Notes under the pieces: model-generated
Told to the model about the DNA's origin: nothing
The model's input: only the letters and a program-made list of their open reading frames with translations
Database searches by the model: none
Part shown: one piece after another, positions 1 through 64,000 of the stretch
Numbering within the stretch: position 1 is the first letter of the stretch
How the letters are laid out: every line of letters begins with the position of its first letter
Source of the DNA: Minisyncoccota bacterium
GTDB lineage: Bacteria; Patescibacteriota; Minisyncoccia; Phycocordibacterales; XYD1-FULL-46-19
Direction: 5' to 3'
Assembly (NCBI GenBank): GCA_040879645.1
Contig: JBBDJY010000016.1
Location: 11,064 to 75,063 of the forward strand
Length of the DNA stretch: 64,000 nt
Translations under genes and position numbers: made by a program

Positions 1-106
1 GGATTTTTGTCGTATTTTTGTTTAATACAAAGGGTATTTTTAGGCTAAAGGACAAATGTCTTTTATAATTATTAGAATTGTCCTTTAGATTTTTGGGCCG
101 GTTGGA

Positions 107-130
107 TTGTCAAACTTCAGAAGTTTGACA
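107..130. repeat. 24-bp perfect palindrome TTGTCAAACTTCAGAAGTTTGACA upstream of the first CDS; variant of the TTGTCAA...TTGACAA palindrome family
   Basis: Perfect inverted repeat read directly; shares outer arms with the palindromes at 2505, 40529 and 54581. Confidence 0.6.
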
Positions 131-348
131 GCGGGGTTTGGCCGGCCGGCCGGATTTTTTGTGTTTTTGCCGACAAATCGGCCGGCTGAATCTACTCGGA
201 TTGCCCGGTCGGATAGGAGATATTTGGTTAGGGCTTGACTTTTCTTTCGATATCTACTAGAGATGTATCCAGCTTTGATCTTTAGACAATTTGCTCTTTC
301 TTGTTCTTTTTGCTGATGGCAAGTTTTAATACTTGCACCCAAAAAAAT

Positions 349-2484
349 ATGTTGGATTTAACTGCAAAAAGGAGTTCCTTACTAGTCCTGGCCATGGCCG
401 GGCTATTTTTAGTGACAGCCTTACCGGCTTTAGCCGAGGAGGTGATTGAAAAGGACAGTCCGACTCCGGTGGTGGAGAGTGTTTTGGTTTCTGCTGAGGC
501 AGGGCCGGCGGTGGAAGATTCTGCCGTCGCGACGACCATTGAGTCGATGGAAGTCAAAAATGAGACCGGTGATGAGGTGGTTGTCAGTAATGAGGTAGAG
601 GCCGGTTTGCCGGCCGGAGAGGAGACCTCAGGAGAACTGGCCACTTCGGCGGAAGTTTCTTTTAATCTTTTAATGACCACTGAGGCCGAGACCGCGGTTT
701 CGACCGAAGTTTCGGCAGTGATTGAGGCCACTGTTCCCGAGCCGACACCTTTGCCGGAAATCGCTATCAGTAATGAAGCGATTTTGGCGACAATTTCAAT
801 TACTCCCGATCCGGACCCAACACCGGAAATTGCCATCAGCAATGAATTTAATTTTATAACTCAAGCGGTCGTCCCCGATCCGGACCCAACACCGGCAGAA
901 ATAGCTGTCAGTGGGGAAATGTCCTTTACCACCGGTGATGGTGGTAATGGCGGTGGTGACGAGCCGGAGTCGGAGATTGCCATCAGTGCGGAAATGTCCT
1001 TTAGAACCGCCAGTGACGGTAACGGTGGCGGTGGCGATCCAACAACAGAGATAGCCATCAGTACCGAAATGTCCTTTAGAACCGCCAGTGGCGGTAATGG
1101 GGGCGGTGGCGGTGGTGATGACCCGACACCGGAAATTGCCATCAGCAATGAATTTAATTTTACGACTTCAACCACCGGCGGGCCGGAGTTGGAGCGAGCG
1201 ATTAGCGATGAAATGTCCTTTACCACCGCCAGTGGCGGTAATGGTGGTGGTGGCGGAGGTGGCCCAAGTGGCGGCGGCGGAGGTGGCCGAATTCCTTCGG
1301 TCATTCCGACGGAAAAATATTTCTGCGAACCGTATTTAAAAAAGTTCATCCGCTTCGGTTACGACAACGACCCGATGGAAGTTTTGAAACTGAAAATATT
1401 CCTCAATACTTTTGAGGGCTTTAATCTGCGTTTGACTCCGGTCTATGATCTGGAGGCCTTCCGGGCGGTGGAGATTTTCCAAATGCGCTATGCGAGTGAC
1501 ATTATCCAGCCTTGGCGAAACCTTTATGGACCGACCGGTTTTGTCTATATCACCACAACTTTGAAGATTAACTATATCTTCTGCGGTGTTACCGCTCCGA
1601 TTGATATGGACCTTTTTGCTCGAGAAGATTTGATTCGTTGGGTGCCGGCGGCGGCTGATGTTTTGCCCCTTGACGATGAAGATGATGAAGATATTTTGCC
1701 GATTATTTTACCCCCGCTTGACGGTGAAGTTGGCCGGCTTGAAGAGTCGGACAATGCCTTGGTGGCCATTTGGCAATTATTGGCCGGCTTACCTTTCTTG
1801 TCGCTCGACTTTCTGTGCGACTGGTGCTGGCTGGTTATTTTAATTCTGCTTTTAATTATCCTCTATCTCTTGGGCCGGAACCGTCGGTTAAAGAGGGAGG
1901 CGTCCGACTATCAGAGTGAATTAAATCATTTTTACTCGGCCTCGGCGGCCGGTTTGGCGGGCGGGGTGGCTGCCGGCGGAGATGATGGTCCGACGGATGG
2001 TAATGTTCCCGGGGGAGCAAGCACTGCTTCAATGTTAGCGACCGGTGCTGTTTTTGGTGCCGCCGGTCGAGAAGATACTCAAACGGAGACTGAAGAGGAC
2101 GATGAAAATGAAATGGCTGACAAAGAAAATTCTCATTCACCACTAGACACTTCTTTGCCGGGGATGCCGGCGATAGCGGGGGCGGAAACTGAAGATTTAC
2201 CGGCGGCGTCGGATGTTTCGACGACTCCCGCCTCGGAAAATGACTTTGATTTTCCGGTGAGTAAGGAAAATGATCTTGACCGGCAAGCCTTTGATCAAGT
2301 TGAAGACGAAGCAGTCGTCAATCCGGCCGAGGAGGTTGGTGACGAAGAAATGGATGAAGAGGTGATTGACGAATATTTTAATCGTAACGCCATCTCTTAT
2401 GTTAAAGATGGGCGAACGGGCGAAACCAGTTTGGCGGATGAAATTGAGAAGATTCGGTCTGAAGGAAGTCAAAAAAACAAATAA
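349..2484 (+). CDS. Large secreted/membrane surface protein with tandem PTPEIAISNEFNF and GGNGGGG repeats, one TM helix and an acidic C-terminal tail (hypothetical)
   Basis: ORF 301..2484; signal peptide LLVLAMAGLFLVTALPALA from ATG 349; repeated motifs in translation; TM WLVILILLLIILYLL; D/E-rich tail. Confidence 0.6.
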   Translation: MLDLTAKRSSLLVLAMAGLFLVTALPALAEEVIEKDSPTPVVESVLVSAEAGPAVEDSAVATTIESMEVKNETGDEVVVSNEVEAGLPAGEETSGELATSAEVSFNLLMTTEAETAVSTEVSAVIEATVPEPTPLPEIAISNEAILATISITPDPDPTPEIAISNEFNFITQAVVPDPDPTPAEIAVSGEMSFTTGDGGNGGGDEPESEIAISAEMSFRTASDGNGGGGDPTTEIAISTEMSFRTASGGNGGGGGGDDPTPEIAISNEFNFTTSTTGGPELERAISDEMSFTTASGGNGGGGGGGPSGGGGGGRIPSVIPTEKYFCEPYLKKFIRFGYDNDPMEVLKLKIFLNTFEGFNLRLTPVYDLEAFRAVEIFQMRYASDIIQPWRNLYGPTGFVYITTTLKINYIFCGVTAPIDMDLFAREDLIRWVPAAADVLPLDDEDDEDILPIILPPLDGEVGRLEESDNALVAIWQLLAGLPFLSLDFLCDWCWLVILILLLIILYLLGRNRRLKREASDYQSELNHFYSASAAGLAGGVAAGGDDGPTDGNVPGGASTASMLATGAVFGAAGREDTQTETEEDDENEMADKENSHSPLDTSLPGMPAIAGAETEDLPAASDVSTTPASENDFDFPVSKENDLDRQAFDQVEDEAVVNPAEEVGDEEMDEEVIDEYFNRNAISYVKDGRTGETSLADEIEKIRSEGSQKNK

Positions 2485-2504
2485 TTAACTTTGGGTTTTA
2501 AATT

Positions 2505-2527
2505 TTGTCAAGGTGTCACCTTGACAA
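2505..2527. promoter_or_regulatory. 23-bp palindrome TTGTCAAGGTGTCACCTTGACAA, with partial copies at 2555-2572 and 2620-2630; candidate operator/regulatory repeat
   Basis: Perfect inverted repeat; same motif recurs at 40529, 48949, 52544 and 54581, always between a terminator and the next gene. Confidence 0.5.
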
Positions 2528-2769
2528 AATTGATGATTCCAAAACCAAAACTGGCAAGGTGACACCTTGACAGTTTTGGTAGGGGGGATTTTTGTCCGGT
2601 TTCCACCGGCTTTTTTTGACCTTGACAAAACCATAAATATTTGCCAGTAATTGAATCAGACAACTTGGCCTTAGGCCCAGTTTTGACATAGGAATAAGCG
2701 AAACTTTTCGCGAAAATACACACACGGAACACGGACGAAAAAAGCCGATTTATCGGCAGGAGGTGAGTG

Positions 2770-4950
2770 ATGAAGAAGTTTATGGTGTTGTTTTTGGTGG
2801 TTGGACTGGCCGGTTTTCTGATCGGTTGTCCGCCCGCCGAGCGGACCGTCATCGTCGAGGGTTACCTTGACATCGACGGTTGCGATCAGGCGACTCTCGG
2901 GGCCGAAATCATTCGGCCGGAGTTTCCGGCCGAGGCAACCTTTGACCTCTACAAAGGTGACCGGTCCTCCATGCGTCCTTGGGCGCGGGTGGCTTACAAG
3001 GCCGGCGAAGACGTTGAAATCTACGAAGCGACGGCCGTTGACGGTCAGAAGCTTTTTCTTCAACGCCATGTGATGCTCTGGAACGGACAGTGGTATTACA
3101 CCACTCACCGGTCATTTCCTCATCAGCCGATCTATGTGATCGGTCGGCCGGTGATTGGCCGGGTGGATTATGATGTCAGTACTTTGGTCCGGGCCGTTCT
3201 CTTTGTCGGAATTTTGTCTCATTTAGGCAATATCGGCGATGGTGACGGTGCGGATGCGCCTTGGTTTGCCTTACCTGATCGCAGTAGTGATTGGGAATTG
3301 CCGGCCTTTGCTCTGTTTCGGATTACTGATCCGGCACCGGCCAGTTACCAAATTGTGGCCAGAGTGCCGGGCTGGGAGGCCGGAACGACCGAACGATTTA
3401 CCGGCATTGTCGGCAATCCTCATGGTTGTCCGCCACCGGGACCGGAAACGGTATTCGTGCCGGACACCAGTAACTTGCCGGAAGACGAAGCGGTGGACTT
3501 GGTCAACAGTTTCGACTTGATAGTCGGAACGATTACCCGGGTTTGCAGCGATACCGTCGCTACCGGTCGGGTGATTCGTTCCGTTCCGCCAGCCGGGGCT
3601 TCGGTACCGGTGGGGACGATCATTGACTTGGTTGTTTCCAGTGGGCCGTGTCCGCCAATAAATGTCACCGTTCCCGATTTTACCGGTGGAACGGAAGACG
3701 ATGCTCGTGATCGTCTTGACGACTTAGGTTTTGACGTCTCGGTGACCCGTGTTTGTAGCGACACCGTCGCTGTCGGCCGAGTCACCAGTCAAGATCCCTC
3801 AGCTGGGACTTCGGTACCGGTGGGGACGATCATTAACTTGGTGGTCTCGGATGGGCCGTGTACTTTGCCCAACTTGACGCTTGAGCTTGGTCTCAACCAG
3901 ACTGAATTTCAGGTTGGTGACACGGCGATTTTGACGGTCGAATGGTCCGGTAGTGGTACGCCGTTTGATTTTACGGCAACCTTCCCGGATGCGGTCGGCG
4001 TGGCTGGTCGGGTCTTTGAAAATGGCCTGATCGAGTTCTCGGTTTTGCCCGAGTCGGCTGATTCGTCGGTAGAACTTTTTACCGATGGCCTTGGTCACTT
4101 GGAGATTCACCGACGGTTGTCTTCGGATACCGGTGGCGAATCTTTGCCGATTTTGGTCCGGGTGATTGGGGTTGATGATCAGGAGGTGACGCGGGAAATT
4201 TTCCTGCGTGTCAATCGGCCTGATGTCACTGTTCCTGACTTTGGGGGCCGGACCGAGGACGAGGCTCGTGATGTGTTGGAAGGCTTGGGCCTTGGTGTAT
4301 CGGTGACCCGTGTGTGTAGCGACACTGTCGCTACCGGCCGGGTCATCAGTCAAGACCCTCCAGCCGGGACTTCGGTACCGGCGGGGACAATCATTAACTT
4401 GGTGGTCTCGAGCGGGCCGTGTGCGCCGGTAGAAATGCCGGTGCCGAATATTGTTGGCTTGCCCGAAGCCGAAGCGCGGTCGGCGATTGCTGATGCCGGC
4501 TTGAACCTCGGTGCGATTACTGAGGTCTATCATCCGACAATGACCGCCGGCCGGGTAACTTCTTCCAATCCGGTGGCCGGGACAATTGTACCACCCGGAT
4601 CAGCGGTTGATTTTTCGGTCTCACTCGGACCGGAACCTCCGCCGACCTTGAGTCTTTTGCTTGAGGTTTTGAATTCGACCAATCGTGTTTTTACGGTTGG
4701 TGACATTGTTGCTGTTCGGGCAACGATACTGGGTGGTCAGTCGGGATTCGAAGTCCGGATTGCTTGGCCGAACGCGACGCTCAATTCGTCGACCGGCCAG
4801 GCGCGAGTCTTTGACTTTGCCCAAGTGGCGACCAGTGCCACCTACTCGTCTGGAGCTGAGCCAATCTTTTTGCCCGTTCGCGGGCGAGTAATTGATTCGG
4901 CCGGAGCGGTGGCTGATGCGGAAGTGTTTATCCGCATTAACCCGAATTAG
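2770..4950 (+). CDS. Lipoprotein with at least four tandem PASTA-like domains (repeat unit VPDFTGGTEDDARDRLDDLGFDVSVTRVCSDTVAVGRV..SVPVGTIINLVVSxGPC)
   Basis: RBS GGAGG 7 nt upstream of ATG 2770; lipobox LIGC; repeated PASTA-like modules in translation. Confidence 0.7.
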   Translation: MKKFMVLFLVVGLAGFLIGCPPAERTVIVEGYLDIDGCDQATLGAEIIRPEFPAEATFDLYKGDRSSMRPWARVAYKAGEDVEIYEATAVDGQKLFLQRHVMLWNGQWYYTTHRSFPHQPIYVIGRPVIGRVDYDVSTLVRAVLFVGILSHLGNIGDGDGADAPWFALPDRSSDWELPAFALFRITDPAPASYQIVARVPGWEAGTTERFTGIVGNPHGCPPPGPETVFVPDTSNLPEDEAVDLVNSFDLIVGTITRVCSDTVATGRVIRSVPPAGASVPVGTIIDLVVSSGPCPPINVTVPDFTGGTEDDARDRLDDLGFDVSVTRVCSDTVAVGRVTSQDPSAGTSVPVGTIINLVVSDGPCTLPNLTLELGLNQTEFQVGDTAILTVEWSGSGTPFDFTATFPDAVGVAGRVFENGLIEFSVLPESADSSVELFTDGLGHLEIHRRLSSDTGGESLPILVRVIGVDDQEVTREIFLRVNRPDVTVPDFGGRTEDEARDVLEGLGLGVSVTRVCSDTVATGRVISQDPPAGTSVPAGTIINLVVSSGPCAPVEMPVPNIVGLPEAEARSAIADAGLNLGAITEVYHPTMTAGRVTSSNPVAGTIVPPGSAVDFSVSLGPEPPPTLSLLLEVLNSTNRVFTVGDIVAVRATILGGQSGFEVRIAWPNATLNSSTGQARVFDFAQVATSATYSSGAEPIFLPVRGRVIDSAGAVADAEVFIRINPN

Positions 4951-4955
4951 AATTA

Positions 4956-5134
4956 GTCGAGGTTGAACCTCGACCAATGTTTGTACCCCCGAAGCCAACG
5001 GCTTCGGGGGTTTTCTTTTTTCAAATCGAGATGGGCCGGTCTTTAAAGCTTTAGTCGAGGTTGAACCTCAATACCGAGGTTTAACCTCGTTATTGAACCT
5101 CGTTATTGAGTGTTGGTCGAGGTTGAACCTCGAC
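4956..5134. repeat. REP cluster: GTCGAGGTTGAACCTCGAC and ATACCGAGGTTTAACCTCGGTAT palindromes (at least four copies)
   Basis: Perfect and near-perfect 19-23-bp palindromes read directly; same family at 6969-7093, 13257-13322, 13711-13809, 34630-34648 and 35337-35398. Confidence 0.85.
4985..5020 (+). terminator. Rho-independent terminator (cccccgaagccaacggcttcggggg followed by T-run)
   Basis: GC-rich hairpin plus T-tract directly after the PASTA gene stop. Confidence 0.6.
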
Positions 5135-5262
5135 TAATGCTACGGCTGATTTAATTCCTTGCATATTTTTTATATTCGTGGTAGTAATGGTTAAATTATC
5201 CTTGGACCGTAAACGGCCGGGAAAAGGGCGAAATTAGAAATTTATCAATAAGGAGAATAATT

Positions 5263-5913
5263 ATGAAGAAAATAAACAAAATAGCAGTCATTTTGACCTT
5301 GGCGATCTTGGTTTTGGTACCGGTTTTGGCTTTGGCGCAAACGGCGCTTAATGTCGCCATTACGGCACCGGCGGACGGAACGGAAGTTGTTGTCGGGCAG
5401 AGTGTAAACTTTACCGGTACGGCAACCGGTGGCGATTCTTCAAGTTACCAATTTAATTGGACTTGGGGTGATGGCACCGAAACCAGTTCAGGTAATAACA
5501 ATGGGGCAACCCAGACGACTCATACCTTTAGCACCATTGGGGCTAAAACAGTAGAATTGCGGGCCATTGACTTGAATACCAATTCGGGCACCAAGACGAT
5601 TACCGTCAATGTTGTTACCGGTGAGCCGGCCCTGGTTATTTCCAATGTGCGAGTTGAGGCGGCTGATATAACAGCCAATAGCGCGATTGTTCGTTGGACG
5701 ACTAATAAGCCGGCCACCAGTCGGGTTATTTACGACACGGTTTCTCGGGCCGGAGCCTTGAATATGAATTTGGCTCCAAATTATGGTTACGCTCATTTCA
5801 CCGGGACGGTAAATACCAGCCCAATGGTTACCGAGCATGCCGTTACCGTTTCCGGTTTGTCAGCTTCCACTCAGTACTTTTTCCGAGCGATTTCGGAAGT
5901 CCCGGCCAATTAA
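5263..5913 (+). CDS. Secreted protein with PKD-like (WTWGDGT) and fibronectin-III/PAP-N-like modules (hypothetical)
   Basis: RBS AAGGAGA; signal peptide; PKD signature NWTWGDG; beta-sandwich-like C-terminal segment. Confidence 0.6.
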   Translation: MKKINKIAVILTLAILVLVPVLALAQTALNVAITAPADGTEVVVGQSVNFTGTATGGDSSSYQFNWTWGDGTETSSGNNNGATQTTHTFSTIGAKTVELRAIDLNTNSGTKTITVNVVTGEPALVISNVRVEAADITANSAIVRWTTNKPATSRVIYDTVSRAGALNMNLAPNYGYAHFTGTVNTSPMVTEHAVTVSGLSASTQYFFRAISEVPAN

Positions 5914-5967
5914 TCATTTTTGATTAAGCACCGCCGGATTGGCTTTTCGTGATATACTCACGGAGAA

Positions 5968-6927
5968 ATGAATCCGGAAACACGACAAAAAATCAAAGAA
6001 TTATTTCCGTTAGTTAAGGAAGATGTTCCGCTGGCTCCCCTGACCACTTTTGGTCTCGGAGGTAAAGCGACTTTCTATCTGCGGGTCAAAACCGCCGGCC
6101 GATTGGCCGGTGTTTTGGCGCTTGTCCGAGCTTATCATCTACCGGCCACCATTATGGCCGGTGGCAGTAATATTGTTTTTGCCGATGAGCGGGTGGATAA
6201 ATTAATTATTCATTACCAAAGTTTTAATCATGCCCGGCCGACGATTTTAGGTCGGAAGATGCGCGTTGAAGCCGGTTTGGTTTTGGATAAAGTGGTTAAA
6301 ATTTCCGCCCGAGCCGGCATGGCCGGTCTCGAGTATTTGACTGACATTCCCGGCACGGTTGGCGGAGCAATTGTCGGCAATGCCGGTGCCTATGGTCAAG
6401 CCATCGCCGATCATTTGGTGAAAATTGAATATTTTGACGGTTTGATGGTCAAGACTATGCCGGCGGCGGAAGCCGAGTTTGCCTATCGGCACAGTATTTT
6501 TAAGACTAAAGATTGGGCGGTTTTGGCCGGCGTTTTTCGTTTGCCGGCCGGTGATCCCGCCGAATTGATGCGAGTGGTCGCGCGGATCAGGCGGTTTCGG
6601 CGCAAAAAGTACGAGCCGGGACTCAAATGCCCGGGCAGTTTTTTTAAGAATGTTTTGGTTGAAACGGTGTCGTCGGAGGTGCTTGGCCGTTTGGACCAGA
6701 GTAAAATCATTGATGGCAAAATTCCGGCCGGCTATTTATTGGAAGCGGTTGGGGCGCTTGGTCGGCGACGGGGCGATATTGCCATCGCGTCTTTTCATGG
6801 TAATCTGCTTTTTAATCTGGGTGAGGGGACTTGTCGGGATGTTTCCGGTTTGGCGGCCGAATTAAAACAAGCGGTTTGGGATAAATTCGGCATTACTTTG
6901 GAAGAAGAGATTCGTTACATTTTTTAA
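5968..6927 (+). CDS. murB: UDP-N-acetylenolpyruvoylglucosamine reductase
   Basis: FAD-binding N-terminal motifs (FGLGGKA..AGGSNIV) and MurB C-terminal domain; length 319 aa. Confidence 0.85.
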   Translation: MNPETRQKIKELFPLVKEDVPLAPLTTFGLGGKATFYLRVKTAGRLAGVLALVRAYHLPATIMAGGSNIVFADERVDKLIIHYQSFNHARPTILGRKMRVEAGLVLDKVVKISARAGMAGLEYLTDIPGTVGGAIVGNAGAYGQAIADHLVKIEYFDGLMVKTMPAAEAEFAYRHSIFKTKDWAVLAGVFRLPAGDPAELMRVVARIRRFRRKKYEPGLKCPGSFFKNVLVETVSSEVLGRLDQSKIIDGKIPAGYLLEAVGALGRRRGDIAIASFHGNLLFNLGEGTCRDVSGLAAELKQAVWDKFGITLEEEIRYIF

Positions 6928-6968
6928 CTAATGCCAGGCGGATCTTGGTGGCTTGCCTCCTGGAGTCA

Positions 6969-7093
6969 ATACCGAGGTTTAACCTCGGTATTGACGTTAT
7001 ATTTAGCCACGATAACGAGGTTAAACCTCGGTATTGAGTATTAGTCGAGGTTGAACCTCGACCTAGTCATTAATCGAGGTTAAACCTCAATCA
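6969..7093. repeat. REP cluster (four palindromes of the GAGGTT-AACCTC family)
   Basis: Direct reading; intergenic between murB and gatB. Confidence 0.85.
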
Positions 7094-7146
7094 TCACCTC
7101 AATCATCAGTGTCGGCGTAGTGAGAAAAGGGTGGGAGCGTGATATA

Positions 7147-8625
7147 ATGCAAGCGATGGCAAAATCAGAGTACAAATTAACCGTCGGTTTGGAAATTCAC
7201 GCCGAATTAAAAACGCGAACCAAGATGTTTTGTCAGTCGGCCAATGATTCGGATGAGAAGCGGCCGAATGTCAATATTTGCCCGATTTGTTTGGGTCATC
7301 CCGGTACCTTGCCGGTGATTAATAAAGCGGCGGTGCGGTCAGTCCTTTTGGTCGGCCACGCGCTTGGTGGCCGTTTGGCCGACTTTACCGAATTTGACCG
7401 CAAAAACTATTTTTATCCCGATATTCCCAAGGGCTATCAAATCAGTCAGTACAAATACCCCTTGGTGGCCGGCGGCGAATTGGCCGGGGTGCAAATTACC
7501 CGCATTCACTTGGAAGAAGATACCGCCCGATCGCAACACGACCCTAAAACCGGCGAGAGTTTGGTTGATTTTAATCGGGCCGGTGTGCCGTTAATGGAAT
7601 TAGTCACCGAACCGGTGATTAAAAATGCCAAACAAGCTGGCGATTTTGCCCGCGAATTAAAATTACTGCTTGGGCCGGAATATTTAAATGTTTCGGCCGC
7701 CAATTTGGAAAAAGGCGAAATGCGGGTGGAAGCCAATATTTCGGTCAGTACCAATGACTATCTCGGGACCAAGGTGGAGGTTAAAAACCTTAATTCTTTT
7801 CGAGCGGTGGAAAAAGCGATTGACTATGAATTTGCCCGCCAGCGGGATTTACTGGCATCCGGCGGAACGGTCGTCCAAGAGACGCGAGGTTGGGACGAAA
7901 ACAACCAACAAACTTTCAGTCAACGGCAAAAAGAAATGTCTCATGATTATCGCTACTTTCCCGATCCCGATTTACCCAAATTAAAATTAAGCGCCGTGCC
8001 CGAATTAACCGCTTTGGCGGATTCTTTGCCGGAATTGCCGGCCGAAAAAAGCCGGCGTTTTCACGCCGATTACGGTCTTAAGGCCGAAGATATTAAAGTC
8101 ATCATCGCCAGTGCCAAATTAAGTGCTTGGTTTGAAGAGGTGGTTGGTCAAATGCCCGTCCGACCGGGTCATCCGGGCGGGCCCGCCGACGCGGAGAAAA
8201 ACCGTCTGGCGCAAACCGCCGCCAATTATATTGTTTCCGATTTGACCGGATTGTTGGCCGGTGATTTTAGTCGTTTGCCGTCGCCGGCCAACTTGGCCGA
8301 ATTGATGTTAATGATTAAGGACGGACAAGTGTCGTCTCGTGGAGCCAAAGATATTTTATCGTTAATGATTGCTGACAATCGATCGCCGCAAGCCATCGCC
8401 GAGGCCGAAAACTTATTCCAAAAAAGTGATCAGACCGAATTAACAGTGATTATTGAAAAGGTCATTGCCGACCAACCGGCGGTGGTCGCCGATTTTCGCG
8501 GTGGCAATGACAAGGTATTGCAATTTTTAATCGGCCAAGGAATGAAAGAGTCCAAAGGGACGGCTAATCCGGCGGTGCTGGCCAAAATGTTTATTGAGTC
8601 GATAAAAAAATCGACCGATAAATAA
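7147..8625 (+). CDS. gatB: Asp/Glu-tRNA(Asn/Gln) amidotransferase subunit B; carries an in-frame insertion of about 16 aa from a GC-rich palindromic element at 8154-8190
   Basis: LEIHAELKT..ICPICLGHPGTLPV GatB signature; ORF runs from 7120, likely start MQAMAKS at 7147. Confidence 0.9.
   Translation: MQAMAKSEYKLTVGLEIHAELKTRTKMFCQSANDSDEKRPNVNICPICLGHPGTLPVINKAAVRSVLLVGHALGGRLADFTEFDRKNYFYPDIPKGYQISQYKYPLVAGGELAGVQITRIHLEEDTARSQHDPKTGESLVDFNRAGVPLMELVTEPVIKNAKQAGDFARELKLLLGPEYLNVSAANLEKGEMRVEANISVSTNDYLGTKVEVKNLNSFRAVEKAIDYEFARQRDLLASGGTVVQETRGWDENNQQTFSQRQKEMSHDYRYFPDPDLPKLKLSAVPELTALADSLPELPAEKSRRFHADYGLKAEDIKVIIASAKLSAWFEEVVGQMPVRPGHPGGPADAEKNRLAQTAANYIVSDLTGLLAGDFSRLPSPANLAELMLMIKDGQVSSRGAKDILSLMIADNRSPQAIAEAENLFQKSDQTELTVIIEKVIADQPAVVADFRGGNDKVLQFLIGQGMKESKGTANPAVLAKMFIESIKKSTDK
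8154..8190. repeat. GC-rich palindromic element copy E1 (GCCCGTCCGACCGGGTCATCCGGGCGGGCCCGCCGAC) inside the gatB CDS, in frame
   Basis: Near-identical to the reverse complement of 26728-26770 and to 48185-48213. Confidence 0.8.
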
Positions 8626-8685
8626 TTTTTGTTTTTAGCCCCAATTATTTTTGGTTTTGTCGGCTGATTGCGGTATAATAAATTT

Positions 8686-9714
8686 ATGGCTGAAAGAAAA
8701 ATAAAAGTTGCCATCAATGGACTGGGCCGAATCGGCCGGGCTTTTCTTAAGATTGCCTCCGACCGACCGGAAATCGAAATTGTGGCGGTTAATGACTTGG
8801 CCGAGATTAAGAACATCGCTTACTTGATTAAATACGACACCGTTTATGGTGTGTGGCCGGGTGAAGTCGAAGCGGTAGAAGGTAATTTACTTATCAATAA
8901 CCGACCGGTGAAATTTTTAAGCATCGCTGATCCGAAAAATTTGCCGTGGAAGGATTTGGCTATTGATGTGGTGATTGAGGCGACCGGGGTTTTTGCCGGC
9001 TACGATAAATCTCGGGCTCATTTGGACGCCGGTGCTCGCAAGGTGGTGATTTCGGCGCCGGTCAAAGACGATCCGCCGGTCGGCATTGGCGGGGCCACCG
9101 TTTTAATGGGCATCAATCAAGATCAGTTGAATACTTGCCAGATATCGTCCAATGCTTCTTGTACCACCAATGCCGTCAGTCCGTTGATAAAAATATTAAA
9201 TGATGCGGTCGGGATTGAAAAAGCCGTTTTAAATACGGTTCATGGTTATACCGCCAGTCAAAAATTGGTGGATAGTCCCGATGCCAAGGATTTTCGTCGC
9301 GGTCGAGCCGGGGCGCAAAATATTATTCCCTCCACTACCGGGGCGGCGATTGCCGTTACCAAAGTCATGCCTGAATTGACCGATAAATTTGACGGTCTGG
9401 CCATGCGCGTGCCGGTACCGACCGGGTCTTTGGTTGATCTGACTTTTATCGCCAAGCGCGAGACAACGGTTGAAGAAGTTAACGGCAAGTTAAAAGCGGC
9501 GGCCGCCGATCCGGCTTGGCAGGCGGTATTTACCGTTACCGAGGACCCGATTGTTTCGGCGGATATTATCGGTTCGTCTTACGCTTCGATTGCCGATTTG
9601 GCTTTTACCAAGGTGATTGGCGGTAACTTGGTTAAAGTCTTGGCTTGGTATGATAATGAAATGGGCTATACCCATACTTTAATTCAGCATGTCCTGGAGA
9701 CGGGGAGTCGATAA
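8686..9714 (+). CDS. gap: Glyceraldehyde-3-phosphate dehydrogenase
   Basis: KVAINGLGRIGR Rossmann motif and active-site SNASCTTN; ORF from 8668, likely start 8686. Confidence 0.9.
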   Translation: MAERKIKVAINGLGRIGRAFLKIASDRPEIEIVAVNDLAEIKNIAYLIKYDTVYGVWPGEVEAVEGNLLINNRPVKFLSIADPKNLPWKDLAIDVVIEATGVFAGYDKSRAHLDAGARKVVISAPVKDDPPVGIGGATVLMGINQDQLNTCQISSNASCTTNAVSPLIKILNDAVGIEKAVLNTVHGYTASQKLVDSPDAKDFRRGRAGAQNIIPSTTGAAIAVTKVMPELTDKFDGLAMRVPVPTGSLVDLTFIAKRETTVEEVNGKLKAAAADPAWQAVFTVTEDPIVSADIIGSSYASIADLAFTKVIGGNLVKVLAWYDNEMGYTHTLIQHVLETGSR

Positions 9715-9775
9715 TCGGATTCAGTAGATTCTTGACTTTTGCGATTGTGACCTGTAGTATAGTAAATATACACGC

Positions 9776-9815
9776 CCCAGCTAGCCGCAAGGTCCGCTGG
9801 GGTTTTTCGTTTTTT
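9776..9815 (+). terminator. Rho-independent terminator (ccccagctagccgcaaggtccgctgggg + TTTTT)
   Basis: Hairpin followed by T-run after gap. Confidence 0.55.
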
Positions 9816-10149
9816 GTTGTTAGAATGTTCTAATGAAGACTTTTTTACTTATAGATGGAGAAAATTGTAGCCAGAAAAATAAAATAATTGTATGATGACA
9901 GTTAAGGCTAAAAGTTAAGCGAGGTAATATAATTTATTGCTGTTAATTAAATTTAACCGGTAGTATACTTAAGAGATGGTGGTATTACAATAAATTAATT
10001 AGAGACAAAATCTCGGAAATTCTTGATAAAAAAGTATCACTTATGAAAAACGAGTGGTCTCAAGCCGGGAGTATCAAACAGGATTGATAAAAAATTAGAG
10101 GAACGTGACGGCTTTAAGCAAAGATTTATTGTTAAAGACAAAAAGTAAT

Positions 10150-10644
10150 ATGAAAATCTATCTCGGCGCTGATCATGCCGGCTTTCAATTAAAAGAAGAA
10201 ATCAAAGCTTTTCTTTTGGAGCAGTCTTATAATGTTTCTGATGAAGGGGCTTATAAATACCAGTCGGGTGATGATTATCCCGATTTTATCGGCTTAGTGG
10301 CGGTACAGGTGGCGGCCGAACCGGAAAGTCGAGGGCTTATTTTTGGCGGTTCGGGCCAGGGCGAAGCGATGGCCGCTAATCGTTATAAAGGAGTTCGAGC
10401 GGTGGTTTATTACGGTTCGGTACCACTCAGGCCCGATACGCCGGCCGGTGAAGCCGATATTTTGCAATTATCCCGTCGGCATAACGATGCCAATGTTTTG
10501 TCTTTGGGGGCGCGGTTTGTTGATCCGGCCGAAGCTCGGGTCGCTGTCGTCAAGTGGCTGGAAACCGATTTTTCCGGCGATGAACGACACATTCGACGGA
10601 TCAAAAAAATTGAAGGTTTGGTTCACGATGAAAATGTTTTTTAA
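10150..10644 (+). CDS. rpiB: Ribose-5-phosphate isomerase B
   Basis: MKIYLGADHAGFQLKEEI RpiB/LacAB N-terminus. Confidence 0.85.
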   Translation: MKIYLGADHAGFQLKEEIKAFLLEQSYNVSDEGAYKYQSGDDYPDFIGLVAVQVAAEPESRGLIFGGSGQGEAMAANRYKGVRAVVYYGSVPLRPDTPAGEADILQLSRRHNDANVLSLGARFVDPAEARVAVVKWLETDFSGDERHIRRIKKIEGLVHDENVF

Positions 10645-10680
10645 TCTGATGACGGTTGTCGTCTAATTGTTTTTTGGAAA

Positions 10681-11310
10681 ATGGCTAATATTACCCCATC
10701 AATCATCAGTCAAGAGTTTACGGAGATTAAAGATAAAATCGGCCGGTTGGAAGGGCTTGCGCCGTGGGTTCATTTGGATGTGATGGATGGCAAATTTGTT
10801 CCGCCGATGACTTGGTCGGCGCCTGATGACTTAAAAGCTGTTGCCGGCCAAATTAAGGTGGAAGTGCATTTAATGACCGAAAAGCCGGAAGAGATTTTAG
10901 CTGATTGGTTGTTGGTCGCCGATCGGGCGGTTATTCATTTTGAAGCCACCGATTGTTTGGCTGATATTATTGACCGGTTTAAATCTTCGGCCACCGCTAT
11001 CGGTTTGGCATTTAAATTGGAAACGCCGGTGGAGGATATTTTTCCTTATGTTGAACAAGTGGCCCTTATCCAATTGATGAGCATCGCCGAAATTGGTTAT
11101 CATGGCCGGCCGTTTGATCGTCGGGTTTTAGACAAGGTTAAAACTTTGCGGCGTCAATTCCCCGATGTTATAATTCAACTTGACGGTGGAATCAATTTAC
11201 AGACAGCACCGGAGGCGGCGTCCGCCGGCGCCGACAACTTAATCGTTGGCAGTGCCGTTTGGCAAAGTGATAATTTGCCGGCAACTTTGACTTCATTGCA
11301 AAAAATATAA
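10681..11310 (+). CDS. rpe: Ribulose-phosphate 3-epimerase
   Basis: PSIISQEF..VHLDVMDGKFVP motif. Confidence 0.85.
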   Translation: MANITPSIISQEFTEIKDKIGRLEGLAPWVHLDVMDGKFVPPMTWSAPDDLKAVAGQIKVEVHLMTEKPEEILADWLLVADRAVIHFEATDCLADIIDRFKSSATAIGLAFKLETPVEDIFPYVEQVALIQLMSIAEIGYHGRPFDRRVLDKVKTLRRQFPDVIIQLDGGINLQTAPEAASAGADNLIVGSAVWQSDNLPATLTSLQKI

Positions 11311-11311
11311 T

Positions 11312-12205
11312 ATGGCTCATTTACATGATGAAAAAATAAAATTCTTGGAGGAGAAGGCCAATGAAATTAGGCAGGCGATTATTACCATGCTGGCCGCTAC
11401 CGGTTCGGGTCACACCGCCGGACCTTTGGGGATGGCCGATATTTTTACCATTTTATACTTTCACCTGTTACACCATGATCCCGAACGACCGGACTGGCCG
11501 GAGCGCGACCGCTTGGTGTTATCTAATGGCCATATTTGCCCGGTCTTGTATGTCACGATGGCCAAGGCCGGCTATTTTCCGGAATCGGAATTAAAGACTT
11601 TGCGTCAATTCGGTTCTCGCTTGCAAGGTCATCCTCATCGGGAGTGGTTGCCGATGCTTGAAACCAGCTCTGGTCCGCTCGGTTCCGGCCTATCCCAAGC
11701 GGTGGGAATGAGTTTGGCTTTCCGCCTGGACAAGGTAACCAATCGGTTTGTTTATTGTTTGATGTCTGACGGCGAATTAAATGAAGGTAATTCGTGGGAA
11801 GCGATAATGTTGGCCGGTAAAGAAAAATTGCATCAGTTGATTGCGATTGTTGACCGCAACAATATCCAGATTGACGGCTTGACCGAAGAGGTGATGCCGC
11901 TTGAGCCGTTGGCCGACAAGTGGCGAGCTTTTAATTGGCAGGTGATAGAGGTGGATGGGCATAATTTTGAAGACATTAATGATGCCGTCGGTCAGGCCAA
12001 AGCGGTCTTTGGCCGGCCGACGGTGATTATCGCTCACACCGTGCCGGGTAAAGGTGTGTCTTTTATGGAAAACGATTACAAGTGGCATGGCAGTCCGCCC
12101 GGCAAAGTTGATGACGATGATGGGCCGGCAAAAAACAAGCAAGCTAAAGAAGCCCTGCGGGAATTGCGTAGTCTAGGCGGGCGGATTAAGTCCGAGCATG
12201 ATTAA
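11312..12205 (+). CDS. Transketolase, N-terminal (TPP-binding) subunit of a split transketolase
   Basis: GSGHTAGPLGMADIF motif; 297 aa; followed directly by the C-terminal subunit gene. Confidence 0.85.
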   Translation: MAHLHDEKIKFLEEKANEIRQAIITMLAATGSGHTAGPLGMADIFTILYFHLLHHDPERPDWPERDRLVLSNGHICPVLYVTMAKAGYFPESELKTLRQFGSRLQGHPHREWLPMLETSSGPLGSGLSQAVGMSLAFRLDKVTNRFVYCLMSDGELNEGNSWEAIMLAGKEKLHQLIAIVDRNNIQIDGLTEEVMPLEPLADKWRAFNWQVIEVDGHNFEDINDAVGQAKAVFGRPTVIIAHTVPGKGVSFMENDYKWHGSPPGKVDDDDGPAKNKQAKEALRELRSLGGRIKSEHD

Positions 12206-12238
12206 ATAATAACGGCTAATCGCCTAAGGATAGTTCAA

Positions 12239-13228
12239 ATGTTAAAGCCAGAACAAAAATTAAATAGTAAATTGTTTGACTTGTCGGTGGACCAAGCGCC
12301 GATTCGTGATGGTTACGGCCGGGGTTTGGTGGCGGCCGGCGAAGCTGATTCGCGAGTGGTGGCTTTATGCGCCGATTTAACCGAATCAACTCGGACGGAA
12401 GCTTTTGCCGAGAAATTTCCCGACCGCTTTATCCAAGTTGGTGTTGCCGAGCAAAATCTGGCGGCGGTGGCCTCCGGCCTCTCGGCCGGTGGCAAGATTC
12501 CGTTTATTACCTCTTATGCGATGTTTAGCCCCGGTCGGAATTGGGAACAGATTCGGACGACTATTTGTTATAACAATCAACCGGTTAATATTGCCGGTTC
12601 GCATGCCGGTATTTCGGTCGGCCCCGACGGTGGGACTCATCAAGCGATTGAGGATATTGCCATTACCCGAGTCATTCCGCGTTTGCAGGTGATTGCCCCT
12701 TGTGATGTTAATGAGGCGAAAAAAGCGACACTGGCCGCCGCCAAATCGGGTAGCCCGACTTATCTTCGCTTGGCCCGTAATCCAACACCGGTCGTGACGA
12801 CCGAAGGCTCACCTTTTATTATCGGTCAAGCTAATGTCTTGTGGGCGGACGAAAAACCGGCGGTGGCGATTATCGCTTGCGGTTCGTTGGTCTATCAAGC
12901 GCTTTTGGCGGCCAAAAAATTGTCCGCCGAGGGCTTACCGGTGTCGGTTACTAATTTGCATACGATTAAACCGCTTGACGAAAAAACTTTGACCCGAGTC
13001 TGCGGTGAGGCCTCGGCGGTGGTTACGGTGGAAGAACATCAAAAAGCCGGCGGTTTGGGGAGTGCGGTGGCTGAATTTTTGGCCGGGACCGTACCAAAAC
13101 CAATGGAATTTGTGGCGGTTAATGATGAATTCGGTCAATCGGGTGAACCCAATCAATTACTCGAACATTATCACTTGGATTCGGCGGGAATTATTGAAGC
13201 GGTCAAAAAAGCCAAAGGCCGAACCTAA
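12239..13228 (+). CDS. Transketolase, C-terminal (pyrimidine-binding/C-terminal domain) subunit
   Basis: Similarity pattern to transketolase central and C-terminal domains; 329 aa. Confidence 0.85.
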   Translation: MLKPEQKLNSKLFDLSVDQAPIRDGYGRGLVAAGEADSRVVALCADLTESTRTEAFAEKFPDRFIQVGVAEQNLAAVASGLSAGGKIPFITSYAMFSPGRNWEQIRTTICYNNQPVNIAGSHAGISVGPDGGTHQAIEDIAITRVIPRLQVIAPCDVNEAKKATLAAAKSGSPTYLRLARNPTPVVTTEGSPFIIGQANVLWADEKPAVAIIACGSLVYQALLAAKKLSAEGLPVSVTNLHTIKPLDEKTLTRVCGEASAVVTVEEHQKAGGLGSAVAEFLAGTVPKPMEFVAVNDEFGQSGEPNQLLEHYHLDSAGIIEAVKKAKGRT

Positions 13229-13256
13229 ACTCGTAAAACCCGATCGATGAATCTCC

Positions 13257-13322
13257 ATACCGAGGTTAAACCTCGGTATTATGGCTTAAAATAACGCTTA
13301 TAACGAGGTTAAACCTCGGTAT
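13257..13322. repeat. REP doublet (two ATACCGAGGTTAAACCTCGGTAT palindromes separated by tatggcttaaaataacgcttata)
   Basis: Nearly identical about 66-bp block repeated at 13711-13777. Confidence 0.85.
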
Positions 13323-13443
13323 TTAGATTGTTAATTGGTGGTTAATCCCCACCTAGTATTGTTGCCACTTGATTTTTTAGATAATCGTTTTATGCTAAAA
13401 ACAGAAGAACTTTATTCTATTGTTGGGCAATGGAGGACGAGTG

Positions 13444-13665
13444 ATGTTTGAAGAAGAGAGGCAAGTCAACGGAGAGCGAGATTTGGCCGCTTGGAATCAG
13501 GAACAAATTGCCGAGATGCTGGGGGATGACAATCGTTATTTCGCCGGCCAGCGTTTCGGTCATAGTCCGACCAAGCAAGAAGCCGTCAGACATTATGTCG
13601 AATGTGGCGGACCGACAGATTTCGCCAGGCGAAATGCGAAGAATCCGCGTTTCTATCGGTCGTAA
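13444..13665 (+). CDS. Small hypothetical protein (73 aa)
   Basis: RBS GGAGGA 6 nt upstream of ATG 13444; strong terminator immediately downstream; bracketed by REP doublets. Confidence 0.5.
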   Translation: MFEEERQVNGERDLAAWNQEQIAEMLGDDNRYFAGQRFGHSPTKQEAVRHYVECGGPTDFARRNAKNPRFYRS

Positions 13666-13668
13666 CTC

Positions 13669-13700
13669 AAAAGGCAGGGGAGACTCCCCTGCCTTATTTT
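13669..13700 (+). terminator. Rho-independent terminator (aggcaggggagactcccctgcct + TTATTTTT)
   Basis: Perfect 9-bp stem plus T-run. Confidence 0.7.
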
Positions 13701-13710
13701 TGGTATTCTA

Positions 13711-13809
13711 ATACCGAGGTTAAACCTCGGTATTATGGCTTAAAACAACGCTTATACCGAGGTTAAACCTCGGTATTATCTTTTTTTTGGCCCGAGGTTT
13801 AACCTCGGG
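13711..13809. repeat. REP doublet plus a third variant palindrome (cccgaggtttaacctcggg)
   Basis: Direct reading. Confidence 0.85.
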
Positions 13810-13826
13810 CCAAGTCAAAAAAGGTT

Positions 13827-14825
13827 TTAGTTTATTTTATCCGGTCGGTAATTTTCCGGTGCTTCAGCCAGGTACTCTTCTAATTTTTCTCGAGACAAGA
13901 GGCCGGCTTGAGCGCCAACATTTTGGACAACAGACATAGAATTAATCGGCCCCCAAGTCAGGGCTTCGGGAATGGTCTTGCCGAGGATAATCGCCGAGGT
14001 AAAAGTACTGGCGAAAGAGTCACCGGCTCCGGTCCGGTCAACCGGCGGTTTCGGGTCGGGATAAATCGGCATATGCCAAATACCCTGATCATCGCCGGCA
14101 TAGGCACCGGCCGGACCGTCGGTGATAACGGCCATCTTGGGGCCGAGAGCGCGAATGCCTTCAACTAATTCAGTGATGTCGGCCTCTTCTTTGCCGAGAA
14201 TTGATTTGGCTTCTTGAACATTGCAGAAAAAGAGCGCCGATACTTTATAAATATCGCCTAATTCTTCCGGCCCGAGTTTGATTTGGAAAGTGCCGGGCTG
14301 GAAAGCCAGTTTGATTTCCGGATTATCTTTCAGGTAACTGGCAATTTGGTGATGGAAAGGAACGGAATTTTCACCCAAGGAACTTAAATAAATCCATTTT
14401 GGTTTGCCGATATTCGCCGGCAAATCATAATTAAATTCGGTGTGTTTGATGAGGATGGTTCGTTCGTCGTTGAACCACAAAACATAGTGGTAATTGGTCT
14501 TTTCGCCGGGGTGAGTTTTGATAAATGAAGTATCAATCCCTTCGCGGTTAAAGACTTCCAAAGCGTTTCGGCCGGTGTCGTCGTCGCCCATATCGGTCAT
14601 AATCGCCGATTTAAGCCCCAGGCGGGCGGCGGAAACGGCGGCATTCGGACTATTTCCGACGGCCGGGATTTCGGTCACCGATTCGTAGGGGACTTTGTCG
14701 CCGAAACGCAAACTAATCTTGCAATTTTCCTGATTGATATCGCAAGTGACCTCAGCGTCTTTTAAGCGAATAAAGGCATCGGTGGTAACATCGCCAATGC
14801 CGAGAAAGTCGATTTCTTTGTCCAT
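13827..14825 (-). CDS. PfkB-family carbohydrate/nucleoside kinase (ribokinase-like)
   Basis: PfkB C-terminal signature TGAGDSFASTF; N-terminal GIGD..D motif. Confidence 0.8.
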   Translation of the reverse strand: MDKEIDFLGIGDVTTDAFIRLKDAEVTCDINQENCKISLRFGDKVPYESVTEIPAVGNSPNAAVSAARLGLKSAIMTDMGDDDTGRNALEVFNREGIDTSFIKTHPGEKTNYHYVLWFNDERTILIKHTEFNYDLPANIGKPKWIYLSSLGENSVPFHHQIASYLKDNPEIKLAFQPGTFQIKLGPEELGDIYKVSALFFCNVQEAKSILGKEEADITELVEGIRALGPKMAVITDGPAGAYAGDDQGIWHMPIYPDPKPPVDRTGAGDSFASTFTSAIILGKTIPEALTWGPINSMSVVQNVGAQAGLLSREKLEEYLAEAPENYRPDKIN

Positions 14826-15012
14826 AAAAATAAATGGTTAAATAAGAATGAATAAAATATCTGGCCAAACGACAGCCGTATCTTTATTATACAGAAAAAT
14901 GCCAATTGACCAATCAAGGCAAATGGACTAGAGAGTGTCACGAAGTTTAACCTCGGGCCGGGCTCGGATTGAATTTGGTCATTTGGGTGATTATCGGTTA
15001 TAATTCTTTTAT

Positions 15013-15879
15013 ATGACATATTTGGAAACAATTAAGCAAGCGGAAGCGGAGAAAAAAGCCATCGGACATTTTAATATTTCCAATATTGAAGGTTTCCACG
15101 CGGTGATTGAGTCAGCGCGAGGGCTTGATTTGCCGGTGATCATCGGCGTGTCCGAAGGAGAGAGAAAATTTATCGGCGTTAAACAAGTGAAGGCCTTGGT
15201 TGATAGCGCCAAAGCCGAAGGCCGGCCGGTGTGGCTTAATGCCGATCACACTTATTCTTTTGACGGCGTCAAAGAAGTGGTGGATGCCGGTTTTGATTCG
15301 GTTATCTTTGATGGCAGTAATTTGGAATTGGAAGAAAATATTAAAATTACCAAACAGTGCGTTGATTATGCCAAAGATAAAAATCCCGATATTTTGATTG
15401 AAGGCGAGATTGGCTATATCGGTACTTCGTCCAAGGTGCTGGAAGAAATTCCGGCCGAAGTGGTCGCCGCCGGCAAGGCGGCGGTCACGCCGGAGATTGC
15501 CAAACAGTATGTCGAGGCGACCGGTGTTGATTTATTGTCGCCGGCCGTCGGTAATATTCACGGGATGTTAAAGCATGAACATAATCCGAAATTAAAAATA
15601 GAGTTGATTAAAGAAATCAGAGCGGCGGCCGGTGTGCCCCTTGTTTTGCATGGTGGGTCGGGGATTACCGATGATGATTTTCGGGCGGCCATCGTCGCCG
15701 GTATTAGTCTGGTGCATATCAATACCGAGATTCGCGTCGCTTTCCAAAATGCTCTCAAGCAGACCTTGCAGGAAAATCCCGACGAAATTGCTCCCTATCG
15801 TTTGTTGGCGCCGGCGGTGTCGGCGATGGAAGCGGTTATTACCAAAAGACTTAAACTGTTTGCCGGTAAAAATGTTTGA
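15013..15879 (+). CDS. fba: Class II fructose/tagatose-bisphosphate aldolase
   Basis: GHFNISNIEG..LHGGSG class-II aldolase motifs. Confidence 0.85.
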   Translation: MTYLETIKQAEAEKKAIGHFNISNIEGFHAVIESARGLDLPVIIGVSEGERKFIGVKQVKALVDSAKAEGRPVWLNADHTYSFDGVKEVVDAGFDSVIFDGSNLELEENIKITKQCVDYAKDKNPDILIEGEIGYIGTSSKVLEEIPAEVVAAGKAAVTPEIAKQYVEATGVDLLSPAVGNIHGMLKHEHNPKLKIELIKEIRAAAGVPLVLHGGSGITDDDFRAAIVAGISLVHINTEIRVAFQNALKQTLQENPDEIAPYRLLAPAVSAMEAVITKRLKLFAGKNV

Positions 15880-17518
15880 CCTAACGGCAAAATTAAAAAC
15901 GACGATTAAGGGGGAAGTGGCTTCGGATGCCGAAACTCTTAAGCGTTACAGTCGGGATACCAGTTTGTTTGAAGTTAAGCCTCAAGCGGTAGTTTTTCCG
16001 GCCGACCGGGCCGACATTGAAAGCTTGGTCCGATTTGTTAATGAGCATAAGCCAGCCGAACCGTCTTTGTCGTTGACCGCCCGGTCGGCCGGCACCGACA
16101 TGACCGGTGGCCCGCTAAATGATTCGATTATTTTAAGTTTGACCGAACACTTAAATCGCGTCGATCGGGTTGATGAAGAAAATTTGGAAGCGGTGGTGGA
16201 GCCGGGCGTTTTTTACCGTGATTTTGAAGAGAAAACTTTGCCCAAGCATATTTCTCTGCCAACTTATCCGGCTTCCAAATCGATTGCCGCTTTGGGTGGA
16301 ATGATTGCCAATAATTCCGGTGGCGAAAAGACTTTGCGTTACGGCAAGACGGCCGATTATGTGAAGGAAATGGAAGTGGTATTGGCCGATGGCGAGTCTT
16401 ACACCCTGAAGAGCTTGTCACCTGATGAGTTGGAGGAGAAAAAGAAACAAACCGATTTTGAAGGTGAATTGTATCGCCGAACTCATGATTTGTTAGAAAA
16501 TAATTTTGATATTATCCAAAAAGCTCGGCCGGATGTATCCAAAAATTCGGCCGGTTATGCCTTGTGGCGGGTTTGGGATCGCCAACATTTTGATTTAACC
16601 CAGCTTTTTTGCGGGGCTCAAGGCACTCTCGGTATTATCACCAAAGCTAAATTGCGCTTGATTAAAGACAAACCCAAACGCCGATTGATTGCCTTATTCT
16701 TTAATAATTGGGACGAATTGCCGGCGGTGGTTAATGCTCTCCTGCCTCACGATCCGGAAGGGCTGGAAGCCTTTGATGATGAGACGCTTAAATTGGGTTT
16801 GCGTTTTATGCCGGAAATCGCCAAACGGGCCGGCCGGAATTTCTTCGCTTTTGCCTGGCAATTTTGGCCGGAAGTCCTAATCGGTATCAAAATGCTCGGA
16901 TTACCAAAGTTGATTGTTCTTGTCCAGTTGGCCGAGGATAGCGAACAGGCGATCGATATTAAAACGGCGGAGATAAAAAGAGCTTTGGCTGGTTTCCGGG
17001 TTCACTATCGGGTGTTGCTGACGGAAACCGAAGCCAATAAATATTGGGTCATGCGCCGACAAAGTTTCGCCCTATTGCGTGAGCATGTTAAAGGCAAAAA
17101 GACCGCCCCGTTTATTGAAGACTTTTGCGTCAAACCGGAAGTCATTCCCGAATTTTTACCTCAAGCCATTGCCATTTTGCGGGAACATGGCATCAAGGTA
17201 AATATTGCCGGTCACGCCGGCAATGGTAATTTTCACATTATTCCCTTAATGGATTTGCGCCGGCAAAGCGAGCGGGACAAAATTACGGTGGTGGCTGATA
17301 AGTTTTATGATTTAGTCGTTAAGTACAAGGGCTCAATTACCGCCGAGCATAACGACGGCATTATTCGCACCCCGTATCTGGAAAAGATGTACGGGACGGA
17401 GATTTATGATATTTTCCGTCAAGTCAAACAAATTTTTGATCCGCAAAACATTTTTAATCCCGGCAAAAAAATCGGCGGGGACATTGCCTATTTAAAAAGC
17501 CATATTGCTAAAGATTAA
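15872..17518 (+). CDS. FAD-linked oxidase (GlcD/D-lactate dehydrogenase-like FAD-binding PCMH family)
   Basis: ORF begins 15632 but overlaps fba; ATG 15872 overlaps the fba stop by 8 nt; FAD-binding motifs in translation. Confidence 0.75.
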   Translation: MFDLTAKLKTTIKGEVASDAETLKRYSRDTSLFEVKPQAVVFPADRADIESLVRFVNEHKPAEPSLSLTARSAGTDMTGGPLNDSIILSLTEHLNRVDRVDEENLEAVVEPGVFYRDFEEKTLPKHISLPTYPASKSIAALGGMIANNSGGEKTLRYGKTADYVKEMEVVLADGESYTLKSLSPDELEEKKKQTDFEGELYRRTHDLLENNFDIIQKARPDVSKNSAGYALWRVWDRQHFDLTQLFCGAQGTLGIITKAKLRLIKDKPKRRLIALFFNNWDELPAVVNALLPHDPEGLEAFDDETLKLGLRFMPEIAKRAGRNFFAFAWQFWPEVLIGIKMLGLPKLIVLVQLAEDSEQAIDIKTAEIKRALAGFRVHYRVLLTETEANKYWVMRRQSFALLREHVKGKKTAPFIEDFCVKPEVIPEFLPQAIAILREHGIKVNIAGHAGNGNFHIIPLMDLRRQSERDKITVVADKFYDLVVKYKGSITAEHNDGIIRTPYLEKMYGTEIYDIFRQVKQIFDPQNIFNPGKKIGGDIAYLKSHIAKD

Positions 17519-17520
17519 GA

Positions 17521-17546
17521 CAGCCCCGAAGGGCTGTCTTTGCAGT
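17521..17546 (+). terminator. Rho-independent terminator (gacagccccgaagggctgtc + TTT)
   Basis: Hairpin after the oxidase gene. Confidence 0.55.
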
Positions 17547-17921
17547 CGGTTGGACAGAATATGGAAACTGTCCTGCTCTAGTTATTACCCACCAATATCC
17601 AAGAGTCTTGTTCTTGATTGATATTGGTTTTGTGCGTGGGGTTCCTGTAAAGGAAGTCGTCTTTCGCTCAAGCACAATAAGAGCGATTGACCAAGCCGTT
17701 GCCGACAACAAGACTACGACAACGGCCATTGATTTAATTATATCTCACTCGCTGTCAATTTCAAGGGCTTTTATTAGACTTCTGGTTTTTTCATTTCCGG
17801 CCCCGAACCTCCGTCTTTGACCGGCACAAATACCACAAGCGATTTTAGAATGTTTTCTTTTTCGTTTGTAGTTCATTTAATAATTGTAAAAGAAAATGCC
17901 TACCGTTGCCAATAGTAAATG

Positions 17922-17946
17922 TTATCAAACACCGGGTGTTTGATAA
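17922..17946. repeat. Left flanking palindrome TTATCAAACACCGGGTGTTTGATAA of the RAYT at 17925-18596
   Basis: Perfect palindrome; near-identical copy at 18626-18650. Confidence 0.8.
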
Positions 17947-18596
17947 TCTTCTTTAGCGCCACTGGTTTCAACCCATTTTTTATAACTTTGGCCGGGGTTT
18001 GGCCCGTCCATTTGGTCCATGATTATTTTGGGTTTAAGTAATTCGCCCCAACGATTTTCATTGGTGTAGTCGCTAAAACTTGACCAACGATATTCTGTTT
18101 CTCGATTATTATAGTCAATCTCCCTTGCGTTTAAGTGGACGTAGGCCGAAGCATAAAGTAATTGCTCATTGTCTTTAATGTGAACAGCGCGAAAAGGTCC
18201 TTGAAAAAGGTGTCCAGATTGTTGATATCTGGTATTGAAATACTTGGTATAACCGTTAAGAATCTTTTGCATGTAGGTGGAAACTCCGTTATCCACATTT
18301 GATTGGACAATCAAATGAAAATGGTTCGGCATCAAACAAAAGGCGATCAATGTCACTAGACGATTTTCGATGAGGGTTTCAATGTCTTGATGGTTAAAGC
18401 CGAAATTGTTTTCTTTTATAAATTTTTTTGCATGCGATCCGATATTATTGATACTGCGGGCTGATTGTAAATGAAGAATATACAATAAAAATCTGGCACG
18501 ATCTAAGTCATCTTTAAAGATATCGCATTTAAGGTTTCCTCGGTTAACTAAGTGAAAATATTCACCGGCGACAAAAGGAGTTTTTCGATAAGTCAT
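17925..18596 (-). CDS. REP-associated tyrosine transposase (RAYT; IS200/IS605 TnpA-like HUH Y1 transposase)
   Basis: HUH motif NHFHLIVQ, C-terminal RWSSFSDY tyrosine region, N-terminal YHLVNRG motif. Confidence 0.8.
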   Translation of the reverse strand: MTYRKTPFVAGEYFHLVNRGNLKCDIFKDDLDRARFLLYILHLQSARSINNIGSHAKKFIKENNFGFNHQDIETLIENRLVTLIAFCLMPNHFHLIVQSNVDNGVSTYMQKILNGYTKYFNTRYQQSGHLFQGPFRAVHIKDNEQLLYASAYVHLNAREIDYNNRETEYRWSSFSDYTNENRWGELLKPKIIMDQMDGPNPGQSYKKWVETSGAKEDYQTPGV

Positions 18597-18625
18597 GATA
18601 TTTCAATCATACCATACAATCCCGA

Positions 18626-18650
18626 TTATCAAACACCCGGTGTTTGATAA
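18626..18650. repeat. Right flanking palindrome TTATCAAACACCCGGTGTTTGATAA of the RAYT
   Basis: Direct reading. Confidence 0.8.
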
Positions 18651-18742
18651 CAAGTTTATAAACATATGAGACTCTGTAATTAAGAATTCATATGTGTCAA
18701 AATCATTGACTTTTGGTTGTTTTTGGCTATACTGCATTTGTT

Positions 18743-19393
18743 ATGAATTTAAATCTAAAAACGGAAAAAAGAGAAGTTTTCGGCAAGAATCTGCGTCAAG
18801 ACCGTGAGGCGGGTAAAATGCCGGTTGTCCTTTATGGCACAAAGGACAAAGTCGTGTCGTTGTTTGTGGATAGCCGAGAATTTGCCAAAGCTTTGAAAGA
18901 GGCCGGCGAATCAAGTGTGATTACTTTAAAAACCGACGGCGGAGACAAAGATGTCTTGATTCATGATGTCCAATTTGATCCGGTGGCCGGCCAGCCGATT
19001 CACGCTGATTTTTACGCCGTGGATAAAGATAAAAAGGTGGAAGTGGATATTCCGCTGGTCTTTACTGGCGAATCGCCGGCCATTCGCGAATTGGGAGCAA
19101 TTTTGATCAAAGTGATGCACGAATTGCCGGTTGAAGCTCTGCCTCGTGATTTACCTCATGAAATAACGGTGGATATTTCAAATCTGAAGACTTTGGACGA
19201 TCAAATTAAAATTGAAGATATTTCTTTGCCGGCTGGGGTTGTTGCTTTAGGCGAAGCCGACGAAGTCGTTGTTTTACTTGAAGAAGCTCGGGAAGAAGTG
19301 GAAGAAGAAACTCCGGCCCCCGACCTATCAACTATTGAAGTGGAAAAGAAGGGTAAGGCCGAAGAGACCGACGAAACGGAAACTAAAGCCTAA
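18743..19393 (+). CDS. rplY: 50S ribosomal protein L25/general stress protein Ctc, with acidic C-terminal tail
   Basis: MNLNLKTEKREVFGKN..PVVLYG L25 N-terminus; ORF from 18713. Confidence 0.85.
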   Translation: MNLNLKTEKREVFGKNLRQDREAGKMPVVLYGTKDKVVSLFVDSREFAKALKEAGESSVITLKTDGGDKDVLIHDVQFDPVAGQPIHADFYAVDKDKKVEVDIPLVFTGESPAIRELGAILIKVMHELPVEALPRDLPHEITVDISNLKTLDDQIKIEDISLPAGVVALGEADEVVVLLEEAREEVEEETPAPDLSTIEVEKKGKAEETDETETKA

Positions 19394-19435
19394 TTTCCCG
19401 GGGCGTATCGGCAAAGAGAGCCGGTATGTTATAAT

Positions 19436-19463
19436 AAACGGACCGGCCTCGGCCGGTCCGTTT
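19436..19463 (+). terminator. Terminator-like hairpin (aaacggaccggcctcggccggtccgttt)
   Basis: Perfect stem after rplY; argues that the next gene starts at 19506 rather than 19464. Confidence 0.5.
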
Positions 19464-19505
19464 ATGTCTTTAACTAATCATTTGATTTTACCGCCGACTA
19501 AGGCG

Positions 19506-20846
19506 ATGAAAATTTTGACGATAGCGGTAATTTTGACCGTTGGTTTTTTCGGCTTTGGTTTTGGCCGGGCTTTGCCGATCGTGGCTCAAACTGCCGAACA
19601 CGAAAAATTACTCGAAGCGGAATTAGCCCGAGTGGAAGCGGAAATCGCCAAAAATCAAAAATTACTCGGCGCCAAACAACAAGAAACCGCTTCCATTGCC
19701 CGAGACGTTGATATTTTAACTTTCCAAATCAATCAAGCCAAGCTTAAAATTCAAGCGGCGGAATTGGCTATTAGGCGTCTGGGTACCGATATTGAAGACC
19801 GCAATCAATATATTTCTGTTTTAGACGAGAAAATCAGTGAAGACAAACAGTCGTTGGCCGAATTACTGCGTAAAGCGAGGCAAATTGACGATGTCAGTCT
19901 GATGGAAGTCATTTTGCGTAATGACAATATTTCCGATGTTTTTGCCGATCTGGATTCTTTCAGTTCGATTCAAGAAGCCCTGCATCAATCTTTCTCCGAA
20001 GTCCGGAATAATCAAGATGTCGCCGAAGAAGAAAAAACCAACTTAAGCCGAAAACGGGATGCCGAATTACAAGCAAAGATAGTGATTGAACAAGAAAAAC
20101 GGACGATTGAACAAAAGGAAGCCGAAAAACAGCGTTTATTGCGATTGTCCAAATCGGAAGAAAACAGTTACCGTCAAGTTATCGCCCAACGCGAAGCTGA
20201 TCGCCAAGCCATTCGGAGCGCTCTTTTCCGTCTGCGTAACGTGACGGCCATCTCCTTTGGTGAGGCCTATGACTTGGCGGTTAAGGTCAGTGCCAATACC
20301 GGTGTCCGAGCGGCTTTGATTTTAGCCATCATCACCCAAGAATCCAATTTGGGCGAGAATGTCGGTACTTGCAATCGGGCCGGCGATCCGGAGTCCAAGA
20401 GTTGGCGGAATATTATGCCCGGACCGAATGACGGCTATCGTTCCTATCGCGATGACCAGACGCTTTTCTTGAAAATTGCCGAAGAATTGGGCTTGGATCC
20501 GAATACGACGCCCTTATCTTGCCCAATGGGCGGCGGTTGGGGTGGGGCAATGGGTCCGTCGCAATTTATCCCGACCACTTGGATGTCTTACCGTGATCGG
20601 ATTGCCGCGACAACGGGCAATAATCCTCCCAATCCTTGGTTGCCGGAAGATGCCTTTACCGCCACCAGTCTTTTGTTGCGCGATTTGGGCGCCGCCGCCG
20701 GTACCTTTAGTGCCGAACGGGAAGCCGCTTTGCGTTATTATGCCGGCGGTAATTGGCATAAACCGCAAAATGCCTTTTATGGCAATTCGGTGATGAATAT
20801 TGCCGAAGGCTATGAACGGCAAATCAGCATATTGCAAGGGACATAA
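19506..20846 (+). CDS. Membrane-anchored coiled-coil protein with C-terminal lytic transglycosylase (MltB/SLT_2-like) domain
   Basis: N-terminal TM anchor; long coiled coil; C-terminal motifs TQESN and MGPSQFIPTTW. Confidence 0.7.
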   Translation: MKILTIAVILTVGFFGFGFGRALPIVAQTAEHEKLLEAELARVEAEIAKNQKLLGAKQQETASIARDVDILTFQINQAKLKIQAAELAIRRLGTDIEDRNQYISVLDEKISEDKQSLAELLRKARQIDDVSLMEVILRNDNISDVFADLDSFSSIQEALHQSFSEVRNNQDVAEEEKTNLSRKRDAELQAKIVIEQEKRTIEQKEAEKQRLLRLSKSEENSYRQVIAQREADRQAIRSALFRLRNVTAISFGEAYDLAVKVSANTGVRAALILAIITQESNLGENVGTCNRAGDPESKSWRNIMPGPNDGYRSYRDDQTLFLKIAEELGLDPNTTPLSCPMGGGWGGAMGPSQFIPTTWMSYRDRIAATTGNNPPNPWLPEDAFTATSLLLRDLGAAAGTFSAEREAALRYYAGGNWHKPQNAFYGNSVMNIAEGYERQISILQGT

Positions 20847-20888
20847 TTGTATGGTAAGCTGAATCCGTTTTAGGAAATTTTAGACACT

Positions 20889-21170
20889 ATGAAAAAAGAT
20901 ATTCACCCAAAATATTACGATCAAGCGGTCATTACTTGCGCTTGCGGCCATGTTTTTCCGGTTGGTTCAACCAAAGAAAAAATGACGGTGGAAGTTTGCA
21001 GTCAATGCCATCCGTTTTTCACCGGTAAAGAAAAAATCATGGACACGGCCGGTCGAGTGGAAAAATTCCGCGCTCGGCAAAAAAAAGCCGTTGCCCACAA
21101 AAAGCCCGCCAAGTCTTCGGCCAACCCCAAGGCCAAAGTGGAGGCCGACAAGGTCGAAACTAAAAAATAA
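20889..21170 (+). CDS. rpmE: 50S ribosomal protein L31 with Lys-rich C-terminal extension
   Basis: [10 protein letters not shown]..Cxx[10 protein letters not shown]31 pattern. Confidence 0.9.
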
Positions 21171-21208
21171 CCCAGACTGTCGGTGATGATTCGTCCGACA
21201 GCTTACTT

Positions 21209-22171
21209 ATGGATTTAACTGAATTTCGCGACAATCCCAAAACCGCTTACTTCGTGGCGGAAATTGAGCGTCTTGATAAAAAAATAGAGGAGACTAAAAA
21301 TTTGGCGGCCGCCGATCCGGCGGTCGCCGATTTGGCGGAACAAGAAATCAGTGACTTGACTGAGGCCAAAAAAGAATTAACAGACCGAATTAGCGAAATC
21401 AGCGCCAAAGAAGCCGAAGCCGAAGCCAAGCCGGAGGGTTGTATTTTAGAAATTAGAGCCGGGGCCGGCGGGGAAGAGTCGGCTTTATTTGTCGCTGATT
21501 TGGCTTTGATGTATTCTCGTTTTGCTGAAATAAAGGGTTGGACGATTAAAAAGATTGATGAATCGGCCAGTGGCTTGGGTGGTTATAAAGAAATTTTCTT
21601 TGAAATCAAAGAACCGGTAGCTTACGATGCCTTGCGATTTGAAACCGGTGTTCACCGGGTTCAGCGGATACCGGCGACCGAAAAACAAGGTCGGGTCCAT
21701 ACTTCGACCGCTTCGGTGGCGGTAATGCCGATTTTTCGTAAAGAGAAAATGGTGATTGACCCGTCGGATTTGGAATTTGAAACTTCGCGTTCCGGCGGGG
21801 CCGGCGGTCAGAATGTGAATAAGGTGGAAACGGCGGTTCGGATTATTCATAAACCAACCGGTTTGGCGGTCCGTTGTACCAGCGAGCGAACCCAGCAACG
21901 CAATCGGGAAAAAGCGTTGGAATTATTGACCAGTCGGTTGGTGGCTCGCCGAATAGAAGAAGAGCGGGCCAAAGAAACGGCCACTCGGCGGAGCCAAATC
22001 GGCACCGGTGATCGATCGGAAAAAATCCGCACTTACAATATTTTACAAGACCGGATTACTGATCACCGCCTTAAAGAATCTTGGCATAATATTGAAAACA
22101 TTATGTCCGGCCAACTTGAGCCGATTATTGAAAAATTAGCTGCCGTCGATTTGACTGATACCGAAGATTAA
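21209..22171 (+). CDS. prfA: Peptide chain release factor 1 (class I RF; PAT tripeptide and GGQ motif present)
   Basis: RIPATE and [18 protein letters not shown] motifs. Confidence 0.85.
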
Positions 22172-22311
22172 ACTTTAGATGATGGCTGGACGATGGATTT
22201 TTGATACCCCTAAGGCCAAATTTCTCGAGGCCGGGACGAGGACTTTCTCCGCTTGCCGATTTTGTCTCGACTATTGCTCAAATAAGGTTATTTTGTTAGA
22301 CTGTTTTTCGT

Positions 22312-23106
22312 ATGACTGAAGCGGTAAAAATAGACAAACAAGAAGAATTGATTCGTCGCCTGTTTACTATGGGGGCGCATTTGGGCTTTTCTCGTCGCCG
22401 ACGCCATCCGTCAGTGGATAAATTTATTTATGGCTACAAAAATAATACGGCGGTGATTGATTTGGAAAAGACGGTCAGTTCTTTAGACAGGGCTTGCGAA
22501 TTTATGGCTCGTCTGGGTCGCGAGCGGTCAACCATTATTTTTGTCGGTAATAAGCCGGAGGCGCGATTAGCCATTAAAAAGGCGGCCGCTTCAATTAATA
22601 TGCCCTATGTCGCCTATCGCTGGATTGGTGGCACTTTGACCAATTTTAAACAAATTAAAAGCCGAATTGATCGCTTACATTGGCTGAAAGAAGCCGAAAG
22701 TACCGGCGAGTTAGCTAAATACAAAAAGAAAGAAAGGCTGGTTCTGGCTAAAGAGCGCGATGATTTGGAGCGGTATTTTGAAGGTATTTATGATTTGACC
22801 GCTTTGCCGAAAGCCCTCTTTGTCGTTGATGCTAAAGCGGAAGATATTGCCGTCGCCGAGGCCCGCTTGCTTAACATTCCGGTTGTGACTTTATCCAGTT
22901 CCGATTGCGATATTCGGGGGATTGACTATCCGATTATCGGTAATGATACCGCTCGTGATGCCGTGGCCTTTATGGCCGATACTTTAGCCACCGCCTATCG
23001 CGAAGGCTTAAAGACTGCCTCACCGGTCGAAGAAAATACCACTGACAAAAAACCAGAGGACCGCCCGGCGGCGGAAACCACCCGACCGGCGGTGGCGAAA
23101 TTATAA
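22312..23106 (+). CDS. rpsB: 30S ribosomal protein S2
   Basis: MGAHLGFSRRRRHPSVDKFIYG S2 N-terminus. Confidence 0.9.
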   Translation: MTEAVKIDKQEELIRRLFTMGAHLGFSRRRRHPSVDKFIYGYKNNTAVIDLEKTVSSLDRACEFMARLGRERSTIIFVGNKPEARLAIKKAAASINMPYVAYRWIGGTLTNFKQIKSRIDRLHWLKEAESTGELAKYKKKERLVLAKERDDLERYFEGIYDLTALPKALFVVDAKAEDIAVAEARLLNIPVVTLSSSDCDIRGIDYPIIGNDTARDAVAFMADTLATAYREGLKTASPVEENTTDKKPEDRPAAETTRPAVAKL

Positions 23107-23123
23107 AATTTTAATTTTAATGT

Positions 23124-23588
23124 TTGTTAAATATGATTTCCACCGATCAGATTAAGGAATTACGAGCCAAGACCGGTATTTCTATCGCTCAATGCAAACA
23201 AGCCTTGACCGAGACGGCCGGCGATATTGATAAGGCTTTGGCTGCTTTAAAAAAACAAGGAGCGGCGATTGCCGAGAAAAAGGCCGATCGCCGTCTGGGG
23301 GCGACGATTGTCCGTGCTTATATCCATGCCACCGATAATCTCGGTTCCTTGGTGGAAATTCAAACCGAAACCGATTTTGTCGCTAAAAATGAAGCTTTAA
23401 AGGATTTTGCGGCCGAGATGGCCATGCATATTGCCGCCGCCGATCCGAGTGATATTGATGAATTATTGGATCAGGATTTTATTAAAGATCCAAGCAAAAA
23501 AATAAGCGATTTGCTCAAAGAAAATATTCAAAAGTTCGGCGAGCGAATTGAAATCAAGCGCTTTGTTCGCTTTGACGGTTCAGCTTAG
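23124..23588 (+). CDS. tsf: Elongation factor Ts (short form, 154 aa)
   Basis: IKELRAKTGISIAQCKQAL UBA-like N-terminus; position immediately after rpsB. Confidence 0.85.
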   Translation: MLNMISTDQIKELRAKTGISIAQCKQALTETAGDIDKALAALKKQGAAIAEKKADRRLGATIVRAYIHATDNLGSLVEIQTETDFVAKNEALKDFAAEMAMHIAAADPSDIDELLDQDFIKDPSKKISDLLKENIQKFGERIEIKRFVRFDGSA

Positions 23589-23592
23589 ACTT

Positions 23593-23985
23593 ATGCAATC
23601 AACACTGCTCATTGCAGGAATAATATCGTTTATCATCGCCGGAGCGATTGTCGGCTGGCGATTGATTGAAATTCGCCGGGGAGCGGTTTTTCCCCGTCAA
23701 CCGGCCCTCTGGCCGATGATTGACCACTGGCTTGATGTTTTGGCTTTCTTTATCGTGACTGGCAGTAAAAGTTTATTGAAACAATCTTATCTTATTCTCC
23801 TTATTGCCGGTGAAAAATTGATTAAATTATTCAAGTATTTGATTTTGCGGGTGGAGCGGCGCTTTACCCGGGTCGTTAATCAAGTCAAAGGCCGGCATGA
23901 TATTTCCAAACGGGGTTCGGCCTCACTTTTCTTGCGCGAAATTAAAAGACATCAAGAAAATTGGCAAAATGGCAACGGTGCTTAA
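23593..23985 (+). CDS. Small membrane protein (hypothetical)
   Basis: ORF from 23548 overlapping tsf; likely ATG 23593; two predicted TM helices. Confidence 0.45.
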   Translation: MQSTLLIAGIISFIIAGAIVGWRLIEIRRGAVFPRQPALWPMIDHWLDVLAFFIVTGSKSLLKQSYLILLIAGEKLIKLFKYLILRVERRFTRVVNQVKGRHDISKRGSASLFLREIKRHQENWQNGNGA

Positions 23986-24003
23986 GATTTGTTTAGACAC
24001 TAA

Positions 24004-24076
24004 GCCAGCATAGCTCAGTTGGTAGAGCAACGGTTTTGTAAACCGTAGGTCGTGGGTTCGAATCCCTCTGCTGGCT
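24004..24076 (+). tRNA. tRNA-Thr (anticodon TGT)
   Basis: Cloverleaf read by eye: acceptor GCCAGCA/TGCTGGC, D-arm GCTC..GAGC, anticodon stem ACGGT/ACCGT with loop TTTGTAA, T-arm GTGGGTTCGAATCCC; no encoded CCA. Confidence 0.8.
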
Positions 24077-24530
24077 CACAAACAAAGAGCCGAAAGCGGA
24101 TGCTTTCGGCGATTATTGTTTGTGCCAGTAGAGGGATGAGAACGGCGGAGCGCGCGAAGCCGACCGAGTGGTAACGAGGTCGAGCGCGAGCCGTGTCCCG
24201 CGGCACTTCATATTTTGTGAGTGGAATGAAACAAAATATGTTAGTGACCGTCAGGACGAATCCCCAGCTTCCTCACAAACAAAGAGCCGAAAGCGGATGC
24301 TTTCGGCGATTATTGTTTGTGCCAGTAGAGGGATGAGAACGGCGGAGCGCGCGAAGCCGACCGAGTGGTAACGAGGTCGAGCGCGAGCCGTGTCCCGCGG
24401 CACTTCATATTTTGTGAGTGGAATGAAACAAAATATGTTAGTGACCGTCAGGACGAATCCCCAGCTTCCTCACAAACAAAGAGCCCTCGGCGGATGCTTT
24501 CGGCGATTATTGTTTGCCCACGGACTGGAA
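24077..24530 (+). repeat. Tandem direct repeat: two complete 197-bp units plus a partial third immediately 3' of tRNA-Thr; each unit ends in a degenerate copy of the tRNA 3' end (pseudo-att)
   Basis: Units start at 24077, 24274 and 24471 (period 197); the ORFs at 24168..24371 and 24365..24568 are artefacts of this repeat. Confidence 0.85.
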
Positions 24531-25607
24531 AAAGTCAGAATCTGTTACTGGTCTCGATTCTATCATAAAATCATTCCATTTCATGCTAAAATGAGTAGAT
24601 GAAGAAAAATAATATTATCATCTATCAAGCTAAATCAGGTGCTCTTGAGTTCAAGAGTGATTTGAAAGAAGATACTATTTGGGCATCACAAATCCAAATA
24701 GCCGAGGCTTTTAAGGTAAATGTTCGTACAGTAAACGAACATATAATAAACATTTACAAAACAAAAGAACTATTTAAGAAAGGAACTATCCGGAAATTCC
24801 GGATAGTTCAAAAAGAAGGAAACAGAGAAATTTCTCGTGATATCCAGCACTATAACTTAGACATTATTTTGTCAGTTGGATATAGAGTTAACTCAAAAAA
24901 AGCAACTAAGTTTAGGCAATGGGCCACCAAAACCCTTAAAGACCATTTAGTTAAAGGATATACGATAAATCGAAAAAGAATCGATAAAAACTATCTTGAG
25001 TTTTTAAGATCAGTCGAAGAAGTTAAAAAACTTCTTCCCCAAGGGAATACCCTGTCAACAAAAGATACCTTGGAGCTAATCAAATTCTTTGCCGGCACTT
25101 GGCTTTCTCTGGAGGCCTACGATAAATCAACATTTTCTAAACAGGGCCTAACTAAAAAACAAGTCAAAATCACAGCCGATGAATTGGAGAACGCTATTGT
25201 CGATTTACGGCATAATCTAATCTCACAAAAAGAAACGACGGACATCTTTGCTCAAGAAAAATCAACCGGTTCCATTGCTGGCATTGTGGGGAATGTATTC
25301 CAAGGTTTTAATGGTAAAAACCTCTATCCAACCGTAGAAGAAAAGGCCGCCCATCTTTTATATTTTATAGTCAAAAACCACCCCTTTATTGATGGAAACA
25401 AGCGAAGTGGAGCTTTTGCTTTTGTTTGGTTTTTGAACAAAGCCGGTATTTTAAATAGAGATAGTTTTACTCCCGAAGCATTAACGGCTTTAACAATTTT
25501 AGTGGCTGAGAGTAATCCGAGTGATAAAGAAAAAGTTGTTGGTTTGATTTTGAATTTATTAAGGTGATTTAACTTTTTATTCAATCCCAAATGATTGCCC
25601 CATTCTG
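24521..25607 (+). mobile_element. tRNA-Thr-associated islet bounded by about 45-bp direct repeats (24471-24520 and 25608-25650, both with the ccctcggcggatgctttcggc variant), carrying only a RhuM-Fic/Doc gene
   Basis: Direct repeats read directly; AT-rich cargo; no integrase present. Confidence 0.55.
24599..25567 (+). CDS. RhuM-family virulence-like protein fused to a C-terminal Fic/Doc domain (HPFIDGNKRSG motif)
   Basis: N-terminal RhuM-like pattern (IIYQ..NLDIILSVGYRVNSKKATKFRQWAT); C-terminal Fic/Doc motif HxFx(D)GNKR. Confidence 0.7.
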   Translation: MKKNNIIIYQAKSGALEFKSDLKEDTIWASQIQIAEAFKVNVRTVNEHIINIYKTKELFKKGTIRKFRIVQKEGNREISRDIQHYNLDIILSVGYRVNSKKATKFRQWATKTLKDHLVKGYTINRKRIDKNYLEFLRSVEEVKKLLPQGNTLSTKDTLELIKFFAGTWLSLEAYDKSTFSKQGLTKKQVKITADELENAIVDLRHNLISQKETTDIFAQEKSTGSIAGIVGNVFQGFNGKNLYPTVEEKAAHLLYFIVKNHPFIDGNKRSGAFAFVWFLNKAGILNRDSFTPEALTALTILVAESNPSDKEKVVGLILNLLR

Positions 25608-25654
25608 AATCTTCAGCTTCCTCACAAACAAAAGCCCTCGGCGGATGCTTTCGG

Positions 25655-26035
25655 CTACTTTTTATTTAAGTCAATCAGTTTTTTCAAATCCAGATCAATG
25701 TCCCCGGTTGAATCCAAATGCCGAGGGAAAAGGCTGTCATTAACAATATCATCACTACCCTGTGGTAAAACAAATACATTGCCACTTTCTGGATATTTAC
25801 CAAAAACAATTTTTAATCCCTCTGCTTGAAACCGAGTAATGAGTTCGTCTATCGGGGTTCCGTATCCGGGCAGTTCTTCTTGTTCCGCCTTTATTATTTC
25901 ATATGAATTTGGGTCGATACCGGGAAAAGGAAAATTTTCCTGATTTTCCGCCATTAGTTTTTCGACAAGTAAAATATATTCTTGTTTTCGTCGCTCTTTT
26001 TCCTGTTCAGGTGATGGGTTGGGAAATGATTCCAT
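25655..26035 (-). CDS. Hypothetical protein (126 aa)
   Basis: ORF only; adjacent to the islet boundary repeat. Confidence 0.4.
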   Translation of the reverse strand: MESFPNPSPEQEKERRKQEYILLVEKLMAENQENFPFPGIDPNSYEIIKAEQEELPGYGTPIDELITRFQAEGLKIVFGKYPESGNVFVLPQGSDDIVNDSLFPRHLDSTGDIDLDLKKLIDLNKK

Positions 26036-26154
26036 TGCAGAGAAGTATAACAGAAAAGTTGTAAAAAGTTAATCTAATCTAAGGATAGCCGGATCCGTCA
26101 AAGAGGCCGGATTTTAAAATTTGAATTCAGGGCTAATTTCGCTATAATGGCTCT

Positions 26155-26982
26155 ATGATAGACAAAGCCGAACAACCGTCAAAATTGGGTCATCTTCATC
26201 CGAATAGTCAGATTATTTACGAGGTCTATGACTTAATGCGTCAGCTTGGCTTTAGTGTCGCTCTGGGGCCGGAAGTGGAAACCGAATTCTATAATTTTGA
26301 CGCTTTAAATATTCCACCGGATCATCCGGCTCGGGATATGCAGGATACTTTTTGGCTTAAGGCTCCGCCCGGTCTGCCCGGTCGGGCAGGCCCGTCCGAC
26401 CAAGCAGACCGGCCTGATGACCGTCTCTTGCGGACCCATACCAGTCCGGTCCAGATTCGCTATATGCAAGAGCATCAGCCGCCGTTTCGGATTATTGCGC
26501 CGGGGAGGGTTTTTCGTAATGAAGCGACCGATGCCACCCACGAAGCCCAGTTCCACCAGGTGGAAGGCTTAATGGTTGATCGGGATGTTTCTTTAAGTCA
26601 CTTGAAGGGGACATTAGAGTTTTTACTCAAAGGGTTGTTTGGTGATGATGTCCGTTTGCGCTTGCGTCCGAGTTTCTTTTCTTTTGTTGAGCCGGGTTTG
26701 GAAGTGGATATTTCTTGTTTTCGTTGCGGCGGACGGGCCCGCCCGGATGACTCGGTCGGACGGGCCCGTCATTGTATCTTATGCAAACAAACCGGCTGGA
26801 TAGAGGTTTTGGGTGCCGGCTTGGTCCATCCCAATGTTCTCTCGGCTGGGGGGTTAGACCCGAATGAGTGGCGCGGTTTTGCCTTTGGGGTCGGTGTTGA
26901 CCGCTTATCAATGCTTCGTTACGGCGTGGATGATGTCCGCTTGTTTTATGCCGGCGATATTCGTTTTATCAATCAATTTTAA
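26155..26982 (+). CDS. pheS: Phenylalanine--tRNA ligase alpha subunit, N-terminally truncated form, with two in-frame GC-rich palindromic insertions
   Basis: FNFDALNIPPDHPARDMQDTFW..LLRTHTSPVQ motifs; starts at the position equivalent to about residue 100 of canonical PheS; -10 box TATAAT upstream. Confidence 0.85.
   Translation: MIDKAEQPSKLGHLHPNSQIIYEVYDLMRQLGFSVALGPEVETEFYNFDALNIPPDHPARDMQDTFWLKAPPGLPGRAGPSDQADRPDDRLLRTHTSPVQIRYMQEHQPPFRIIAPGRVFRNEATDATHEAQFHQVEGLMVDRDVSLSHLKGTLEFLLKGLFGDDVRLRLRPSFFSFVEPGLEVDISCFRCGGRARPDDSVGRARHCILCKQTGWIEVLGAGLVHPNVLSAGGLDPNEWRGFAFGVGVDRLSMLRYGVDDVRLFYAGDIRFINQF
26371..26410. repeat. GC-rich palindromic element copy E3 (nested palindrome ggtctgcccggtcgggcaggcccgtccgaccaagcagacc) in frame in pheS
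   Basis: Inserts about 15 aa (PPGLPGRAGPSDQADRPDDR) between the conserved DTFW and LLRTHTS motifs. Confidence 0.7.
26728..26770. repeat. GC-rich palindromic element copy E4 (reverse-orientation match to the gatB copy) in frame in pheS
   Basis: Reverse complement GGCCCGTCCGACCGAGTCATCCGGGCGGGCCCGTCCGCC is about 95% identical to 8154-8190; inserts RARPDDSVGRAR into the CFxCGG..CxxCK zinc-knuckle region. Confidence 0.8.
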
Positions 26983-26985
26983 TCA

Positions 26986-28905
26986 ATGATTGTTTCCTAT
27001 AACTGGCTAAAAGAATATTTTGTTGATGATTTGCCGGCGCCGACAGAAGTGGCGGCCGCTTTAACCAAGTATGCCTTTGAAGTGGAATCATTGACCGAAA
27101 AAGACGGTGATACAATCCTTGATATTGATGTCTTACCCAATCGGGCTCATGACTGTTTGAGTCATGACGGTATTGCTCGTGAATTGTCGGCCAGTTTAAA
27201 CCTTCCGCTTAAAAAGATCGAGTTAACCGAGTCGGTCGAAGACGATACCCTTCCGACTTTGACGGTTAAAACCACTGACGAAGCTTGCCGACTATATTTG
27301 GGTCGGCGGACTAATCAGGTGACGGTCAAGTCGTCGCCGGCTTGGCTTAAAAATCGCTTGGCGGTGCTTGGTCAGCGTTCTATTAATACGGTGATTGATG
27401 CCGCCAATTTGACGATGCTGGCCACCGGCCAGCCCCTGCATGTATTTGACGCCGACAAAGTATCCGGGGCGATAACGGTTAGGCGGGCCAAGCGGGGCGA
27501 AGTAGTGGTGACTTTAGACGGTGACGAAATTGAATTACCCAATGAGACCTTGGTCATTGCCGATGATGACGACATTCTCGCCATTGCCGGCATTAAGGGT
27601 GGCCGAAAAGCGGCGGTATCGCTTGAAACCAAAAATCTCATTTTGGAATCGGCCAATTTTGCACCGGTGGTTATTCGGCGGACCAGTCAGAAGATAAATT
27701 TGCGGACGGATGCTTCCAAGCGTTTTGAAAACGATTTGCCGTTAAGCAGTGCTCGCCTCGGCTTAGACAGGCTAACCGCTTTGATTATTTCTTTAACCGA
27801 AGACAAGGGCGACGCCGACCGGCCGATGGCCGGTCCGGTGGTGGAGTTTTCTCGAGAATCAGAAACAATCAATAAGATAGATATTTCGGCCAACTTGGTT
27901 TCCGACTATCTCGGCCTGCCACTTAATGAAGATGATATTTCTGATATTTTGCATCGTTTGGATTTCGCTTTTTCTTTAACCGACGGCATTTTTACCGTTT
28001 GGCCGCCGGCCGAACGCTTAGACCTCTTATTGCCGGCTGACTTGGTCGAAGAGATTGGCCGTTTGCATGGTTATGAAAATATTCCGAGTGTCTTGCCGAC
28101 CAGAACCGAGCCGGCCGATGATGATTTGATGTTTTTGGCGGCGATGAAAGTCCGCGCCGTTTTGTTGGCCGAAAATTTTAGCGAGCATTACGGTTATGCT
28201 TTTACGAAGAAAGGTGAATTAAAAGTAAAAAATCCTTTAGCTAAAAATCGGCCGGCTTTGCGACTTAATTTGACCGATGAATTGACGGAAAAAACCAAAC
28301 GCAATACCGAGCATTTACTGTTTGACAGCGAAGCCGTTTTCTTGTTTGAAATCGGTACTATTTGGCCGGCCGGTCGGGAAGAAATGTCAGTCGGTTTAAG
28401 TGTTGCCTATCGTCGGCCGAAACAAAACAACAGCCGAGAAATAATTGAAAAGGCCTTGCGAGTACTGGAAAAAGCTTTTAACCTTAAGGACAAATTGTCG
28501 GTCTCCGAATTGGCCGACGACCTGTCAACCACGGTGGCCTTTCCTTTAACCGCTCTTGTTACCTCCGGAGATGATTCACCGGCTGATTTGGGGCCGTATC
28601 TCAAACCAAACGCTCGGTTTACGCCGATTATTAATTATCCGCGTATTATTCGTGATGTCGCCATTTTTGTGCCGGCGGAAATAGTGCCGGACAAAGTGGC
28701 CGCGGCCATCCTCGAACCGGCCGGTCCGCTTTTGGTCCACGGCCCGGTGTTATTTGATGATTTTACTAAAGACGGTCGGCGGTCGCTGGCTTGGCGTTTG
28801 GTCTTTCAATCGACCGAGCGGACTTTGGCGGATGAGGAAGTCAATGATATTATGACTAAAGTGACAAATCATTTGGAAAAAAATAACGGCTGGCAGGTAA
28901 GATAG
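26986..28905 (+). CDS. pheT: Phenylalanine--tRNA ligase beta subunit (short form, 639 aa)
   Basis: MIVSYNWLKEY B1-domain start; B3/B4 and C-terminal motifs; immediately follows pheS. Confidence 0.85.
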   Translation: MIVSYNWLKEYFVDDLPAPTEVAAALTKYAFEVESLTEKDGDTILDIDVLPNRAHDCLSHDGIARELSASLNLPLKKIELTESVEDDTLPTLTVKTTDEACRLYLGRRTNQVTVKSSPAWLKNRLAVLGQRSINTVIDAANLTMLATGQPLHVFDADKVSGAITVRRAKRGEVVVTLDGDEIELPNETLVIADDDDILAIAGIKGGRKAAVSLETKNLILESANFAPVVIRRTSQKINLRTDASKRFENDLPLSSARLGLDRLTALIISLTEDKGDADRPMAGPVVEFSRESETINKIDISANLVSDYLGLPLNEDDISDILHRLDFAFSLTDGIFTVWPPAERLDLLLPADLVEEIGRLHGYENIPSVLPTRTEPADDDLMFLAAMKVRAVLLAENFSEHYGYAFTKKGELKVKNPLAKNRPALRLNLTDELTEKTKRNTEHLLFDSEAVFLFEIGTIWPAGREEMSVGLSVAYRRPKQNNSREIIEKALRVLEKAFNLKDKLSVSELADDLSTTVAFPLTALVTSGDDSPADLGPYLKPNARFTPIINYPRIIRDVAIFVPAEIVPDKVAAAILEPAGPLLVHGPVLFDDFTKDGRRSLAWRLVFQSTERTLADEEVNDIMTKVTNHLEKNNGWQVR

Positions 28906-29097
28906 TTATGATCAAGTTTATTTCTCAAGTTTTTTCTTTTGCCTACAATCTGATTCTTTTTTCGTTTTGGCTATCCTATTTGGCCTATCAAAAAGTTAAA
29001 GCACGGGGAGAGGAAGAAGAGTAGGTAAAATAAGATTGTTTGTTGTATTTTAAATTTTAGTTTACACAAACGGCCGTTTCGGCCATACTGTGATTAT

Positions 29098-29475
29098 ATG
29101 CCACTATTAAATGATTTCAGATGTGATAAGTGTGATTTTGAACTACCTTCAGGTTGGGGAGGATATACATATGTTATAAATCAAAAAGGCGATAGGATAC
29201 ACTGTCCTCATCCCGGAGAAAGAGACAAGATCAAGGAAATATTGGGTTACCGCAGATTTTTTGAGTATTTTATAAATAGGCGGATTGGCTTTCATTCAGA
29301 TTGTGTTTGTTTGGATTGTCTCAGCCAATTTAATTTAGATATAAAAAAAGATAAAATCGAATGTTCATTTTGTCGTTCTAATAACATAAAAACAGAATCA
29401 GATATGGTTGGACAAATTTGTCCTAAGTGCAAGGTAGGTACTGTTAGAGAAATCTATACTGGTTCTATGTGTTAG
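29098..29475 (+). CDS. Cys-rich hypothetical protein with several CxxC zinc-ribbon-like pairs, in an AT-rich islet
   Basis: CDKC, CLDC, CSFC and CPKC pairs in translation; local AT-rich composition from 28906 to 29700. Confidence 0.45.
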   Translation: MPLLNDFRCDKCDFELPSGWGGYTYVINQKGDRIHCPHPGERDKIKEILGYRRFFEYFINRRIGFHSDCVCLDCLSQFNLDIKKDKIECSFCRSNNIKTESDMVGQICPKCKVGTVREIYTGSMC

Positions 29476-29746
29476 ATGTTCTTTATTTTTTATTTCACTT
29501 AAATTTTGAAAAAATTTAATAAAATTAACAAAACTAAATAGTTGTTCCAACTATGCCTAATAGGAATATAATCGGAGTCTCGGGCTTGAAAGTAATAGCC
29601 GGTCAATGCCGGCAATTCTTTGATGATCTGTTTTAATCGGGAGTTTCAATCAATGGATAGCCAAATCAGGCCTAAAATCAGGCGTTTTTGACCGGGAAAA
29701 TCACTTCTCTTTTTTGGGTAAATATGCTAGAATAGAGGGTATAAAT

Positions 29747-32299
29747 ATGGCCAAGAAAGATAATTCAGAGGCAAAAAAAAGCCGTAAATATACGGCTGAT
29801 AATATTGTTGTTTTGGAAGGATTGGAACCGGTCCGCAAACGCCCGGGGATGTATATCGGCTCCACCGGTCCGGACGGACTGCATCACCTGTTGGTAGAGA
29901 TTTTTGATAATGCCCGAGACGAGGCGATGAACGGCTATGCCGACGAGATTGAGGTCGCCCTTCTGCCTGACGGGGCGGTGCGGGTAGTGGACAACGGTAA
30001 TGGGATTCCGGTAGAAATCCACAAAAAGACTAAAGTTTCCACCTTGGAAACGGTGATGACGGTATTGCATGCCGGCGGTAAATTTGGCGGTGACGGTTAC
30101 AAAATTTCCGGCGGTTTACACGGTGTCGGCGCCTCAGTCGTCAATGCTTTGTCGGAATACTTGGTGGCCGAAGTCCATCGCGACGGCGGTAAATTCAGTC
30201 AGGAGTACAAACAGGGAATTAAAAAAGCCAAAGTAAAAAAAGTCGCTTCGTCCAAACTTTCCGGCACGGTGATTACTTTCAAGCCCGACAAAACAATTTT
30301 TTCCGAAACCGAATATGATTGGCAACGGGTCGTCAGTCATTTGCGTGGTCAGGCTTATTTGGTCAAAGGTTTGCGGATCAGAGTAATCGATGCTCGGCTG
30401 GTGACCGAAAAAATCAATACCGACGATGTCTTTTTCTTGAGTGAATTGGGTTTGGAAGCACCGTCCCGGACTTTCTATTTTGAAGGCGGACTTTTGTCTT
30501 TTGTTAAATTTCAAAACCAAGACGAAAAACCGGTCCACAAAAATATTTTCTACGTGGAAAAAGAAGCGAGTGAGGTGACGGTCGAGATTGCCCTGCAGTA
30601 TATTGATGATATTTCTCCGCGAGAAATCAGCTATACCAATAATACGATCACCCCGGAAGGAGGGATGCACTTGACCGGTTTTCGTACCGCTTTGACCCGA
30701 ACCTTAAATGATTATGCGCGGAAGAATAATTTAATTAAAGACAAGGAAGAGAATTTTACCGGTGATGATGTCCGTGAGGGGATTGTCGTTGTTGTTTCGG
30801 TCAAGTTGCGCGATCCGCAATTTGAAGGCCAGACCAAAGCCAAATTGGGCAGTGTGGAAGCCCGCAGTGCCACCGATTCGGTTTTTGGTGAAGCCTTCTC
30901 GATGTTTTTAGAGGAACATCCGGAAGACGCCAAGCAAATTATCGGCAAAGTCACTTTGGCGCTTAAGGCCCGCAAGGCGGCCAAGGCGGCCAAGGATTCG
31001 GTTTTGCGCAAGGGGGCGTTGGAAGGCCTGACTTTGCCGGGAAAACTCGCTGACTGCCAAACCCGTGATGCCTCCGAATCGGAATTGTTTATCGTCGAAG
31101 GCGATTCGGCCGGTGGATGTTTTTTAGGTGATACGAAAGTAGCATTAACCGATGGCCGAGAAGTGTCTTTTAAGGAATTGGTAGAGGAAGATAAAGCCGG
31201 TAAACAAAATTATTGTTATACCATTTCTAATGATGGCCGAGTAGCGGTTGGTCAGATTAAGCATCCCCGTATTACCAAGAGAAATACCGAAGTTATTAAG
31301 GTTATTTTAGATAATGAAGCGGAAATTGAATGTACTCCTGATCATCGTTTTATGCTTCGTGACGGTAGTTTCCGTCAAGCCCGTGAGTTAAAACCCGATG
31401 ATTCTTTGATGCCTCTCTATCGAAAAGTTTCTGAAAAAGGCGGACGAATCACTATTGCCGGATATGAAATGGTTATGAGTCCCGGTCTTAACCACCGAGT
31501 CAAGGCCGTGATAGCTGAGAATAAATTTGCTGATGTTTACGATATCGAAGTGCCGGGGACTCATAATTTTGCTTTAGCCGGCGGAGTTTTTGTTCATAAT
31601 TCAAGTAAACAAGGTCGGGATCGGCGGACGCAGGCGATTTTGCCGTTGCGGGGGAAGATTTTAAATGTTGAACGGGCGCGCTTGGACAAGATGCTTGCCT
31701 CGAAAGAAATCAAATCGCTGGTTATCGCCATTGGGGCGGCGATTGGCGATACTTTTAATATTGCCAAATTACGCTATCACAAGATTATCATCGCCACTGA
31801 CGCTGATGTGGACGGCGCGCACATTCGAACATTACTCTTGACCCTCTTTTACCGCTATTATAAGCCCTTGATTGAAGGTGGTTTTATCTATGTTGCTCAA
31901 CCACCGCTTTATAAAATCAAGAAAGGCAAAACGGTGGAATACGCCTATACCGAAGAAGGTAAAAGTCAAATTATTAAAAAACTTGGTGCCAATCCGGCGA
32001 TTGAAATGGAGGTGGCCGATGAGAGTGATGGCGAAATTGAAATAACCGAAGATGAAGCGGAAGAAAAAGCCGCCAAATCATCGAAAATCGGTCTCCAGCG
32101 CTACAAGGGTCTGGGTGAAATGAATCCGGAAGAACTATGGGAGACAACGATGAATCCCGACAGTCGAGTCTTAAAACAAGTAACCATCAATGAAGCCGAA
32201 GAGGCCGACAAAACTTTTGATGTTTTAATGGGTAATGAGGTTGAACCGCGCCGGTTGTTTATTCAAACCCATGCCAAGTTGGCCAAGGTGGATGTTTAA
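29747..32299 (+). CDS. gyrB: DNA gyrase subunit B containing a 161-aa mini-intein
   Basis: GyrB ATPase and Toprim motifs; extein junction EGDSAGG|[intein]|SSKQGRDR; ORF from 29714, likely ATG 29747. Confidence 0.9.
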   Translation: MAKKDNSEAKKSRKYTADNIVVLEGLEPVRKRPGMYIGSTGPDGLHHLLVEIFDNARDEAMNGYADEIEVALLPDGAVRVVDNGNGIPVEIHKKTKVSTLETVMTVLHAGGKFGGDGYKISGGLHGVGASVVNALSEYLVAEVHRDGGKFSQEYKQGIKKAKVKKVASSKLSGTVITFKPDKTIFSETEYDWQRVVSHLRGQAYLVKGLRIRVIDARLVTEKINTDDVFFLSELGLEAPSRTFYFEGGLLSFVKFQNQDEKPVHKNIFYVEKEASEVTVEIALQYIDDISPREISYTNNTITPEGGMHLTGFRTALTRTLNDYARKNNLIKDKEENFTGDDVREGIVVVVSVKLRDPQFEGQTKAKLGSVEARSATDSVFGEAFSMFLEEHPEDAKQIIGKVTLALKARKAAKAAKDSVLRKGALEGLTLPGKLADCQTRDASESELFIVEGDSAGGCFLGDTKVALTDGREVSFKELVEEDKAGKQNYCYTISNDGRVAVGQIKHPRITKRNTEVIKVILDNEAEIECTPDHRFMLRDGSFRQARELKPDDSLMPLYRKVSEKGGRITIAGYEMVMSPGLNHRVKAVIAENKFADVYDIEVPGTHNFALAGGVFVHNSSKQGRDRRTQAILPLRGKILNVERARLDKMLASKEIKSLVIAIGAAIGDTFNIAKLRYHKIIIATDADVDGAHIRTLLLTLFYRYYKPLIEGGFIYVAQPPLYKIKKGKTVEYAYTEEGKSQIIKKLGANPAIEMEVADESDGEIEITEDEAEEKAAKSSKIGLQRYKGLGEMNPEELWETTMNPDSRVLKQVTINEAEEADKTFDVLMGNEVEPRRLFIQTHAKLAKVDV
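31118..31600 (+). other. Mini-intein inside gyrB (Cys1 ... His-Asn, with +1 Ser); no homing endonuclease domain
   Basis: Block A CFLGDTKVAL, block B TPDHRF, blocks F/G VYDIEVPGTHNFALAGGVFVHN|S; 483 nt in frame. Confidence 0.8.
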
Positions 32300-32343
32300 C
32301 TCCCTTGATTAAGGATAAAAATTAATGTTACCATCGGAACAAT

Positions 32344-32544
32344 ATGACTACACAAGAATTAGAAAAATTAAACAGATTAGAAAAAGAAGTAAAAGTCCTA
32401 AAAACTTTAGTGGCTAATATCGTGCCTTTTGATAATGAGGGAGAGTATAAAAAATCTTTTGAAAATGAGATGAAGAAACTTTCAAAAGAAAAGACCATTT
32501 TCGAATATTCCGAAAAAGGAAGCTTAATTAAAAATCTTGCTTAA
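32344..32544 (+). CDS. Putative antitoxin (66 aa) of a RelE/ParE toxin-antitoxin pair
   Basis: Small ORF whose stop overlaps the toxin start (TAAATG); AT-rich islet. Confidence 0.5.
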   Translation: MTTQELEKLNRLEKEVKVLKTLVANIVPFDNEGEYKKSFENEMKKLSKEKTIFEYSEKGSLIKNLA

Positions 32545-32814
32545 ATGTATCGGATTTTATTTACAGCTAAATCAATCAAGTCGCTAAAAAAACTTCCTAA
32601 ATCCATTCAAGCGAAAACCGATTTATTAGTTGATATTCTGATTATTGATTATCGAGATAATCGGCTAAAGGCCAAAAAATTAAATACTAATCAATCATTA
32701 TTTTCTTTTAGAGTAACAAAAGACTATAGAGTGGTTTTTATGTTTGCAAATAGCTCAACTATTAAAGTTTTAGATATTAAACATCGGAAAGATATCTATA
32801 AAAAATTAAAATAA
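32545..32814 (+). CDS. RelE/ParE-family type II toxin
   Basis: Pattern YRILFTAKSIKSLKKL...FRVTKDYRVVF..IKVLDIKHRKDIYK typical of the RelE/ParE fold. Confidence 0.65.
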   Translation: MYRILFTAKSIKSLKKLPKSIQAKTDLLVDILIIDYRDNRLKAKKLNTNQSLFSFRVTKDYRVVFMFANSSTIKVLDIKHRKDIYKKLK

Positions 32815-32828
32815 ATAGAAGGCAAGAG

Positions 32829-34583
32829 TTAGTCCTCAGTTTCTATTTTATCTAAAAATTCAGCCAAAGTCATTTGGGTGCTTTGGCCCGAATCACGGTC
32901 TTCGACGGTGATTTTTTTGTCAGTCATTTCTTTGTCGCCCAAGACGAATAAGTAGGGGACTTTTTGCATTTTGGCGGTGCGGATTTTTTTGCCTAAAGTG
33001 TCATTATTTTCGTCCAATTCAATTCGGACATTTTTTTCGCGCAATTGAGCGGCAATTTCTTTGGCGTAATCCGAATGTTTGTCGCCAATAGGGATGATTT
33101 TTACCTGAATCGGTGATAGCCAAAAAGGGAAAGCCCCGGCAAAATGTTCAATCATAATGGCCATAAAGCGTTCGAGCGAACCGGCAATGGCCCGGTGGAT
33201 CATTACTGGCCGTTCCTCTTTACCGTCCGGTCCGACATAGGTCAGATCGAATCGTTCGGGCATGACAAAGTCCAATTGGGCGGTAGCCAATTGCCGTTCG
33301 CGACCCAAAGAATCTTTAAACATAAAATCAAGTTTCGGGCCGTAAAAAGCGGCTTCACCTTCCACTCGTTTAAAATCCAATTTGGCGTGGCGGGCGGCAT
33401 TTTCAAGTATTTTTTCGGCTTGGTCCCAAATTTTTTCTTCGCCCAGATAATCGGTTAATTTTTTACTGTCGCGGACCGACAATGAGACCCAGTAATTACC
33501 TTCTCGGAACATACCGAGAGTGGAATAAAATTCTTTAATGACGGTGATAATATTACCGATTTCGTTTTCAATTTGGTCAAAAGTACAGAAAACATGGCCG
33601 TCGTCTTGAGTAATACTTCTGACTCGGGCCAAGCCTAAAAGTTCCCCGGCTTGTTCGTCGCGATAGACCATTGTCGTTTCGGCAAAGCGAATCGGCAATT
33701 CTTTGTAACTGCGCATTTTGCCGGCATAGATTTGAGTGTGATGCGGGCAGTTCATCGGCTTCATCACAAATTCCGTTTCCGACATTCCGGTAACTCGGAA
33801 TAAATCGTCTTTGAATTTTTCCCAGTGGCCGGAAGTTTCGTAGAGATCTTTTTTGGTGATATGAGGAATGGTGACTTGTTCATAGCCAAAGCGGGATTGC
33901 AGTGTGTTGATCTTGTCCATAATCAGATTACGCATCAAGGTGCCTTTGGGTGTGAATAAAGGCAAGCCGGAGCCGACCAAATCGGAAAAGGTGAATAAGT
34001 CCAATTCTTTACCCAATTTGCGATGGTCGCGTTTTTCGGCTTCGGCCCGGTGGCTAATGAATTGTTCCAATTCTTGTTTATCGGCAAAAGCCAAACCATA
34101 GATGCGGATCAGCATTTTATTTTTTTCATCTCCGCGCCAGTAAGCGCCGGCGACGCGCTCCAATTTGAAACTGTCGGGCGGTATGGTTGCCAGATCATCA
34201 ATGTGGCCACCGGCACAAAGATCGATAAAAGCATGTTCCATTGGTCCGGATTCATAGGTCGTTAAAACTTGGCCGGTGGCGGTTAATTCTTCAATCAATT
34301 CCAGTTTATAGGGATTATCGCGATAGATATTTCGGGCTTGTTCGGGGGTCAGTTCTTGTCGGCGGAAATCATGCCAAGTCGGCAGAAGTTTTTTCATTTC
34401 TTGTTCAATCCGTGGCAGGTCTTTGTCGGAAATGGTTTTGGGTAGATCAAAGTCGTAATAAAAACCGGTGTCAATGGCCGGACCGATGGCCAACTTGGCC
34501 TCCGGATAGAGGTTTAGGACGGCGGCCGCCAGTAGATGAGCGAGGGAATGGCGACGGGCTTCCAAGTCATTTTGTTTATTCAT
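32829..34583 (-). CDS. thrS: Threonine--tRNA ligase (584 aa, lacking the N-terminal TGS domain)
   Basis: HSLAHLLAAAV editing-domain motif and class II core motifs. Confidence 0.85.
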   Translation of the reverse strand: MNKQNDLEARRHSLAHLLAAAVLNLYPEAKLAIGPAIDTGFYYDFDLPKTISDKDLPRIEQEMKKLLPTWHDFRRQELTPEQARNIYRDNPYKLELIEELTATGQVLTTYESGPMEHAFIDLCAGGHIDDLATIPPDSFKLERVAGAYWRGDEKNKMLIRIYGLAFADKQELEQFISHRAEAEKRDHRKLGKELDLFTFSDLVGSGLPLFTPKGTLMRNLIMDKINTLQSRFGYEQVTIPHITKKDLYETSGHWEKFKDDLFRVTGMSETEFVMKPMNCPHHTQIYAGKMRSYKELPIRFAETTMVYRDEQAGELLGLARVRSITQDDGHVFCTFDQIENEIGNIITVIKEFYSTLGMFREGNYWVSLSVRDSKKLTDYLGEEKIWDQAEKILENAARHAKLDFKRVEGEAAFYGPKLDFMFKDSLGRERQLATAQLDFVMPERFDLTYVGPDGKEERPVMIHRAIAGSLERFMAIMIEHFAGAFPFWLSPIQVKIIPIGDKHSDYAKEIAAQLREKNVRIELDENNDTLGKKIRTAKMQKVPYLFVLGDKEMTDKKITVEDRDSGQSTQMTLAEFLDKIETED

Positions 34584-34629
34584 AGGCCAATAATAGCAAG
34601 ATTTTTTGCTTTAGCCAAAGGGTGTTCTT

Positions 34630-34648
34630 AGTCGAGGTTGAACCTCGA
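34630..34648. repeat. REP palindrome GTCGAGGTTGAACCTCGAC upstream of the RAYT
   Basis: Direct reading. Confidence 0.85.
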
Positions 34649-34676
34649 CTAAGAAGTTATTATAATTTAACATAAC

Positions 34677-35423
34677 ATGAGCCGAAATTTTTCTTTCTCT
34701 ATTGATGAGTTCTATCACCTGTATAATCGTGGTAACGATAAGAGGGATATTTTTCTTGATTATCTAGATAGGGAGAGATTTTTAAAATTACTCTATCTTT
34801 GTAATGGTAAAAATGAATTTCATATTCAAAAAATTCTTGACGAGGAACTTTTTTATTTTAATCGAGGTGAGTCTATCGTTGATATTGGAGCTTATTGTTT
34901 GATGGATAATCATTATCATTTATTGGTTAAAGAAAAGATGGAAAATGGCATCAGTCTTTTTATGCAACGATTATCAACGGCATATTCTATGTATTTTAAT
35001 AAAAAACACGATAGAACAGGCGCTTTGTTTGCCGGTCGTTTTAAGGCCAAACATCTTGATGACGATGACTATTTAAAGTATATTTTTGCTTATATTCATT
35101 TAAATCCGATTAAAATAGTTGATGATTTTAGTTGGAAATCCGGAATAGTAAATGATCTGGAAAAGATTAAAAAACATTTGAGCGATTATCGTTATTCGAG
35201 TTACCAAGATTATCTGGAGATCAATCGAGCAGAAACAAGAATCCTGAATAAAGAATCCTTTCCGGAATATTTTGATGATGTTGAAGATTTTAAAAATTAT
35301 CTAGATGATTGGATCAATTACCGAAGAGAAGAATTAGTCGAGGTTGAACCTCGACCAACAAAGGGTCATTCAATCAACAGTCGAGGTTCAACCTCGACTA
35401 GAGTTCTTTCGCTGATTCGATAA
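34677..35423 (+). CDS. REP-associated tyrosine transposase (RAYT), second copy; its 3' end runs into a REP doublet
   Basis: HUH motif NHYHLLVKE; YRYSSYQDY tyrosine region; N-terminal YHLYNRG. Confidence 0.8.
35337..35398. repeat. REP doublet (GTCGAGGTTGAACCTCGAC ... GTCGAGGTTCAACCTCGAC) overlapping the RAYT 3' end and containing the dnaE stop codon
   Basis: Direct reading. Confidence 0.85.
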
Positions 35424-38400
35424 TTAAACTGGGTTCATTATTACGATAAGAGATGCGGCCGCGGAGGGCGACGCATTTTTCCGGCAGTAAAATGTCTTTA
35501 AGTTTGGTGTAGGAACGAGCAAAACAAACGGTTTCTATTTGTCCGGAATAGTCGGCCAGGCGGATAAAGGCCATTAAATCGCCCTTTTTGGAATAAATGG
35601 TTTTGACTTCTTCAATAATACCGCCGATAGTGGCAGTGGCGCCGTCCGGTAAAGTTCGATTGTAATTGATGGTGTTTTCGTTTTTGGTAAATTTATCTTT
35701 AACTCGGTCCAAGGGATGGCCGGAGACATAAAGACCAAGCAATTCTTTTTCCCAAGCAAGAATTTCCGTCAAATCAACTGCCGGGCCGGTTTTTAACTTA
35801 AAAGCCGGCATGCCCGCTTCTTCGGCAATATCGCCAAATAGTGAGTCTTGAGCCGAATCGGCGTTTATTTTTTCCCGATGATAGGCCAAGGCCTCTTCAA
35901 TGTTGTGCAAGAGATCGCCGCGAGTTTGACCGAGATTGTCCAAAGCACCGGCTTTAATTAACGCTTCCAGTGATTTTCGGTTTAAGTTTTTGTGAGTGAT
36001 GCGACCCAGGAAATCGGGATAAGAGCGGTAAGGCCCGCCGGCTTTTCTTTCGGCGACAATCGCTTCGGCAATATCACCGCCTAAGTTTTTGATTGTTTGC
36101 AGGCCAAAGCGGATTTCGTCTCGGTCGGCTCCTTTAGTGACGGTGAAATCACCAAAGCTTTGATTGACATCCGGTGGCAAAACCGGAATATCCATTCGTC
36201 GACATTCGGTGATAATTTCGGCAATTTTTTCAGTGTCGCCCGATTCAGCCGACAGGACGGCGGTCATAAATTCGGCCGGATAATTGGCTTTCATATAGGC
36301 GGTTTGATAGGCGACTCGGCCATAACTGGCGGCATGGGCTTTATTAAAAGCGTAAGCGGCGAAGGGTTTGATGCGATTCCAGAGATCTTCGGCGGTTTTT
36401 TTGTCGATATGGTTTTTGACACAGCCGGATTTGAATTTTTCTTCTTGTTCGGCCATCAGTTTCGGGATTTTTTTACCCATCGCTTTGCGGAATTTATCGG
36501 CATCCAGCCAAGAATAGCCGGCCAATTTGATGGCGGTAATCATCACATCCTCTTGGTAGATAAGTAGGCCGAAACTGCGGCGGAGATCTTCCTTAAGGGC
36601 CGGATGAGGATAATCGACGGTATGAGGATTATGTTTGCGTTTGATGTATTCGGGGATAAATTCCATTGGTCCGGGGCGATAGAGAGCGACCATAGCGTTA
36701 ATATCGTCAATGTTGGTCGGTTTCAATTCTTTTAACCAGCGAGTCATGCCGGCGCCGTTTAATTGGAACAGTCCTTCGGTTTCGCCCCGAGCCAAAAGCC
36801 GAAAAGCTTTTTTGTCGTCTAGAGGAATATCGTCGATGTCAACTTTTTTCTGTCTGATTTTTTCCGCCAAACTGACGGCATCGTTTAAGATGGCAAGATT
36901 TTTCAAGCCGAGAAAGTCAAACTTGGTTAGACCGATGCCGTCTTCGCCGACCGAATACATATCATATTGGGTAATGATGCTCTGACCTTTTGGGTCATAT
37001 TGAACCGGCACATAGTGATCCAAGGTTTGCGGAGCGATAACGACACCGGCGGCGTGAACGGAAATATGCCGAGCCGAACCCTCGATTTTTTTAGCCAAGT
37101 CAATGATTTGCTTGACTTCCGCTTCTTCGGCATACATTTTTTTTAATTCCGGTTCCATTTTTAAGGCGCGGTCAATGGTCATGGCAAAACCCTGTGAACC
37201 AAGTGGGATCAATTTGGCAATTCGGTCACCGGTGGCATAAGGGAAACCCAAAGCCCGGGCGACATCACGGACCGAACCGCGAGCCATCATTGTGCCGAAA
37301 GTTCCAATTTGGGCGACCTTATCTTCGCCGTATTTGACTTTGGCGTATTTGATGATTTCATCTCGTCGATTATCGGCAAAGTCCATATCAATATCCGGCG
37401 CCGATGGGCGGTCGGGATTTAGAAAGCGTTCAAAGGGGATTTGATATTCGAGCGGATCAAGTTTAGTAATATCTAAAGAGTAAGTGGTGATTGAACCGGC
37501 GACCGAACCGCGAATATTGTAAAAAATGTTATTCTCCCTGGCAAAGCGAATCAAATCCTCTACCACCAGAAAATAAGATGAATAACCCTTTAATTTGATG
37601 ATATTTAATTCATAATCCAGGCGTTCGTGGGCCGCTTGGTTGTCACCCAGTCCTTTTTTGATCAAACCGGCCAGACTTAAATCGCGTAACAGCGTGTCGG
37701 CATCGGAGCCGGCCGGCAATTCAAAATTGGGGAAAATAAATTCGCCCAAAGTAATATCCACTTGGCAACGATCGGCAATCCGCCCGGTATTTTTAACCGC
37801 CTCGGGAAAATCACGGTAAATGGTTTCGGCCCGGTCGGGACTGATAAAAGAATAATCGCCGTTTTTCATCGACATTTCGCTTTGACCGACTTCATGGCCG
37901 GTATTGATGGCCACTAAAGTATCGTGAGCCTCGGCATCAGCCGGATCAATATAATGGGAATCCCAAGTGGCGACTAACGGTAAGTTAAATTCGCCGGCCA
38001 GAGTTTTTAAGTGCCGGCCGATGCGGTCAATGTCGGGGACTTCTTCATGGCGCATTACTTCCAAAAAATAATTATTCGGACCGAAAATAGCCAAAAATTC
38101 TTTAACGATGGCCCGTCCGCGGTCTAAATCATCGGCGGCCAAAGCCCGAGACAATTCGCCACCCGGACAACCGGACAGGCAAATCAAGCCCTCGGCATGT
38201 TCGGCGAGGATGTCTTTGTCAATCCGCGGTTTGTAATAAAAGCCCTCGAGGTTGGCTTTGGTTGTCAAGCGGATAAGGTTGCGATAACCTTCATTATTTT
38301 CGGCCAACAGCGTCAGGTGATAACGGCGAGCATCAATGCCGGATTCTTTATCTTGCCGACCACGGACGGCGACATAGGCCTCAACGCCGAGAATTGGTTT

Positions 38401-38577
38401 AATGTCGGCTTGGTGGCATTTTTGATAGAATTCAATCAGGCCGTACATATTACCGTGATCGGTCAGGGCAATGGCCGGCATATTAAATTCCTTGGCTTTA
38501 GCCACTAATTCGCTGATTTTAGACAGACCGTCAAGTAGACTGTAATGGCTATGAGTATGGAGGTGAACAAATGACAT
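35398..38577 (-). CDS. dnaE: DNA polymerase III alpha subunit
   Basis: PHP-domain N-terminus [17 protein letters not shown]; polymerase core motifs; ORF extends to 38601. Confidence 0.9.
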
Positions 38578-38797
38578 GGGGGTATTATAGCAAAAAACCA
38601 CTTTGCCTGCAGATCAAGTGTTATTAGGTTAAAACATTATTATAATCACTCTTTATTTGCAATCCCTTTTTCTAAAGATATTGCCTACCTAAGGTAGTCA
38701 ATGGAGTTAAAATTTGTTTCATTGAGATTACTATTGATTACTTGATAATTTTGTTGTAGGATTAAAGTAGAAAACACTCTGAAAGGAGGTGATAATT

Positions 38798-39817
38798 GTG
38801 TCTTTGAAAAAAGAAACTGTGTTGAAGATGTTGAATCTTTTTGGTAATCAGCCGGAGATTTTATCTCTTCTTCCCGAACCCGACCGAACTTATGAATTGG
38901 TGGCTTGGATAAAGTCTATCCAAGTAGACGGGGATTGTCAGACTTGGACGATCGAAGAATACAGGCAAGCGGCTCTTTTGTTATTCGAGCCTAAGCGATC
39001 GGAAATGTTGATGATGATCCTTGCCAAATCTGTTGAAGAGGAGAAACTGAGAACAGTCATCTTGCTGGCGGAACCTGAGCGGTCCAATCAACTGGATGTC
39101 ATTTTAGAAAAGCAAATTGACTGGAGTGACTTTGTAAACACGACTTCGGAGACTTTAACTTTAATGGTCAAACCTAGTCGTTGCGTGGGTTTGGTCAAGT
39201 TGTTTAGGAGATGTTTGGACGAAGGGCAATTTAACTTGGCCGAACAAGCGGCCAAGTTGATTCCTGAAGCCGAGCGTCTCAAAATCTCCGAGATGATCTT
39301 GGAGGCTTGGATGATCTTGGATAGGCCGAAAAGCGGTTTCGAGATTACCGCTTCGATGGTCTCTGTCCTTTTTGCTCACACTTGTCGGTCTGGGTTCGAG
39401 GCCGAGGCTTTGGAAGAAAAGATTTTAGCCAAGCAGATCTCCGAGGGACAATTTAATCATGCCCTTAAGACGGTTGAGCTCATCAACCAACTTGATTCGA
39501 CCGAAGGCCCTGGGCGTGTCTTGGCTGAAGAGGAGTGGATTGTCATTCTCAAAGCAAGATTAGAGAAAGGTGAAGATGTCGACAAGGTTATTGTGATGAT
39601 TTCTGAACCTACCTTACCCACGGCTTTGATGGAGGTTTTGGCCACGCAGATAGAGAATGGTAATCTGGCTAAAGCCCAGACGGTGGTCAGTCTACTCGGT
39701 CGAGCTTTGACCGAAAAAGAAATGGAACGGATCTTTGAGGTTCAGTTCAATAACGGCTTAGAGGGCGTCAGAAAAACAGCCCAAATTCTTCTCGATCTTC
39801 AAAAGCCTGTGGCTTGA
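38798..39817 (+). CDS. Hypothetical all-alpha protein (about 340 aa)
   Basis: RBS AGGAGG 8 nt upstream of GTG 38798; no recognisable motifs; moderately AT-rich. Confidence 0.5.
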   Translation: MSLKKETVLKMLNLFGNQPEILSLLPEPDRTYELVAWIKSIQVDGDCQTWTIEEYRQAALLLFEPKRSEMLMMILAKSVEEEKLRTVILLAEPERSNQLDVILEKQIDWSDFVNTTSETLTLMVKPSRCVGLVKLFRRCLDEGQFNLAEQAAKLIPEAERLKISEMILEAWMILDRPKSGFEITASMVSVLFAHTCRSGFEAEALEEKILAKQISEGQFNHALKTVELINQLDSTEGPGRVLAEEEWIVILKARLEKGEDVDKVIVMISEPTLPTALMEVLATQIENGNLAKAQTVVSLLGRALTEKEMERIFEVQFNNGLEGVRKTAQILLDLQKPVA

Positions 39818-39849
39818 TAAGAAGGTTGGATTGTTCTTTACTCTACCGC

Positions 39850-39885
39850 TTACGATTTTAGAATCGTAAGCGGTTTTTAATTGCC
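39850..39885 (+). terminator. Rho-independent terminator (ccgcttacgattttagaatcgtaagcgg + TTTTT)
   Basis: Perfect 10-bp stem plus T-run. Confidence 0.65.
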
Positions 39886-39926
39886 TAGTTTTATTATAAA
39901 ACCATCTGCGCGTATAATAGGCGGAT

Positions 39927-40526
39927 ATGGTAGTTGTAAAACAAAGAGAGCAATTTTTGATTGGTATTGACGAAGCCGGCCGCGGACCGCTGGCTGGACC
40001 GGTAGTGGTTGGTGGTGTAAAAATCCGGTCGGCGGTCTTGGCCGGTTTGCCGCCGATTCGCGATTCTAAAAAATTGACGGCCAAAGAAAGAGAAAACTGG
40101 TTTATTTGGCTTAAAAAAGAGAATAAAAACGGTAATTTATTTTTTGCTTTTAGTTTGGCGGGCCACCGCTTGATTGACCGGCGGGGAATTGTTTATTGTC
40201 TTGATTTGGCGGTTAGTCGAATTTTGCAAAAAATACCCGTCAAGCAAGCGGATAAGATATTACTTGACGGTAATTTGCGCGCGCCGGCCGGTTATAAAAA
40301 TCAGCAAACAATTATTCGGGGCGATGAGACCGAAGGGGCGATTGCCTTGGCTTCCATTGTGGCCAAGGTCACCCGCGACCGTTTAATGACCCGATTAGAC
40401 AAAAAATATCCACCATACGGTTTTGCCACTCACAAGGGTTATGCCACCGAAAACCATTATTTGGCTTTGTTGCAATACGGCCGTTCGGCCATCCATCGTC
40501 GGAGTTTTACCCGCTTTCTGGATTGA
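39927..40526 (+). CDS. rnhB: Ribonuclease HII
   Basis: GIDEAGRGPLAGPVV motif. Confidence 0.9.
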   Translation: MVVVKQREQFLIGIDEAGRGPLAGPVVVGGVKIRSAVLAGLPPIRDSKKLTAKERENWFIWLKKENKNGNLFFAFSLAGHRLIDRRGIVYCLDLAVSRILQKIPVKQADKILLDGNLRAPAGYKNQQTIIRGDETEGAIALASIVAKVTRDRLMTRLDKKYPPYGFATHKGYATENHYLALLQYGRSAIHRRSFTRFLD

Positions 40527-40528
40527 TT

Positions 40529-40551
40529 TTGTCAAGGTGACACCTTGACAA
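40529..40551. promoter_or_regulatory. 23-bp palindrome TTGTCAAGGTGACACCTTGACAA
   Basis: Perfect copy of the motif family, between rnhB and rpmF. Confidence 0.5.
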
Positions 40552-40654
40552 AAGATTGGTTATTTTTAACGGTCGAGATGTCAATCCAATGCTTTCCTTG
40601 AAGTGTCCCTAAAAAGTATTGCCAATTATTCGTTTTTCGGCTATAGTACTCTTT

Positions 40655-40894
40655 ATGTCCGTACGCATGCGACACACTAAAGCTCATACCGGCAATCGCC
40701 GCAGTCATCACGGCCTCAAGGGCCCGCGGCTTTCGGCGTGTGCCAAGTGTAGCGAAATGCATTTGCGGCACCGTTTGTGTGGCAATTGCGGTAATTATCG
40801 GGGCAAAGAAGTAGTGGATGTGATGACCCGCTTGTCCAAAAAAGATAAAAAGAACAAGGAGAAAGATCTGCGGAAACAAAATTCCGGCGCTTAA
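40655..40894 (+). CDS. rpmF: 50S ribosomal protein L32 with Lys-rich C-terminal extension
   Basis: MSVRMRHTKAHTGNRRSHH and CxxC..CxxC zinc ribbon. Confidence 0.8.
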   Translation: MSVRMRHTKAHTGNRRSHHGLKGPRLSACAKCSEMHLRHRLCGNCGNYRGKEVVDVMTRLSKKDKKNKEKDLRKQNSGA

Positions 40895-40976
40895 TTCCGA
40901 TTTTTTCGCTTCGTTCTTTTTAGTCGGCGGTTTGATCGTCGAGATGGATTTTTGAAAATCACCCAGTATAAGATCA

Positions 40977-41888
40977 ATGGCAAATAGGCACTTATCACGA
41001 AGCCTCGCGATGCAAATCCTCTTTGAATGGGATTTCCGGGATATGCCGGATGTTTTGCCGACCGACCATATTTCGGAAGTCAGCAAAGAATTCGCTCCCG
41101 GTTTGGATGATTTGTCTTTCGTCCAGAACTTAGTGGCCGGAGTTAAACAAAAACGGGATAAATTGGATTTGATTATCGGTAAGGCGGCTCCCGACTGGCC
41201 GATTGAACAGATTGCCATTGTTGACCGCAATATTTTGCGGCTCGGTCTCTACGAGCTTTTATTTGGCGATAAGCGTCAAGTGCCGGCTCGAGTGGCTATC
41301 AATGAGTCGATTGAACTGGCCAAAACTTTCGGCGGTGAAAATTCCGGCCGGTTTGTTAACGGTGTTTTGGGGGCGGTCTACAAGGAATTGGGCGAACCGG
41401 ATAAACGGGACATCCCGCGCAAAAAAAAGATTAAAGATATTCCCTATGAAGAAATGCCGATTGAAAAACTCGGCGGGGCGATTGTTTACCGTTTGGATAA
41501 GCCGGAAATCGAACTGGCGTTAGTCCATGATATTTTCGGCTATTGGACATTATCCAAAGGTCACATTGAAGCTGGCGAAAGTGTCGAGGACGGCATCAAA
41601 CGGGAAATTAAAGAAGAATTGTCGCTGGATATCGCCCTTAAGGATAAACTTGGCCAGAATGAATATATCGCCGCTGATCCGGAAAAAGGCAAAATCAGAA
41701 AGCAAGTTGAATATTTTCTGGCCGAAGCCGGACAGCCGAATAAATTGGCTTTGGGTGACAAGGCCGGTTTGACCGAAGCGGCCTGGTATCCGGTTTCGGC
41801 GGTGCCCGACTTGGATATGTATGACGATATTGTGCCGATTATTACCACAGCGCTTAAATTATTAGCTGAACGCCGGCGTCAGAACTGA
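40977..41888 (+). CDS. nusB: NusB (transcription antitermination factor) fused to a C-terminal Nudix hydrolase domain
   Basis: N-terminal NusB motifs (RSLAMQILFEWDF, AINESIELAKTFGG..FVNGVL); C-terminal Nudix box GHIEAGESVEDGIKREIKEELSL. Confidence 0.8.
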   Translation: MANRHLSRSLAMQILFEWDFRDMPDVLPTDHISEVSKEFAPGLDDLSFVQNLVAGVKQKRDKLDLIIGKAAPDWPIEQIAIVDRNILRLGLYELLFGDKRQVPARVAINESIELAKTFGGENSGRFVNGVLGAVYKELGEPDKRDIPRKKKIKDIPYEEMPIEKLGGAIVYRLDKPEIELALVHDIFGYWTLSKGHIEAGESVEDGIKREIKEELSLDIALKDKLGQNEYIAADPEKGKIRKQVEYFLAEAGQPNKLALGDKAGLTEAAWYPVSAVPDLDMYDDIVPIITTALKLLAERRRQN

Positions 41889-41890
41889 AT

Positions 41891-42592
41891 ATGATAAAAA
41901 ATATTGAAACTTTTATTACCGACATCATCGGCTTAACGCCCAAACAACCGGCTCTTTACGAGCAGGCTTTTACCCATCGCTCTTATTTGAACGAACACCG
42001 TCAGTCGGCGCTTGAGCACAATGAACGCTTGGAATTTTTAGGTGATGCCGTTCTTGAATTGGTGGTGACCGATTATTTATATCGCGAATATCCGGAAAAA
42101 AATGAAGGCGAGATGACGGCTTATCGGGCGGCCTTGGTTAATACCGGCACTTTATCCGAAACCGCCAAGACTCTCGGTCTGAACGACTATTTGCGCTTAT
42201 CCAAGGGCGAAGCCAAGGATACCGGCCGGGCCCGGAGTATTATCTTGGCCGATACCTTTGAAGCTTTAATTGGCGCGATTTATCTGGATCAGGGTTATCT
42301 CATTGCCGCTGATTTTATCGCTCAAGCGCTTTTCCCGAAAACGGCGGAAATTATCGCCAAGAATTTGTGGCAAGACGCCAAAAGTTATTTTCAGGAACAA
42401 GCTCAAGAGGTAACCGGCCAAACGCCGACCTATCGGATTACCGACGAGCAGGGTCCGGATCATAATAAGCGTTTTACCGTTGGCCTCTATATCGGCGAAG
42501 AATTGATCGCCACCGGTCAAGGTCATTCCAAGCAGGAAGCCGAACAACAAGCCGCCGCCGCCGGTTTGATTAAAAAGGCTTGGGATAAATAA
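41891..42592 (+). CDS. rnc: Ribonuclease III
   Basis: ERLEFLGDAVL signature plus C-terminal dsRBD. Confidence 0.9.
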   Translation: MIKNIETFITDIIGLTPKQPALYEQAFTHRSYLNEHRQSALEHNERLEFLGDAVLELVVTDYLYREYPEKNEGEMTAYRAALVNTGTLSETAKTLGLNDYLRLSKGEAKDTGRARSIILADTFEALIGAIYLDQGYLIAADFIAQALFPKTAEIIAKNLWQDAKSYFQEQAQEVTGQTPTYRITDEQGPDHNKRFTVGLYIGEELIATGQGHSKQEAEQQAAAAGLIKKAWDK

Positions 42593-42625
42593 AAATTTAC
42601 TCGTCAGCGCCGGATACGATATAAT

Positions 42626-44851
42626 TTGATTATGAAACTTCTTTATTTGGAATTGGCCGGCTTTAAATCATTTGCCAAAAAAACCAGATTTTCTTTTGAA
42701 TCGCAAGTGACGGCGGTCGTTGGGCCGAATGGTTCCGGTAAGTCCAATGTCGCCGAAGCTTTTCGCTGGGTTTTGGGCGAACAATCGCTTAAGTCACTTA
42801 GAGGTAAGCGAGGCGAAGACCTCATTTTTAACGGTGGAGCAACATCAGGTCGGATGAATCGGGCCGAAGTGTCCATTTGTTTTGATAATGCCGGTCGGGA
42901 ATTTGATTTGGATTACGATCAAGTCGTGATTACCCGCCGAGTCTATCGCGACGGCACCGGTGAATATGAATTAAATGGCAGTACGGTTCGCCTTAAGGAT
43001 ATTATTGAACTCTTGTCTCAGGTGTCGCTCGGCTCAACCGGCCATCATATCATCAGCCAAGGCGAAGCTGATCGGATTTTAAATGCTGATTTGCGGGGCC
43101 GGCGAGAAGAGATTGAAGAGGCTTTGGGTCTAAAAATCTACCACTGGAAAATTACCGAGAGCAACCGGAAATTGGAGCGGACAGTGGAAAATAAGAAACA
43201 AGTGGAATCACTGCGACGGGAAATCGCGCCACATTTGAAATTTTTGAAAAAACAAGTGGAACGAATTGCCAAAGCCGACGCCATGCGCCGGGAGCTTAAA
43301 CAACTCTATCTCCATTATTTTCATTTGGAAGAAAAGCGCTTAAAGCAAGTTCGGAGTGAATTGGAAGAGAGTCGTCTTGGACCGGCCGCCGAATTGACCG
43401 ATTTAACCGGTCGCTTGGAAAGTTTGTCCGCCGGGCGAGAGTCCAATGAACAGTTAGCCGAATTGTCGCGACAAGCGGTCGAATGGGAAAAAGAAAAACA
43501 AACACAGCAAACAATCGCTAATGATCTTCTTCACCAAATCGGCCGGTTGGAAGGAATTATTGAAGTCCGGGCCGGTTTGATTGAAACCAAAACAACTCCG
43601 GAAACGGCGGTTGATTTGGCGGAAGTCCGAGATTTAAATCGTGAATTAACCACTGAGCTGTCGACGATTGAGACGGAAAATAATCCGGATAATTTGAAAC
43701 AAATTATTCGTCGTTTGGCCGAGCGTTTAAGTGAATTGATCAGCCGCCACAGCCGGAACAATGAAGGCGATTCGCCGGCTGACAATGAATTGGCGGTGGC
43801 CCGTGAAAATCGTGAGCGCTTAGCCGACCAACTACAAACCGTCCAAGAAGCCGAACGGCAAGCGACTGACGCTTTGTTAAAAATTAAACAGGACATTAAC
43901 CGCGAAAAAGAAAAAACCATCGGGGCCGAACGAGAATTGTATGAATTGAAAACTCGCCACAATGAATTGACCGGTACTTTGAATTTAATCACCGCCAAAT
44001 TGGAACAACTCAAACATGAAGAAGAAGATTTTCAGCGTGAGTTGGCCGAAGCGGCTGTCTTGATTGACCGGGAAGTGCTTGATTACGCTCGTCTGGTGCC
44101 GGCCGAGGAGACTAAGGCCGATGTGACAACGCTTACTGAAGAGCGTCGGCAAATTGAGCGCTTAAAGATTCGGCTTGAGGATATGGGTGGTGAAGGCGGT
44201 GATGTTTTGAAAGAATATGAAGAAACCGCCAAGCGTGACGAGGTCTTGGCGTCTGAATTGATTGATTTGGAACAAGCGGCCGTCGGTCTGAAACAAGTGA
44301 CGGCGGAATTGGAAGAGCGGTTATCGGCAGAATTTACCAGCGGTCTTGCTCGGATCAATGTTGAATTTGAAAAATTCTTTTCTTTAATGTTTAACGGCGG
44401 ACAGGCTCGTTTGCAAATAGTGACGGCGTCGCGCCGACGCCGACGCAATCAGTTGCTTGATGGTTTAGCTGATGAAATACCCGAGGCCGAGGAAGAAGAA
44501 GGCATTGATATTTCGGTTAACTTGCCTCGGAAAAAAATCAAGGGTTTAACTATGCTTTCCGGCGGAGAGCGGGCTTTAACTTCTATCGCTCTTCTTTTTG
44601 CGATGTCACAAGTTAATCCGCCACCGTTTTTGATTTTAGATGAGACTGATGCGGCGTTAGACGAGGCTAATTCGCGTAAATATGGCGAGATGATTACCAA
44701 TTTGTCCGAACAATCGCAATTGATTTTAATTACTCACAATCGCGAAACGATGTCACGAGCCGGCATTTTATACGGGGTGACGATGGGGGCCGACAGTGCC
44801 TCGCGCTTGTTGTCGATTAAGTTTGATGAGGCGGAGAATTATGCCAAGTAG
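42626..44851 (+). CDS. smc: SMC-family chromosome segregation ATPase, unusually short (741 aa)
   Basis: Walker A GPNGSGKSN; signature LSGGERAL; Walker B ILDETDAALD; long coiled-coil middle region. Confidence 0.8.
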   Translation: MIMKLLYLELAGFKSFAKKTRFSFESQVTAVVGPNGSGKSNVAEAFRWVLGEQSLKSLRGKRGEDLIFNGGATSGRMNRAEVSICFDNAGREFDLDYDQVVITRRVYRDGTGEYELNGSTVRLKDIIELLSQVSLGSTGHHIISQGEADRILNADLRGRREEIEEALGLKIYHWKITESNRKLERTVENKKQVESLRREIAPHLKFLKKQVERIAKADAMRRELKQLYLHYFHLEEKRLKQVRSELEESRLGPAAELTDLTGRLESLSAGRESNEQLAELSRQAVEWEKEKQTQQTIANDLLHQIGRLEGIIEVRAGLIETKTTPETAVDLAEVRDLNRELTTELSTIETENNPDNLKQIIRRLAERLSELISRHSRNNEGDSPADNELAVARENRERLADQLQTVQEAERQATDALLKIKQDINREKEKTIGAERELYELKTRHNELTGTLNLITAKLEQLKHEEEDFQRELAEAAVLIDREVLDYARLVPAEETKADVTTLTEERRQIERLKIRLEDMGGEGGDVLKEYEETAKRDEVLASELIDLEQAAVGLKQVTAELEERLSAEFTSGLARINVEFEKFFSLMFNGGQARLQIVTASRRRRRNQLLDGLADEIPEAEEEEGIDISVNLPRKKIKGLTMLSGGERALTSIALLFAMSQVNPPPFLILDETDAALDEANSRKYGEMITNLSEQSQLILITHNRETMSRAGILYGVTMGADSASRLLSIKFDEAENYAK

Positions 44852-44855
44852 AGTC

Positions 44856-44923
44856 GGCCTAAACATGCCATTTATCAAACCCAGACCTAAACTCGGGCCG
44901 TTTGATAAATGGCATGTTAGGCC
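44856..44923. repeat. Perfect 25-bp-stem hairpin (ggcctaaacatgccatttatcaaac ... gtttgataaatggcatgttaggcc) immediately after the smc stop
   Basis: Direct reading; 19-nt loop. Confidence 0.8.
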
Positions 44924-44940
44924 TTAAGCGACAAGAAGGA

Positions 44941-45102
44941 GACCCAGACCCAAGCCCAACCATCCGCTAATTAGTATTACTTGGCTTGAATAGTAAAGTA
45001 AAAAGAACCCAACCGTTCGTCAAACACTACACTTTGGCTTAAGGCGTGAAAGGAAAACCCAGACCCAAGCCCAACCATCCGCTAATTAGTATTACTTGGC
45101 TT
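44941..45102. repeat. 46-bp direct repeats (44941-44987 and 45057-45102); the second contains the 3' end and stop codon of rnr
   Basis: acccagacccaagcccaaccatccgctaattagtattacttggctt appears twice, 115 bp apart. Confidence 0.8.
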
Positions 45103-47038
45103 TTTGTTTCTTTTTTCCGGTTGTTTTGTTGATGATTTTGTAGTCCAATTGCCGGCGGACCGGATCGGCTTCCGTTAATTTGAAAGTAACCTTATCACCC
45201 AAGCGGAAAGTTTGACCGGTCCGTTTGCCGACAATTTGATAATTTTTTTCGTCCAGTTCAAAATAGTCATCGCCGAGATTGCTCATTCGGGCCATACCGT
45301 CGGCTTTGGTTTCTGTTTCTTCAATAAATAAACCCCACTTGGTGACGCCGGAGATTATGCCGGTAAAGGTTTGACCGATTTTGCCGGCCATAAATTCTAC
45401 TTGCTTCAATTTGACCGATTCGCGTTCGGCTTCGGCGGCTTTAATTTCGCGGTCGGTCGATTGGATGATATCGCGGGCAACTTTGGCCATCTCGGCTTGT
45501 TTTGGCGTTTGGCCTTTCAGATAAGTATCAAGCAGACGGTGGACCAGGAGGTCGGGATAACGGCGAATCGGCGAAGTAAAGTGAGTGTAATAATCAAAAC
45601 CCAGGCCCCAGTGGCCGATATTGGTGGTGGAATAGATAGCTTTGGCCATGGCGCGAATGGCGGCGCGATGAATAATCGGGCCTTGGCTGGTTTCTTCCAC
45701 TTGGGCCAGAAGGCGATTAAGTTCTTTTTGGGAAATGTGTTCGTCGGTGATTTTAAGGTCAAAACCAAATGGTCGGAGAAAAGTTTTTAATTCGGCCAAT
45801 TTTTCCATATCCGGCAAATCGTGGATGCGGTAGATAAAAGTGTGGGGTGTTTGTTTGGTTTTTTGACTGACAAAGCGGGCGACTTGGCGATTGGCTAAGA
45901 GCATAAAATCTTCAATCAGTTTATGGGCATCGGTTCGCTCTCTAAGAGTGACGCCAATCGGTCGGCCGGTCTCGTCCAAGTCAAATTTAACCTCGGCATC
46001 TTCGAAAGTGATAGCTCCGGCTTCAATCTTTTTTTCGCGCAGACGATAGGCGAGTTTGTTTAAGGTGTTTAAGGCTTCGCTGTATTCACTTTGGTCGCCG
46101 TCCAATATCGCTTGAACATCTTCATAGGCAAAACGCTGGCTGGAGCGGATAATTGATCGGCCGAACCACTCTTGTTTAATTTCACCATCGGCGGTCATTT
46201 CAAAAACAGCCGAAAAAGCCAAACGGTCTTCGTCCGGCCGGAGACTGCAAATATCATTGGATAAAATTTCCGGTAGCATCGGTACTGTCCGGTCAACCAG
46301 ATAGACCGAAGTGCCGCGTAAGGCCGCTTCTTTGTCCAATTCACTGCCTGGCCGGACATAGTAAGAAACATCAGCAATATGAACACCGACTTCAAAGCGG
46401 TCGTCGCTTAATTTTTTGAAAGACAGGGCGTCGTCAAAATCTTTAGCGTCGTCTGGGTCAATGGTCATTGTCGGCAGGCCGCGAAAGTCTCGCCGACTTT
46501 TTGCTTCATTGGTCAAGGATTCGGCAAAACGGTCTTTGGCGGCTTCCGCTTCCGCCAGAACCGCCGGCAAAAAATCAGTTTCAAATCCGCGGTCCAAAAG
46601 GATTGATTGCATCTCGGTTTCATTGCCGCCACGTTTGCCGAGGTGCTTGATAATTTGGCCATTGGGTTTGCCGTCAGCCGGCCAGTCCTTAATTTCGACC
46701 ATCACTTTGTCGCCGCTCGTCAGGTCGGTGGCCTCGGCTGAAGGGATGGTGATGGTGGTGTACATTTTGCGGTCATCGGGATTAACAATGGTTGTTTGAC
46801 CGGTTTTTTCGATAATACCGGCAAAACGAGTTTTTGCTCGTTTAATGATCTTGGTAATTTTTCCCCGTTCACCGTCGGGTAAAGCCTTAACCAAGACCGT
46901 ATCACCGTGCAGGGCGGTATTTAAATCTTCGGGAAAGATATTCAAGGCTTGGCCGTTTTCGCAATTAACGGTGCCGTATTTGCCGTTAATCCGGACCAAA
47001 CCGGTGAGCTCGTTATCTTGATGTTGGGTTTTTTCCAT
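45092..47038 (-). CDS. rnr: Ribonuclease R (RNB-family exoribonuclease with S1 domain)
   Basis: RNB catalytic motifs (HIADVSYYV..DR) and C-terminal S1-like domain with a Lys-rich tail. Confidence 0.85.
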   Translation of the reverse strand: MEKTQHQDNELTGLVRINGKYGTVNCENGQALNIFPEDLNTALHGDTVLVKALPDGERGKITKIIKRAKTRFAGIIEKTGQTTIVNPDDRKMYTTITIPSAEATDLTSGDKVMVEIKDWPADGKPNGQIIKHLGKRGGNETEMQSILLDRGFETDFLPAVLAEAEAAKDRFAESLTNEAKSRRDFRGLPTMTIDPDDAKDFDDALSFKKLSDDRFEVGVHIADVSYYVRPGSELDKEAALRGTSVYLVDRTVPMLPEILSNDICSLRPDEDRLAFSAVFEMTADGEIKQEWFGRSIIRSSQRFAYEDVQAILDGDQSEYSEALNTLNKLAYRLREKKIEAGAITFEDAEVKFDLDETGRPIGVTLRERTDAHKLIEDFMLLANRQVARFVSQKTKQTPHTFIYRIHDLPDMEKLAELKTFLRPFGFDLKITDEHISQKELNRLLAQVEETSQGPIIHRAAIRAMAKAIYSTTNIGHWGLGFDYYTHFTSPIRRYPDLLVHRLLDTYLKGQTPKQAEMAKVARDIIQSTDREIKAAEAERESVKLKQVEFMAGKIGQTFTGIISGVTKWGLFIEETETKADGMARMSNLGDDYFELDEKNYQIVGKRTGQTFRLGDKVTFKLTEADPVRRQLDYKIINKTTGKKKQKAK

Positions 47039-47150
47039 GTTGGCCAGTATAGCATTACTTTGCTTTCTGCCAAATTAAACAGGCCTTTATCTAGCCTTGG
47101 TTCGGCTTCGGCGGTTGACGCTTGCCTTTTCGTTTGTTAGTATTCTTCGT

Positions 47151-47678
47151 ATGTTAAAAGTTAGATTACAGCGAGTCGGCCGGAAGAATGATCCTTCATT
47201 CCGGGTGGTGGTAACAGATTCTAAGAACGGCCCGAAAAGTGGTCGATTTATCGAAGTCCTTGGCGCTTACGATGCTCGTCGGAGCGAACCGCAATTGAAG
47301 TCTGACCGGATTAAATATTGGTTGTCGGTCGGTGCCCAGACTTCGGGTACGGTCCATAATCTTTTAATCAGTCAAGGGGTGATTAAGGGTGACAAAGTTA
47401 ATGTCTTGCCCAAGCGCCGACCGATTAAGAAAGCCGAGGATGAGGCCTCGGCAAACACGGCGGTTTCTACCGAAACTTCTGCCGATTCGGCGCCGGCCAA
47501 AGTGATAGCTGAAGATTCGGTCGCCAAAGAGCCGGCGGTGGCTCTCGCCGAAGAAGAGTCGGCGGAAAAAGAGGTTGTTCCTACTCCGGCCGAAAAGGCG
47601 GAAAAAACCGAAGATAAAAAAGAAGAGACTAAGCTGGAAGCTGATAAATTGATTGACAAAAAAGATGCCGGCCAATAG
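47151..47678 (+). CDS. rpsP: 30S ribosomal protein S16 with an approximately 90-aa Ala/Glu/Lys-rich C-terminal extension
   Basis: MLKVRLQRVGRKNDPSFRVVV S16 N-terminus; ORF from 47097. Confidence 0.85.
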   Translation: MLKVRLQRVGRKNDPSFRVVVTDSKNGPKSGRFIEVLGAYDARRSEPQLKSDRIKYWLSVGAQTSGTVHNLLISQGVIKGDKVNVLPKRRPIKKAEDEASANTAVSTETSADSAPAKVIAEDSVAKEPAVALAEEESAEKEVVPTPAEKAEKTEDKKEETKLEADKLIDKKDAGQ

Positions 47679-47749
47679 AATTTAAGGACAGTATATAGTG
47701 GTCGACACAATACTGTCTGATTGATTACAAAATTATCTTTTAAGTTAAA

Positions 47750-48088
47750 ATGGCAGAGAAACACCAAGACCAGGAATTTTTAGAGACAATTGTCAAAATG
47801 TTGGTTGATCATCCCCAAGACGTTGTTGTTGACCGCAAGGTTGATGAAATGGGCGTCTTGATGACTTTGGATGTCAATCCGGAAGATATGGGCAAGATTA
47901 TCGGCCGCCAAGGTAATACCGCCAAGGCGATCCGAACTTTATTACGAGTTGTCGGAATGAAGAATAATGCTCGAGTCAATTTGAAGATTAACGAACCGCC
48001 GGGAGGCTCACCGGTCAAGCGCGAAGAAAAAGAGACGATTTCAACTTCTCAATCGGTTGATCAGGCGATGAACGATTTGAAACTTTAA
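47750..48088 (+). CDS. KH-domain RNA-binding protein (UPF0109/YlqC-like)
   Basis: KH GxxG motif IIGRQGNTAKAIRTL; conserved position after rpsP. Confidence 0.8.
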   Translation: MAEKHQDQEFLETIVKMLVDHPQDVVVDRKVDEMGVLMTLDVNPEDMGKIIGRQGNTAKAIRTLLRVVGMKNNARVNLKINEPPGGSPVKREEKETISTSQSVDQAMNDLKL

Positions 48089-48097
48089 ACCAAAAAT

Positions 48098-48128
48098 AAA
48101 CAAAAAAGCCCCAGCCGGGGCTTTTTTG
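48098..48128 (+). terminator. Rho-independent terminator (aaaaaagccccagccggggcttttttg)
   Basis: Hairpin flanked by A- and T-runs. Confidence 0.65.
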
Positions 48129-48184
48129 TTTATCGGCCGTGTTTTTAATTAAAATTGGCAGGTCTATCTGTCCTACCTATCGGT

Positions 48185-48213
48185 GGGCCCATCCGACCGG
48201 GTCATCCGGGCGG
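48185..48213. repeat. GC-rich palindromic element copy E2 (gggcccatccgaccgggtcatccgggcgg), intergenic
   Basis: Shares the core CCGACCGGGTCATCCGGGCGG exactly with the gatB copy. Confidence 0.8.
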
Positions 48214-48264
48214 ATAGGGATTGGCGAATATTTGTTTTATTGCTATCTTAAAATTATTAAAGAT

Positions 48265-48909
48265 ATGACCACTTTTCACCTCATCAGTATTTTCCCCAAG
48301 AGCTTCACTTCCTACATTGAATGCTCGATCATCGCTCGGGCGATTAAGGCAAAAAAGATTGCCGTCAAATTTTATGATCCGCGAGATTATACCGCCGACA
48401 AGCATCGTTCGGTTGACGACCGACCTTATGGCGGGGGGCCGGGAATGGTGATGTCGGCCGAGCCGATTATTTTGGCGGCTCGGGCGGCTCGTTGGCGCCG
48501 ACCAAAAGCCAAAGTTTATTTACTGGCAACGACCGGCAAACAATTTACCAATCAATTAGCCGGTCGCTTGGCTAAGAAAAATGAAGATATCATCATTATT
48601 TGCGGCCGGTATGAAGGCATTGATGCTCGAGTGAAGAAAATTTTGCGGGCCGAATATTTAACTATCGGTCCCTATGTGTTGACCGGCGGCGAATTGCCGG
48701 CTTTGGTGGTGATTGATGCTATCGCTCGACAAATTCCCGGTGTCTTGGGTAAAACCGAATCGCTTGAAGAGAGTCGGCCGGCCGGGCGAGAAGTTTATAC
48801 TCGACCGGAAGTGATGGTGATTGACGGTAAAAATTATCGCGTACCGAAAGTGTTATTATCCGGCGATCACAAAAAAATCACCGACTGGCGACAAAAGCGC
48901 CATCGGTAA
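48265..48909 (+). CDS. trmD: tRNA (guanine37-N1)-methyltransferase
   Basis: MTTFHLISIFPKSF..YGGGPGMVM motifs; ORF from 48139. Confidence 0.9.
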   Translation: MTTFHLISIFPKSFTSYIECSIIARAIKAKKIAVKFYDPRDYTADKHRSVDDRPYGGGPGMVMSAEPIILAARAARWRRPKAKVYLLATTGKQFTNQLAGRLAKKNEDIIIICGRYEGIDARVKKILRAEYLTIGPYVLTGGELPALVVIDAIARQIPGVLGKTESLEESRPAGREVYTRPEVMVIDGKNYRVPKVLLSGDHKKITDWRQKRHR

Positions 48910-48916
48910 AACCACA

Positions 48917-48964
48917 GGCTTTTTGTTTGTTCGATTAAGGCCGGAATTTTGTCAAGGTGTCACC
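48917..48964. promoter_or_regulatory. Conserved intergenic module copy 1 (GGCTTTTTGTTTGT..GGAATTTTGTCAAGGTGTCACC; half palindrome)
   Basis: About 80% identical to the modules at 52513-52560 and 54550-54603. Confidence 0.6.
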
Positions 48965-49107
48965 GCTGATAGCCAACGCGCCGATGCGTTTTGGCGCGCG
49001 GACGGAAGTCTTCGGCCTAATTCATGCCAGCAGGGATATTCACCGGCGCGATTTTCTAGATAATTATCTCTTGGCGCGAAATTTAAGTAATGGTATTATA
49101 AATAATA

Positions 49108-51726
49108 ATGAAAAAAATAAATCAGTCTTATCTCGTAGGGTTTGGTAAATCTAATTTTGCCTTCACCCTAATTGAGACGCTCTTGGTCATCTCCATCATT
49201 ACTCTCTTATCCAGTTTGATCTTGCCTAACCTGAACCTTGTCCGAAACAAAGCTCTGGTGACGGTGGCGAAAGAAAATCTCCGTCAATTGGAAAATTCTC
49301 TGGCGTTGTTTGAGTTTGATCACGGTTATTATCCCGGTCAGCCCGGCCGAACCGAGAGTAATCAAGATGTTGGTGGTTGGAGTCCTGCCCCAGGGGGACT
49401 CCAAGCCAGTCTGGTGCCCAAGTATATTTCTAAATTACCCGATAATCCGCAGATCACCTATTCTTATAAGCTCGAATCTTGCCCAGGTAATCAAAATCAA
49501 AATCAGGGTTGTAGCTTTAGTTTATCTGCTTATTTAGGTAGTGGAAACAATCATAGAAATAATGAAGAAATCGATGATAAGATAGGCGGGGTTGTTGTTT
49601 CCAACGAAGATCGACGGCCAGATCTCGGTAAATTTGATATCCCTTCAATCGAAGAAGAAGTTAAAGACGAAGTAATCAAGATCGCCAAGGAAAACGAAGA
49701 ATGTTTTGATGGATTAGATAACAATGAGGATGGCAAAATCGACTTTGATGATTTTGGTTGTTTTGGTCCCAATGGTCAAGAGACTGATGCGGATTATGGC
49801 TGGACAACCTTTATCCCTCATCCGACAACCAGAATTGTTTATGTTAGCTCAAGCGAGGGAAATGACTCTAATAACGGTTTAAGTCCGTCAAAGCCGGTGA
49901 AAACGATTTCGAAGGGTCTTTCGTTGATACGGAATAATCACCCCGACTGGTTGCTTTTACGACGGGGCGATACTTGGGGGAATGCCGATTTTATAGACAG
50001 AAATGGTCTGTCTGAAGAGCATATGATAGTCGTTAGTTCTTATGGTGAGAATACGGAACGACCTAAACTTGTTTTTAGTACTAATAAGGGGTTACGTCTT
50101 TGGGGAGTAAAAAATTTTGCTCTGGTTGGATTGGAGATCTATCCTCAAAAACGTGATCCGAATTCTCCCAAGTTCCTCTCGTCGACTAGTGTTAGCGGGG
50201 GGATATCTATTCTCTTTAAAAATGAGAACGTTTTACTGGAAGATAATCATCTCCGTTATGGTGGCTTAAACATTCAAGATTACGGGGGAGGTTGGGAGAA
50301 TGTCAAAGTCAGACGCAATGTAATCGCTTATTCTTATAGTACTGATAGCCATGCGCAAGGCATTTTTACCAAAGGTAAAGGGAAGTTGTTGATCGAAGAG
50401 AATGTCCTGCATCATAATGGTTGGAACGATGATTTTCGGTTTGAAGTTATTCCCGGCAACAGTGACCCGGCGGCTTGGGCGTCTATCACTGATGGTCATT
50501 TCCAGATTAATCTGGCGACATCCCGTATCACTACTAGCCCTTTTAAAATTTCGGGCGTCAATTTCACTGGCGATACCACGATGTTTGATGTTGCCCAAAC
50601 TATAGAAGACGCAATTAATGTTGCGGTGGGTAAACCTGGGGCAGTAACTTTTGATTGGACTGGCGCGGTCTTTGTTTTGAAAAGCGACACTTTTGTTTCT
50701 AGCGACAAATACTCTCTAGCGACTTTATCTGGCGGTGAAGGGACAAATATCTCTCTTGATACGTGGCTTAATCGGTCGTCTTTACGTAAGCCGGAATCTA
50801 CTATTTTCAATCGTAATATGTATTTAAGTTACGGCTATGGCAACACTACACTGCGGGGAAATATTGATTCCAAAGGCGCTTCTGGGGGCGTTCAATTGCG
50901 AATGGGTGGTCTGATCGAAGACAATTTGTTTTTACGTAATCCCATCTCTATTACTGTTGGTCACAAGCAAAATCCGGCTAAGTCAACCATCGGTGGAATG
51001 ATTAGAAGGAATGTTATTTTGGGGGCTAGAGATATTGATACTCAAGCTCAAGGCGGAGGTATTTCGGCTGAATCAACGAACACTAAATCTTATGGTCACA
51101 ATTATTTTGACGGTATTTATATTTACGATAATATTATTGCTCACAACGAATTAGGTACTGGTAATAGTAAGGCCATTAGTTTAGGAGCTGCTTCTGGTTC
51201 TAAAAACGCTCATATTTATAATAATGTTGTCTATAATTGGCGCAATAACACCGGTAGTGCCACTGACCATCGTGGTTCTGGTCTAGATTTATATGTGCCG
51301 AGTGATTTTACTGGAGGGTCTGTCTACAGTAATTGGATTATTCAGCCAAACAAAGGCTTTGTGATTTCTACTAGTGAGAGTAGTGCCCGTAAGTTTAACT
51401 TTTACGATAATGCCTATTTTAGTACCAGTGGGCATCCTGGAACCTGGAGCAGTACTTGGTTTCGGTTTGGTGGGTCGACAATTGTCCCTTTTACCGACTG
51501 GGTTAATATCACTGGCGACACTAGCACCAAACTTACAGCTGTTCCTAATTTCCGTGACCCCAAGCGAGATATTGATACTTATGCCGGCTCTTTGGGATTT
51601 GCGCCAACCTACGAGGCCTTTATGGAGGAGGCAATGAAACAGTCTCGCTTCAATTGGCGACCAGAATTGACCGCTTATGCGGTTAATGAATATATCAGGG
51701 AAGGTTTTGAAATTGTTAATCAATGA
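49108..51726 (+). CDS. Giant secreted protein: N-terminal prepilin-like hydrophobic segment (FTLIETLLVISIITLL) fused to an approximately 800-aa predicted right-handed beta-helix domain
   Basis: Type IV pilin-like N-terminal motif; repeated N/D/G-rich beta-helix-like segments (NNVVYNWRNN, DNIIAHNELG). Confidence 0.6.
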   Translation: MKKINQSYLVGFGKSNFAFTLIETLLVISIITLLSSLILPNLNLVRNKALVTVAKENLRQLENSLALFEFDHGYYPGQPGRTESNQDVGGWSPAPGGLQASLVPKYISKLPDNPQITYSYKLESCPGNQNQNQGCSFSLSAYLGSGNNHRNNEEIDDKIGGVVVSNEDRRPDLGKFDIPSIEEEVKDEVIKIAKENEECFDGLDNNEDGKIDFDDFGCFGPNGQETDADYGWTTFIPHPTTRIVYVSSSEGNDSNNGLSPSKPVKTISKGLSLIRNNHPDWLLLRRGDTWGNADFIDRNGLSEEHMIVVSSYGENTERPKLVFSTNKGLRLWGVKNFALVGLEIYPQKRDPNSPKFLSSTSVSGGISILFKNENVLLEDNHLRYGGLNIQDYGGGWENVKVRRNVIAYSYSTDSHAQGIFTKGKGKLLIEENVLHHNGWNDDFRFEVIPGNSDPAAWASITDGHFQINLATSRITTSPFKISGVNFTGDTTMFDVAQTIEDAINVAVGKPGAVTFDWTGAVFVLKSDTFVSSDKYSLATLSGGEGTNISLDTWLNRSSLRKPESTIFNRNMYLSYGYGNTTLRGNIDSKGASGGVQLRMGGLIEDNLFLRNPISITVGHKQNPAKSTIGGMIRRNVILGARDIDTQAQGGGISAESTNTKSYGHNYFDGIYIYDNIIAHNELGTGNSKAISLGAASGSKNAHIYNNVVYNWRNNTGSATDHRGSGLDLYVPSDFTGGSVYSNWIIQPNKGFVISTSESSARKFNFYDNAYFSTSGHPGTWSSTWFRFGGSTIVPFTDWVNITGDTSTKLTAVPNFRDPKRDIDTYAGSLGFAPTYEAFMEEAMKQSRFNWRPELTAYAVNEYIREGFEIVNQ

Positions 51727-51830
51727 CCACTAAATTAATTATCGGGAACTGGAAGATGAATCCGGCGACCCTGAAGGAGGCCAAGGCGATTCTGGCCAAC
51801 ATCAAGAAGGAGAAGAGAAATGAAAATGTT
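51723..51830 (+). pseudogene. tpiA: 5' remnant of a triose-phosphate isomerase gene (MTTKLIIGNWKMNPATLKEAKAILANIKKEK...), truncated after about 30 codons
   Basis: Highly characteristic TIM N-terminus IIGNWKMN; reading frame diverges into non-TIM sequence and stops; ATG overlaps the upstream stop (ATGA). Confidence 0.5.
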
Positions 51831-52455
51831 AGTGACCCTGGTCTTGGTGTCGATGTTCGTGTTCGGTGGTGCTTTTGCCGACTTCTTGGTCAATAGTCAG
51901 GGGGAAGTGAAGGAGAATGAAGGATGGCGTCCGTTGACCGAGTTCGAGCAGGAGGCGGTCAACAACCCCGGTACGGAAGTGCCGATCATCGACAGTCAGG
52001 TCAAACTCGACTATCGTCGCGATGGTTTCTGGCATCTGTTTCCCATCCGCGCTTACGAGCAGGTCGTGGTTTACGGTGGTGGCTAATTACAAACCAAAGA
52101 TCAAGCCGGAGAGGTGGTGGGGGAACGGCAGATTGCTTGTCATATCATCTTGGGCTTGATTGCTATCGGTCTGATGATGGTGGGTAATCTTTTGTATTTT
52201 AAGTATGGGGGAGACGAGAAAGCCTACGTCTTTACCGTGCCCGCCTTCCTTTTCGCCATCTTTGCTGCCGCCTTTGCCACTATCTTTATCGTTTTCAAGG
52301 CTGGAGATCTTGCTAATTTCCTTGCTATGGTTTTTGCCTTTGCTCTCGCCCTCGCCCTCTGCAATCTGACGGTCAATTTTAAAAACCGAATACTCTATTA
52401 TGGTCTTTCGGTGACCTTCTACGTCCTGATGGGAGTTGCCTTGTTTACTTGGTAG
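51820..52455 (+). pseudogene. Secreted-domain plus 4-TM membrane protein interrupted by a single in-frame TAA (52084-52086); paralog of the intact gene at 53869-54501
   Basis: ORFs 51820..52086 and 52114..52455 are in the same frame; alignment with the paralog continues across the stop (GGG*LQTKDQ vs AGRLQIRYQ). Confidence 0.7.
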
Positions 52456-52486
52456 TTTGGCTCTGATGACATCGAAAGCTTTTTGG

Positions 52487-52560
52487 CCCGTGATTTCCGC
52501 AAGGAAATCACGGGCTTTTTGTTTGTCCGGTTAAGGTTGGAATTTGTCAAGGTGTCACCA
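52487..52560. promoter_or_regulatory. Conserved intergenic module copy 2: terminator hairpin (cccgtgatttcc..ggaaatcacggg) + GGCTTTTTGTTTGT.. + half palindrome TTGTCAAGGTGTCACC
   Basis: Direct reading. Confidence 0.6.
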
Positions 52561-52642
52561 CTGACGGCCAAAGTCGTTTAAATAGAGTAAATTTTACAAA
52601 ATAATTTGCTAAATCTTACAAATCAGCTATAATGGTCATATT

Positions 52643-53359
52643 ATGGCTACTTCCAAGTCGTTGCGGGAAAAAAGAAAAAAGATGGGCTTGTCACAAACAG
52701 AGTTGGCCGGTCTTTTAGGGGTGTCTCGACCAACGCTCGCCAAAATAGAAAAAAACGAAAGACCGTTAAATAAAGTTGAGACAGAAAAACTCAAAGACAT
52801 TTTTGAGTCGTTTGAGCTTGATCATCAGACACAAGGCGACATAAGAATCAATATCCCGGCCGGAAATATCAATAAGTTTAAACAAGTTTTATTATATATT
52901 TTGGAAAAAGTCGGTGCCAAACCGAATGTGGGCATGACGGTAGTGTACAAACTTCTGTATTTTATTGACTTTAACTACTACGAGAAATATGAGACCCAGT
53001 TAATGGGGCTTACTTATTTTAAAAATACTCATGGACCGACACCGCGCGAATTCAAAAAAGTGGTTGACGAAATGAAAAAATCAGGTGAATTGGTGGAGGT
53101 GGGGTCAAAATCCTTTGCTTATGATCAGAAAAAATTTTTACCTCGGCTTAAGTCCGATTTATCAGTTATTTCCGGTCAAGAGCTTGAAGTTATTGATAAT
53201 GTCTTAGACAAATATGCCGATCGGACAGCTAAACAGTTATCTCTTATGACTCATCGTGATATGCCTTGGAAGGCCACCAAACATGGCGAGAACCTTGATT
53301 ATGAACTGGCTTTTTATCGGCCGGATGAATTCTCTGTTCGGGAATATGAAGAATTGTAA
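52643..53359 (+). CDS. HTH (XRE-family) plus Panacea/DUF4065-like antitoxin (PanA/SocA-like)
   Basis: N-terminal HTH LSQTELAGLLGVSRPTLAKIEKN; C-terminal KLLYFIDFNYY..G.TYFKNTHGP Panacea-like pattern. Confidence 0.65.
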   Translation: MATSKSLREKRKKMGLSQTELAGLLGVSRPTLAKIEKNERPLNKVETEKLKDIFESFELDHQTQGDIRINIPAGNINKFKQVLLYILEKVGAKPNVGMTVVYKLLYFIDFNYYEKYETQLMGLTYFKNTHGPTPREFKKVVDEMKKSGELVEVGSKSFAYDQKKFLPRLKSDLSVISGQELEVIDNVLDKYADRTAKQLSLMTHRDMPWKATKHGENLDYELAFYRPDEFSVREYEEL

Positions 53360-53362
53360 TTA

Positions 53363-53713
53363 ATGGCCGATATGATTATTACTGAAAGTGAGGAGTTTTG
53401 CCGAGATTTCAAAAAACTCCTTAAAAAATACCGAACTCTCAAGGGTGATTTTGAGGTGGCTAAGAAAGCTATTAGTGCCGAGCCGACCGGTGATGGTAGT
53501 AAACATTGGCATATCATCAAACAGAAAGACGAGGCCTATATTTTGAAAATTCGAATGATGTGTCGAGCGGTTAAGGGGGCGTCTTTCCGCCTGGTGTACT
53601 TTTATGATGGCAAGACGGTCGAAGTTATATTTATTGAAATATTTTTTAAGGGCCGGAAAAGTCTACCTAATCAAAAGAGGATTAAGCGGATGGTTAAAAA
53701 ACTAATGGGTTGA
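53363..53713 (+). CDS. Putative toxin partner (116 aa; RelE/ParE-like fold suspected)
   Basis: 4-nt gap after the antitoxin; C-terminal pattern FRLVYFYDGKTVEVIFIEIFFKGRK resembles the RelE/ParE core. Confidence 0.5.
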   Translation: MADMIITESEEFCRDFKKLLKKYRTLKGDFEVAKKAISAEPTGDGSKHWHIIKQKDEAYILKIRMMCRAVKGASFRLVYFYDGKTVEVIFIEIFFKGRKSLPNQKRIKRMVKKLMG

Positions 53714-53868
53714 ATTTTAGATAGGAAAGTGTCAGATAAGGTGGACGAGTCCGAACCATTGACATAATCATATTATATAGATATAGTCCAAAAAGGTATT
53801 TTAAATTGCACTTTGTCACAAAGTCACAGATAAACCCTTTTCAAAGGGACAACTGAAGGAGAAGAAAG

Positions 53869-54501
53869 ATGAAAAAGTTAGTGATTTTTGCCCTGACTTT
53901 GATGTTCGCCTGTGGCGAAGCCCAGGCCACCGAATTCTCGATCAATGATCAAGGAGAAGTGAGGCAAGAGGAAGAAGGGTGGCGTCCGTTGACCGAGCTG
54001 GAGCAGGAAGCGGTCAACAACCCCGGTACGGAAGTGCCAATGACTGCTGTGGGGATGATTGAGTATCGTCGAGACAGTCTCTGGTATTTTTCTTCGATTG
54101 TAAACTACCAACAAGTCTTGATCTATGAGGCCGGCCGGTTGCAGATTAGGTATCAGACCGGAACGGTCGAGACCAGGCATTTCGGGAGGCATTTGGTGTT
54201 GGCTTTGGTCGCCATCTTTATGGTGATGGCAGGAAACGTGTGGAGAATAAAAAAGGAAGAAGATTTTCACATCTTCCCCATCCTCGGCGCTATCTTCGTC
54301 ACCTTCTCTACCTTTCTTCTCGCCTCAATTGACGCTGGCACACCGAGCGGTCTTCTCTGCCTTTTCGCCTTCGCCGCAATCGTCGTTTCTTTTTTTAGCG
54401 TCGTTCTCGCTGGAGATGAGAAAACGAACAGAGCCTTTTACTGGTCGGCTTCGGGGGTTTTCTACTTCATGCTGGTAATGGTCATTTTTGCCGTCTGGTA
54501 A
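53869..54501 (+). CDS. Secreted-domain plus 4-TM membrane protein (intact paralog of 51820-52455)
   Basis: Signal peptide; shared 23-aa stretch EGWRPLTExEQEAVNNPGTEVP with an about 70-nt near-identical patch; C-terminal TM bundle ending in W. Confidence 0.65.
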   Translation: MKKLVIFALTLMFACGEAQATEFSINDQGEVRQEEEGWRPLTELEQEAVNNPGTEVPMTAVGMIEYRRDSLWYFSSIVNYQQVLIYEAGRLQIRYQTGTVETRHFGRHLVLALVAIFMVMAGNVWRIKKEEDFHIFPILGAIFVTFSTFLLASIDAGTPSGLLCLFAFAAIVVSFFSVVLAGDEKTNRAFYWSASGVFYFMLVMVIFAVW

Positions 54502-54523
54502 TGGCCGTGTTGAGAATTTTTTG

Positions 54524-54603
54524 CCCCGTGATTTCCTTTTGGAAACCACGGGCTTTTTGTTTGTCTGTTTGAGCCGGAATTTGTCAAGGTGACACCTTGA
54601 CAA
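54524..54603. promoter_or_regulatory. Conserved intergenic module copy 3: terminator hairpin + GGCTTTTTGTTTGT.. + full palindrome TTGTCAAGGTGACACCTTGACAA (54581-54603)
   Basis: Direct reading. Confidence 0.6.
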
Positions 54604-54807
54604 ATTGGATGGGGTGGACGAGTGCAAAAATTTGACAAATATTCGTCCTTACGCTACACTGGTTCCACAACGGCAAGATTGAGTTATGGTTGGGCCGGTT
54701 TAAGTATCTTGCTAAATCTCTCCATTTGATTTGCGACACGCCTTCAATCTCAATTGAAGGGGACAATTTTTGTTTTTATTATCGGCGATTTTAATAATTC
54801 AATTATT

Positions 54808-57800
54808 ATGCAACAAAAATATTTTTCTCGAGCCAAACCGGCCTTGGCCGAAATTCCTAACTTGGTTGAGGTCCAGCTCAAATCTTATCAGTGGCTGGTG
54901 ACCGAAGGCCTGAAGGATGTCTTTGAGGAGTTTTCGCCGATTAAAGATTACTCGGAGAAAAAATTTGAATTAAGTTTTACTCATTTTGAATTAGACAAGC
55001 CGAAATTTAGCGAATACCACGCCAAAGCCAATAAATTGTCTTATGATGCCCCGTTGCGTATTCGGGTTAAATTAAAGAATAAGACTTTGGGTCAGGAAAA
55101 AGAGCAAGAAATCTTCTTGGCTGATTTTCCGGTGATGACTGCCCATGGTACTTTTATCGTCAATGGTATTGAGCGAGTGGTGGTGCCGCAATTATCTCGC
55201 AGTTCCGGCGTTATTTTTTCGGCTAATACTTTGCGGGGCCGGAAACGTTTTGGCGCCAAGATTATTCCCGGTCGGGGTGCTTGGGTGGAAATTGAAACCG
55301 AAGCTGATGGAGCGATTTATGTTCGCATTGACCGCAAGCGTAAGTTTCCAGTAACTTCCCTGTTGCGGATTTTTGCCGATATTGAGGGCCGGGCGACTGG
55401 CGACAAGGAGCTTTTGGCCGTTTTTGACAAGAAAAAGATTGATCTCGGTTATGTTGAACGGTCGTTGGAAAAAGATCACGCCAAAACGGCGGAGGAATCT
55501 TATGTCGAAATCTACAAACGCCTGCGAGATGCCGATTTGGCGACGGCCGCCAATTCCCGGGAGTTTTTAACCACTTTATTCAGCCGGGAAAAATATGATT
55601 TCTCGGTGGTTGGCCGGTTGCGTTTCAATGAGCGTTTTGGCAAGCCGGTTGGCGAGAAAATCCGCGAAGACCGGGTAATTACTTTTGATGACTTGGTGAC
55701 GATTGTGACTCATATTATTATACTAAACGACACTAAGGATGCCAAAGAAGATGATATTGACCACTTGGGTTTCAGGCGAGTGCGAGTGGTTGGCGAAATG
55801 TTGCAACAAAAATTGAAAGTCGGCATGACGCAAATGAAGCGAAACATCCAAGACCGGATGTCGACGGTTGATTCGACGACGATGTTACCGATTCAAATTA
55901 TTTCTCCCCGTCCGCTTCAAGCTCGACTGAAAGAATTTTTCACTACCAATCAACTGTCGCAATTTATGAACCAGGATAACTTTCTCCATGAAGTTGAACA
56001 CTTGCGGACGCTTTCGGCTCTCGGTCCCGGTGGTTTGACTCGCGAGCGAGCCGGTCTGGATGTCCGTGATGTCCACACTTCCCACTATGGCCGGGTTTGT
56101 CCGATTCATACACCTGAAGGACCAAATATCGGTTTGATTTTGCGTTTGGCCACTTACGCTCGCTTAAATGAATTTGGCATTATTGAGGCGCCGTATCGGA
56201 AGGTCAAGAACGGCAAAATTACCGAAGAACTGGTTTATTTAAACGCGCTGGAAGAAGAAAAATACAATATTGCTCATGCCGGTGTCGCTTATGACGAGGC
56301 CGGCCGATTATTGGATGAGATGGTGGAGGTACGCAAAGCCGGCCGACCGACTTTGGCTGAAGTGGCCAAGGTTGATTTTATCGATGTCGCGACCAATCAA
56401 GCCTATTCGATTGCCACCTCAATGATTCCGTTTTTGGAACACAATGATGCCAACCGCGCTTTAATGGGTTCCAATATGCAGAAGCAATCGGTACCTTGTG
56501 TTAAACCGGAAGCGCCCTTGGTGGCGACCGGGATTGAAGAAAAAGCTGCCCGTGATTCTGGCCGGTTGGTTTACGCTTTACGAGCCGGCACGGTGGCTTA
56601 TGCCGACGGCAAAAAGATTTTAATTGACGCCGGCGAAAAGAAATTTGACGAATACCTATTGATTAATTATTCCAAAACCAATGACAGCACGATTTTTCAT
56701 CAGCGGCCGGTCGTTCGGCCGGGGGATAAGGTTAAAAAAAGTCAACTTTTGGCCGACGCTTCTTCCAGTGTTGACGGACAAATGTCGGTTGGTCAAAACG
56801 CCCTGGTTTGCTTTATGTCTTGGTATGGCAGTAATTACGAAGACGCGATTATTATTTCCGAACGGTTGGTTAAGGAGAATAAATTCTCGAGTATTTACAT
56901 TGAAGAATTTACCGTTAATGTCCGGGATACCAAGTTGGGGCCGGAAGTGACCACTCATGACATCCCCAATGTCGGCGAGGTTAAATTAAAAAACTTGGAC
57001 GAAGAAGGGATTATCCGGGTCGGAGCCGAAGTTAGTCCCGGTGATATTTTAGTCGGGAAAATCACACCGAAAGGCGAAACCGAATTAACGCCGGAAGAAC
57101 GCTTATTGCGCTCAATTTTCGGCGAAAAGGCTCGGGATGTTAAGGATTCTTCCTTACGAGTGCCTCATGGCAAACGGGGACGAGTCATTGGTGTTAAAGT
57201 CTTTTCCCGCGAACAAGGTGACAAATTGGAATCAGGGATTATTAAGCGTATTTATGTTCAAGTGGCGCAAATGCGTAATGTTTCGGTTGGTGACAAGTTG
57301 GCCGGCCGGCACGGTAATAAGGGGGTTATTTCCCGGGTCTTACCGGAAGAGGATATGCCTTATTTGGCCGATGGTACGCCGGTGGATGTTATCCTAACGC
57401 CTCTAGGTGTGCCATCCCGGATGAATTTGGGCCAGATTTTTGAAATGCACTTGGGCCTGGCCGCCCACACTCTCGGTTATCAGGCAATTAGTCCGGTCTT
57501 TATGGGAGTAACCGCTGATGAGGTCAAGGGTGAATTGGTCAAAGCCGGTTACGATCAATCCGGCAAGGTCAAATTATATGACGGTTATACCGGTGAAGCC
57601 TTTAATCAGGATATTGCTATCGGTTATATGTATATTCTGAAATTGGCCCACATGGTTGAAGACAAAATCCATATGCGTTCGATTGGGCCGTATTCGCTTA
57701 TTACCCAGCAACCGCTCGGCGGTCGCAGTCAAGGTGGCGGTCAGCGTTTTGGCGAAATGGAAGTTTGGGCTTTGGAAGGTTACGGTGCCGCTTATGCTTT

Positions 57801-57978
57801 GCGCGAAATGTTGACGATTAAATCCGATGACATTGTCGGCCGGTCGCAAACCTTTGATTCGATTGTTAAGGGCGAGTCGATTAAACCGCCAAATATTCCG
57901 GCGTCTTTCAATGTCATGCTAAACGAATTGCGAGGCTTGGCTTTGGATGTCGAATTGAAACTTATTGAAGATAAATAA
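54808..57978 (+). CDS. rpoB: DNA-directed RNA polymerase subunit beta
   Basis: Conserved RpoB motifs throughout; ORF from 54754, likely ATG 54808. Confidence 0.95.
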   Translation: MQQKYFSRAKPALAEIPNLVEVQLKSYQWLVTEGLKDVFEEFSPIKDYSEKKFELSFTHFELDKPKFSEYHAKANKLSYDAPLRIRVKLKNKTLGQEKEQEIFLADFPVMTAHGTFIVNGIERVVVPQLSRSSGVIFSANTLRGRKRFGAKIIPGRGAWVEIETEADGAIYVRIDRKRKFPVTSLLRIFADIEGRATGDKELLAVFDKKKIDLGYVERSLEKDHAKTAEESYVEIYKRLRDADLATAANSREFLTTLFSREKYDFSVVGRLRFNERFGKPVGEKIREDRVITFDDLVTIVTHIIILNDTKDAKEDDIDHLGFRRVRVVGEMLQQKLKVGMTQMKRNIQDRMSTVDSTTMLPIQIISPRPLQARLKEFFTTNQLSQFMNQDNFLHEVEHLRTLSALGPGGLTRERAGLDVRDVHTSHYGRVCPIHTPEGPNIGLILRLATYARLNEFGIIEAPYRKVKNGKITEELVYLNALEEEKYNIAHAGVAYDEAGRLLDEMVEVRKAGRPTLAEVAKVDFIDVATNQAYSIATSMIPFLEHNDANRALMGSNMQKQSVPCVKPEAPLVATGIEEKAARDSGRLVYALRAGTVAYADGKKILIDAGEKKFDEYLLINYSKTNDSTIFHQRPVVRPGDKVKKSQLLADASSSVDGQMSVGQNALVCFMSWYGSNYEDAIIISERLVKENKFSSIYIEEFTVNVRDTKLGPEVTTHDIPNVGEVKLKNLDEEGIIRVGAEVSPGDILVGKITPKGETELTPEERLLRSIFGEKARDVKDSSLRVPHGKRGRVIGVKVFSREQGDKLESGIIKRIYVQVAQMRNVSVGDKLAGRHGNKGVISRVLPEEDMPYLADGTPVDVILTPLGVPSRMNLGQIFEMHLGLAAHTLGYQAISPVFMGVTADEVKGELVKAGYDQSGKVKLYDGYTGEAFNQDIAIGYMYILKLAHMVEDKIHMRSIGPYSLITQQPLGGRSQGGGQRFGEMEVWALEGYGAAYALREMLTIKSDDIVGRSQTFDSIVKGESIKPPNIPASFNVMLNELRGLALDVELKLIEDK

Positions 57979-57984
57979 AATATT

Positions 57985-60900
57985 ATGATAGAAAATAAGA
58001 AACAACCAATCGACAACTTCAATGCCATCTCGCTACGCTTGGCTTCGCCGGAAGCGATTCTCGCCTGGTCTTATGGCGAAGTAACCAAACCGGAAACCAT
58101 TAATTACCGTTCCGGTCGGAGCGAACGGGGCGGTTTATTTGATGAAAGGATTTTTGGTCCGGAAAAAGACTATGAATGTTATTGCGGTAAGTATAAGCGA
58201 ATCCGTTACCGCGATATTGTCTGTGAAAAATGCGGGGTGGAAGTTACCCGTTCGATTGTTCGGCGTGAACGGATGGGCCATATTCAGTTGGCTACGCCGG
58301 TCGCCCATATCTGGTTTATGCGCAGTATTCCCAGTCGAATCAGCTTGGCGCTTAATCTTTCGGCCAGCGATTTAGAAAAAGTCATTTATTTTGCCGGCTA
58401 TATTATTACCAAAGTCAATGAAGACGAGCGCCAATCGATGCTCAAACAATTGGATGGTGAGTATAAATCCAAAGTCAAAGAATTAAAGACGGCGGCCGAA
58501 AAAGACCGGCTTAAAGAATCTCTCTTGGAGGCCAAGCGTAGTTTAACCGCTCTTAAACCATGGAAAGTGTTGGACGAGATTACCTATCATCGCTTGTCGC
58601 TTAAGTACGGGACGGTATTTGAGGCCGGTATCGGGGCGGAAGCCATTTATGAAATTTTTAAGGGCATTGATTTTGATCGGCTGATTGGCGAATTAACGGC
58701 CGAATTGGGTTCGGCCGGCGCCGCCGAGCGAGCCAAGATTCAACGGCGTTACAACCTTTTCAAAACGATGAAAAAATCAGGCATCCGACCGGAGTGGATG
58801 TTTTTGTCGGTCATTCCGGTCATTCCGCCGGCCCTGCGGCCGATGGTGGCTTTGGATGGTGGTCGGCATGCCACTTCTGATGTTAATGATCTCTATCGGC
58901 GGGTGATTAATCGCAATAACCGTTTGCGCAAATTACTTGATCTGAACGCTCCCGATGTTATTTTGCGAAATGAAAAACGCATTCTCCAAGAAGCGGTTGA
59001 CGCTTTGATTGATAATTCCATCAGACAAAATTCCGGCGAAGGAGTGATGAATCAATCACAACGACGACCGCTTAAATCCTTGGCCGATAATTTGCGTGGT
59101 AAGCAGGGTCGTTTCCGTCAGAATTTACTCGGTAAGCGTGTTGATTATTCCGGTCGGAGCGTCATTGTTATCGGTCCGGAATTAAAATTGGATCAATGTG
59201 GTCTGCCCAAGCATATGGCTTTGGAACTTTTTAAGCCGTTTGTTATTGCTAAAATTTTGGAAGAAGAATTGGCTTTCAATATTCGCGGAGCTGGTCGGCT
59301 GATTGATGAAGGAATTTCCGAAGTTTGGGCCATTCTGGAAGAGGTTATTCATAATAAATATGTCTTTCTTAATCGGGCGCCGACTTTGCACCGTTTGGGC
59401 ATTCAAGCTTTCAAGCCGGTGTTGATTGAAGGTCATGCCATTCAGATTCATCCACTGATCTGTGGCGCTTTTAACGCCGACTTTGATGGCGACCAAATGG
59501 CCGTCCATGTGCCATTGTCGGAGGCCGCCCAAAAAGAAGCTCGAGAAATTATTGCCGCTAATCACAATATTTTAGCACCGGGGTCCGGTGATCCGGTGAT
59601 CAATCTGAAATTGGATATGGTTCTCGGTTGTTATTGGGTAACCAAAATGCTTGATGGGGCCAAAGGCGAAGGTAATGTTTTCGGCCGGCGCAATCATGCC
59701 ATTATGTCTCGGGATTTTGATCAAACCGATTTGCGGGCTAAGATTAAACTACTGGGTGGTAGTCAGGAAAAGTACGGCGAATTATCCGGGCAGTTGTTTG
59801 AGACAACTGTTGGTCGGATTCTCTTTAACAACACTTTGCCCAAGGATTTTCCTTTTTTGAATAAGGAAATTACCGGTAAAGAAATGAATCGTCTGGTTGA
59901 GCAACTAATCACTGTTTATGGGGCTGAAGCCTTGCCACCGATTTTGGACAAGATTAAATCTTTCGGTTTCAAATATGCCACTTATTCCGGCATCACTTGG
60001 GGTTTGGATGATGTTGTCGTTCCCGCCGGCAAGCAAGCGATTATTCAAGTTGGTTTTGACGAGGTAAAAAATATCAATGACAAATTTGCCGAAGGGTTAT
60101 TATCGGAAGAGGAGCGTTATCGCTTGACGATTGAGACTTGGACCAAGGTCAAGACGAAAATTGAAGAAACCATTCCCGGAACTTTGATTCCCAATGGCTC
60201 GGTGGCTGATATGCTTAACTCCAATGCCCGAGGTTCAACTCAGCAGGTGGCGCAAATGTCCGGGATGAAGGGCTTAATCGTCAATCCGGCCGGACGACAG
60301 ATTGATTTTCCGATTATTCCGTCTTATAAGGAAGGTTTATCACCGCTTGAATATTTCGTTACCACCCACGGTTCGCGTAAAGGTTTGGCTGACACCGCTT
60401 TGAATACCGCTAAAGCCGGTTACTTGACGCGAAAATTGGTTGATGTCTCGCAAGATGTGGTGATTACCGAAGCTGATTGTGGCGATCAAGACGGTAAAAT
60501 TATCAATGAAAGTCATATTCTCGGTTTTGATGAAGGTTTGGCTAATAATATCAAAGGCCGAATTATTTTATCCGATATTACCGACGATACCGGTCGAGTT
60601 ATTTTCCCCAAGGGTCATCTCTTGTCTAAGGCCGATGCCTTGGAAGTTGATCGTCTGGGGATTAAGGAAGTCCATTTGCGGACACCAATGACTTGCCGGT
60701 CATTGCGGGGTTTGTGTCAAGAATGCTATGGTGCCGATCCCGGTCGTGGTCGTTTGGTTAAAATCGGCGAACCGGTGGGGATTGTTGCCGCTCAGGCGAT
60801 CGGCGAACCGGGGACGCAGTTGACGATGAGGACTAAGCATGCCGGCGGTGTCGGTTCAAGTGGCGGCGATATTGTCGGCGGTTTACCGCGAGTGGAAGAA

Positions 60901-61632
60901 ATTTTTGAACGGCGCAGTCCAAAATCCAGCGCCATTATTTGCGAATATGACGGCCAAGTAACCGAAATTAAAATCGAAGGTAGCGAATATTTTCTGACGG
61001 TGTTGATTGACCCGGCGGCGCGCAAAAAGGGGTCAAAAAAAGAAACGGTCGAATACAAAGCGCCGACTTTCCGAACGCTTAAAGTTAAAAACGGTGAAGT
61101 GGTTAAGAAAGGTCAAGTTTTGACTGACGGTTCAATTGACTTGGTTAATTACTTTAAATTGGCCGGCCGACGGCTGGTGGAAGATTACATTATCAAAGAG
61201 GTTAATGCCATTTACGAATTACAAGGGGTTTCCATTTCTCGCAAACATATTGAAATCATTATCCGTCAGATGTTTTCCCGTCGCCGGATTAAAGACCCGG
61301 GCGAGACTAAATTCAACGTTAATGCCATTGTTGACCTGTCCGAATTAACTGAAGAAAACAAACGAGTTAAACAAGCCGGCGGTAAGGAAGCCGAAGTCAC
61401 CGTTGCTCTCTTTGGTATTTCGGAAGTGGCTTTAACCACCAGTAGTTTCTTGTCGGCGGTTTCTTTCCAACATTCCACTCGAGTGTTGATTGAGACGGCG
61501 ATTAAGGGTGGGGTGGATAAATTACGGGGCTTGAAAGAAAATGTCATCATTGGCCGCTTGATTCCGGCCGGTACCGGTTTGGCCGCTAAAAACGAAACCG
61601 TTATTACCGAGTCTCAAACCGAGACGGAATAA
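57985..61632 (+). CDS. rpoC: DNA-directed RNA polymerase subunit beta'
   Basis: Zinc-binding CxxC..CxxC, NADFDGD catalytic motif, conserved C-terminal regions. Confidence 0.95.
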
Positions 61633-61699
61633 TTCGCTTGGCGCCGGTGGTTATCGGGAGGGATTCCTCGTTGTTTGTTAACAATAAAGCGAATCGCTT

Positions 61700-63424
61700 A
61701 TGTCCACGCCCGTCGAACAAATCAAAGACCGCTTGAATATCGTCGATTTTATCGCCGGTTATCTTAAGTTGGAAAAAACGGGGATTAATTACAAAGGACG
61801 CTGTCCTTTTCATAATGAAAAAACCCCGTCCTTTTTTGTGTCGCCGTCCCGTCAAACTTATCATTGTTTTGGTTGTCATCGAGGCGGTGATATTTTTTCT
61901 TTTTTGCAGGAGATTGAGGGTTTGGACTTCCCTGAGGCCCTAAATCGTTTGGCTGAACAAGCCGGTGTGACTGTCAAAAAAATCAATCCGCGCGAAGTAA
62001 ATGAAAAAGAAAAAATCTTCAAAATTTTGGCGGTCGCCACCGAATACTTTATTACCGCTTTAGATCGCCATCAACCGGCCCGGGATTATCTACTTGGTCG
62101 GGGTTTGTCAACTGAGACGATTAAAATTTGGCGTCTCGGTTTTGCTCCCGCCGGTTGGCAAAACCTGACCGAGCATCTGAAAGCCAAAGGTTTTTCGGCG
62201 GCCGAATTGGTTCAGGCCGGTCTGGCTTTAACTTCCCAGCCGAATGCCAATAACCCTCACGGCCGGCTCTATGATCGTTTTCGTCACCGCTTGATTTTCC
62301 CCTTGGCTGATGGCCAAGGGCGCATAGTCGGTTTTTCCGGTCGGATTTTTGATTCGCCGGCCACTCAGCCGGTGGAAGAAGCCAAATACATTAACTCGCC
62401 GGCGACTTTGGTTTATGACAAATCTCGGATTTTATACGGTTTTGATCGCGCCAAGGATGCTTTGCGTCGGAGCGGGACCGCCATTTTGGTTGAAGGTCAA
62501 ATGGATTTATTGTTATCGCATCAAGTCGGATTGACTAATACCGTCGCCACTTCCGGCACCGCTTTATCCCAAGGTCATTTGGAAATTATTAGTCGGTTGG
62601 CTCATAAATTGATTATGGCTTTTGATGCCGATCCGGCCGGTGAAGCGGCGGCGCGCAAGGCGGTGGATCTGGCTTTGGGGCAAGGTCTGGAGGTTAATAT
62701 CGCCCGATTACCGGCGGGGGCCGATCCGGCCGATTTAATTCTCAAAGACCCGGCTAAGTGGCAACAGGAGATTCAAGCGTCAAAACATGTTGTTGATTTT
62801 TACCTTGCTTCCTTAATGGCTCGGGAGAAAGATCGGCGCCTGCTCGGCCGGGCGATTCGGCAAGAAGTTTATCCCTATATCAAGCAATTAGCTTATCACA
62901 TTGACCGAGCTCACTTTATCGCCAAAATCGCCGATATGCTTAATTTGCCGGAAACGGAAATTTGGAGCGATTATCATGAAGCGTCATCACCGACCCCGTC
63001 ATCACCACCCCCGGCCGAACCGGCCCCGACGCGTGACCGGTCAAGTAAAATTATTGAACGATTATTTGGCTTGATTTGGCTTTGGTCCGAACAAGCCAAA
63101 AAATCACCGGCAGTCTATTTGGAAAAATTTAAAAAAATGTTTACCGCCGAGAATTGGGAACAAGAAAAAACCGCCCATGAAAGTCGTCGGGAACAAATCA
63201 TCATGCCGCTGGAAATGGAATACACCGACAGTTCGGCCGGTCGGCTGGCTGACGAGATAGATATTTTACTGACTGAATTGGCGATTGAATCATTAAAGGC
63301 CGACTTGGTCCAAACCAGGCAAGCCTTGGCTCAAGCGGAAAAAGCCGGCCGGGACGATGACCTGGACAAGCTTGTTAAAAAATGCCAAACTATCACCCAA
63401 AACATTAATAAATTAAAATCTTAA
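61700..63424 (+). CDS. dnaG: DNA primase
   Basis: Zinc-ribbon CPFHNEKTPSF; Toprim domain (EGQMD..D.D); conserved dnaG-rpoD arrangement. Confidence 0.9.
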   Translation: MSTPVEQIKDRLNIVDFIAGYLKLEKTGINYKGRCPFHNEKTPSFFVSPSRQTYHCFGCHRGGDIFSFLQEIEGLDFPEALNRLAEQAGVTVKKINPREVNEKEKIFKILAVATEYFITALDRHQPARDYLLGRGLSTETIKIWRLGFAPAGWQNLTEHLKAKGFSAAELVQAGLALTSQPNANNPHGRLYDRFRHRLIFPLADGQGRIVGFSGRIFDSPATQPVEEAKYINSPATLVYDKSRILYGFDRAKDALRRSGTAILVEGQMDLLLSHQVGLTNTVATSGTALSQGHLEIISRLAHKLIMAFDADPAGEAAARKAVDLALGQGLEVNIARLPAGADPADLILKDPAKWQQEIQASKHVVDFYLASLMAREKDRRLLGRAIRQEVYPYIKQLAYHIDRAHFIAKIADMLNLPETEIWSDYHEASSPTPSSPPPAEPAPTRDRSSKIIERLFGLIWLWSEQAKKSPAVYLEKFKKMFTAENWEQEKTAHESRREQIIMPLEMEYTDSSAGRLADEIDILLTELAIESLKADLVQTRQALAQAEKAGRDDDLDKLVKKCQTITQNINKLKS

Positions 63425-63428
63425 TTTT

Positions 63429-64000
63429 ATGCCCAATCCCAAAGCCAAAGTCAAGAAAAAAAGCTCTGCCAAAGTCAAAAAGGCCAAAGTCGCCGGCAAG
63501 CGTCCGGCGGCCAAAAAAGTTTCAACCAAGAGGCGAGCCGGTAAAAAACCGGCTAAAAAGCCGACCAAGCGAGCCGTTCGCCCGACGGTTAAAAAGGTAG
63601 TGGTTAAAAAACCGAAAAAAAGTGTGGCGAAAAAAACTCGTCCGGTTAAAAAGAAGGTGGCGACTAATCCCAAAGCCAAAGTCAAGGAAAGGCCGGTCGG
63701 TCGGCGAAGTAAATCCGTCACCGGGGTAAAATTGAATAAACAGGAAGTTGAGCACCGAGTCCAACTTTTGATTCAAAAAGGACGCCAGCGCGGGTTTATC
63801 ACTTTTAGTGAATTATTGAAAGAATTTCCGGCGATTGAAAACGACATCATCTTTTTGGAAGACCTCTATGCTCAATTTGAAGAAGCCGGTATTGATGTTT
63901 TGGAAGAAGGTGGTTTATTGGATGACGACAGCGAAAATGATATTTTCAGTAAGTTAAAGGCCAGTAAACACAGCGACCAGCGTCTGGATTCGGTTCAAAT
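63429..64000 (+). CDS. rpoD: RNA polymerase sigma-70 factor RpoD, 5' partial, with Lys/Ala/Pro-rich N-terminal extension
   Basis: Region 1.2-like segment VQLLIQKGRQRGFITFSELLKEF; position after dnaG; runs off the window end. Confidence 0.8.
   Translation, partial: MPNPKAKVKKKSSAKVKKAKVAGKRPAAKKVSTKRRAGKKPAKKPTKRAVRPTVKKVVVKKPKKSVAKKTRPVKKKVATNPKAKVKERPVGRRSKSVTGVKLNKQEVEHRVQLLIQKGRQRGFITFSELLKEFPAIENDIIFLEDLYAQFEEAGIDVLEEGGLLDDDSENDIFSKLKASKHSDQRLDSVQ

Follow-up and report, generated by a model that had tools for sequence, protein, structure and literature searches.

The gyrB gene in the window, by which we mean the whole 64,000-nucleotide stretch of DNA analysed, is interrupted in frame between EGDSAGG and SSKQGRDR by a 161-residue insert. 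The insert is homologous to inteins, retains intact splicing residues, is predicted to take up the HINT fold and lacks an endonuclease; its removal restores GyrB, and orthologues without it exist. We consider it very likely that this is a class-1 mini-intein of the GyrB family, which lost its endonuclease by deletion, is excised by protein splicing and probably entered the lineage horizontally. The first-pass annotation had placed an insertion at exactly these coordinates and with this sequence, and had called it an intein; the latter claim is borne out by sequence profiles and by the predicted fold. The features are as follows.

29747..32299, + strand: gyrB precursor, 850 aa from the ATG at 29747, range including the stop codon
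29747..31117, + strand: N-extein, with the Toprim motif ...ELFIVEGDSAGG at its end; alignable to GyrB chain 8s7k_B as far as the junction
31118..31600, + strand: putative class-1 mini-intein, 161 aa (Cys1 ... His160-Asn161), an in-frame 483 nt (161 codons)
31118..31156, + strand: block A (CFLGDTKVALTDG), Cys1 nucleophile codon at 31118-31120; TIGR01445 match at residues 1-79
31334..31345, + strand: block B, T73-P-D-H76 (TxxH motif)
31439..31489, + strand: putative endonuclease-deletion scar (GGRITIAGYEMVMSPGL), from alignment to 429-436-aa relatives and other shortened copies
31532..31573, + strand: block F (DVYDIEVPGTHNFA), with Asp142 and His149
31580..31603, + strand: block G (GGVFVHN) and the C-extein +1 Ser; TIGR01443 match at residues 139-161
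31601..32296, + strand: C-extein, SSKQGRDR... through the end of GyrB; C-side flank SSKQGRDRRTQA

Splicing motifs and predicted fold

Translated in frame, 31118-31600 reads CFLGDTKVAL...GVFVHN over 161 aa, and each of its motifs recurs in a set of 153 GyrB inteins described below. The CF.GDTKVAL start is common to the family, TxxH follows a conserved Cys in 149 of the 153 members (as TPDH in 129), and the block F pattern V(Y/F)DxEV...THNF is near-universal. The +1 nucleophile is Ser (31601-31603), and the FVHN/S junction is found in every GyrB copy examined. All class-1 splicing residues (C1, T73, H76, D142, H149, H160, N161 and S+1) are kept and equal the family consensus, so that the class-1 features proposed earlier (Cys1, block B TPDH at 73-76, the block F Asp and His, the terminal HN and Ser+1) can all be located. 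A class-3 intein, with no residue-1 nucleophile, a WCT triplet and a block F Cys, was ruled out by the presence of Cys1 and by a block F (DVYDIEVPGTHNF) without Cys.

Profile searches, suggested as a check on the intein blocks, score above cut-off for all three intein models: Pfam Intein_splicing (E=5e-20, 72 bits versus a cut-off of 35.8), TIGR01445 for the N-terminal splicing region (intein_Nterm; 53 bits versus 24.5) and TIGR01443 for the C-terminal one (intein_Cterm; 30.4 bits versus 15.6). These scores place the intein match far beyond what similarity by chance would be expected to give. An HMM of the splicing domain, built from GyrB inteins with the window copy among its rows, aligns to the insert end to end (260 bits, E=1e-79). 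Sequence matches in the PDB are the DnaE, DnaB, NrdJ-1 and RadA inteins. An AlphaFold (AF2) model of the intein has a mean pLDDT of 91.4 and a pTM of 0.84, with lower confidence (pLDDT 65-81) only at the linker or scar, residues ~105-125. All 50 matches listed by Foldseek against the PDB are inteins or BIL/HINT domains at a probability of 1.00, and the best among those listed is the Npu DnaE intein (E=1e-9, TM-score 0.74-0.86 by normalisation). The model thus predicts a HINT domain. Much like the window intein, the class-1 mini-inteins Npu/Ssp DnaE, Ssp DnaB, the Mtu RecA splicing domain and NrdJ-1 have the HINT horseshoe fold and the same catalytic architecture (TM-score 0.70-0.86 by normalisation), but they share just ~20% identity with it and occupy other sites in other host proteins. 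With a residue-1 nucleophile, blocks B, F and G, a +1 Ser, a predicted HINT fold and clean removal from its host, the insert is, as judged from sequence and model, a class-1 intein.

The fold by itself is shared with bacterial intein-like (BIL) domains, and two structures, 6y75 and 2lwy, are among the fold matches; some GyrB proteins, for example that of E. coli, are also known to carry a large Toprim-region insertion that is not spliced out. We give next to no probability to a BIL domain or a lineage-specific, non-spliced insertion here. The insert lies within an invariant catalytic motif rather than a surface loop, it has Cys1, His-Asn and Ser+1 at its junctions with both terminal intein profiles above cut-off, the inteins most closely related to it are bifunctional HNH copies at this position, and orthologues at 85% identity lack it residue for residue. 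The junction residues and this precise absence led us to reject both forms of the explanation.

For an intein of class 1, splicing would proceed as follows. The intein would be translated within the 850-aa precursor, interrupting Toprim directly after the catalytic EGDSAGG. An N-S acyl shift at Cys1 would be followed by trans-esterification to Ser+1, cyclisation of Asn161 with assistance from His160, and an O-N acyl shift. The 161 residues would thereby leave, and ...EGDSAGG would be ligated to SSKQGRDR... in a normal GyrB of ~689 aa. The conserved residues and the intact gyrB both suggest that the intein is competent to splice. A six-frame translation of the 64-kb window searched with the family HMM gave no second intein copy, and Pfam finds no intein domain in the neighbouring dnaE (35398-38601, - strand).

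The gyrB gene and its intein-free relatives

The host is an uncultured Paceibacterota bacterium, and the sequence comes from a MAG. Its longest gyrB ORF starts at a TTG at 29714 and ends at 32299 on the + strand (ORF list), and the 850-codon reading frame from the ATG is without interruption. The product scores 886 bits against the NCBIfam DNA gyrase subunit B subfamily model NF004189 (cut-off 740) and, because of the insert, falls just under the cut-off of the TIGR01059 gyrB equivalog (864.8 versus 882.4 bits). Its Pfam domains are HATPase_c, DNA_gyraseB, Toprim and DNA_gyraseB_C, with Toprim and DNA_gyraseB_C matches downstream of the insert. When the 161 residues are removed, GyrB aligns across the junction without a gap (vegdsaggs+k grd) to the solved chain 8s7k_B (E=3.5e-191), so the contiguous GyrB anticipated on removal of the insert is indeed obtained.

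The suggestion that relatives might carry an intein-free gyrB also proved correct, and at the same syntenic locus. None of the 31 closest GyrB relatives (0/31; extein identity 75.5-85%) has an intein, and the intein-free orthologues lack exactly the 161 residues. In the two relatives examined for gene order (L082 and L084), an intein-free gyrB sits in the shared order pheS-pheT-gyrB-thrS. The +1 and +2 residues, SS, are as in the closest intein-free relatives (SSKMGRDR, SSKQGRDR).

Base composition sets the intein apart from its host gene. GC3 is 0.298 in the intein versus 0.515 in the extein (Fisher p=7e-7), and the lowest value among extein windows of the same size is 0.429. One possible source of this offset is an assembly chimera, in which a segment of gyrB from a lower-GC organism was joined through the conserved coding flanks EGDSAGG and SAKQGRDR. 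The abrupt step at both intein edges (0.30 versus 0.52) would be expected of a chimera, as would the origin in a MAG, the finding of the exact precursor protein in one assembly only and on no independent contig, and the fact that the sole overlapping Logan contig, which shares thrS, covers no more of gyrB than its final 62 codons. A chimera would however need two in-frame switches, placed exactly at the two ends of the intein and flanked by host-like sequence, and SS at +1/+2 is what the closest intein-free relatives have. As a control, we compared 72 GyrB intein loci in assemblies unrelated to this one, and GC3 of the intein is below that of the host in 61 of them (mean difference -0.096). 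The offset therefore belongs to the element itself rather than to this assembly, and we regard a chimera as extremely unlikely.

The same control bears on horizontal arrival of the GyrB mini-intein. Since inteins of this family generally have a lower GC3 than their hosts, a low value is no proof of recent arrival on its own; we downgraded the argument and do not take GC3 to prove that the intein was acquired recently. Comparing the exteins codon by codon with intein-free L082 in 30-codon windows revealed no co-conversion tract, and so gives recent homing no support; near the junction, nucleotide identity to L082 is 0.77-0.81 and GC3 of the flanks is host-like.

The GyrB intein family and its endonuclease

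Comparison with other GyrB inteins, another check proposed at the outset, places the window copy in a large family. We gathered 153 GyrB inteins (81 from protein matches and 72 from genome contigs) from Patescibacteria, DPANN archaea, cyanobacteria and other phyla, and all are inserted at the identical site. Among the best 120 GyrB relatives, 81 have an intein there, and 73 of the 81 inteins are 418-435 aa long. The 72 contig-derived loci come from Patescibacteria, Woese-, Pace-, Micr- and Nanoarchaeota, cyanobacteria, Omnitrophota, Acidobacteria, Nitrospirota and others. The consensus of the site is EGDSAGG / S(A/S/G)K(Q/M/T)GRDR of the GyrB Toprim, with identical junctions in the 81 proteins and the 72 loci. 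Splicing-domain identity of the window intein to family members, cyanobacterial ones included, is 53-72%. The nearest is a 434-aa HNH intein of another Paceibacterota bacterium (P0046), 72% identical over 157 splicing-domain positions, although the exteins of the two are just 67% identical.

Most of the 153 inteins are 429-436 aa long with an HNH homing endonuclease, and full-length copies match Pfam HNH_3. In the window intein, Pfam and NCBIfam profiles detect no HNH or LAGLIDADG domain and Intein_splicing is the sole Pfam match, in agreement with the first-pass annotation. Alignment to the 429-436-aa relatives shows that ~273 residues are absent, the whole HNH_3 region included, with just ~40 residues from the end of the N-terminal splicing lobe to block F. 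Bifunctional copies from Patescibacteria and DPANN (P0046, P0032, P0115) share the site, 60-72% of splicing-domain positions, Cys1, Cys33, Cys72, TPDH and VYDxEV..THNF..FVHN/S with the window copy, whereas their 429-436 aa also hold HNH_3 and a long helical region. The ancestor of the window copy would have been a bifunctional intein of ~432-434 aa with an HNH homing endonuclease, from which an internal deletion of ~273 residues would have removed the endonuclease and thus left the present copy immobile.

The apparent scar is consistent with such a deletion. Its N-side remnant, RITIxGYEMV, is the lead-in to the HNH region in full-length relatives, and it abuts almost directly an NHR(V/I)K segment that lies after the endonuclease region in relatives. 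Default MAFFT set this segment (NHRVKAV) on the N-side of the gap; because NHR(I/V)K precedes block F in all relatives, we assigned it to the C-side, and the deletion boundaries use that placement. The remnant in the wording ...EKGGRITI(A/S)GYEMVM(S/N)P... occurs only in the window copy and in P0051 (227 aa). The deletion is read from alignment to relatives, and no intermediate was found within the same lineage.

Other natural GyrB mini-inteins resemble the window copy in site, splicing-domain family and lack of an endonuclease: P0044 (139 aa), L043 (140 aa), L029 (141 aa), L007 (147 aa), P0048 and L003 (156 aa each) and L080 (161 aa). Each has its own deletion end points, and at 55-65% identity none is close to the window intein. 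Altogether 23 of the 153 inteins are shorter than 300 aa, and their varied end points suggest repeated, independent decay of the endonuclease.

A close known counterpart is the 'Ssp GyrB' intein of Synechocystis sp. PCC 6803, which we take to be inserted in GyrB at the same site as in the window (InBase) and presumably to share a CFSGDT... start, TPDH as block B, an ...THNFALASGVFVHN end and Ser+1. In its natural form it is reportedly bifunctional, ~435 aa with an HNH endonuclease, as Dalgaard and colleagues are said to have described in 1997, whereas the window copy occurs naturally as a mini-intein, in a member of the Paceibacterota. With cyanobacterial copies as proxies, the window copy is of the same site and family as Ssp GyrB: those of a Cyanothece (L039) and a member of the Leptolyngbyaceae (L040) occupy the identical insertion site, at 68% identity over the splicing domain and 64% in the best tblastn segment, respectively. 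The deletion in the window copy covers approximately the region removed by engineering from Ssp GyrB. Engineered mini-intein and S11 split derivatives of the Ssp GyrB intein exist.

A copy without its endonuclease could also be a splicing-dead relic, its precursor left unspliced or only cleaved and gyrB either a pseudogene or backed by another type II topoisomerase B subunit encoded elsewhere in the genome. Mini-inteins of this kind are placed, as a general statement, on the decay branch of the homing cycle (PMC7765530), the linker at residues ~105-125 is the less confident part of the model, and our view of the genome spans 64 kb only. The endonuclease-free Ssp GyrB mini-intein (~156 aa), in turn, splices efficiently in E. 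coli after engineered deletion (PMC3620165, Table 1). The uninterrupted reading frame, consensus catalytic residues and end-to-end HMM alignment of the window copy likewise argue against a relic, as do exteins that retain all GyrB domains at 85% identity to intein-free orthologues. We therefore judge a relic very unlikely.

Origin, retention and annotation

For a splicing-competent mini-intein, the patchy distribution and low GC3 fit horizontal arrival followed by loss of the endonuclease, a history that we infer by comparison of sequences. Entry into the lineage would most likely have been from other Patescibacteria or a DPANN-type donor, although the intein's closest relative shares just 72% of its splicing-domain positions. 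The intein would since have been kept only because gyrase needs splicing to work.

An additional hypothesis is that the intein is kept as a post-translational switch of gyrase and is not merely a tolerated parasite. Across the 153 family members, Cys1, Cys33 and Cys72 are conserved at 97% or more, and Cys72 directly precedes the block B Thr. As pure speculation, the three could act as a trap, sensitive to redox state (disulfide) or to metals, by which splicing is held back; gyrase activation in a reduced-genome Patescibacterium would then be delayed under stress. Their conservation is equally expected of purely structural residues, and we consider a switch very unlikely.

The GyrB intein is less unusual than the first-pass annotation implied, because its site is among the commonest and longest-known intein sites in bacteria. 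The finding is correct but ordinary, a further member of a known family and not novel in kind, and it leaves current understanding unchanged. It adds one more data point for the homing cycle, from invasion through endonuclease decay to an immobile mini-intein, and the site offers many independently decayed copies for comparison. As a compact natural Ser+1 mini-intein of 161 aa, and kin of the biotechnologically used Ssp GyrB, it could be a candidate for protein engineering. Its main value is for annotation. The 850-aa product is 100% identical to a protein (P0031) that NCBI names 'MAG: ATP-binding protein [Candidatus Paceibacterota bacterium]', where 'ATP-binding protein' should read intein-containing DNA gyrase subunit B, the mature form of which would have ~689 aa. 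NCBI records already use 'intein-containing DNA gyrase subunit B' for some bifunctional GyrB copies.

The gyrB precursor and its intein

The intein is carried by a single long ORF:

29714 (TTG) to 32299, + strand, gyrB precursor ORF
31118-31600, + strand, intein, in-frame translation of 161 residues (CFLGDTKVAL...ALAGGVFVHN)

The ATG at 29747 is the likely start codon, giving an 850-aa product. This is identical to NCBI entry P0031 (Candidatus Paceibacterota), which places the source organism among the uncultured Patescibacteria (CPR). The deposited annotation of 29747-32299 reads only 'ATP-binding protein'. With NCBIfam model NF004189 (DNA gyrase subunit B subfamily) the product reaches 886 bits, above the cut-off of 740, and it contains the Pfam domains HATPase_c, DNA_gyraseB, Toprim and DNA_gyraseB_C. 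Because the intein lowers it, the TIGR01059 gyrB equivalog score of the precursor (864.8 bits) falls slightly below the cut-off of 882.4. The practical use of the intein is an annotation fix and, marginally, one further natural mini-intein of the Synechocystis (Ssp) GyrB family.

In-frame translation confirmed the coordinates, sequence and motifs assigned by the first-pass annotation, with ...ELFIVEGDSAGG flanking the intein on the N-side and SSKQGRDR on the C-side. Its reading as a class-1 intein with recognizable intein blocks is upheld by profile searches with Pfam Intein_splicing (E=5e-20, 72 bits versus a cut-off of 35.8), TIGR01445 for the N-terminal splicing region (53 versus 24.5 bits) and TIGR01443 for the C-terminal splicing region (30.4 versus 15.6 bits), together with a predicted HINT fold and a full class-1 catalytic set: Cys1, Thr73/His76 (block B), Asp142/His149 (block F), His160-Asn161 (block G) and Ser+1. 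A PDB sequence search returned only intein chains at E < 1e-3 (DnaE, DnaB, NrdJ-1, RadA, CDC21). The AlphaFold model, for which 21 relatives were used, is nearly all-beta (mean pLDDT 91.4, pTM 0.84), with pLDDT of 65-81 confined to a linker at residues ~105-125. All 50 Foldseek matches listed from the PDB are inteins or intein-like BIL domains, led by the Npu DnaE intein (E=1e-9), with TM-scores of ~0.7-0.86 among the top matches.

Removal of the 161 residues leaves a 689-aa GyrB that, as anticipated in the first pass, is contiguous: its alignment with the solved GyrB chain 8s7k_B runs through the junction without a gap ("vegdsaggs+k grd", E=3.5e-191). The intein splits the Toprim domain immediately C-terminal to the acidic EGDSAGG motif, so the unspliced precursor should be inactive, judging from established knowledge of Toprim catalysis. 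Class-1 splicing would proceed by a Cys1 acyl shift, trans-esterification to Ser+1, Asn161 cyclisation and an O-N shift, leaving mature GyrB and an excised intein of 18 kDa. Competence is plausible, since an engineered Ssp GyrB mini-intein lacking nearly the same region splices efficiently (PMC3620165). The copy would persist as mutations blocking splicing would inactivate an essential enzyme. That it is instead a splicing-dead relic is unlikely in view of the open frame, consensus catalytic residues and well-conserved exteins.

Probable endonuclease loss and the GyrB intein family

The kind of intein and its insertion site are well known, as the literature already counts gyrB among classical intein hosts (PMC4760082, PMC4071816, PMC9348778, PMC3620165, PMC3443213), and the window copy is a new, unannotated member without novelty. 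A 2015 survey recorded 33 bacterial GyrB inteins (PMC4760082), one "gyrB" allele is shared by Halobacteria, cyanobacteria and proteobacteria (PMC4071816), a gyrase phylogeny excluded 61 archaeal intein-bearing GyrB sequences (PMC9348778), and both a mini-intein and split inteins engineered from the Ssp GyrB intein show good splicing (PMC3620165; PMC3443213). With the whole precursor as query, 81 of 120 listed GyrB relatives carry an intein at the exact window site (EGDSAGG/C...FVHN/S). Most (73) have lengths of 418-435 aa; the remaining eight, window copy included, measure 139, 156, 161, 218, 227, 253, 254 and 354 aa. A second scan, using the intein alone against one genome per GTDB species, gave 80 loci, 72 of which are GyrB inteins at the window's junction. 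Hosts span Patescibacteria, Woese-, Pace-, Micr- and Nanoarchaeota, cyanobacteria (Cyanothece, Leptolyngbyaceae), Omnitrophota, Acidobacteria, Nitrospirota and bins labelled Gamma- and Deltaproteobacteria.

Aligned against relatives of 429-436 aa, the window intein retains the entire N-terminal splicing lobe (residues 1 to ~105) and a short remnant, GGRITIAGYEMVMSPG, which precedes the HNH region in full-length copies; the C-terminal segment LNHRVKAV...DVYDIEVPGTHNFALAGGVFVHN adjoins this remnant almost directly. Missing are ~273 residues, including the HNH motif and a long helical region, in agreement with the earlier claim that no homing-endonuclease domain is present. Pfam HNH_3 matches the central region of full-length GyrB inteins. 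The window copy would no longer be able to home. Copies shorter than 300 aa make up 23 of the 153 collected GyrB inteins, and their deletion end points vary copy by copy, the pattern expected of repeated, independent endonuclease decay after fixation of the element.

Several relatives differ in architecture or host. In P0084, a 1047-aa patescibacterial GyrB outside the window (NCBI name 'NYN domain-containing protein'), a 354-aa intein at the same site has a NYN (PIN-like nuclease) domain in place of the HNH region (PF01936, E=8e-19). Such nesting is unusual, and the domain may be an alternative homing nuclease or a nuclease module of another kind. Inteins 44-63% identical to the window copy (protein matches P0008, P0013, P0014, P0009, P0011, P0017 and P0020; genome loci L060:2941-3405 and L006:2123-2611) occupy RadA/Rad51, RtcB, GyrA (after DGQGN(F/M)G, upstream of the ...AMRY motif), an RNR-like NP/C...HN/CSEY site in a Pacearchaeote, and several proteins without assigned identity, possibly phage-derived. 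From these hosts, a single splicing-domain lineage seems to have spread to many different sites.

Three near-invariant cysteines, Cys1, Cys33 (31214-31216; 150/153 copies) and Cys72 (31331-31333; 149/153, immediately before the block B Thr), suggest conditional splicing, a speculative regulatory role of low probability. Cys33 and Cys72 may have a structural role, or may respond to redox state or to metals.

Origin and composition

The 31 closest GyrB proteins by extein identity (75.5-85%) all lack an intein at the site; any closer intein-bearing relative would rank top of the precursor search. In two of these relatives (L082, L084) the gene order pheS-pheT-gyrB-thrS matches the window, and these are therefore true orthologous intein-free alleles, such as the first-pass annotation had proposed to seek. 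The junction residues, and the fact that orthologues lack precisely this insert, contradict a non-spliced insertion or a BIL domain. Among inteins, the closest is that of P0046 (Paceibacterota), a 434-aa HNH intein with 72% identity over 157 splicing-domain positions and shared NHRVKAV and GGRITI.GYEMV segments, while the exteins are only 67% identical. Taken with the intein-free closest relatives, this higher identity of intein than exteins makes horizontal acquisition into this lineage more likely than vertical descent with many losses.

Composition also sets the intein apart, with a GC3 of 0.298, whereas the exteins have 0.515 and the housekeeping genes nearby 0.49-0.50 (Fisher's exact test p=7e-7; minimum among same-length extein windows 0.429). 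As a control, 61 of the 72 GyrB intein loci have GC3 below their own host exteins (mean difference -0.096, Wilcoxon p=7e-11), independent of host phylum, and the window offset lies in the lowest 8%. Because GyrB inteins are generally below host GC3, the low value is taken as support for a foreign, mobile element but not for a recent arrival. The flanking extein DNA shows no co-conversion tract. An assembly chimera is very improbable, although no independent contig carrying this gyrB was found: it would require two exact in-frame switches, and the GC3 step is explained without it as a family trait.

Neighbouring genes

301-2484, + strand, first of two consecutive 727-aa ORFs, without Pfam match
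2767-4950, + strand, second 727-aa ORF, four PASTA domains
24599-25567, + strand, 322-aa protein, N-terminal RhuM-family and C-terminal Fic/DOC domains
29098-29475, + strand, Cys-rich 125-aa ORF between pheT and gyrB, several CxxC pairs, zinc-ribbon-like
~32340-32545, small ORF upstream of the ParE-like toxin (66-aa gene called on L001)
32545-32814, + strand, ParE-like toxin ORF between gyrB and thrS (Pfam ParE_toxin, E=8e-6)
34677-35423, + strand, IS200-like Y1 transposase-family ORF between thrS and dnaE (Pfam Y1_Tnp, E=2.7e-10)

The Cys-rich ORF has no Pfam match, and no gene is called in the pheT-gyrB gap of L082 and L084. The small ORF is likely an antitoxin; the toxin insertion is absent from both relatives. 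Gene order differs after thrS, which is followed by a V-type ATPase operon in relatives. The two consecutive ORFs at 301-2484 and 2767-4950 have exactly the same length.

Follow-up and report, generated by a model that had tools for sequence, protein, structure and literature searches.

A probable REPtron-like unit in the Paceibacterota (CPR): a Y1/HUH transposase homolog and its dispersed hairpins

To our knowledge, REP/RAYT and REPIN systems have been characterized almost entirely in Proteobacteria, and Group 1 / subclass 2.1, the largest of the RAYT-like groups, is reported to be REP-less. In IS200 a hairpin adjoins the promoter and the start codon, and attC sites have the degenerate core consensus RYYYAAC/GTTRRRY. 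Class 2 TnpA_Y1 proteins carry a Y-x-x-x-N-P tyrosine motif where IS200 has Y-x-x-x-Q, and canonical REP hairpins bear a 5' GT[AG]G tetranucleotide at their foot (PMC6006769). Within class 2, the core motifs of subclass 2.1 are NH[YF]H, FQ/W[EQ] and Y[IV]HLNP together with a proximal SS motif (PMC6006769, Table 1). Members of subclass 2.1 / TIRYT have a C-terminal HTH (Bac_DnaA_C, HTH_23 or HTH_28) and a median length of about 238 aa, and no REP-like sequences accompany this subclass according to Quentin et al. 2018 (PMC6006769). In the published analysis of Bertels Group 1 RAYTs no association with REPs was found, and the 16-mers flanking these genes were much less frequent than those of the REP-associated Groups 2 and 3. 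Some TIRs of TIRYT/TIRtron units are self-complementary and occur in small families (Di Nocera 2013, PMC3733652).

We describe here a Y1/HUH gene and its palindromes in a 64,000-nucleotide stretch of a Paceibacterota genome, the whole of which we refer to as the window; coordinates of its features are collected in Table 1. The 248-aa HUH/Y1 protein proposed in a first-pass annotation is borne out, as its reading frame is present and it scores 40.8 bits against Pfam Y1_Tnp (cutoff 23). The gene lies between thrS and dnaE, the latter recognized by Pfam. H79 and H81 of the HUH motif, as well as Y139, H141, L142 and N143, are invariant in an alignment of 30 homologs, and P144 is conserved in at least 90% of them. 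The tyrosine motif reads YIHLNP, a Y-x-x-x-N-P signature that, judged by sequence, makes the protein a class 2 TnpA_Y1, and further motifs are NHYH, YSSY and LFAGRF (LFEG in the family consensus). The conserved body spans residues 1 to about 220, ending at about 35340, and the homologs stop near residue 220, the TGA stop codon of L002 lying in the hairpin loop; the final ~28 aa arise where the frame reads on into the palindrome doublet. One consequence of the palindromes is that gene calls are artefactually extended at the N and C termini, the VEVEPRP tail of this protein being an example. An AF2 model has a pLDDT of 84.5, with residues 229-248 disordered, and its best fold match in the PDB is 4er8_A, the E. 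coli TnpA_REP protein in complex with a REP hairpin (E = 2.7e-6), with the IS608 and ISDra2 TnpA proteins ranking next. Searches of PDB sequences with the single protein and with a 30-sequence profile returned nothing relevant, and the link to 4ER8 and IS608 comes from the fold search only.

The comparison with the E. coli RayT/TnpA_REP REPtron (subclass 2.2, Group 2; 4ER8) cuts both ways. Both have an HUH/Y1 protein with the Y-x-x-x-N-P motif, the E. coli protein being the best structural match, and in both the gene is flanked by cognate palindromes that include an inverted doublet, palindrome subtypes are dispersed between genes in BIME-like clusters, and the gene is single-copy and fixed in position (here in the window and at syntenic loci). 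However, identity to E. coli TnpA_REP is only about 12% in the structural alignment, and the match to NF047646 (REP_Tyr_transpos), the NCBIfam equivalog for canonical RAYTs of subclass 2.2/2.5 and Groups 2/3, is partial, covering residues 64-146 only, and at 42.1 bits falls below the curated cutoff of 80. The window protein is also longer (about 220 rather than 165 aa, with a conserved YSSY tail), its hairpins are near-perfect palindromes with neither the GTAG foot nor the bulge of the E. coli REPs, and the copy number observed in the window is modest. Its motifs NH[YF]H, F[QEA], Y[IV]HLNP and proximal SS match those of subclass 2.1 / Group 1 / TIRYT-TIRtron, and by sequence it appears to belong to a clade that extends across the CPR and is nearest to subclass 2.1 / 'Group 1 RAYT', although without the HTH tail of that subclass. 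Y1_Tnp is the sole domain that Pfam detects in this protein and in its paralog at 17925, with no C-terminal HTH (Bac_DnaA_C, HTH_23, HTH_28), and unlike subclass 2.1 the window protein has an extra segment at about residues 44-66. Clustered at 50% identity, the large CPR/Patescibacteria-wide clade of Y1 HUH proteins amounts to about 1,270 clusters. Among cultured organisms the nearest relatives share about 30% identity and are transposases of 287-295 aa that end in a Bac_DnaA_C-like tail, and a C-terminal HTH-type domain is present in the 30%-identical relatives L110 and L111.

Table 1. Positions of the Y1 genes, hairpins and repeat clusters in the window.
Feature	Position	Strand	Remarks
Y1/HUH tyrosine transposase homolog	34677..35423	+	248 aa, ORF intact
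Upstream cognate hairpin TTCTTAGTCGAGGTTGAACCTCGACTAAGAA	34625..34655	.	14-bp stem, core 34631-34649
Putative promoter-like site TTGAAC-17-TATAAT	34638..34666	+	consensus match only
Downstream inverted doublet, REPIN-like	35335..35400	.	35337-35355 + 35380-35398, 24-nt spacer
Divergent Y1 paralog, own hairpin-bracketed unit	17925..18596	-	223 aa, 37% identity; tblastn and ORF listing
Hairpin TTATCAAACACCGGGTGTTTGATAA	17922..17946	.	overlaps paralog stop codon
Hairpin TTATCAAACACCCGGTGTTTGATAA	18626..18650	.	upstream of paralog start codon
REP cluster	4956..5134	.	between PASTA-domain gene and PKD/fn3 gene
G-type copies of 4956..5134 cluster	4956-4974, 5054-5072 (degenerate), 5116-5134		
T-type copy of 4956..5134 cluster	5071-5093		
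REP cluster	6969..7093	.	between murB and gatB
Members of 6969..7093 cluster	T-type doublet D1 6969-7034; G-type 7044-7062; degenerate, core 7075-7089		
T-type doublet D2	13257..13322	.	66-nt unit; after transketolase C-terminal gene
Small 73-aa ORF	13444-13665		flanked by two near-identical doublets (D2, D3)
T-type doublet D3 and singlet TTGGCCCGAGGTTTAACCTCGGGCCAA	13711..13813	.	D3 13711-13776; singlet 13787-13813
Degenerate REP core CGAAGTTTAACCTCG	14941..14955	.	between pfkB and aldolase gene

Both ends of the gene are marked by the same palindrome. Upstream there is an exact copy of the 19-mer GTCGAGGTTGAACCTCGAC (the G-type form) at 34631-34649; the palindrome annotated earlier is therefore present, although it starts at 34631 and not at 34630. 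Its perfect stem reaches 34625-34655, its center is 37 nt 5' of the ATG, and it folds as ssDNA at -14.2 kcal/mol (z = -7.9). The downstream doublet had been described as overlapping the 3' end of the Y1 gene and the dnaE stop, and this is what we find: 35337-35355 is an exact GTCGAGGTTGAACCTCGAC, 35380-35398 is its central-base complement, the doublet falls within the last 29 codons of the Y1 frame, and it runs up to and includes the first nucleotide of the stop codon of dnaE (35398-35400). It folds as a single hairpin whose stem is perfect over 21 bp (-23.5 kcal/mol, z = -8.9). Repeats that overlap the 5' and 3' ends of the gene are also a feature of TIRYT-TIRtron units, although the flanking repeats here are short hairpins and not TIRs of the GGGGWSAS type.

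This bracketing extends well beyond the window. Among CPR Y1 genes that are full-length and have adequate flanks, 42 of 59 have the same locus-specific palindrome on both sides (L002, L003 and L007 are examples), with median hairpin centers at -40 nt relative to the start codon and +11.5 nt relative to the stop codon. Three of 133 control ORFs are also bracketed, but all three are further Y1 paralogs, so that the true control rate is 0/130. The proposal of a Y1/HUH homolog embedded in its cognate palindromes is upheld by this comparison, and the clade departs in this respect from subclass 2.1 as reported, which is REP-less. Protein distance and hairpin-top distance are correlated (rho = 0.34; none of 2000 permutations gave a higher value), a relationship that could stem in part from simple linkage. 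In most relatives no dispersed hairpin copies were found within +/-10 kb and the hairpins lie at the gene only, which makes proliferation the exception. The window itself contains a second such unit, the divergent paralog at 17925-18596 (Pfam Y1_Tnp, 37.8 bits), whose hairpin pair differs from the palindrome of the 34677 gene; no further copies of its hairpin TTATCAAACACCCGGTGTTTGATAA occur in the window.

The palindromes of the 34677 gene, in contrast to those of most relatives, form a dispersed family. G-type and T-type palindromes share a 15-nt core, CGAGGTTNAACCTCG, with variable outer stems, and with up to one mismatch this core is present at 17 sites at six separate loci in 64 kb compared with 0 in 100 dinucleotide-preserving shuffles, in agreement with the dispersal claimed in the first-pass annotation. 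The exact G-type 19-mer is also found at 4956, 5116 and 7044, a degenerate version of it at 5054, and the T-type sister form ATACCGAGGTTTAACCTCGGTAT at 5071, 6969, 7012, 13257, 13300, 13711 and 13754. Apart from the doublet at the 3' end of the Y1 gene, every copy is extragenic. Their ssDNA folds have z-scores of -5 to -10 and their stems are perfect, without extrahelical bases; an oriented alignment of the 17 copies contains no GT[AG]G foot, the feet being TAGT, ATAC or GGCC and in each case base-paired to the complementary sequence. The repeats had been thought to bound surface-protein genes, but this description does not hold: their neighbors encode a PASTA-domain protein, a PKD/fn3 protein, murB, gatB, transketolase, pfkB and fructose-bisphosphate aldolase, and are mostly housekeeping genes. 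An Rfam scan of the window returned one tRNA only, and the palindromes match no described RNA family. Across a collection of contigs from other genomes the exact 19-mer has 21 single matches, mostly in high-GC Actinomycetota and probably due to chance; L023 and L024 are the only Patescibacteria among them. The T-type form is the more numerous but only the G-type flanks the Y1 gene, and the T-type palindromes might be served by a further Y1 beyond the window. We also observed a third palindrome family, TTGTCAAGGTGACACCTTGACAA, a candidate for another REP family, which fits the AAGG-N5-CCTT hairpin top known from relatives and carries TTGACA on both strands; no Y1 gene adjoins it.

Four doublets (D1, D2, D3 and 35337/35380) are present, each 62-66 nt long with a center-to-center spacing of 43 nt, and as ssDNA each of the four folds into a single long hairpin. 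Two REPs and a short spacer forming one long hairpin is the arrangement of the REPINs of Pseudomonas and Enterobacteria (Bertels & Rainey 2011, PMC3116915), and as with REPINs the whole doublet recurs in both orientations and is linked to a single-copy Y1 gene. D2 and D3 are identical at 64 of 66 positions, the 20-nt non-palindromic spacer included, and D1 carries this unit in the other orientation, with 56/66 matches to D2 when reverse complemented; the 66-nt doublets thus recur at 85-97% identity. An origin of D2 and D3 by segmental duplication is rejected, since the sequences outside the 66-nt units are unrelated. Because each REP is itself palindromic, 'inverted' can be defined by the central base only, and by this measure the BIME-like inversion that the first-pass annotation proposed to look for is found at 6969/7012 and 35337/35380 and not at 13257/13300 or 13711/13754. 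The window doublets differ from REPINs in that central-base inversion is seen in only two of the four, in that there are just three plus one doublets in 64 kb, and in that the partner Y1 lies outside RAYT Groups 2 and 3.

We consider it probable that the 34677 locus is a REPtron-like unit, in which a single-copy, vertically inherited HUH/Y1 nuclease/transposase homolog is accompanied by its own hairpins, and that these have multiplied in a REPIN-like manner in this lineage. It is a known kind of system, REPtron/REPIN-like, in a new host (Paceibacterota/CPR) and in a new form. The 'classic RAYT/REP/BIME organization' envisaged in the first-pass annotation is not what we find, given the 42 bits against the 80 set by NCBIfam, the lack of a GT[AG]G foot, the subclass 2.1/Group 1 motifs, the strict inversion of only two of the four doublets and the mostly housekeeping neighbors, and the locus is not of the classic gammaproteobacterial type. 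We infer that the window Y1 is catalytic and binds, cleaves and moves the repeats. A palindrome that becomes single-stranded, for example on the lagging-strand template, would fold into a hairpin whose conserved top would be bound by a Y1 dimer; the HUH-bound metal and Tyr139 would then cut beside the hairpin to give a 5'-phosphotyrosine link, and strand transfer would excise hairpin units or copy them to new sites, often beside existing copies.

The strongest competitor, although an unlikely one, is an ordinary autonomous IS200-like IS, with a mobile Y1 gene and end hairpins and with dispersed palindromes that are MITE-like or solo-end derivatives of an active selfish element. The window protein shares the fold of the IS200/IS605 TnpA proteins (IS608, ISDra2; subclass 1.1), the stereotyped hairpins at fixed distances from both gene ends resemble IS200/IS605 subterminal hairpins, the window hairpin adjoins a putative promoter and the start codon as in IS200, and in most relatives hairpins were found, within +/-10 kb, at the gene only. 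We also note that the site of the second paralog is an empty 50-66-nt spacer in the relatives L112 and L113, which indicates that some Y1 units have been gained or lost. However, the protein has the N-P and not the Q signature, is about 70 aa longer (about 220 aa, where a core-only IS200/IS605 protein has about 150), and no tnpB partner lies beside its gene. Near-identical copies, as expected of an active IS, were not found in the 64-kb window, which has one copy and the 37%-identical paralog, and paralogs within one locus are divergent and have different hairpins. Conservation of position argues in the same direction. The thrS|Y1|dnaE order, with an identical upstream 19-mer, is also present in L002, and across 13 collinear proteins the window and L002 are 42-77% identical, with Y1 (71%) among the best conserved; L003 and L005 provide a second syntenic Y1 pair. 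Retention of the same thrS|dnaE gap despite such divergence of the housekeeping proteins is, on this sequence evidence, RAYT-like persistence and vertical inheritance rather than IS-like hopping.

Somewhat less probable still is that the hairpins are mainly regulatory or structural, acting as a Y1 operator, terminators or mRNA stabilizers, that Y1 is a domesticated ssDNA-binding or nicking host factor, and that the repeats have spread by recombination or replication slippage. The TTGAAC-17-TATAAT site, a putative promoter, is the best sigma-70-like match in 34400-35600 (10/12 positions), its -35 hexamer is the loop of the upstream hairpin and the ATG is 11 nt past its -10 box, and -10-like boxes follow the hairpin, ahead of the ATG, in many Y1 relatives. 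At the other end the downstream hairpin overlaps the stop codon. Strong conservation and vertical inheritance of the Y1 gene, as well as the low flanking 16-mer frequencies published for Group 1, are also consistent with a regulatory role. It does not readily account for whole doublets that recur with their spacer in both orientations and with unrelated flanks, nor for the invariance of the catalytic HUH and Tyr residues. Separate G+C-rich hairpin/T-run terminators adjoin the REPs (for example 4985-5015 and 13672-13700), and we reject intrinsic termination as the main role of the REPs, the terminator-scanner matches to which rest on weak T-tails.

The occupancy of orthologous spacers, which the first-pass annotation had proposed comparing between relatives, also varies, contrary to a mainly regulatory role. 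The 4956..5134 cluster is absent from the orthologous spacer of L113 and L114. The same REP core is present in the PKD-murB and murB-gatB spacers of L114 (at 4589-4613 in the latter) but in neither spacer of L112 or L113, the murB-gatB spacer of L113 being 26 nt long and empty, and the GGCCCGAGGTTTAACC..GGGCC form is also found in L114 at 3584-3606. These differences, together with the recurrence of doublets at 85-97% identity, point to turnover of the repeats.

That the doublets are attC-like sites of an integron-type cassette system, with the 13444-13665 ORF as a cassette handled by a tyrosine recombinase and not by Y1, is so improbable that we reject it: the hairpin loops GTTTAAC/GTTAAAC and GTTCAAC/GTTGAAC do fit the attC core consensus and the 73-aa ORF does lie between two near-identical doublets, but there is one 'cassette' only, the stems are perfect with no extrahelical bases, the statistical association is with Y1 genes, and Pfam detects no tyrosine recombinase domain in 24 window ORFs, which include every ORF of 240-350 aa save one overlapping frame.

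The REPtron-like reading concerns the window and its lineage, and a broader proposal for the clade can be made tentatively, as a possibility to which we give less than even weight. The CPR-wide Y1 clade may consist of long-resident, vertically inherited genes, each locked to its own hairpin pair at the -35 region and the stop codon, with a protein that mainly binds its own hairpins, in self-regulation or in host ssDNA processing, and with REP/REPIN-like proliferation, such as that in the window, as a sporadic side effect. On this view the Group 1 / subclass 2.1-type RAYTs described as 'REP-less' would have cognate hairpins after all, and REPIN-RAYT-like systems would persist in the most streamlined bacterial genomes.

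A literature search returned no paper linking RAYT, REP or REPIN with Patescibacteria/CPR, although its coverage was incomplete and this absence is weak evidence for novelty. In the ultra-small genomes of the CPR, relatives of Group 1 systematically have hairpins of their own at both ends, the CPR Y1 genes hold one locus across deep divergence, and in at least one lineage they appear to have seeded a dispersed repeat family with turnover between orthologous spacers. The system provides a compact, sequence-defined protein-hairpin pair for tests of Y1 substrate recognition, of which the window offers two that are orthogonal, and a test case for the selfish, domesticated or regulatory nature of such systems under strong streamlining.

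The Y1 ORF, whose product is identical to the NCBI entry 'MAG: transposase [Candidatus Paceibacterota bacterium]', is bracketed at both ends by a 19-mer palindrome (G-type, GTCGAGGTTGAACCTCGAC), as the first-pass annotation had proposed. The arrangement recurs among relatives: in a comparison of fetched homologue loci and 80 metagenome loci, among the 59 full-length Y1 genes that had sufficient flanking sequence, 42 show one palindrome, particular to the locus, at both ends; the median position of its centre is 40 nt ahead of the start codon (interquartile range -46 to -29) and 11.5 nt past the stop (interquartile range -1 to +21). Three of 133 control ORFs of 150-300 aa from the same loci were positive, and because all three are further Y1 paralogues with palindromes of their own, the true control rate is 0/130. 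The palindrome sequence varies between loci, an AGG-N3-7-CCT hairpin top being common to 24 of the 42, and greater protein distance is accompanied by greater hairpin-top distance (Spearman rho = 0.34; none of 2000 permutations gave a higher value), a correlation to which linkage could contribute. Judged from these sequences, the hairpin pair is specific to its gene, co-varies with it and lies at fixed positions.

Positions of the Y1 genes, palindromes and neighbouring features in the window
Feature	Position	Strand	Remarks
Y1 ORF	34677-35423		248 aa; between thrS and dnaE
thrS	32829-34583	minus	Pfam-confirmed
dnaE	35398-38601	minus	Pfam-confirmed
G-type 19-mer, upstream copy	34631-34649		perfect stem spans 34625-34655
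Promoter-like TTGAAC-17-TATAAT	34638-34666		best such site
G-type 19-mer, downstream copy	35337-35355		
G-type, complemented central base	35380-35398		second half of downstream doublet
G-type exact copies, dispersed	4956, 5116, 7044		
G-type degenerate copy	5054		
T-type doublet D1	6969-7034		66-nt unit
T-type doublet D2	13257-13322		66-nt unit
T-type doublet D3	13711-13776		66-nt unit
ORF between D2 and D3	13444-13665	plus	73 aa; no Pfam match
Its terminator-like hairpin	13672-13700		
gatB, mechanical ORF	7120-8625	plus	501 aa; GTG start at 7120
Second Y1 paralogue	17925-18596	minus	223 aa; 37% identity
Its palindrome, TTATCAAACACC[G/C]GGTGTTTGATAA	17922-17946, 18626-18650		
TTTTGTCAAGGTGACACCTTGACAAAA palindromes	2504-2530, 2553-2573, 40527-40553, 54579-54607		extragenic; 4 occurrences
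tRNA gene	24004-24076		
RhuM/Fic-domain gene	24599-25567		
gyrB	29714-32299	plus	861 aa
Small ORF, then ParE-family toxin gene	32344-32814	plus	toxin 89 aa

The loop of the upstream hairpin provides the -35 hexamer of the promoter-like site, the Y1 ATG lies 11 nt past the -10 box, and -10-like boxes resembling it follow the hairpin in many relatives. Because of this overlap we speculate, from consensus matches, that the Y1 protein could regulate its own expression by binding its own upstream hairpin. The downstream doublet overlaps the 3' end of the ORF and is the sole non-extragenic site among the palindrome copies. Homologues stop near residue 220, and in the orthologue of the relative L002 the TGA stop codon forms the loop of the palindrome downstream (GGTTGAACC); the window gene reads this palindrome in another frame, giving a tail (ELVEVEPRP...LIR) that runs through the doublet. 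The final 20 residues are disordered in the AlphaFold2 model, and several database homologues also have palindrome-encoded N- or C-terminal extensions.

The expectation that the same palindromes are dispersed across the window was borne out, with 17 sites for the shared core CGAGGTTNAACCTCG at up to one mismatch against none in 100 dinucleotide-preserving shuffles, and with 14 of 24 AGG-N5-CCT sites extending into longer palindromes against 0.1 expected. The sister form (T-type, ATACCGAGGTTTAACCTCGGTAT) occurs seven times. The genes beside dispersed copies encode PASTA-domain, PKD/fn3, MurB, GatB, transketolase, PfkB-family kinase and fructose-bisphosphate aldolase proteins, so the remark that the repeats bound surface-protein genes is unsupported; the first-pass observation is otherwise confirmed. 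We note that the mechanical gatB start is probably too far upstream; since the identical database protein has 466 aa, the start would lie near 7225, which leaves the cluster at 6969-7093 clearly outside genes. The T-type doublets recur as whole units: D2 and D3 agree at 64 of 66 positions (19 of 20 within the non-palindromic spacer), the DNA beyond them is unrelated, and D1 is the same unit in opposite orientation (56/66 match). Each doublet is predicted to fold into a single long hairpin on single-stranded DNA, and the fold of 35335-35400 has a 21-bp perfect stem (-23.5 kcal/mol, z = -8.9). The suggestion of inverted, BIME-like doublets holds, by central base, for 6969/7012 and 35337/35380 but not for the others. 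In the window a 73-aa ORF lies between D2 and D3; the corresponding transketolase-pfkB spacer of the relative L112 contains an unannotated 77-aa ORF. An Rfam scan of the window matched only a tRNA and none of the palindromes. An attC/integron reading was rejected, there being no recombinase domain among the scanned ORFs and the stems being perfect, as was a role as terminators, separate terminator hairpins adjoining the repeats.

Three relatives anchored on gatB (L112, L113 and L114, 65-68% identity) are collinear with window 2.7-19.4 kb. No member of the hairpin family was found in this stretch of L112 or L113; in L114 the core is present in two spacers, PKD-murB (GGCCCGAGGTTTAACCTTGGGCC) and, together with a related hairpin, murB-gatB (TGTCCCGAGGTTAAACCTCGGGACA), and PASTA-PKD holds no family member. 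Clusters in the window lie in the PASTA-PKD and murB-gatB spacers, with none in PKD-murB, and occupancy of orthologous spacers thus varies within a lineage that shares the family. On this comparison the hairpin family is dispersed and turning over, with a 15-nt core common to the gene's own hairpins. Because most other relatives have no dispersed copies within 10 kb either side of the Y1 gene, proliferation is the exception. The same core also occurs as singlets in other Patescibacteria MAGs: that of L023 (2440-2458) sits within a 469-aa ORF, some 640 nt away from a Y1 gene of 36% identity, and those of L024 (5405-5423) and L114 (3584-3606, 4589-4645) are extragenic, with no Y1 gene detected in the stretches fetched.

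L002 is collinear with window 21.2-47.0 kb and shares the order RF1, S2, pheS, pheT, gyrB, thrS, Y1, dnaE, RNase HII, NusB-NUDIX, RNase III, SMC and RNB. Its Y1 gene occupies the same thrS/dnaE gap, flanked by the identical 19-mer, within otherwise unrelated spacer DNA; collinear proteins are 42-77% identical, and Y1, at 71%, is among the best conserved. In a second syntenic pair, L003/L005, the Y1 proteins are 58% identical. No near-identical Y1 duplicates were seen, and paralogues sharing a locus are divergent, with different hairpins. These findings show that the gene has long stayed at one locus; they fit the RAYT pattern of single-copy, vertically inherited genes and argue against an active IS, although the picture is not uniform: the second paralogue and about 400 nt of extra, unassigned DNA (17519-17924) fill a spacer that measures only 50-66 nt in collinear L112 and L113, so that gain or loss of Y1 units does sometimes occur. 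The paralogue's palindrome differs from that of the main Y1 gene and has no dispersed copies in the window. Metagenome contigs L041, L045, L051 and L102 each carry two divergent paralogues only a few kb apart, in some cases in tandem; in the first three contigs the second paralogue has its own palindrome pair, which suggests a local build-up of hairpin-specific Y1 genes.

Other features of the window deserve mention. The TTTTGTCAAGGTGACACCTTGACAAAA palindromes have the AAGG-N5-CCTT top that hairpins beside Y1 genes typically show in relatives, and no Y1 gene adjoins them in the window; as they carry TTGACA on both strands, they could be a promoter or operator element. The gyrB gene contains a mini-intein (Pfam Intein_splicing, residues 477-629) within the Toprim region, and the L002 orthologue has 685 aa with no intein domain listed. 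The gene pair between gyrB and thrS is probably a type II toxin-antitoxin system, for which L002 has no room because gyrB and thrS abut there. The region 24004-25567 may be a small island inserted beside a tRNA; its Fic gene has no counterpart in collinear L002.

The Y1 protein passes the Pfam Y1_Tnp profile (40.8 bits, cutoff 23), and across 30 aligned homologues H79 and H81 of the HUH motif, Y139-I-H-L-N-P, the N-terminal YH-x-YNRG and the distal Y-SS-Y motif are invariant or nearly so. PDB sequence searches gave no relevant match. The AlphaFold2 model (pLDDT 84.5, pTM 0.81) has as its best solved-structure match 4er8_A (E = 2.7e-6), the REP-associated transposase of E. coli in complex with a REP hairpin, followed by the IS608, ISDra2 and IS200 transposases, and the protein as modelled has a Y1/HUH fold with intact catalytic residues. 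An IS200-like identity was rejected on tyrosine motif, protein length and lack of multiple copies. Nor is the protein a canonical RAYT equivalog, since it falls below the NCBIfam REP-associated tyrosine transposase cutoff (42.1 bits against 80) and its hairpins lack the GTAG foot. It belongs to class 2 TnpA_Y1; by the diagnostic motifs of Quentin et al. 2018 (PMC6006769, Table 1), NHYH, F-[QEA] replacing W-Q, Y[IV]HLNP and a proximal SS motif fit subclass 2.1, Bertels Group 1. The nearest relatives from cultured organisms, 287-295-aa 'transposases' found by tblastn against plasmids (about 30% identical), have the Bac_DnaA_C-like HTH tail that is a hallmark of subclass 2.1, whereas the CPR proteins lack it and have an additional segment at about residues 44-66. 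The family is large and mostly CPR, with 3,896 matches in a 90%-clustered database, the named top matches all being Patescibacteria lineages, and 1,273 clusters at 50% identity in an exhaustive search (E <= 1e-30). REP-like sequences were not found adjoining subclass 2.1 genes by Quentin et al. (PMC6006769), Bertels et al. 2017 saw clear REP association in Groups 2 and 3 only, and Di Nocera et al. 2013 (PMC3733652) described such genes as TIR-flanked 'TIRYTs', some of whose TIRs are self-complementary. In an incomplete coverage of the literature we found nothing linking RAYT, REP or REPIN to CPR/Patescibacteria.

By analogy with the well-studied reactions of IS608/ISDra2 TnpA and E. coli TnpA_REP, the Y1 protein would bind the folded hairpin on single-stranded DNA, cut beside it via Tyr139 and an HUH-bound metal, and rejoin the strands, with hairpin units being moved or copied. 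At 5054-5093 and 7012-7062, G-type copies adjoin or overlap T-type ones, which suggests that new units insert next to existing copies. T-type copies may be handled either by the 34677-35423 protein or by a different Y1 encoded beyond the window. The system works like a REPtron or RAYT-REP(IN) pair, for which we infer catalysis and mobilisation, and the bracketing of gene by hairpins is the REPtron arrangement generalised across a clade.

What the first reader, a model, noticed from the sequence alone, without database searches (positions are those of the whole stretch)
40977..41888. NusB fused to a Nudix hydrolase domain
A single 303-aa ORF contains a complete NusB (about residues 1-150, with canonical motifs) followed by a linker and a complete Nudix fold with an intact Nudix box (GHIEAGESVEDGIKREIKEELSL). 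A fusion of a transcription antitermination factor with a nucleotide pyrophosphatase or RNA-decapping-type hydrolase is unusual. It suggests coupling of rRNA antitermination to nucleotide or cap (NAD-RNA, Np4A) turnover.
Basis: partly seen in the sequence, partly recalled or inferred. Interest (0 to 1): 0.6.

Follow-up and report, generated by a model that had tools for sequence, protein, structure and literature searches.

The report
NusB fused to Ap4A-type Nudix domain
The rRNA antitermination factor NusB of this candidate-phyla-radiation bacterium really does carry a C-terminal Nudix domain of the Ap4A-hydrolase type; the fusion is found across a large uncultivated clade and has not been described in the papers I could search, but what the extra domain does is untested.

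Summary
ORF 40977-41888 (+) encodes 303 aa: a NusB that passes curated cut-offs (residues 1-140), a 22-residue linker, and a Nudix fold (163-303) with a near-canonical Nudix box at 195-217.

It is not an assembly artefact. At least 598 species-level genomes of Parcubacteria/Paceibacteria encode relatives. The best 80 all span both domains in one uninterrupted frame, always followed by RNase III and usually preceded by rpmF.

Other Patescibacteria (Kerfeld-, Buchananbacteria) have the same nusB-rnc neighbourhood with a plain 140-170 aa NusB. The Nudix domain was therefore added within one lineage.

By sequence profile and predicted fold the domain is closest to diadenosine-polyphosphate (Ap4A/Ap6A) hydrolases. 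It is not close to MutT, NudC or RppH.

The catalytic glutamates are kept in the window's own clade but lost in most divergent fused lineages. The residues aligned to the adenine- and phosphate-binding positions of Ap4A hydrolases are kept almost everywhere, and the fold survives. Ligand binding, not hydrolysis, looks like the conserved property.

My best reading is that NusB delivers an adenine-polyphosphate-binding module, probably active here, to the rRNA transcription and processing machinery. That coupling is inferred, not shown. I rate it a new variant of a known kind, of moderate interest.

The parts
40977..41888 (+). Whole nusB::nudix ORF, 303 aa plus stop codon
40977..41396 (+). NusB domain, residues 1-140. 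The BoxA/NusE-contact positions F16, E77, D83, R84, N85, R88 and F126 are conserved.
   Evidence: Pfam and TIGR01951 matches. PDB alignments to Aquifex and T. maritima NusB. Residue roles from PMC3177189. Residue mapping. F126 is invariant across the family.
41397..41462 (+). Linker, residues 141-162 (PDKRDIPRKKKIKDIPYEEMPI): basic and predicted flexible. In the close clade it is at least as conserved as either domain.
   Evidence: pLDDT below 50 at residues 142-151. Mean majority-residue frequency 0.81, against 0.77 for NusB and 0.72 for Nudix. Alignment A1.
41463..41885 (+). Nudix domain of the Ap4A-hydrolase type, residues 163-303
   Evidence: Pfam. Foldseek best match 3i7u, TM 0.88. Family profile against PDB: 3i7u at E 6.6e-33.
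41559..41627 (+). Nudix box, residues 195-217: G195, E201, R209, E210, E213 and E214 are all present
   Evidence: conservation counts
40619..40894 (+). rpmF (ribosomal protein L32), the conserved upstream neighbour
   Evidence: Pfam. Found upstream in 76 of 80 related loci and in distant loci.
41891..42592 (+). rnc (RNase III). Its ATG lies 2 nt after the nusB::nudix stop codon. It is the conserved downstream neighbour.
   Evidence: Pfam. Found downstream on the same strand in 80 of 80 loci. Also downstream of unfused nusB in other Patescibacteria.
42626..44851 (+). smc (short form, 741 aa), the usual next gene in the cluster
39927..40526 (+). rnhB (RNase HII), a frequent upstream member of the neighbourhood

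Best explanation
This is the NusB of a Parcubacteria/Paceibacteria-type CPR bacterium. In that lineage NusB acquired a C-terminal Nudix domain of the diadenosine-polyphosphate (Ap4A/Ap6A) hydrolase type, inside an older rpmF-nusB-rnc-smc gene cluster.

Shown: the fusion is real and clade-wide. The NusB half keeps the residues that hold BoxA RNA and NusE (S10). The Nudix half has an Ap4A-hydrolase-like fold and keeps the residues aligned to that family's adenine-stacking and phosphate-binding positions. In this organism all catalytic glutamates are present.

Inferred: NusB anchors on BoxA/S10 in the rRNA transcription-antitermination complex. Through a conserved basic linker it holds the Nudix domain next to the emerging leader RNA. 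There the Nudix domain binds, and in this clade probably hydrolyses, an adenine-nucleotide polyphosphate. Candidates are free Ap4A/ApnA, an Np4A cap, or the 5'-triphosphate end of the transcript. This would tie the 5'-end or alarmone status to rRNA synthesis and to RNase III processing. In many sister lineages the domain appears to have become a binding-only module.
For: Architecture and domain identity.

Conservation of the fusion:
- The 120 best clusters are all about 300 aa with both domains.
- At least 598 species-level genomes hold relatives, and the best 80 all span residues 1 to about 300.
- 59 of the 150 best 50%-identity representatives of the Nudix domain carry an N-terminal NusB.

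Operon:
- rnc lies downstream in 80 of 80 loci and rpmF upstream in 76 of 80.
- The same order holds for orthologues only 36-40% identical.
- Unfused nusB in Kerfeld-/Buchananbacteria-type genomes sits in the same nusB-rnc neighbourhood with no nudix gene.

Ap4A-hydrolase type:
- Profile E-values are 6.6e-33 (Aquifex Ap4A hydrolase), 1.2e-23 (Ndx1), 1.2e-20 (NUDT2) and 1.6e-19 (C. elegans Ap4A hydrolase), against 1.9e-7 for MutT.
- Y282 and D284 align with human F128 and E130, which contact adenine. K194 aligns with the P1-phosphate Lys42 (PMC4734340).

Purifying selection:
- In the close clade E201, R209, E210 and E213 are at least 90% conserved, and G195 and E214 are 100%.
- W190, K194, Y230, Y246, W270 and Y282 are 83-100% conserved in all identity bands.
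- The motif-degenerate orthologue P0228 still folds as an Ap4A-hydrolase-like Nudix, pLDDT 92.4.

NusB BoxA/NusE residues are conserved.

Precedent for Ap4A hydrolases acting on RNA 5' ends: NUDT2 hydrolyses pppRNA and caps, and RppH removes Np4N caps (PMC9283932).
Against: There is no experimental or structural evidence that the two halves cooperate.
- AlphaFold2 gives no confident interdomain geometry for the window protein (pTM 0.50, disordered linker).
- BoxA and rRNA leaders could not be examined. The window holds no rRNA, and an E. coli-type BoxA pattern is not enriched.
- The catalytic glutamates are lost in most divergent fused lineages: only 4 of 31 non-query sequence clusters keep all four. 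Hydrolysis therefore cannot be the universally conserved role.
- I could not check whether these genomes hold a second NusB, another Ap4A hydrolase, RppH or SuhB elsewhere. None lies within the 64 kb.
- Substrate assignment from Nudix sequence similarity is known to be unreliable.
Confidence: 0.5

Rival explanations
1. Non-catalytic accessory subunit. The Nudix domain is mainly a structural or ligand-sensing module of the antitermination complex. It may bind RNA or Ap4A and stabilise or gate NusB/S10 integration. This would resemble the inositol-monophosphatase-fold protein SuhB in the E. coli rRNA complex, or the catalytically inert, Ap4A-binding Nudix protein CF Im25 in mRNA 3' processing. 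Any hydrolysis in the window's clade would be secondary.
For: E210 drops from 90% to 42% to 21%, and E213 from 95% to 81% to 45%, with increasing divergence. W190, K194, Y230, Y246, W270 and Y282 stay at 83-100%. Only 4 of 31 non-query clusters keep all four glutamates. The motif-dead P0228 retains a confident Ap4A-hydrolase-like fold and a helical linker, with pTM 0.69. Pfam no longer detects NUDIX in P0228, yet the domain and the operon persist. SuhB is required for stable NusB/E integration (PMC6614801). [quoted passage not shown]
Against: In the window's own large clade the complete catalytic set is under clear purifying selection: E214 100%, E213 95%, E210 90%. A purely structural role does not predict that. 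No interface with NusB is predicted for the window protein.
Confidence: 0.27
2. Fusion without mechanistic coupling. A housekeeping Ap4A/ApnA hydrolase gene landed between nusB and rnc in a streamlined genome and became fused. It clears dinucleoside polyphosphates in the cytoplasm, independently of NusB, and the fusion only ensures co-expression.
For: The domain belongs to a housekeeping enzyme class. The two domains are predicted to be independent (pTM 0.50). The same Nudix subfamily occurs alone in other phyla and in other architectures.
Against: The fusion has been kept, in the same position, down to about 35% identity. The linker is at least as conserved as the domains. Lineages that lost catalytic glutamates did not lose the domain, which is hard to explain if only the enzyme activity mattered. 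The only split form examined in detail (P0144) was a single in-frame TAA, and the other apparent stand-alone close relative checked (P0128) was a contig-end fragment.
Confidence: 0.2
3. Sequencing or assembly artefact, or a frameshift, joining two separate genes.
For: None was found.
Against: One uninterrupted frame. A 100%-identical protein on a Logan contig. The 120 best clusters and 80 species-level genomes all carry the same continuous architecture.
Confidence: 0.01

Closest known systems
Canonical bacterial NusB (E. coli, Aquifex, T. maritima; PF01029/TIGR01951)
   Same: The N-terminal 140 residues score above the equivalog cut-off and have the all-helical NusB fold. F126, D83, R84, N85 and R88 occupy the positions of Aquifex F122, E81, R82, N83 and R86 in the BoxA/NusE site.
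   Different: Canonical NusB is a single-domain protein of about 130-170 aa. This one carries a 160-residue C-terminal extension. Position 122 is Asn where E. coli has D118; Asn is the residue of the nusB101 gain-of-function allele.
Nudix diadenosine-polyphosphate hydrolases (Aquifex aq_158 / 3i7u, T. thermophilus Ndx1, human NUDT2, C. elegans Ap4A hydrolase, Chlamydia CT771, mycobacterial MutT1/Rv2985)
   Same: They give the best profile and fold matches. They share the W-T-x-x-K-G-H-x-E-x-G-E lead-in to the Nudix box, a Tyr shortly after the box, and a Tyr/Phe-x-Asp/Glu near the C-terminal helix that contacts adenine.
   Different: The known enzymes are free-standing, or fused to a histidine-phosphatase domain in MutT1. 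None is fused to a transcription factor. Activity was not tested here, and many orthologues of the fused domain lack catalytic glutamates.
RsmB/Sun 16S rRNA m5C967 methyltransferase
   Same: A NusB-like N-terminal RNA-binding domain is fused to an enzyme that acts on rRNA. The window protein also hits RsmB models through its NusB part.
   Different: The partner domain is a SAM methyltransferase, not a Nudix fold. The RsmB N-domain is a NusB paralogue, whereas this protein scores as NusB itself.
SuhB in the E. coli rRNA antitermination complex
   Same: A protein with a small-molecule phosphatase fold serves as a subunit that stabilises NusB/E on the rrn leader (PMC6614801).
   Different: The fold is unrelated (inositol monophosphatase), and SuhB is a separate polypeptide. 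Whether these CPR genomes have SuhB was not checked.
CF Im25 / NUDT21 (and the NrtR-type Nudix regulators)
   Same: A Nudix fold that lost catalytic glutamates is used for ligand (Ap4A, ADP-ribose) or RNA binding in RNA processing or transcription control. This is a model for the motif-degenerate orthologues.
   Different: CF Im25 is eukaryotic, dimeric and not close in sequence. The window protein itself keeps the full catalytic motif.
RppH and Dcp2 (RNA 5'-end Nudix enzymes)
   Same: These Nudix domains act on RNA 5' polyphosphate or cap structures. Dcp2 also has a helical domain, a hinge and a Nudix domain in that order.
   Different: RppH models score 13-21 bits against cut-offs of 116-118. 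The Dcp2 matches superpose poorly over two domains (rmsd 12-16 A). The protein is not a member of either family.

Membership tests
NusB (TIGR01951 / PF01029) | Profile match above the curated cut-off over the full domain | tested here: met
   TIGR01951: 125.4 bits against 88.35, positions 2-130 of 131. PF01029: 116 bits against 23.1.
NusB (TIGR01951 / PF01029) | All-alpha seven-helix NusB fold | tested here: met
   The AF2 model has seven helices at residues 4-138. Foldseek matches T. maritima NusB 1tzv with TM 0.79.
NusB (TIGR01951 / PF01029) | Residues that recognise BoxA U8 and contact NusE (Aquifex F122, E81, K118 region; E. coli Y18, E75, E81) | tested here: met
   They map to F126 (invariant), D83, N122, F16 and E77. 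Residue roles come from PMC3177189. The E. coli sequence used and the NusE-contact roles of Y18, E75 and E81 were recalled from memory.
NusB (TIGR01951 / PF01029) | Binds BoxA RNA with S10 and supports antitermination | not testable with these tools
   Needs biochemistry or genetics. There is no rRNA leader in the window.
Nudix hydrolase superfamily (PF00293) | Profile match above the gathering score and an alpha/beta/alpha Nudix fold | tested here: met
   47.3 bits against 21.1. Fold matches have TM 0.72-0.88 to Nudix enzymes.
Nudix hydrolase superfamily (PF00293) | Nudix box GX5EX7REUXEEXGU with its catalytic glutamates | tested here: met
   Residues 195-217 fit, with Ser for the last Gly. 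Across orthologues the result is mixed: the box is intact in most of the close clade and degenerate in most distant fused lineages.
Nudix hydrolase superfamily (PF00293) | Mg/Mn-dependent pyrophosphohydrolase activity | not testable with these tools
   Needs an enzyme assay.
Asymmetrical Ap4A / ApnA hydrolase clade (NUDT2-like) | Closest relatives by profile and by fold are characterised ApnA hydrolases | tested here: met
   3i7u at E 6.6e-33, Ndx1 at 1.2e-23, NUDT2 at 1.2e-20, C. elegans enzyme at 1.6e-19. The top Foldseek hits are the same set.
Asymmetrical Ap4A / ApnA hydrolase clade (NUDT2-like) | Adenine-stacking Tyr after the Nudix box plus a Tyr/Phe near the C-terminal helix, and a P1-phosphate Lys | tested here: met
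   Y230 lies 13 residues after the box and aligns with the Aquifex Tyr. Y282 aligns with human F128, D284 with E130 and K194 with Lys42 (PMC4734340; PMC2425470). This rests on alignment only. The His that binds P1 in the human and Plasmodium enzymes is Tyr189 here.
Asymmetrical Ap4A / ApnA hydrolase clade (NUDT2-like) | Hydrolyses Ap4A to ATP + AMP | not testable with these tools
   Needs an enzyme assay.
RppH (RNA pyrophosphohydrolase, NCBIfam NF001936/NF001938) | Equivalog profile score above the cut-off | tested here: not met
   20.7 and 13.3 bits against cut-offs of 118 and 116. Bdellovibrio RppH 3ees reaches only E 3.7e-9 with the family profile.
MutT 8-oxo-dGTPase (TIGR00586 / NF008044) | Equivalog profile score above the cut-off | tested here: not met
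   18 bits against cut-offs of 97.9 and 148. 1mut reaches E 1.9e-7.
NudC NAD(+) diphosphatase / NAD-RNA decapping (NF001299) | Equivalog profile score above the cut-off | tested here: not met
   25.9 bits against a cut-off of 158, and the match covers only the generic Nudix core.
RsmB/Sun | NusB-like domain followed by a SAM-dependent methyltransferase domain | tested here: not met
   Only the NusB-like part matches: 55.8 bits against a cut-off of 319. There is no methyltransferase domain.

The most novel reading that the evidence does not exclude
The Nudix domain is a built-in reader/eraser of RNA 5'-polyphosphate or Np4A caps, or an Ap4A sensor, inside the rRNA antitermination complex. In a whole bacterial class, rRNA transcription and RNase III processing would then be gated co-transcriptionally by the chemical state of the transcript's 5' end or by the dinucleotide alarmone Ap4A. 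Some lineages would have converted the enzyme into a pure binding module.
Probability: 0.2. Interest if true: 0.8.

Novelty: new variant of a known kind. Interest (0 to 1): 0.5.

Why it matters
NusB is one of the most conserved bacterial transcription factors and is normally a bare RNA-binding domain. Here an entire, very large and uncultivated clade has attached an Ap4A-hydrolase-type module to it, in an operon with RNase III.

If the two halves cooperate, this would be a natural example of a physical link between dinucleoside polyphosphates (or RNA 5'-end chemistry) and rRNA synthesis. It could also give a cellular target for Ap4A, whose function is still debated.

The set of orthologues that lost catalytic residues but kept the fold and the aligned ligand-binding residues is a ready-made comparison of enzyme and pseudoenzyme.

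If the halves do not cooperate, this is one more CPR gene fusion. The practical lesson would then be that automatic annotation labels these proteins only 'NusB' and hides the second domain.

Tried and rejected
- Artefact or frameshift: rejected.
- A genome scan with the diverse alignment A2 failed because it had no conserved stretch. I repeated it with A1. Its search patterns lie in the NusB half, and only the best 80 of at least 598 hits were kept. The fused/unfused ratio among the rest is therefore unknown.
- Apparent stand-alone close relatives of the Nudix domain:
  - P0128 is a contig-end fragment of a fused gene.
  - P0144 is a fused gene with one in-frame TAA at the Tyr135 codon.
  - P0162 is truly separate but sits on a 1-kb contig with an uninformative neighbour.
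  - P0177 lies in an integrase/methylase/RepO-type mobile element.
  - More distant stand-alone relatives are generic Nudix proteins of Bacillota and Omnitrophota.
- I considered that invariant Met160 marks the ancestral start codon of a captured nudix gene. I dropped the idea after P0144 turned out to start at a miscalled TTG.
- The BoxA search in the window was not above chance: 5 hits against 4.8 expected. The window has no rRNA.
- The promoter/terminator scan around the operon was not above the shuffled controls.
- Taxon names for distant fused representatives could not be obtained.
- The AFDB fold library was unavailable.
- Literature searches for NusB with Nudix, candidate phyla radiation, Patescibacteria or domain architecture found nothing relevant. 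The 2017 Nudix-clan review contains no occurrence of 'NusB'.
- MutT, NudC, RppH and RsmB memberships were tested and not met.
Full report
**1. The observation**

The + strand ORF at 40977-41888 starts with ATG, ends with TGA and encodes 303 residues with no internal stop.

- Pfam places NusB (PF01029) at residues 7-136 (E 1.9e-33) and NUDIX (PF00293) at 187-281 (E 2.6e-12). Both are well above their gathering scores.
- The NCBIfam equivalog for NusB, TIGR01951, scores 125.4 bits against a cut-off of 88.35.
It fits the Nudix box GX5EX7REUXEEXGU except for Ser in place of the last Gly.
- Sequence search of the PDB hits T. maritima, Aquifex and E. coli NusB for residues 3-148, and Nudix enzymes for residues 163-295.
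- An AlphaFold2 model built on 46 orthologues has mean pLDDT 86.6. It shows seven helices, a stretch below pLDDT 50 at residues 142-151, and an alpha/beta/alpha sandwich. The pTM is only 0.50, so it describes two well-folded domains with no confident mutual orientation.

**2. Not an artefact, and not rare**

- A search of 5.8 billion clustered proteins returned 120 best clusters. All are about 290-316 aa (apart from a few shorter, N-terminally truncated calls), all carry both Pfam domains, and all are 62-75% identical to the query, except one 100%-identical partial copy on a single 6.5-kb contig of the Logan assemblies. Where named, they are called only 'NusB' of Patescibacteria, Vogelbacteria or Paceibacterota.
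The best 80 all match query residues 1 to about 300. Their titles name Vogel-, Kaiser-, Taylor-, Nomura-, Adler- and Campbellbacteria and Parcubacteria/Paceibacterota. Many ENA MAGs are titled 'uncultured Candidatus Saccharibacteria'; I did not check whether that label is reliable.
- In all 80 loci one uninterrupted stop-to-stop frame covers both domains.
- Searching the Nudix half alone against 1.84 billion 50%-identity representatives gave 133 hits below 1e-10. Of the best 150, 59 also carry an N-terminal NusB, and in these the Nudix identity falls as low as 30%.
- The one 'split' case I examined in detail (L092) is the same gene with a single in-frame TAA replacing the invariant Tyr135 codon. 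That is what a real break or error looks like.

**3. Genomic setting and origin**

In the window the order is rnhB, rpmF, nusB::nudix, rnc (its ATG is 2 nt after the stop) and smc. RNase R, rpsP, khpA and trmD lie nearby.

- In the 80 related loci, rnc follows on the same strand in 80 of 80, within about 165 nt in 75. rpmF precedes in 76 of 80.
- Orthologues only 36-40% identical (P0165, P0228, P0232) have the same rpmF-nusB::nudix-rnc order.
- The NusB half of the outlying fused protein P0232 retrieved almost only plain NusB proteins: 139-197 aa, 58-67% identical, with PF01029 as the sole Pfam domain, from other Patescibacteria such as Kerfeld- and Buchananbacteria. The one exception among the 120 (P0346, 207 aa) also carries PF00293.
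- All three such genes that I looked up sit directly before rnc, with no nudix gene between them. One also has rpmF directly upstream, and two have smc downstream.

The simplest history is an ancestral CPR rpmF-nusB-rnc-smc cluster into which a Nudix domain was added at the NusB C-terminus, within part of the radiation.

The nearest truly stand-alone relatives of the domain are at most about 40% identical. They lie in a mobile-element-like context (P0177), on a tiny contig (P0162), or in other phyla (Bacillota, Omnitrophota).

**4. What kind of Nudix domain**

Single-sequence matches to NCBIfam Nudix equivalogs (NudC, NudI, MutT1, RppH, MutT and others) are all far below their cut-offs and do not discriminate between families.

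- A profile of the domain family (alignment A3) does discriminate. It scores Aquifex Ap4A hydrolase 3i7u at E 6.6e-33 over the whole domain, T. thermophilus Ap6A hydrolase Ndx1 at 1.2e-23, human NUDT2 at 1.2e-20, the C. elegans Ap4A hydrolase at 1.6e-19, MutT1 at 2.2e-18 and CT771 at 2.6e-18. By contrast Dcp2 scores 2.5e-11, Bdellovibrio RppH 3.7e-9 and MutT 1.9e-7.
- Foldseek gives the same ranking: 3i7u has TM 0.88, followed by Rv2985/MutT1, Ndx1, CT771 and NUDT2.
- In the alignments, the conserved W190-T-x-x-K194-G-H lead-in, Y230, Y246, W270 and Y282-D-D284 match positions shared with these enzymes.
- For the human and Plasmodium enzymes, the literature assigns Lys42 to the P1 phosphate, a loop-5 Tyr and Phe128 to adenine stacking, and Glu130 to the adenine amino group (PMC4734340). 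A stacking Tyr/Phe shortly after the Nudix box is described as a hallmark of Ap4A hydrolases (PMC2425470).
- K194, Y282 and D284 align to Lys42, Phe128 and Glu130. Y230 aligns exactly to the Aquifex Tyr.

The domain is therefore of the Ap4A/ApnA-hydrolase type. Its substrate remains untested.

**5. An unexpected conservation pattern**

I compared 241 fused sequences, binned by identity to the query's Nudix domain (at least 55%, n=153; 40-55%, n=59; below 40%, n=29).

| Residue | >=55% (n=153) | 40-55% (n=59) | <40% (n=29) |
|---|---|---|---|
| E210 (catalytic) | 137 | 25 | 6 |
| E213 (catalytic) | 145 | 48 | 13 |
| E214 (catalytic) | 153 | 57 | 23 |
| E201 (catalytic) | 144 | 48 | 19 |
| W190 | 153 | 59 | 29 |
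| K194 | 153 | 58 | 29 |
| Y230 | 153 | 58 | 24 |
| Y246 | 153 | 59 | 27 |
| W270 | 153 | 59 | 25 |
| Y282 | 153 | 59 | 26 |

- When 242 sequences (the 241 plus the query) are clustered at about 50% average identity, the query's cluster (n=209) has all four glutamates in 149 members. Only 4 of the 31 other clusters keep all four. Their motifs include AAIIKDK, VDILKRK and IKKIKQK in place of xREUxEE.
- These sets overlap in origin and are not independent samples, but the trend is clear.
- An AlphaFold2 model of one motif-dead orthologue (P0228) is very confident: pLDDT 92.4, pTM 0.69, with a helical linker. Its Nudix half again matches Aquifex Ap4A hydrolase best, at TM 0.84.

Across the family as a whole, the fold and the residues aligned to nucleotide-binding positions are conserved, not the catalytic machinery. 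In the window's own clade the catalytic set is under purifying selection, so the enzyme is probably active here.

**6. The NusB half looks functional**

- In the Aquifex NusB-NusE-BoxA structure, F122 stacks on U8, E81 reads U8 and is held by NusE H15, and K118 touches the phosphate of G9 (PMC3177189).
- These residues align to F126 (invariant in all fused sequences of A2), D83 and N122.
- E. coli Y18, E75, E81, R86 and F122 map to F16, E77, D83, R88 and F126 (the E. coli sequence and the NusE-contact roles of Y18, E75 and E81 were recalled from memory).
- No second NusB or Nudix gene lies in the 64 kb. The rest of the genome could not be checked.

**7. The linker**

Residues 141-162 (consensus GEPGKDDVPAKKKRxKDIPYEQMPIEKL) are predicted to be flexible. 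Even so, their mean majority-residue frequency in the close clade is 0.81, against 0.77 for NusB and 0.72 for Nudix. That is typical of a short motif that binds a partner. The partner is unknown.

**8. How it most likely works**

Shown:
- a clade-wide NusB with an appended Ap4A-hydrolase-type Nudix domain;
- the conserved operon with RNase III;
- intact BoxA/NusE residues;
- an intact catalytic motif in this organism.

Inferred: NusB docks on BoxA/S10 in the rRNA transcription complex and holds the Nudix domain near the nascent leader. There the domain binds, and here probably cleaves, an adenine-nucleotide polyphosphate. This could be free Ap4A/ApnA, an Np4A cap or the 5'-triphosphate end.

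The RNA-end option has precedent. NUDT2 removes 5' phosphates from pppRNA and several caps, and RppH removes Np4N caps (PMC9283932). I put about 0.5 on this overall picture. The architectural part is near certain and the coupling is uncertain.

Rivals:
- (a) A mainly non-catalytic accessory subunit, like SuhB, which stabilises NusB/E in the E. coli complex (PMC6614801), or CF Im25, which binds but does not hydrolyse Ap4A (PMC2425470): 0.27. This shades into the best explanation for the motif-degenerate lineages.
- (b) A housekeeping Ap4A hydrolase fused only for co-expression: 0.2. Retention of the domain after catalytic loss and the conserved linker count against it.
- (c) An artefact: 0.01.

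**9. Comparison with what is known, and novelty**

Each half belongs to a well-known family, and the membership tests are listed separately in this report.

- The closest architectural analogue is RsmB, in which a NusB-like domain is fused to an rRNA methyltransferase.
- The closest functional analogues are SuhB in the rrn complex and CF Im25.
- The fusion is present in public databases but is annotated simply as NusB.
- Four full-text searches found no paper that mentions it, and the 2017 Nudix-clan survey contains no occurrence of 'NusB'. The searchable library is incomplete, so absence there is not proof.

I rate it a new variant of a known kind. Interest is about 0.5. It is a real and very widespread domain accretion on a core transcription factor, with an informative pattern of enzyme and pseudoenzyme forms, but it has no functional data.

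**10. What led nowhere**

- The BoxA pattern search in the window was not above chance: 5 hits against 4.8 expected.
- The promoter/terminator scan was not above the shuffled controls.
- There were no taxon names for the distant representatives.
- The AFDB library was unavailable.
- The first genome scan, with an alignment that was too diverse, failed.
- The idea that Met160 is a relic start codon was dropped.

Noticed in passing
L092:542-1462 (GCA_013565675.1, JACCDV010735530.1): An orthologous nusB::nudix gene is annotated as two genes because a single in-frame TAA replaces the invariant Tyr135 codon (GVLGAV*KELGEP). It is either a recent nonsense mutation or a sequencing error. The downstream 'nudix' gene call starts at a TTG inside the linker.
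   Followed up: yes
L086:4001-4453 (Logan SRR22388351 contig, protein P0177): A stand-alone 150-aa relative of this Nudix subfamily (37% identity, intact Nudix box) lies among genes for a phage-type integrase, a DNA methylase and a Rep_O-like protein. The setting looks like a mobile element or prophage.
   Followed up: partly
Proteins P0214, P0160, P0169, P0224: The same Nudix subfamily occurs in other architectures: Sigma70_r4 + DnaA_C helix-turn-helix + Nudix (P0214), Endonuclease V fragment + Nudix (P0160), tandem Nudix (P0169), and a 577-aa protein with about 315 unassigned N-terminal residues before NusB + Nudix (P0224). Some of these may be gene-calling artefacts.
   Followed up: partly
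window 42626-44851 (+): The SMC homologue is only 741 aa, and 722 aa in L081. The unfused-NusB Patescibacteria have 852-901 aa, and my recollection is that typical bacterial SMC is about 1,180 aa. The coiled-coil arms appear to be much shortened in this lineage.
   Followed up: no
window 34677-35423 (+): A 248-aa ORF with an IS200-like Y1 transposase domain (PF01797, E 2.7e-10) lies next to, and overlaps the end of, the dnaE gene on the opposite strand.
   Followed up: no
window 38789-39817 (+): A 342-aa ORF between dnaE and rnhB has no Pfam match. Related loci often have variable extra genes at this position.
   Followed up: no
window 47097-47678 (+): The rpsP ORF is 193 aa, but the S16 domain covers only residues 26-83. 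It therefore has a long C-terminal extension. khpA and trmD follow, and RNase R is encoded on the opposite strand at 45092-47038.
   Followed up: no
window 41397-41462 (+), residues 141-162: The interdomain linker is predicted to be disordered, yet in the close clade it is at least as conserved as either domain. It includes an invariant Met160 and a KKK(K/R)xKD(I/V)PY motif. In the distant orthologue P0228 the equivalent segment is predicted to be helical, with a higher pTM (0.69).
   Followed up: partly
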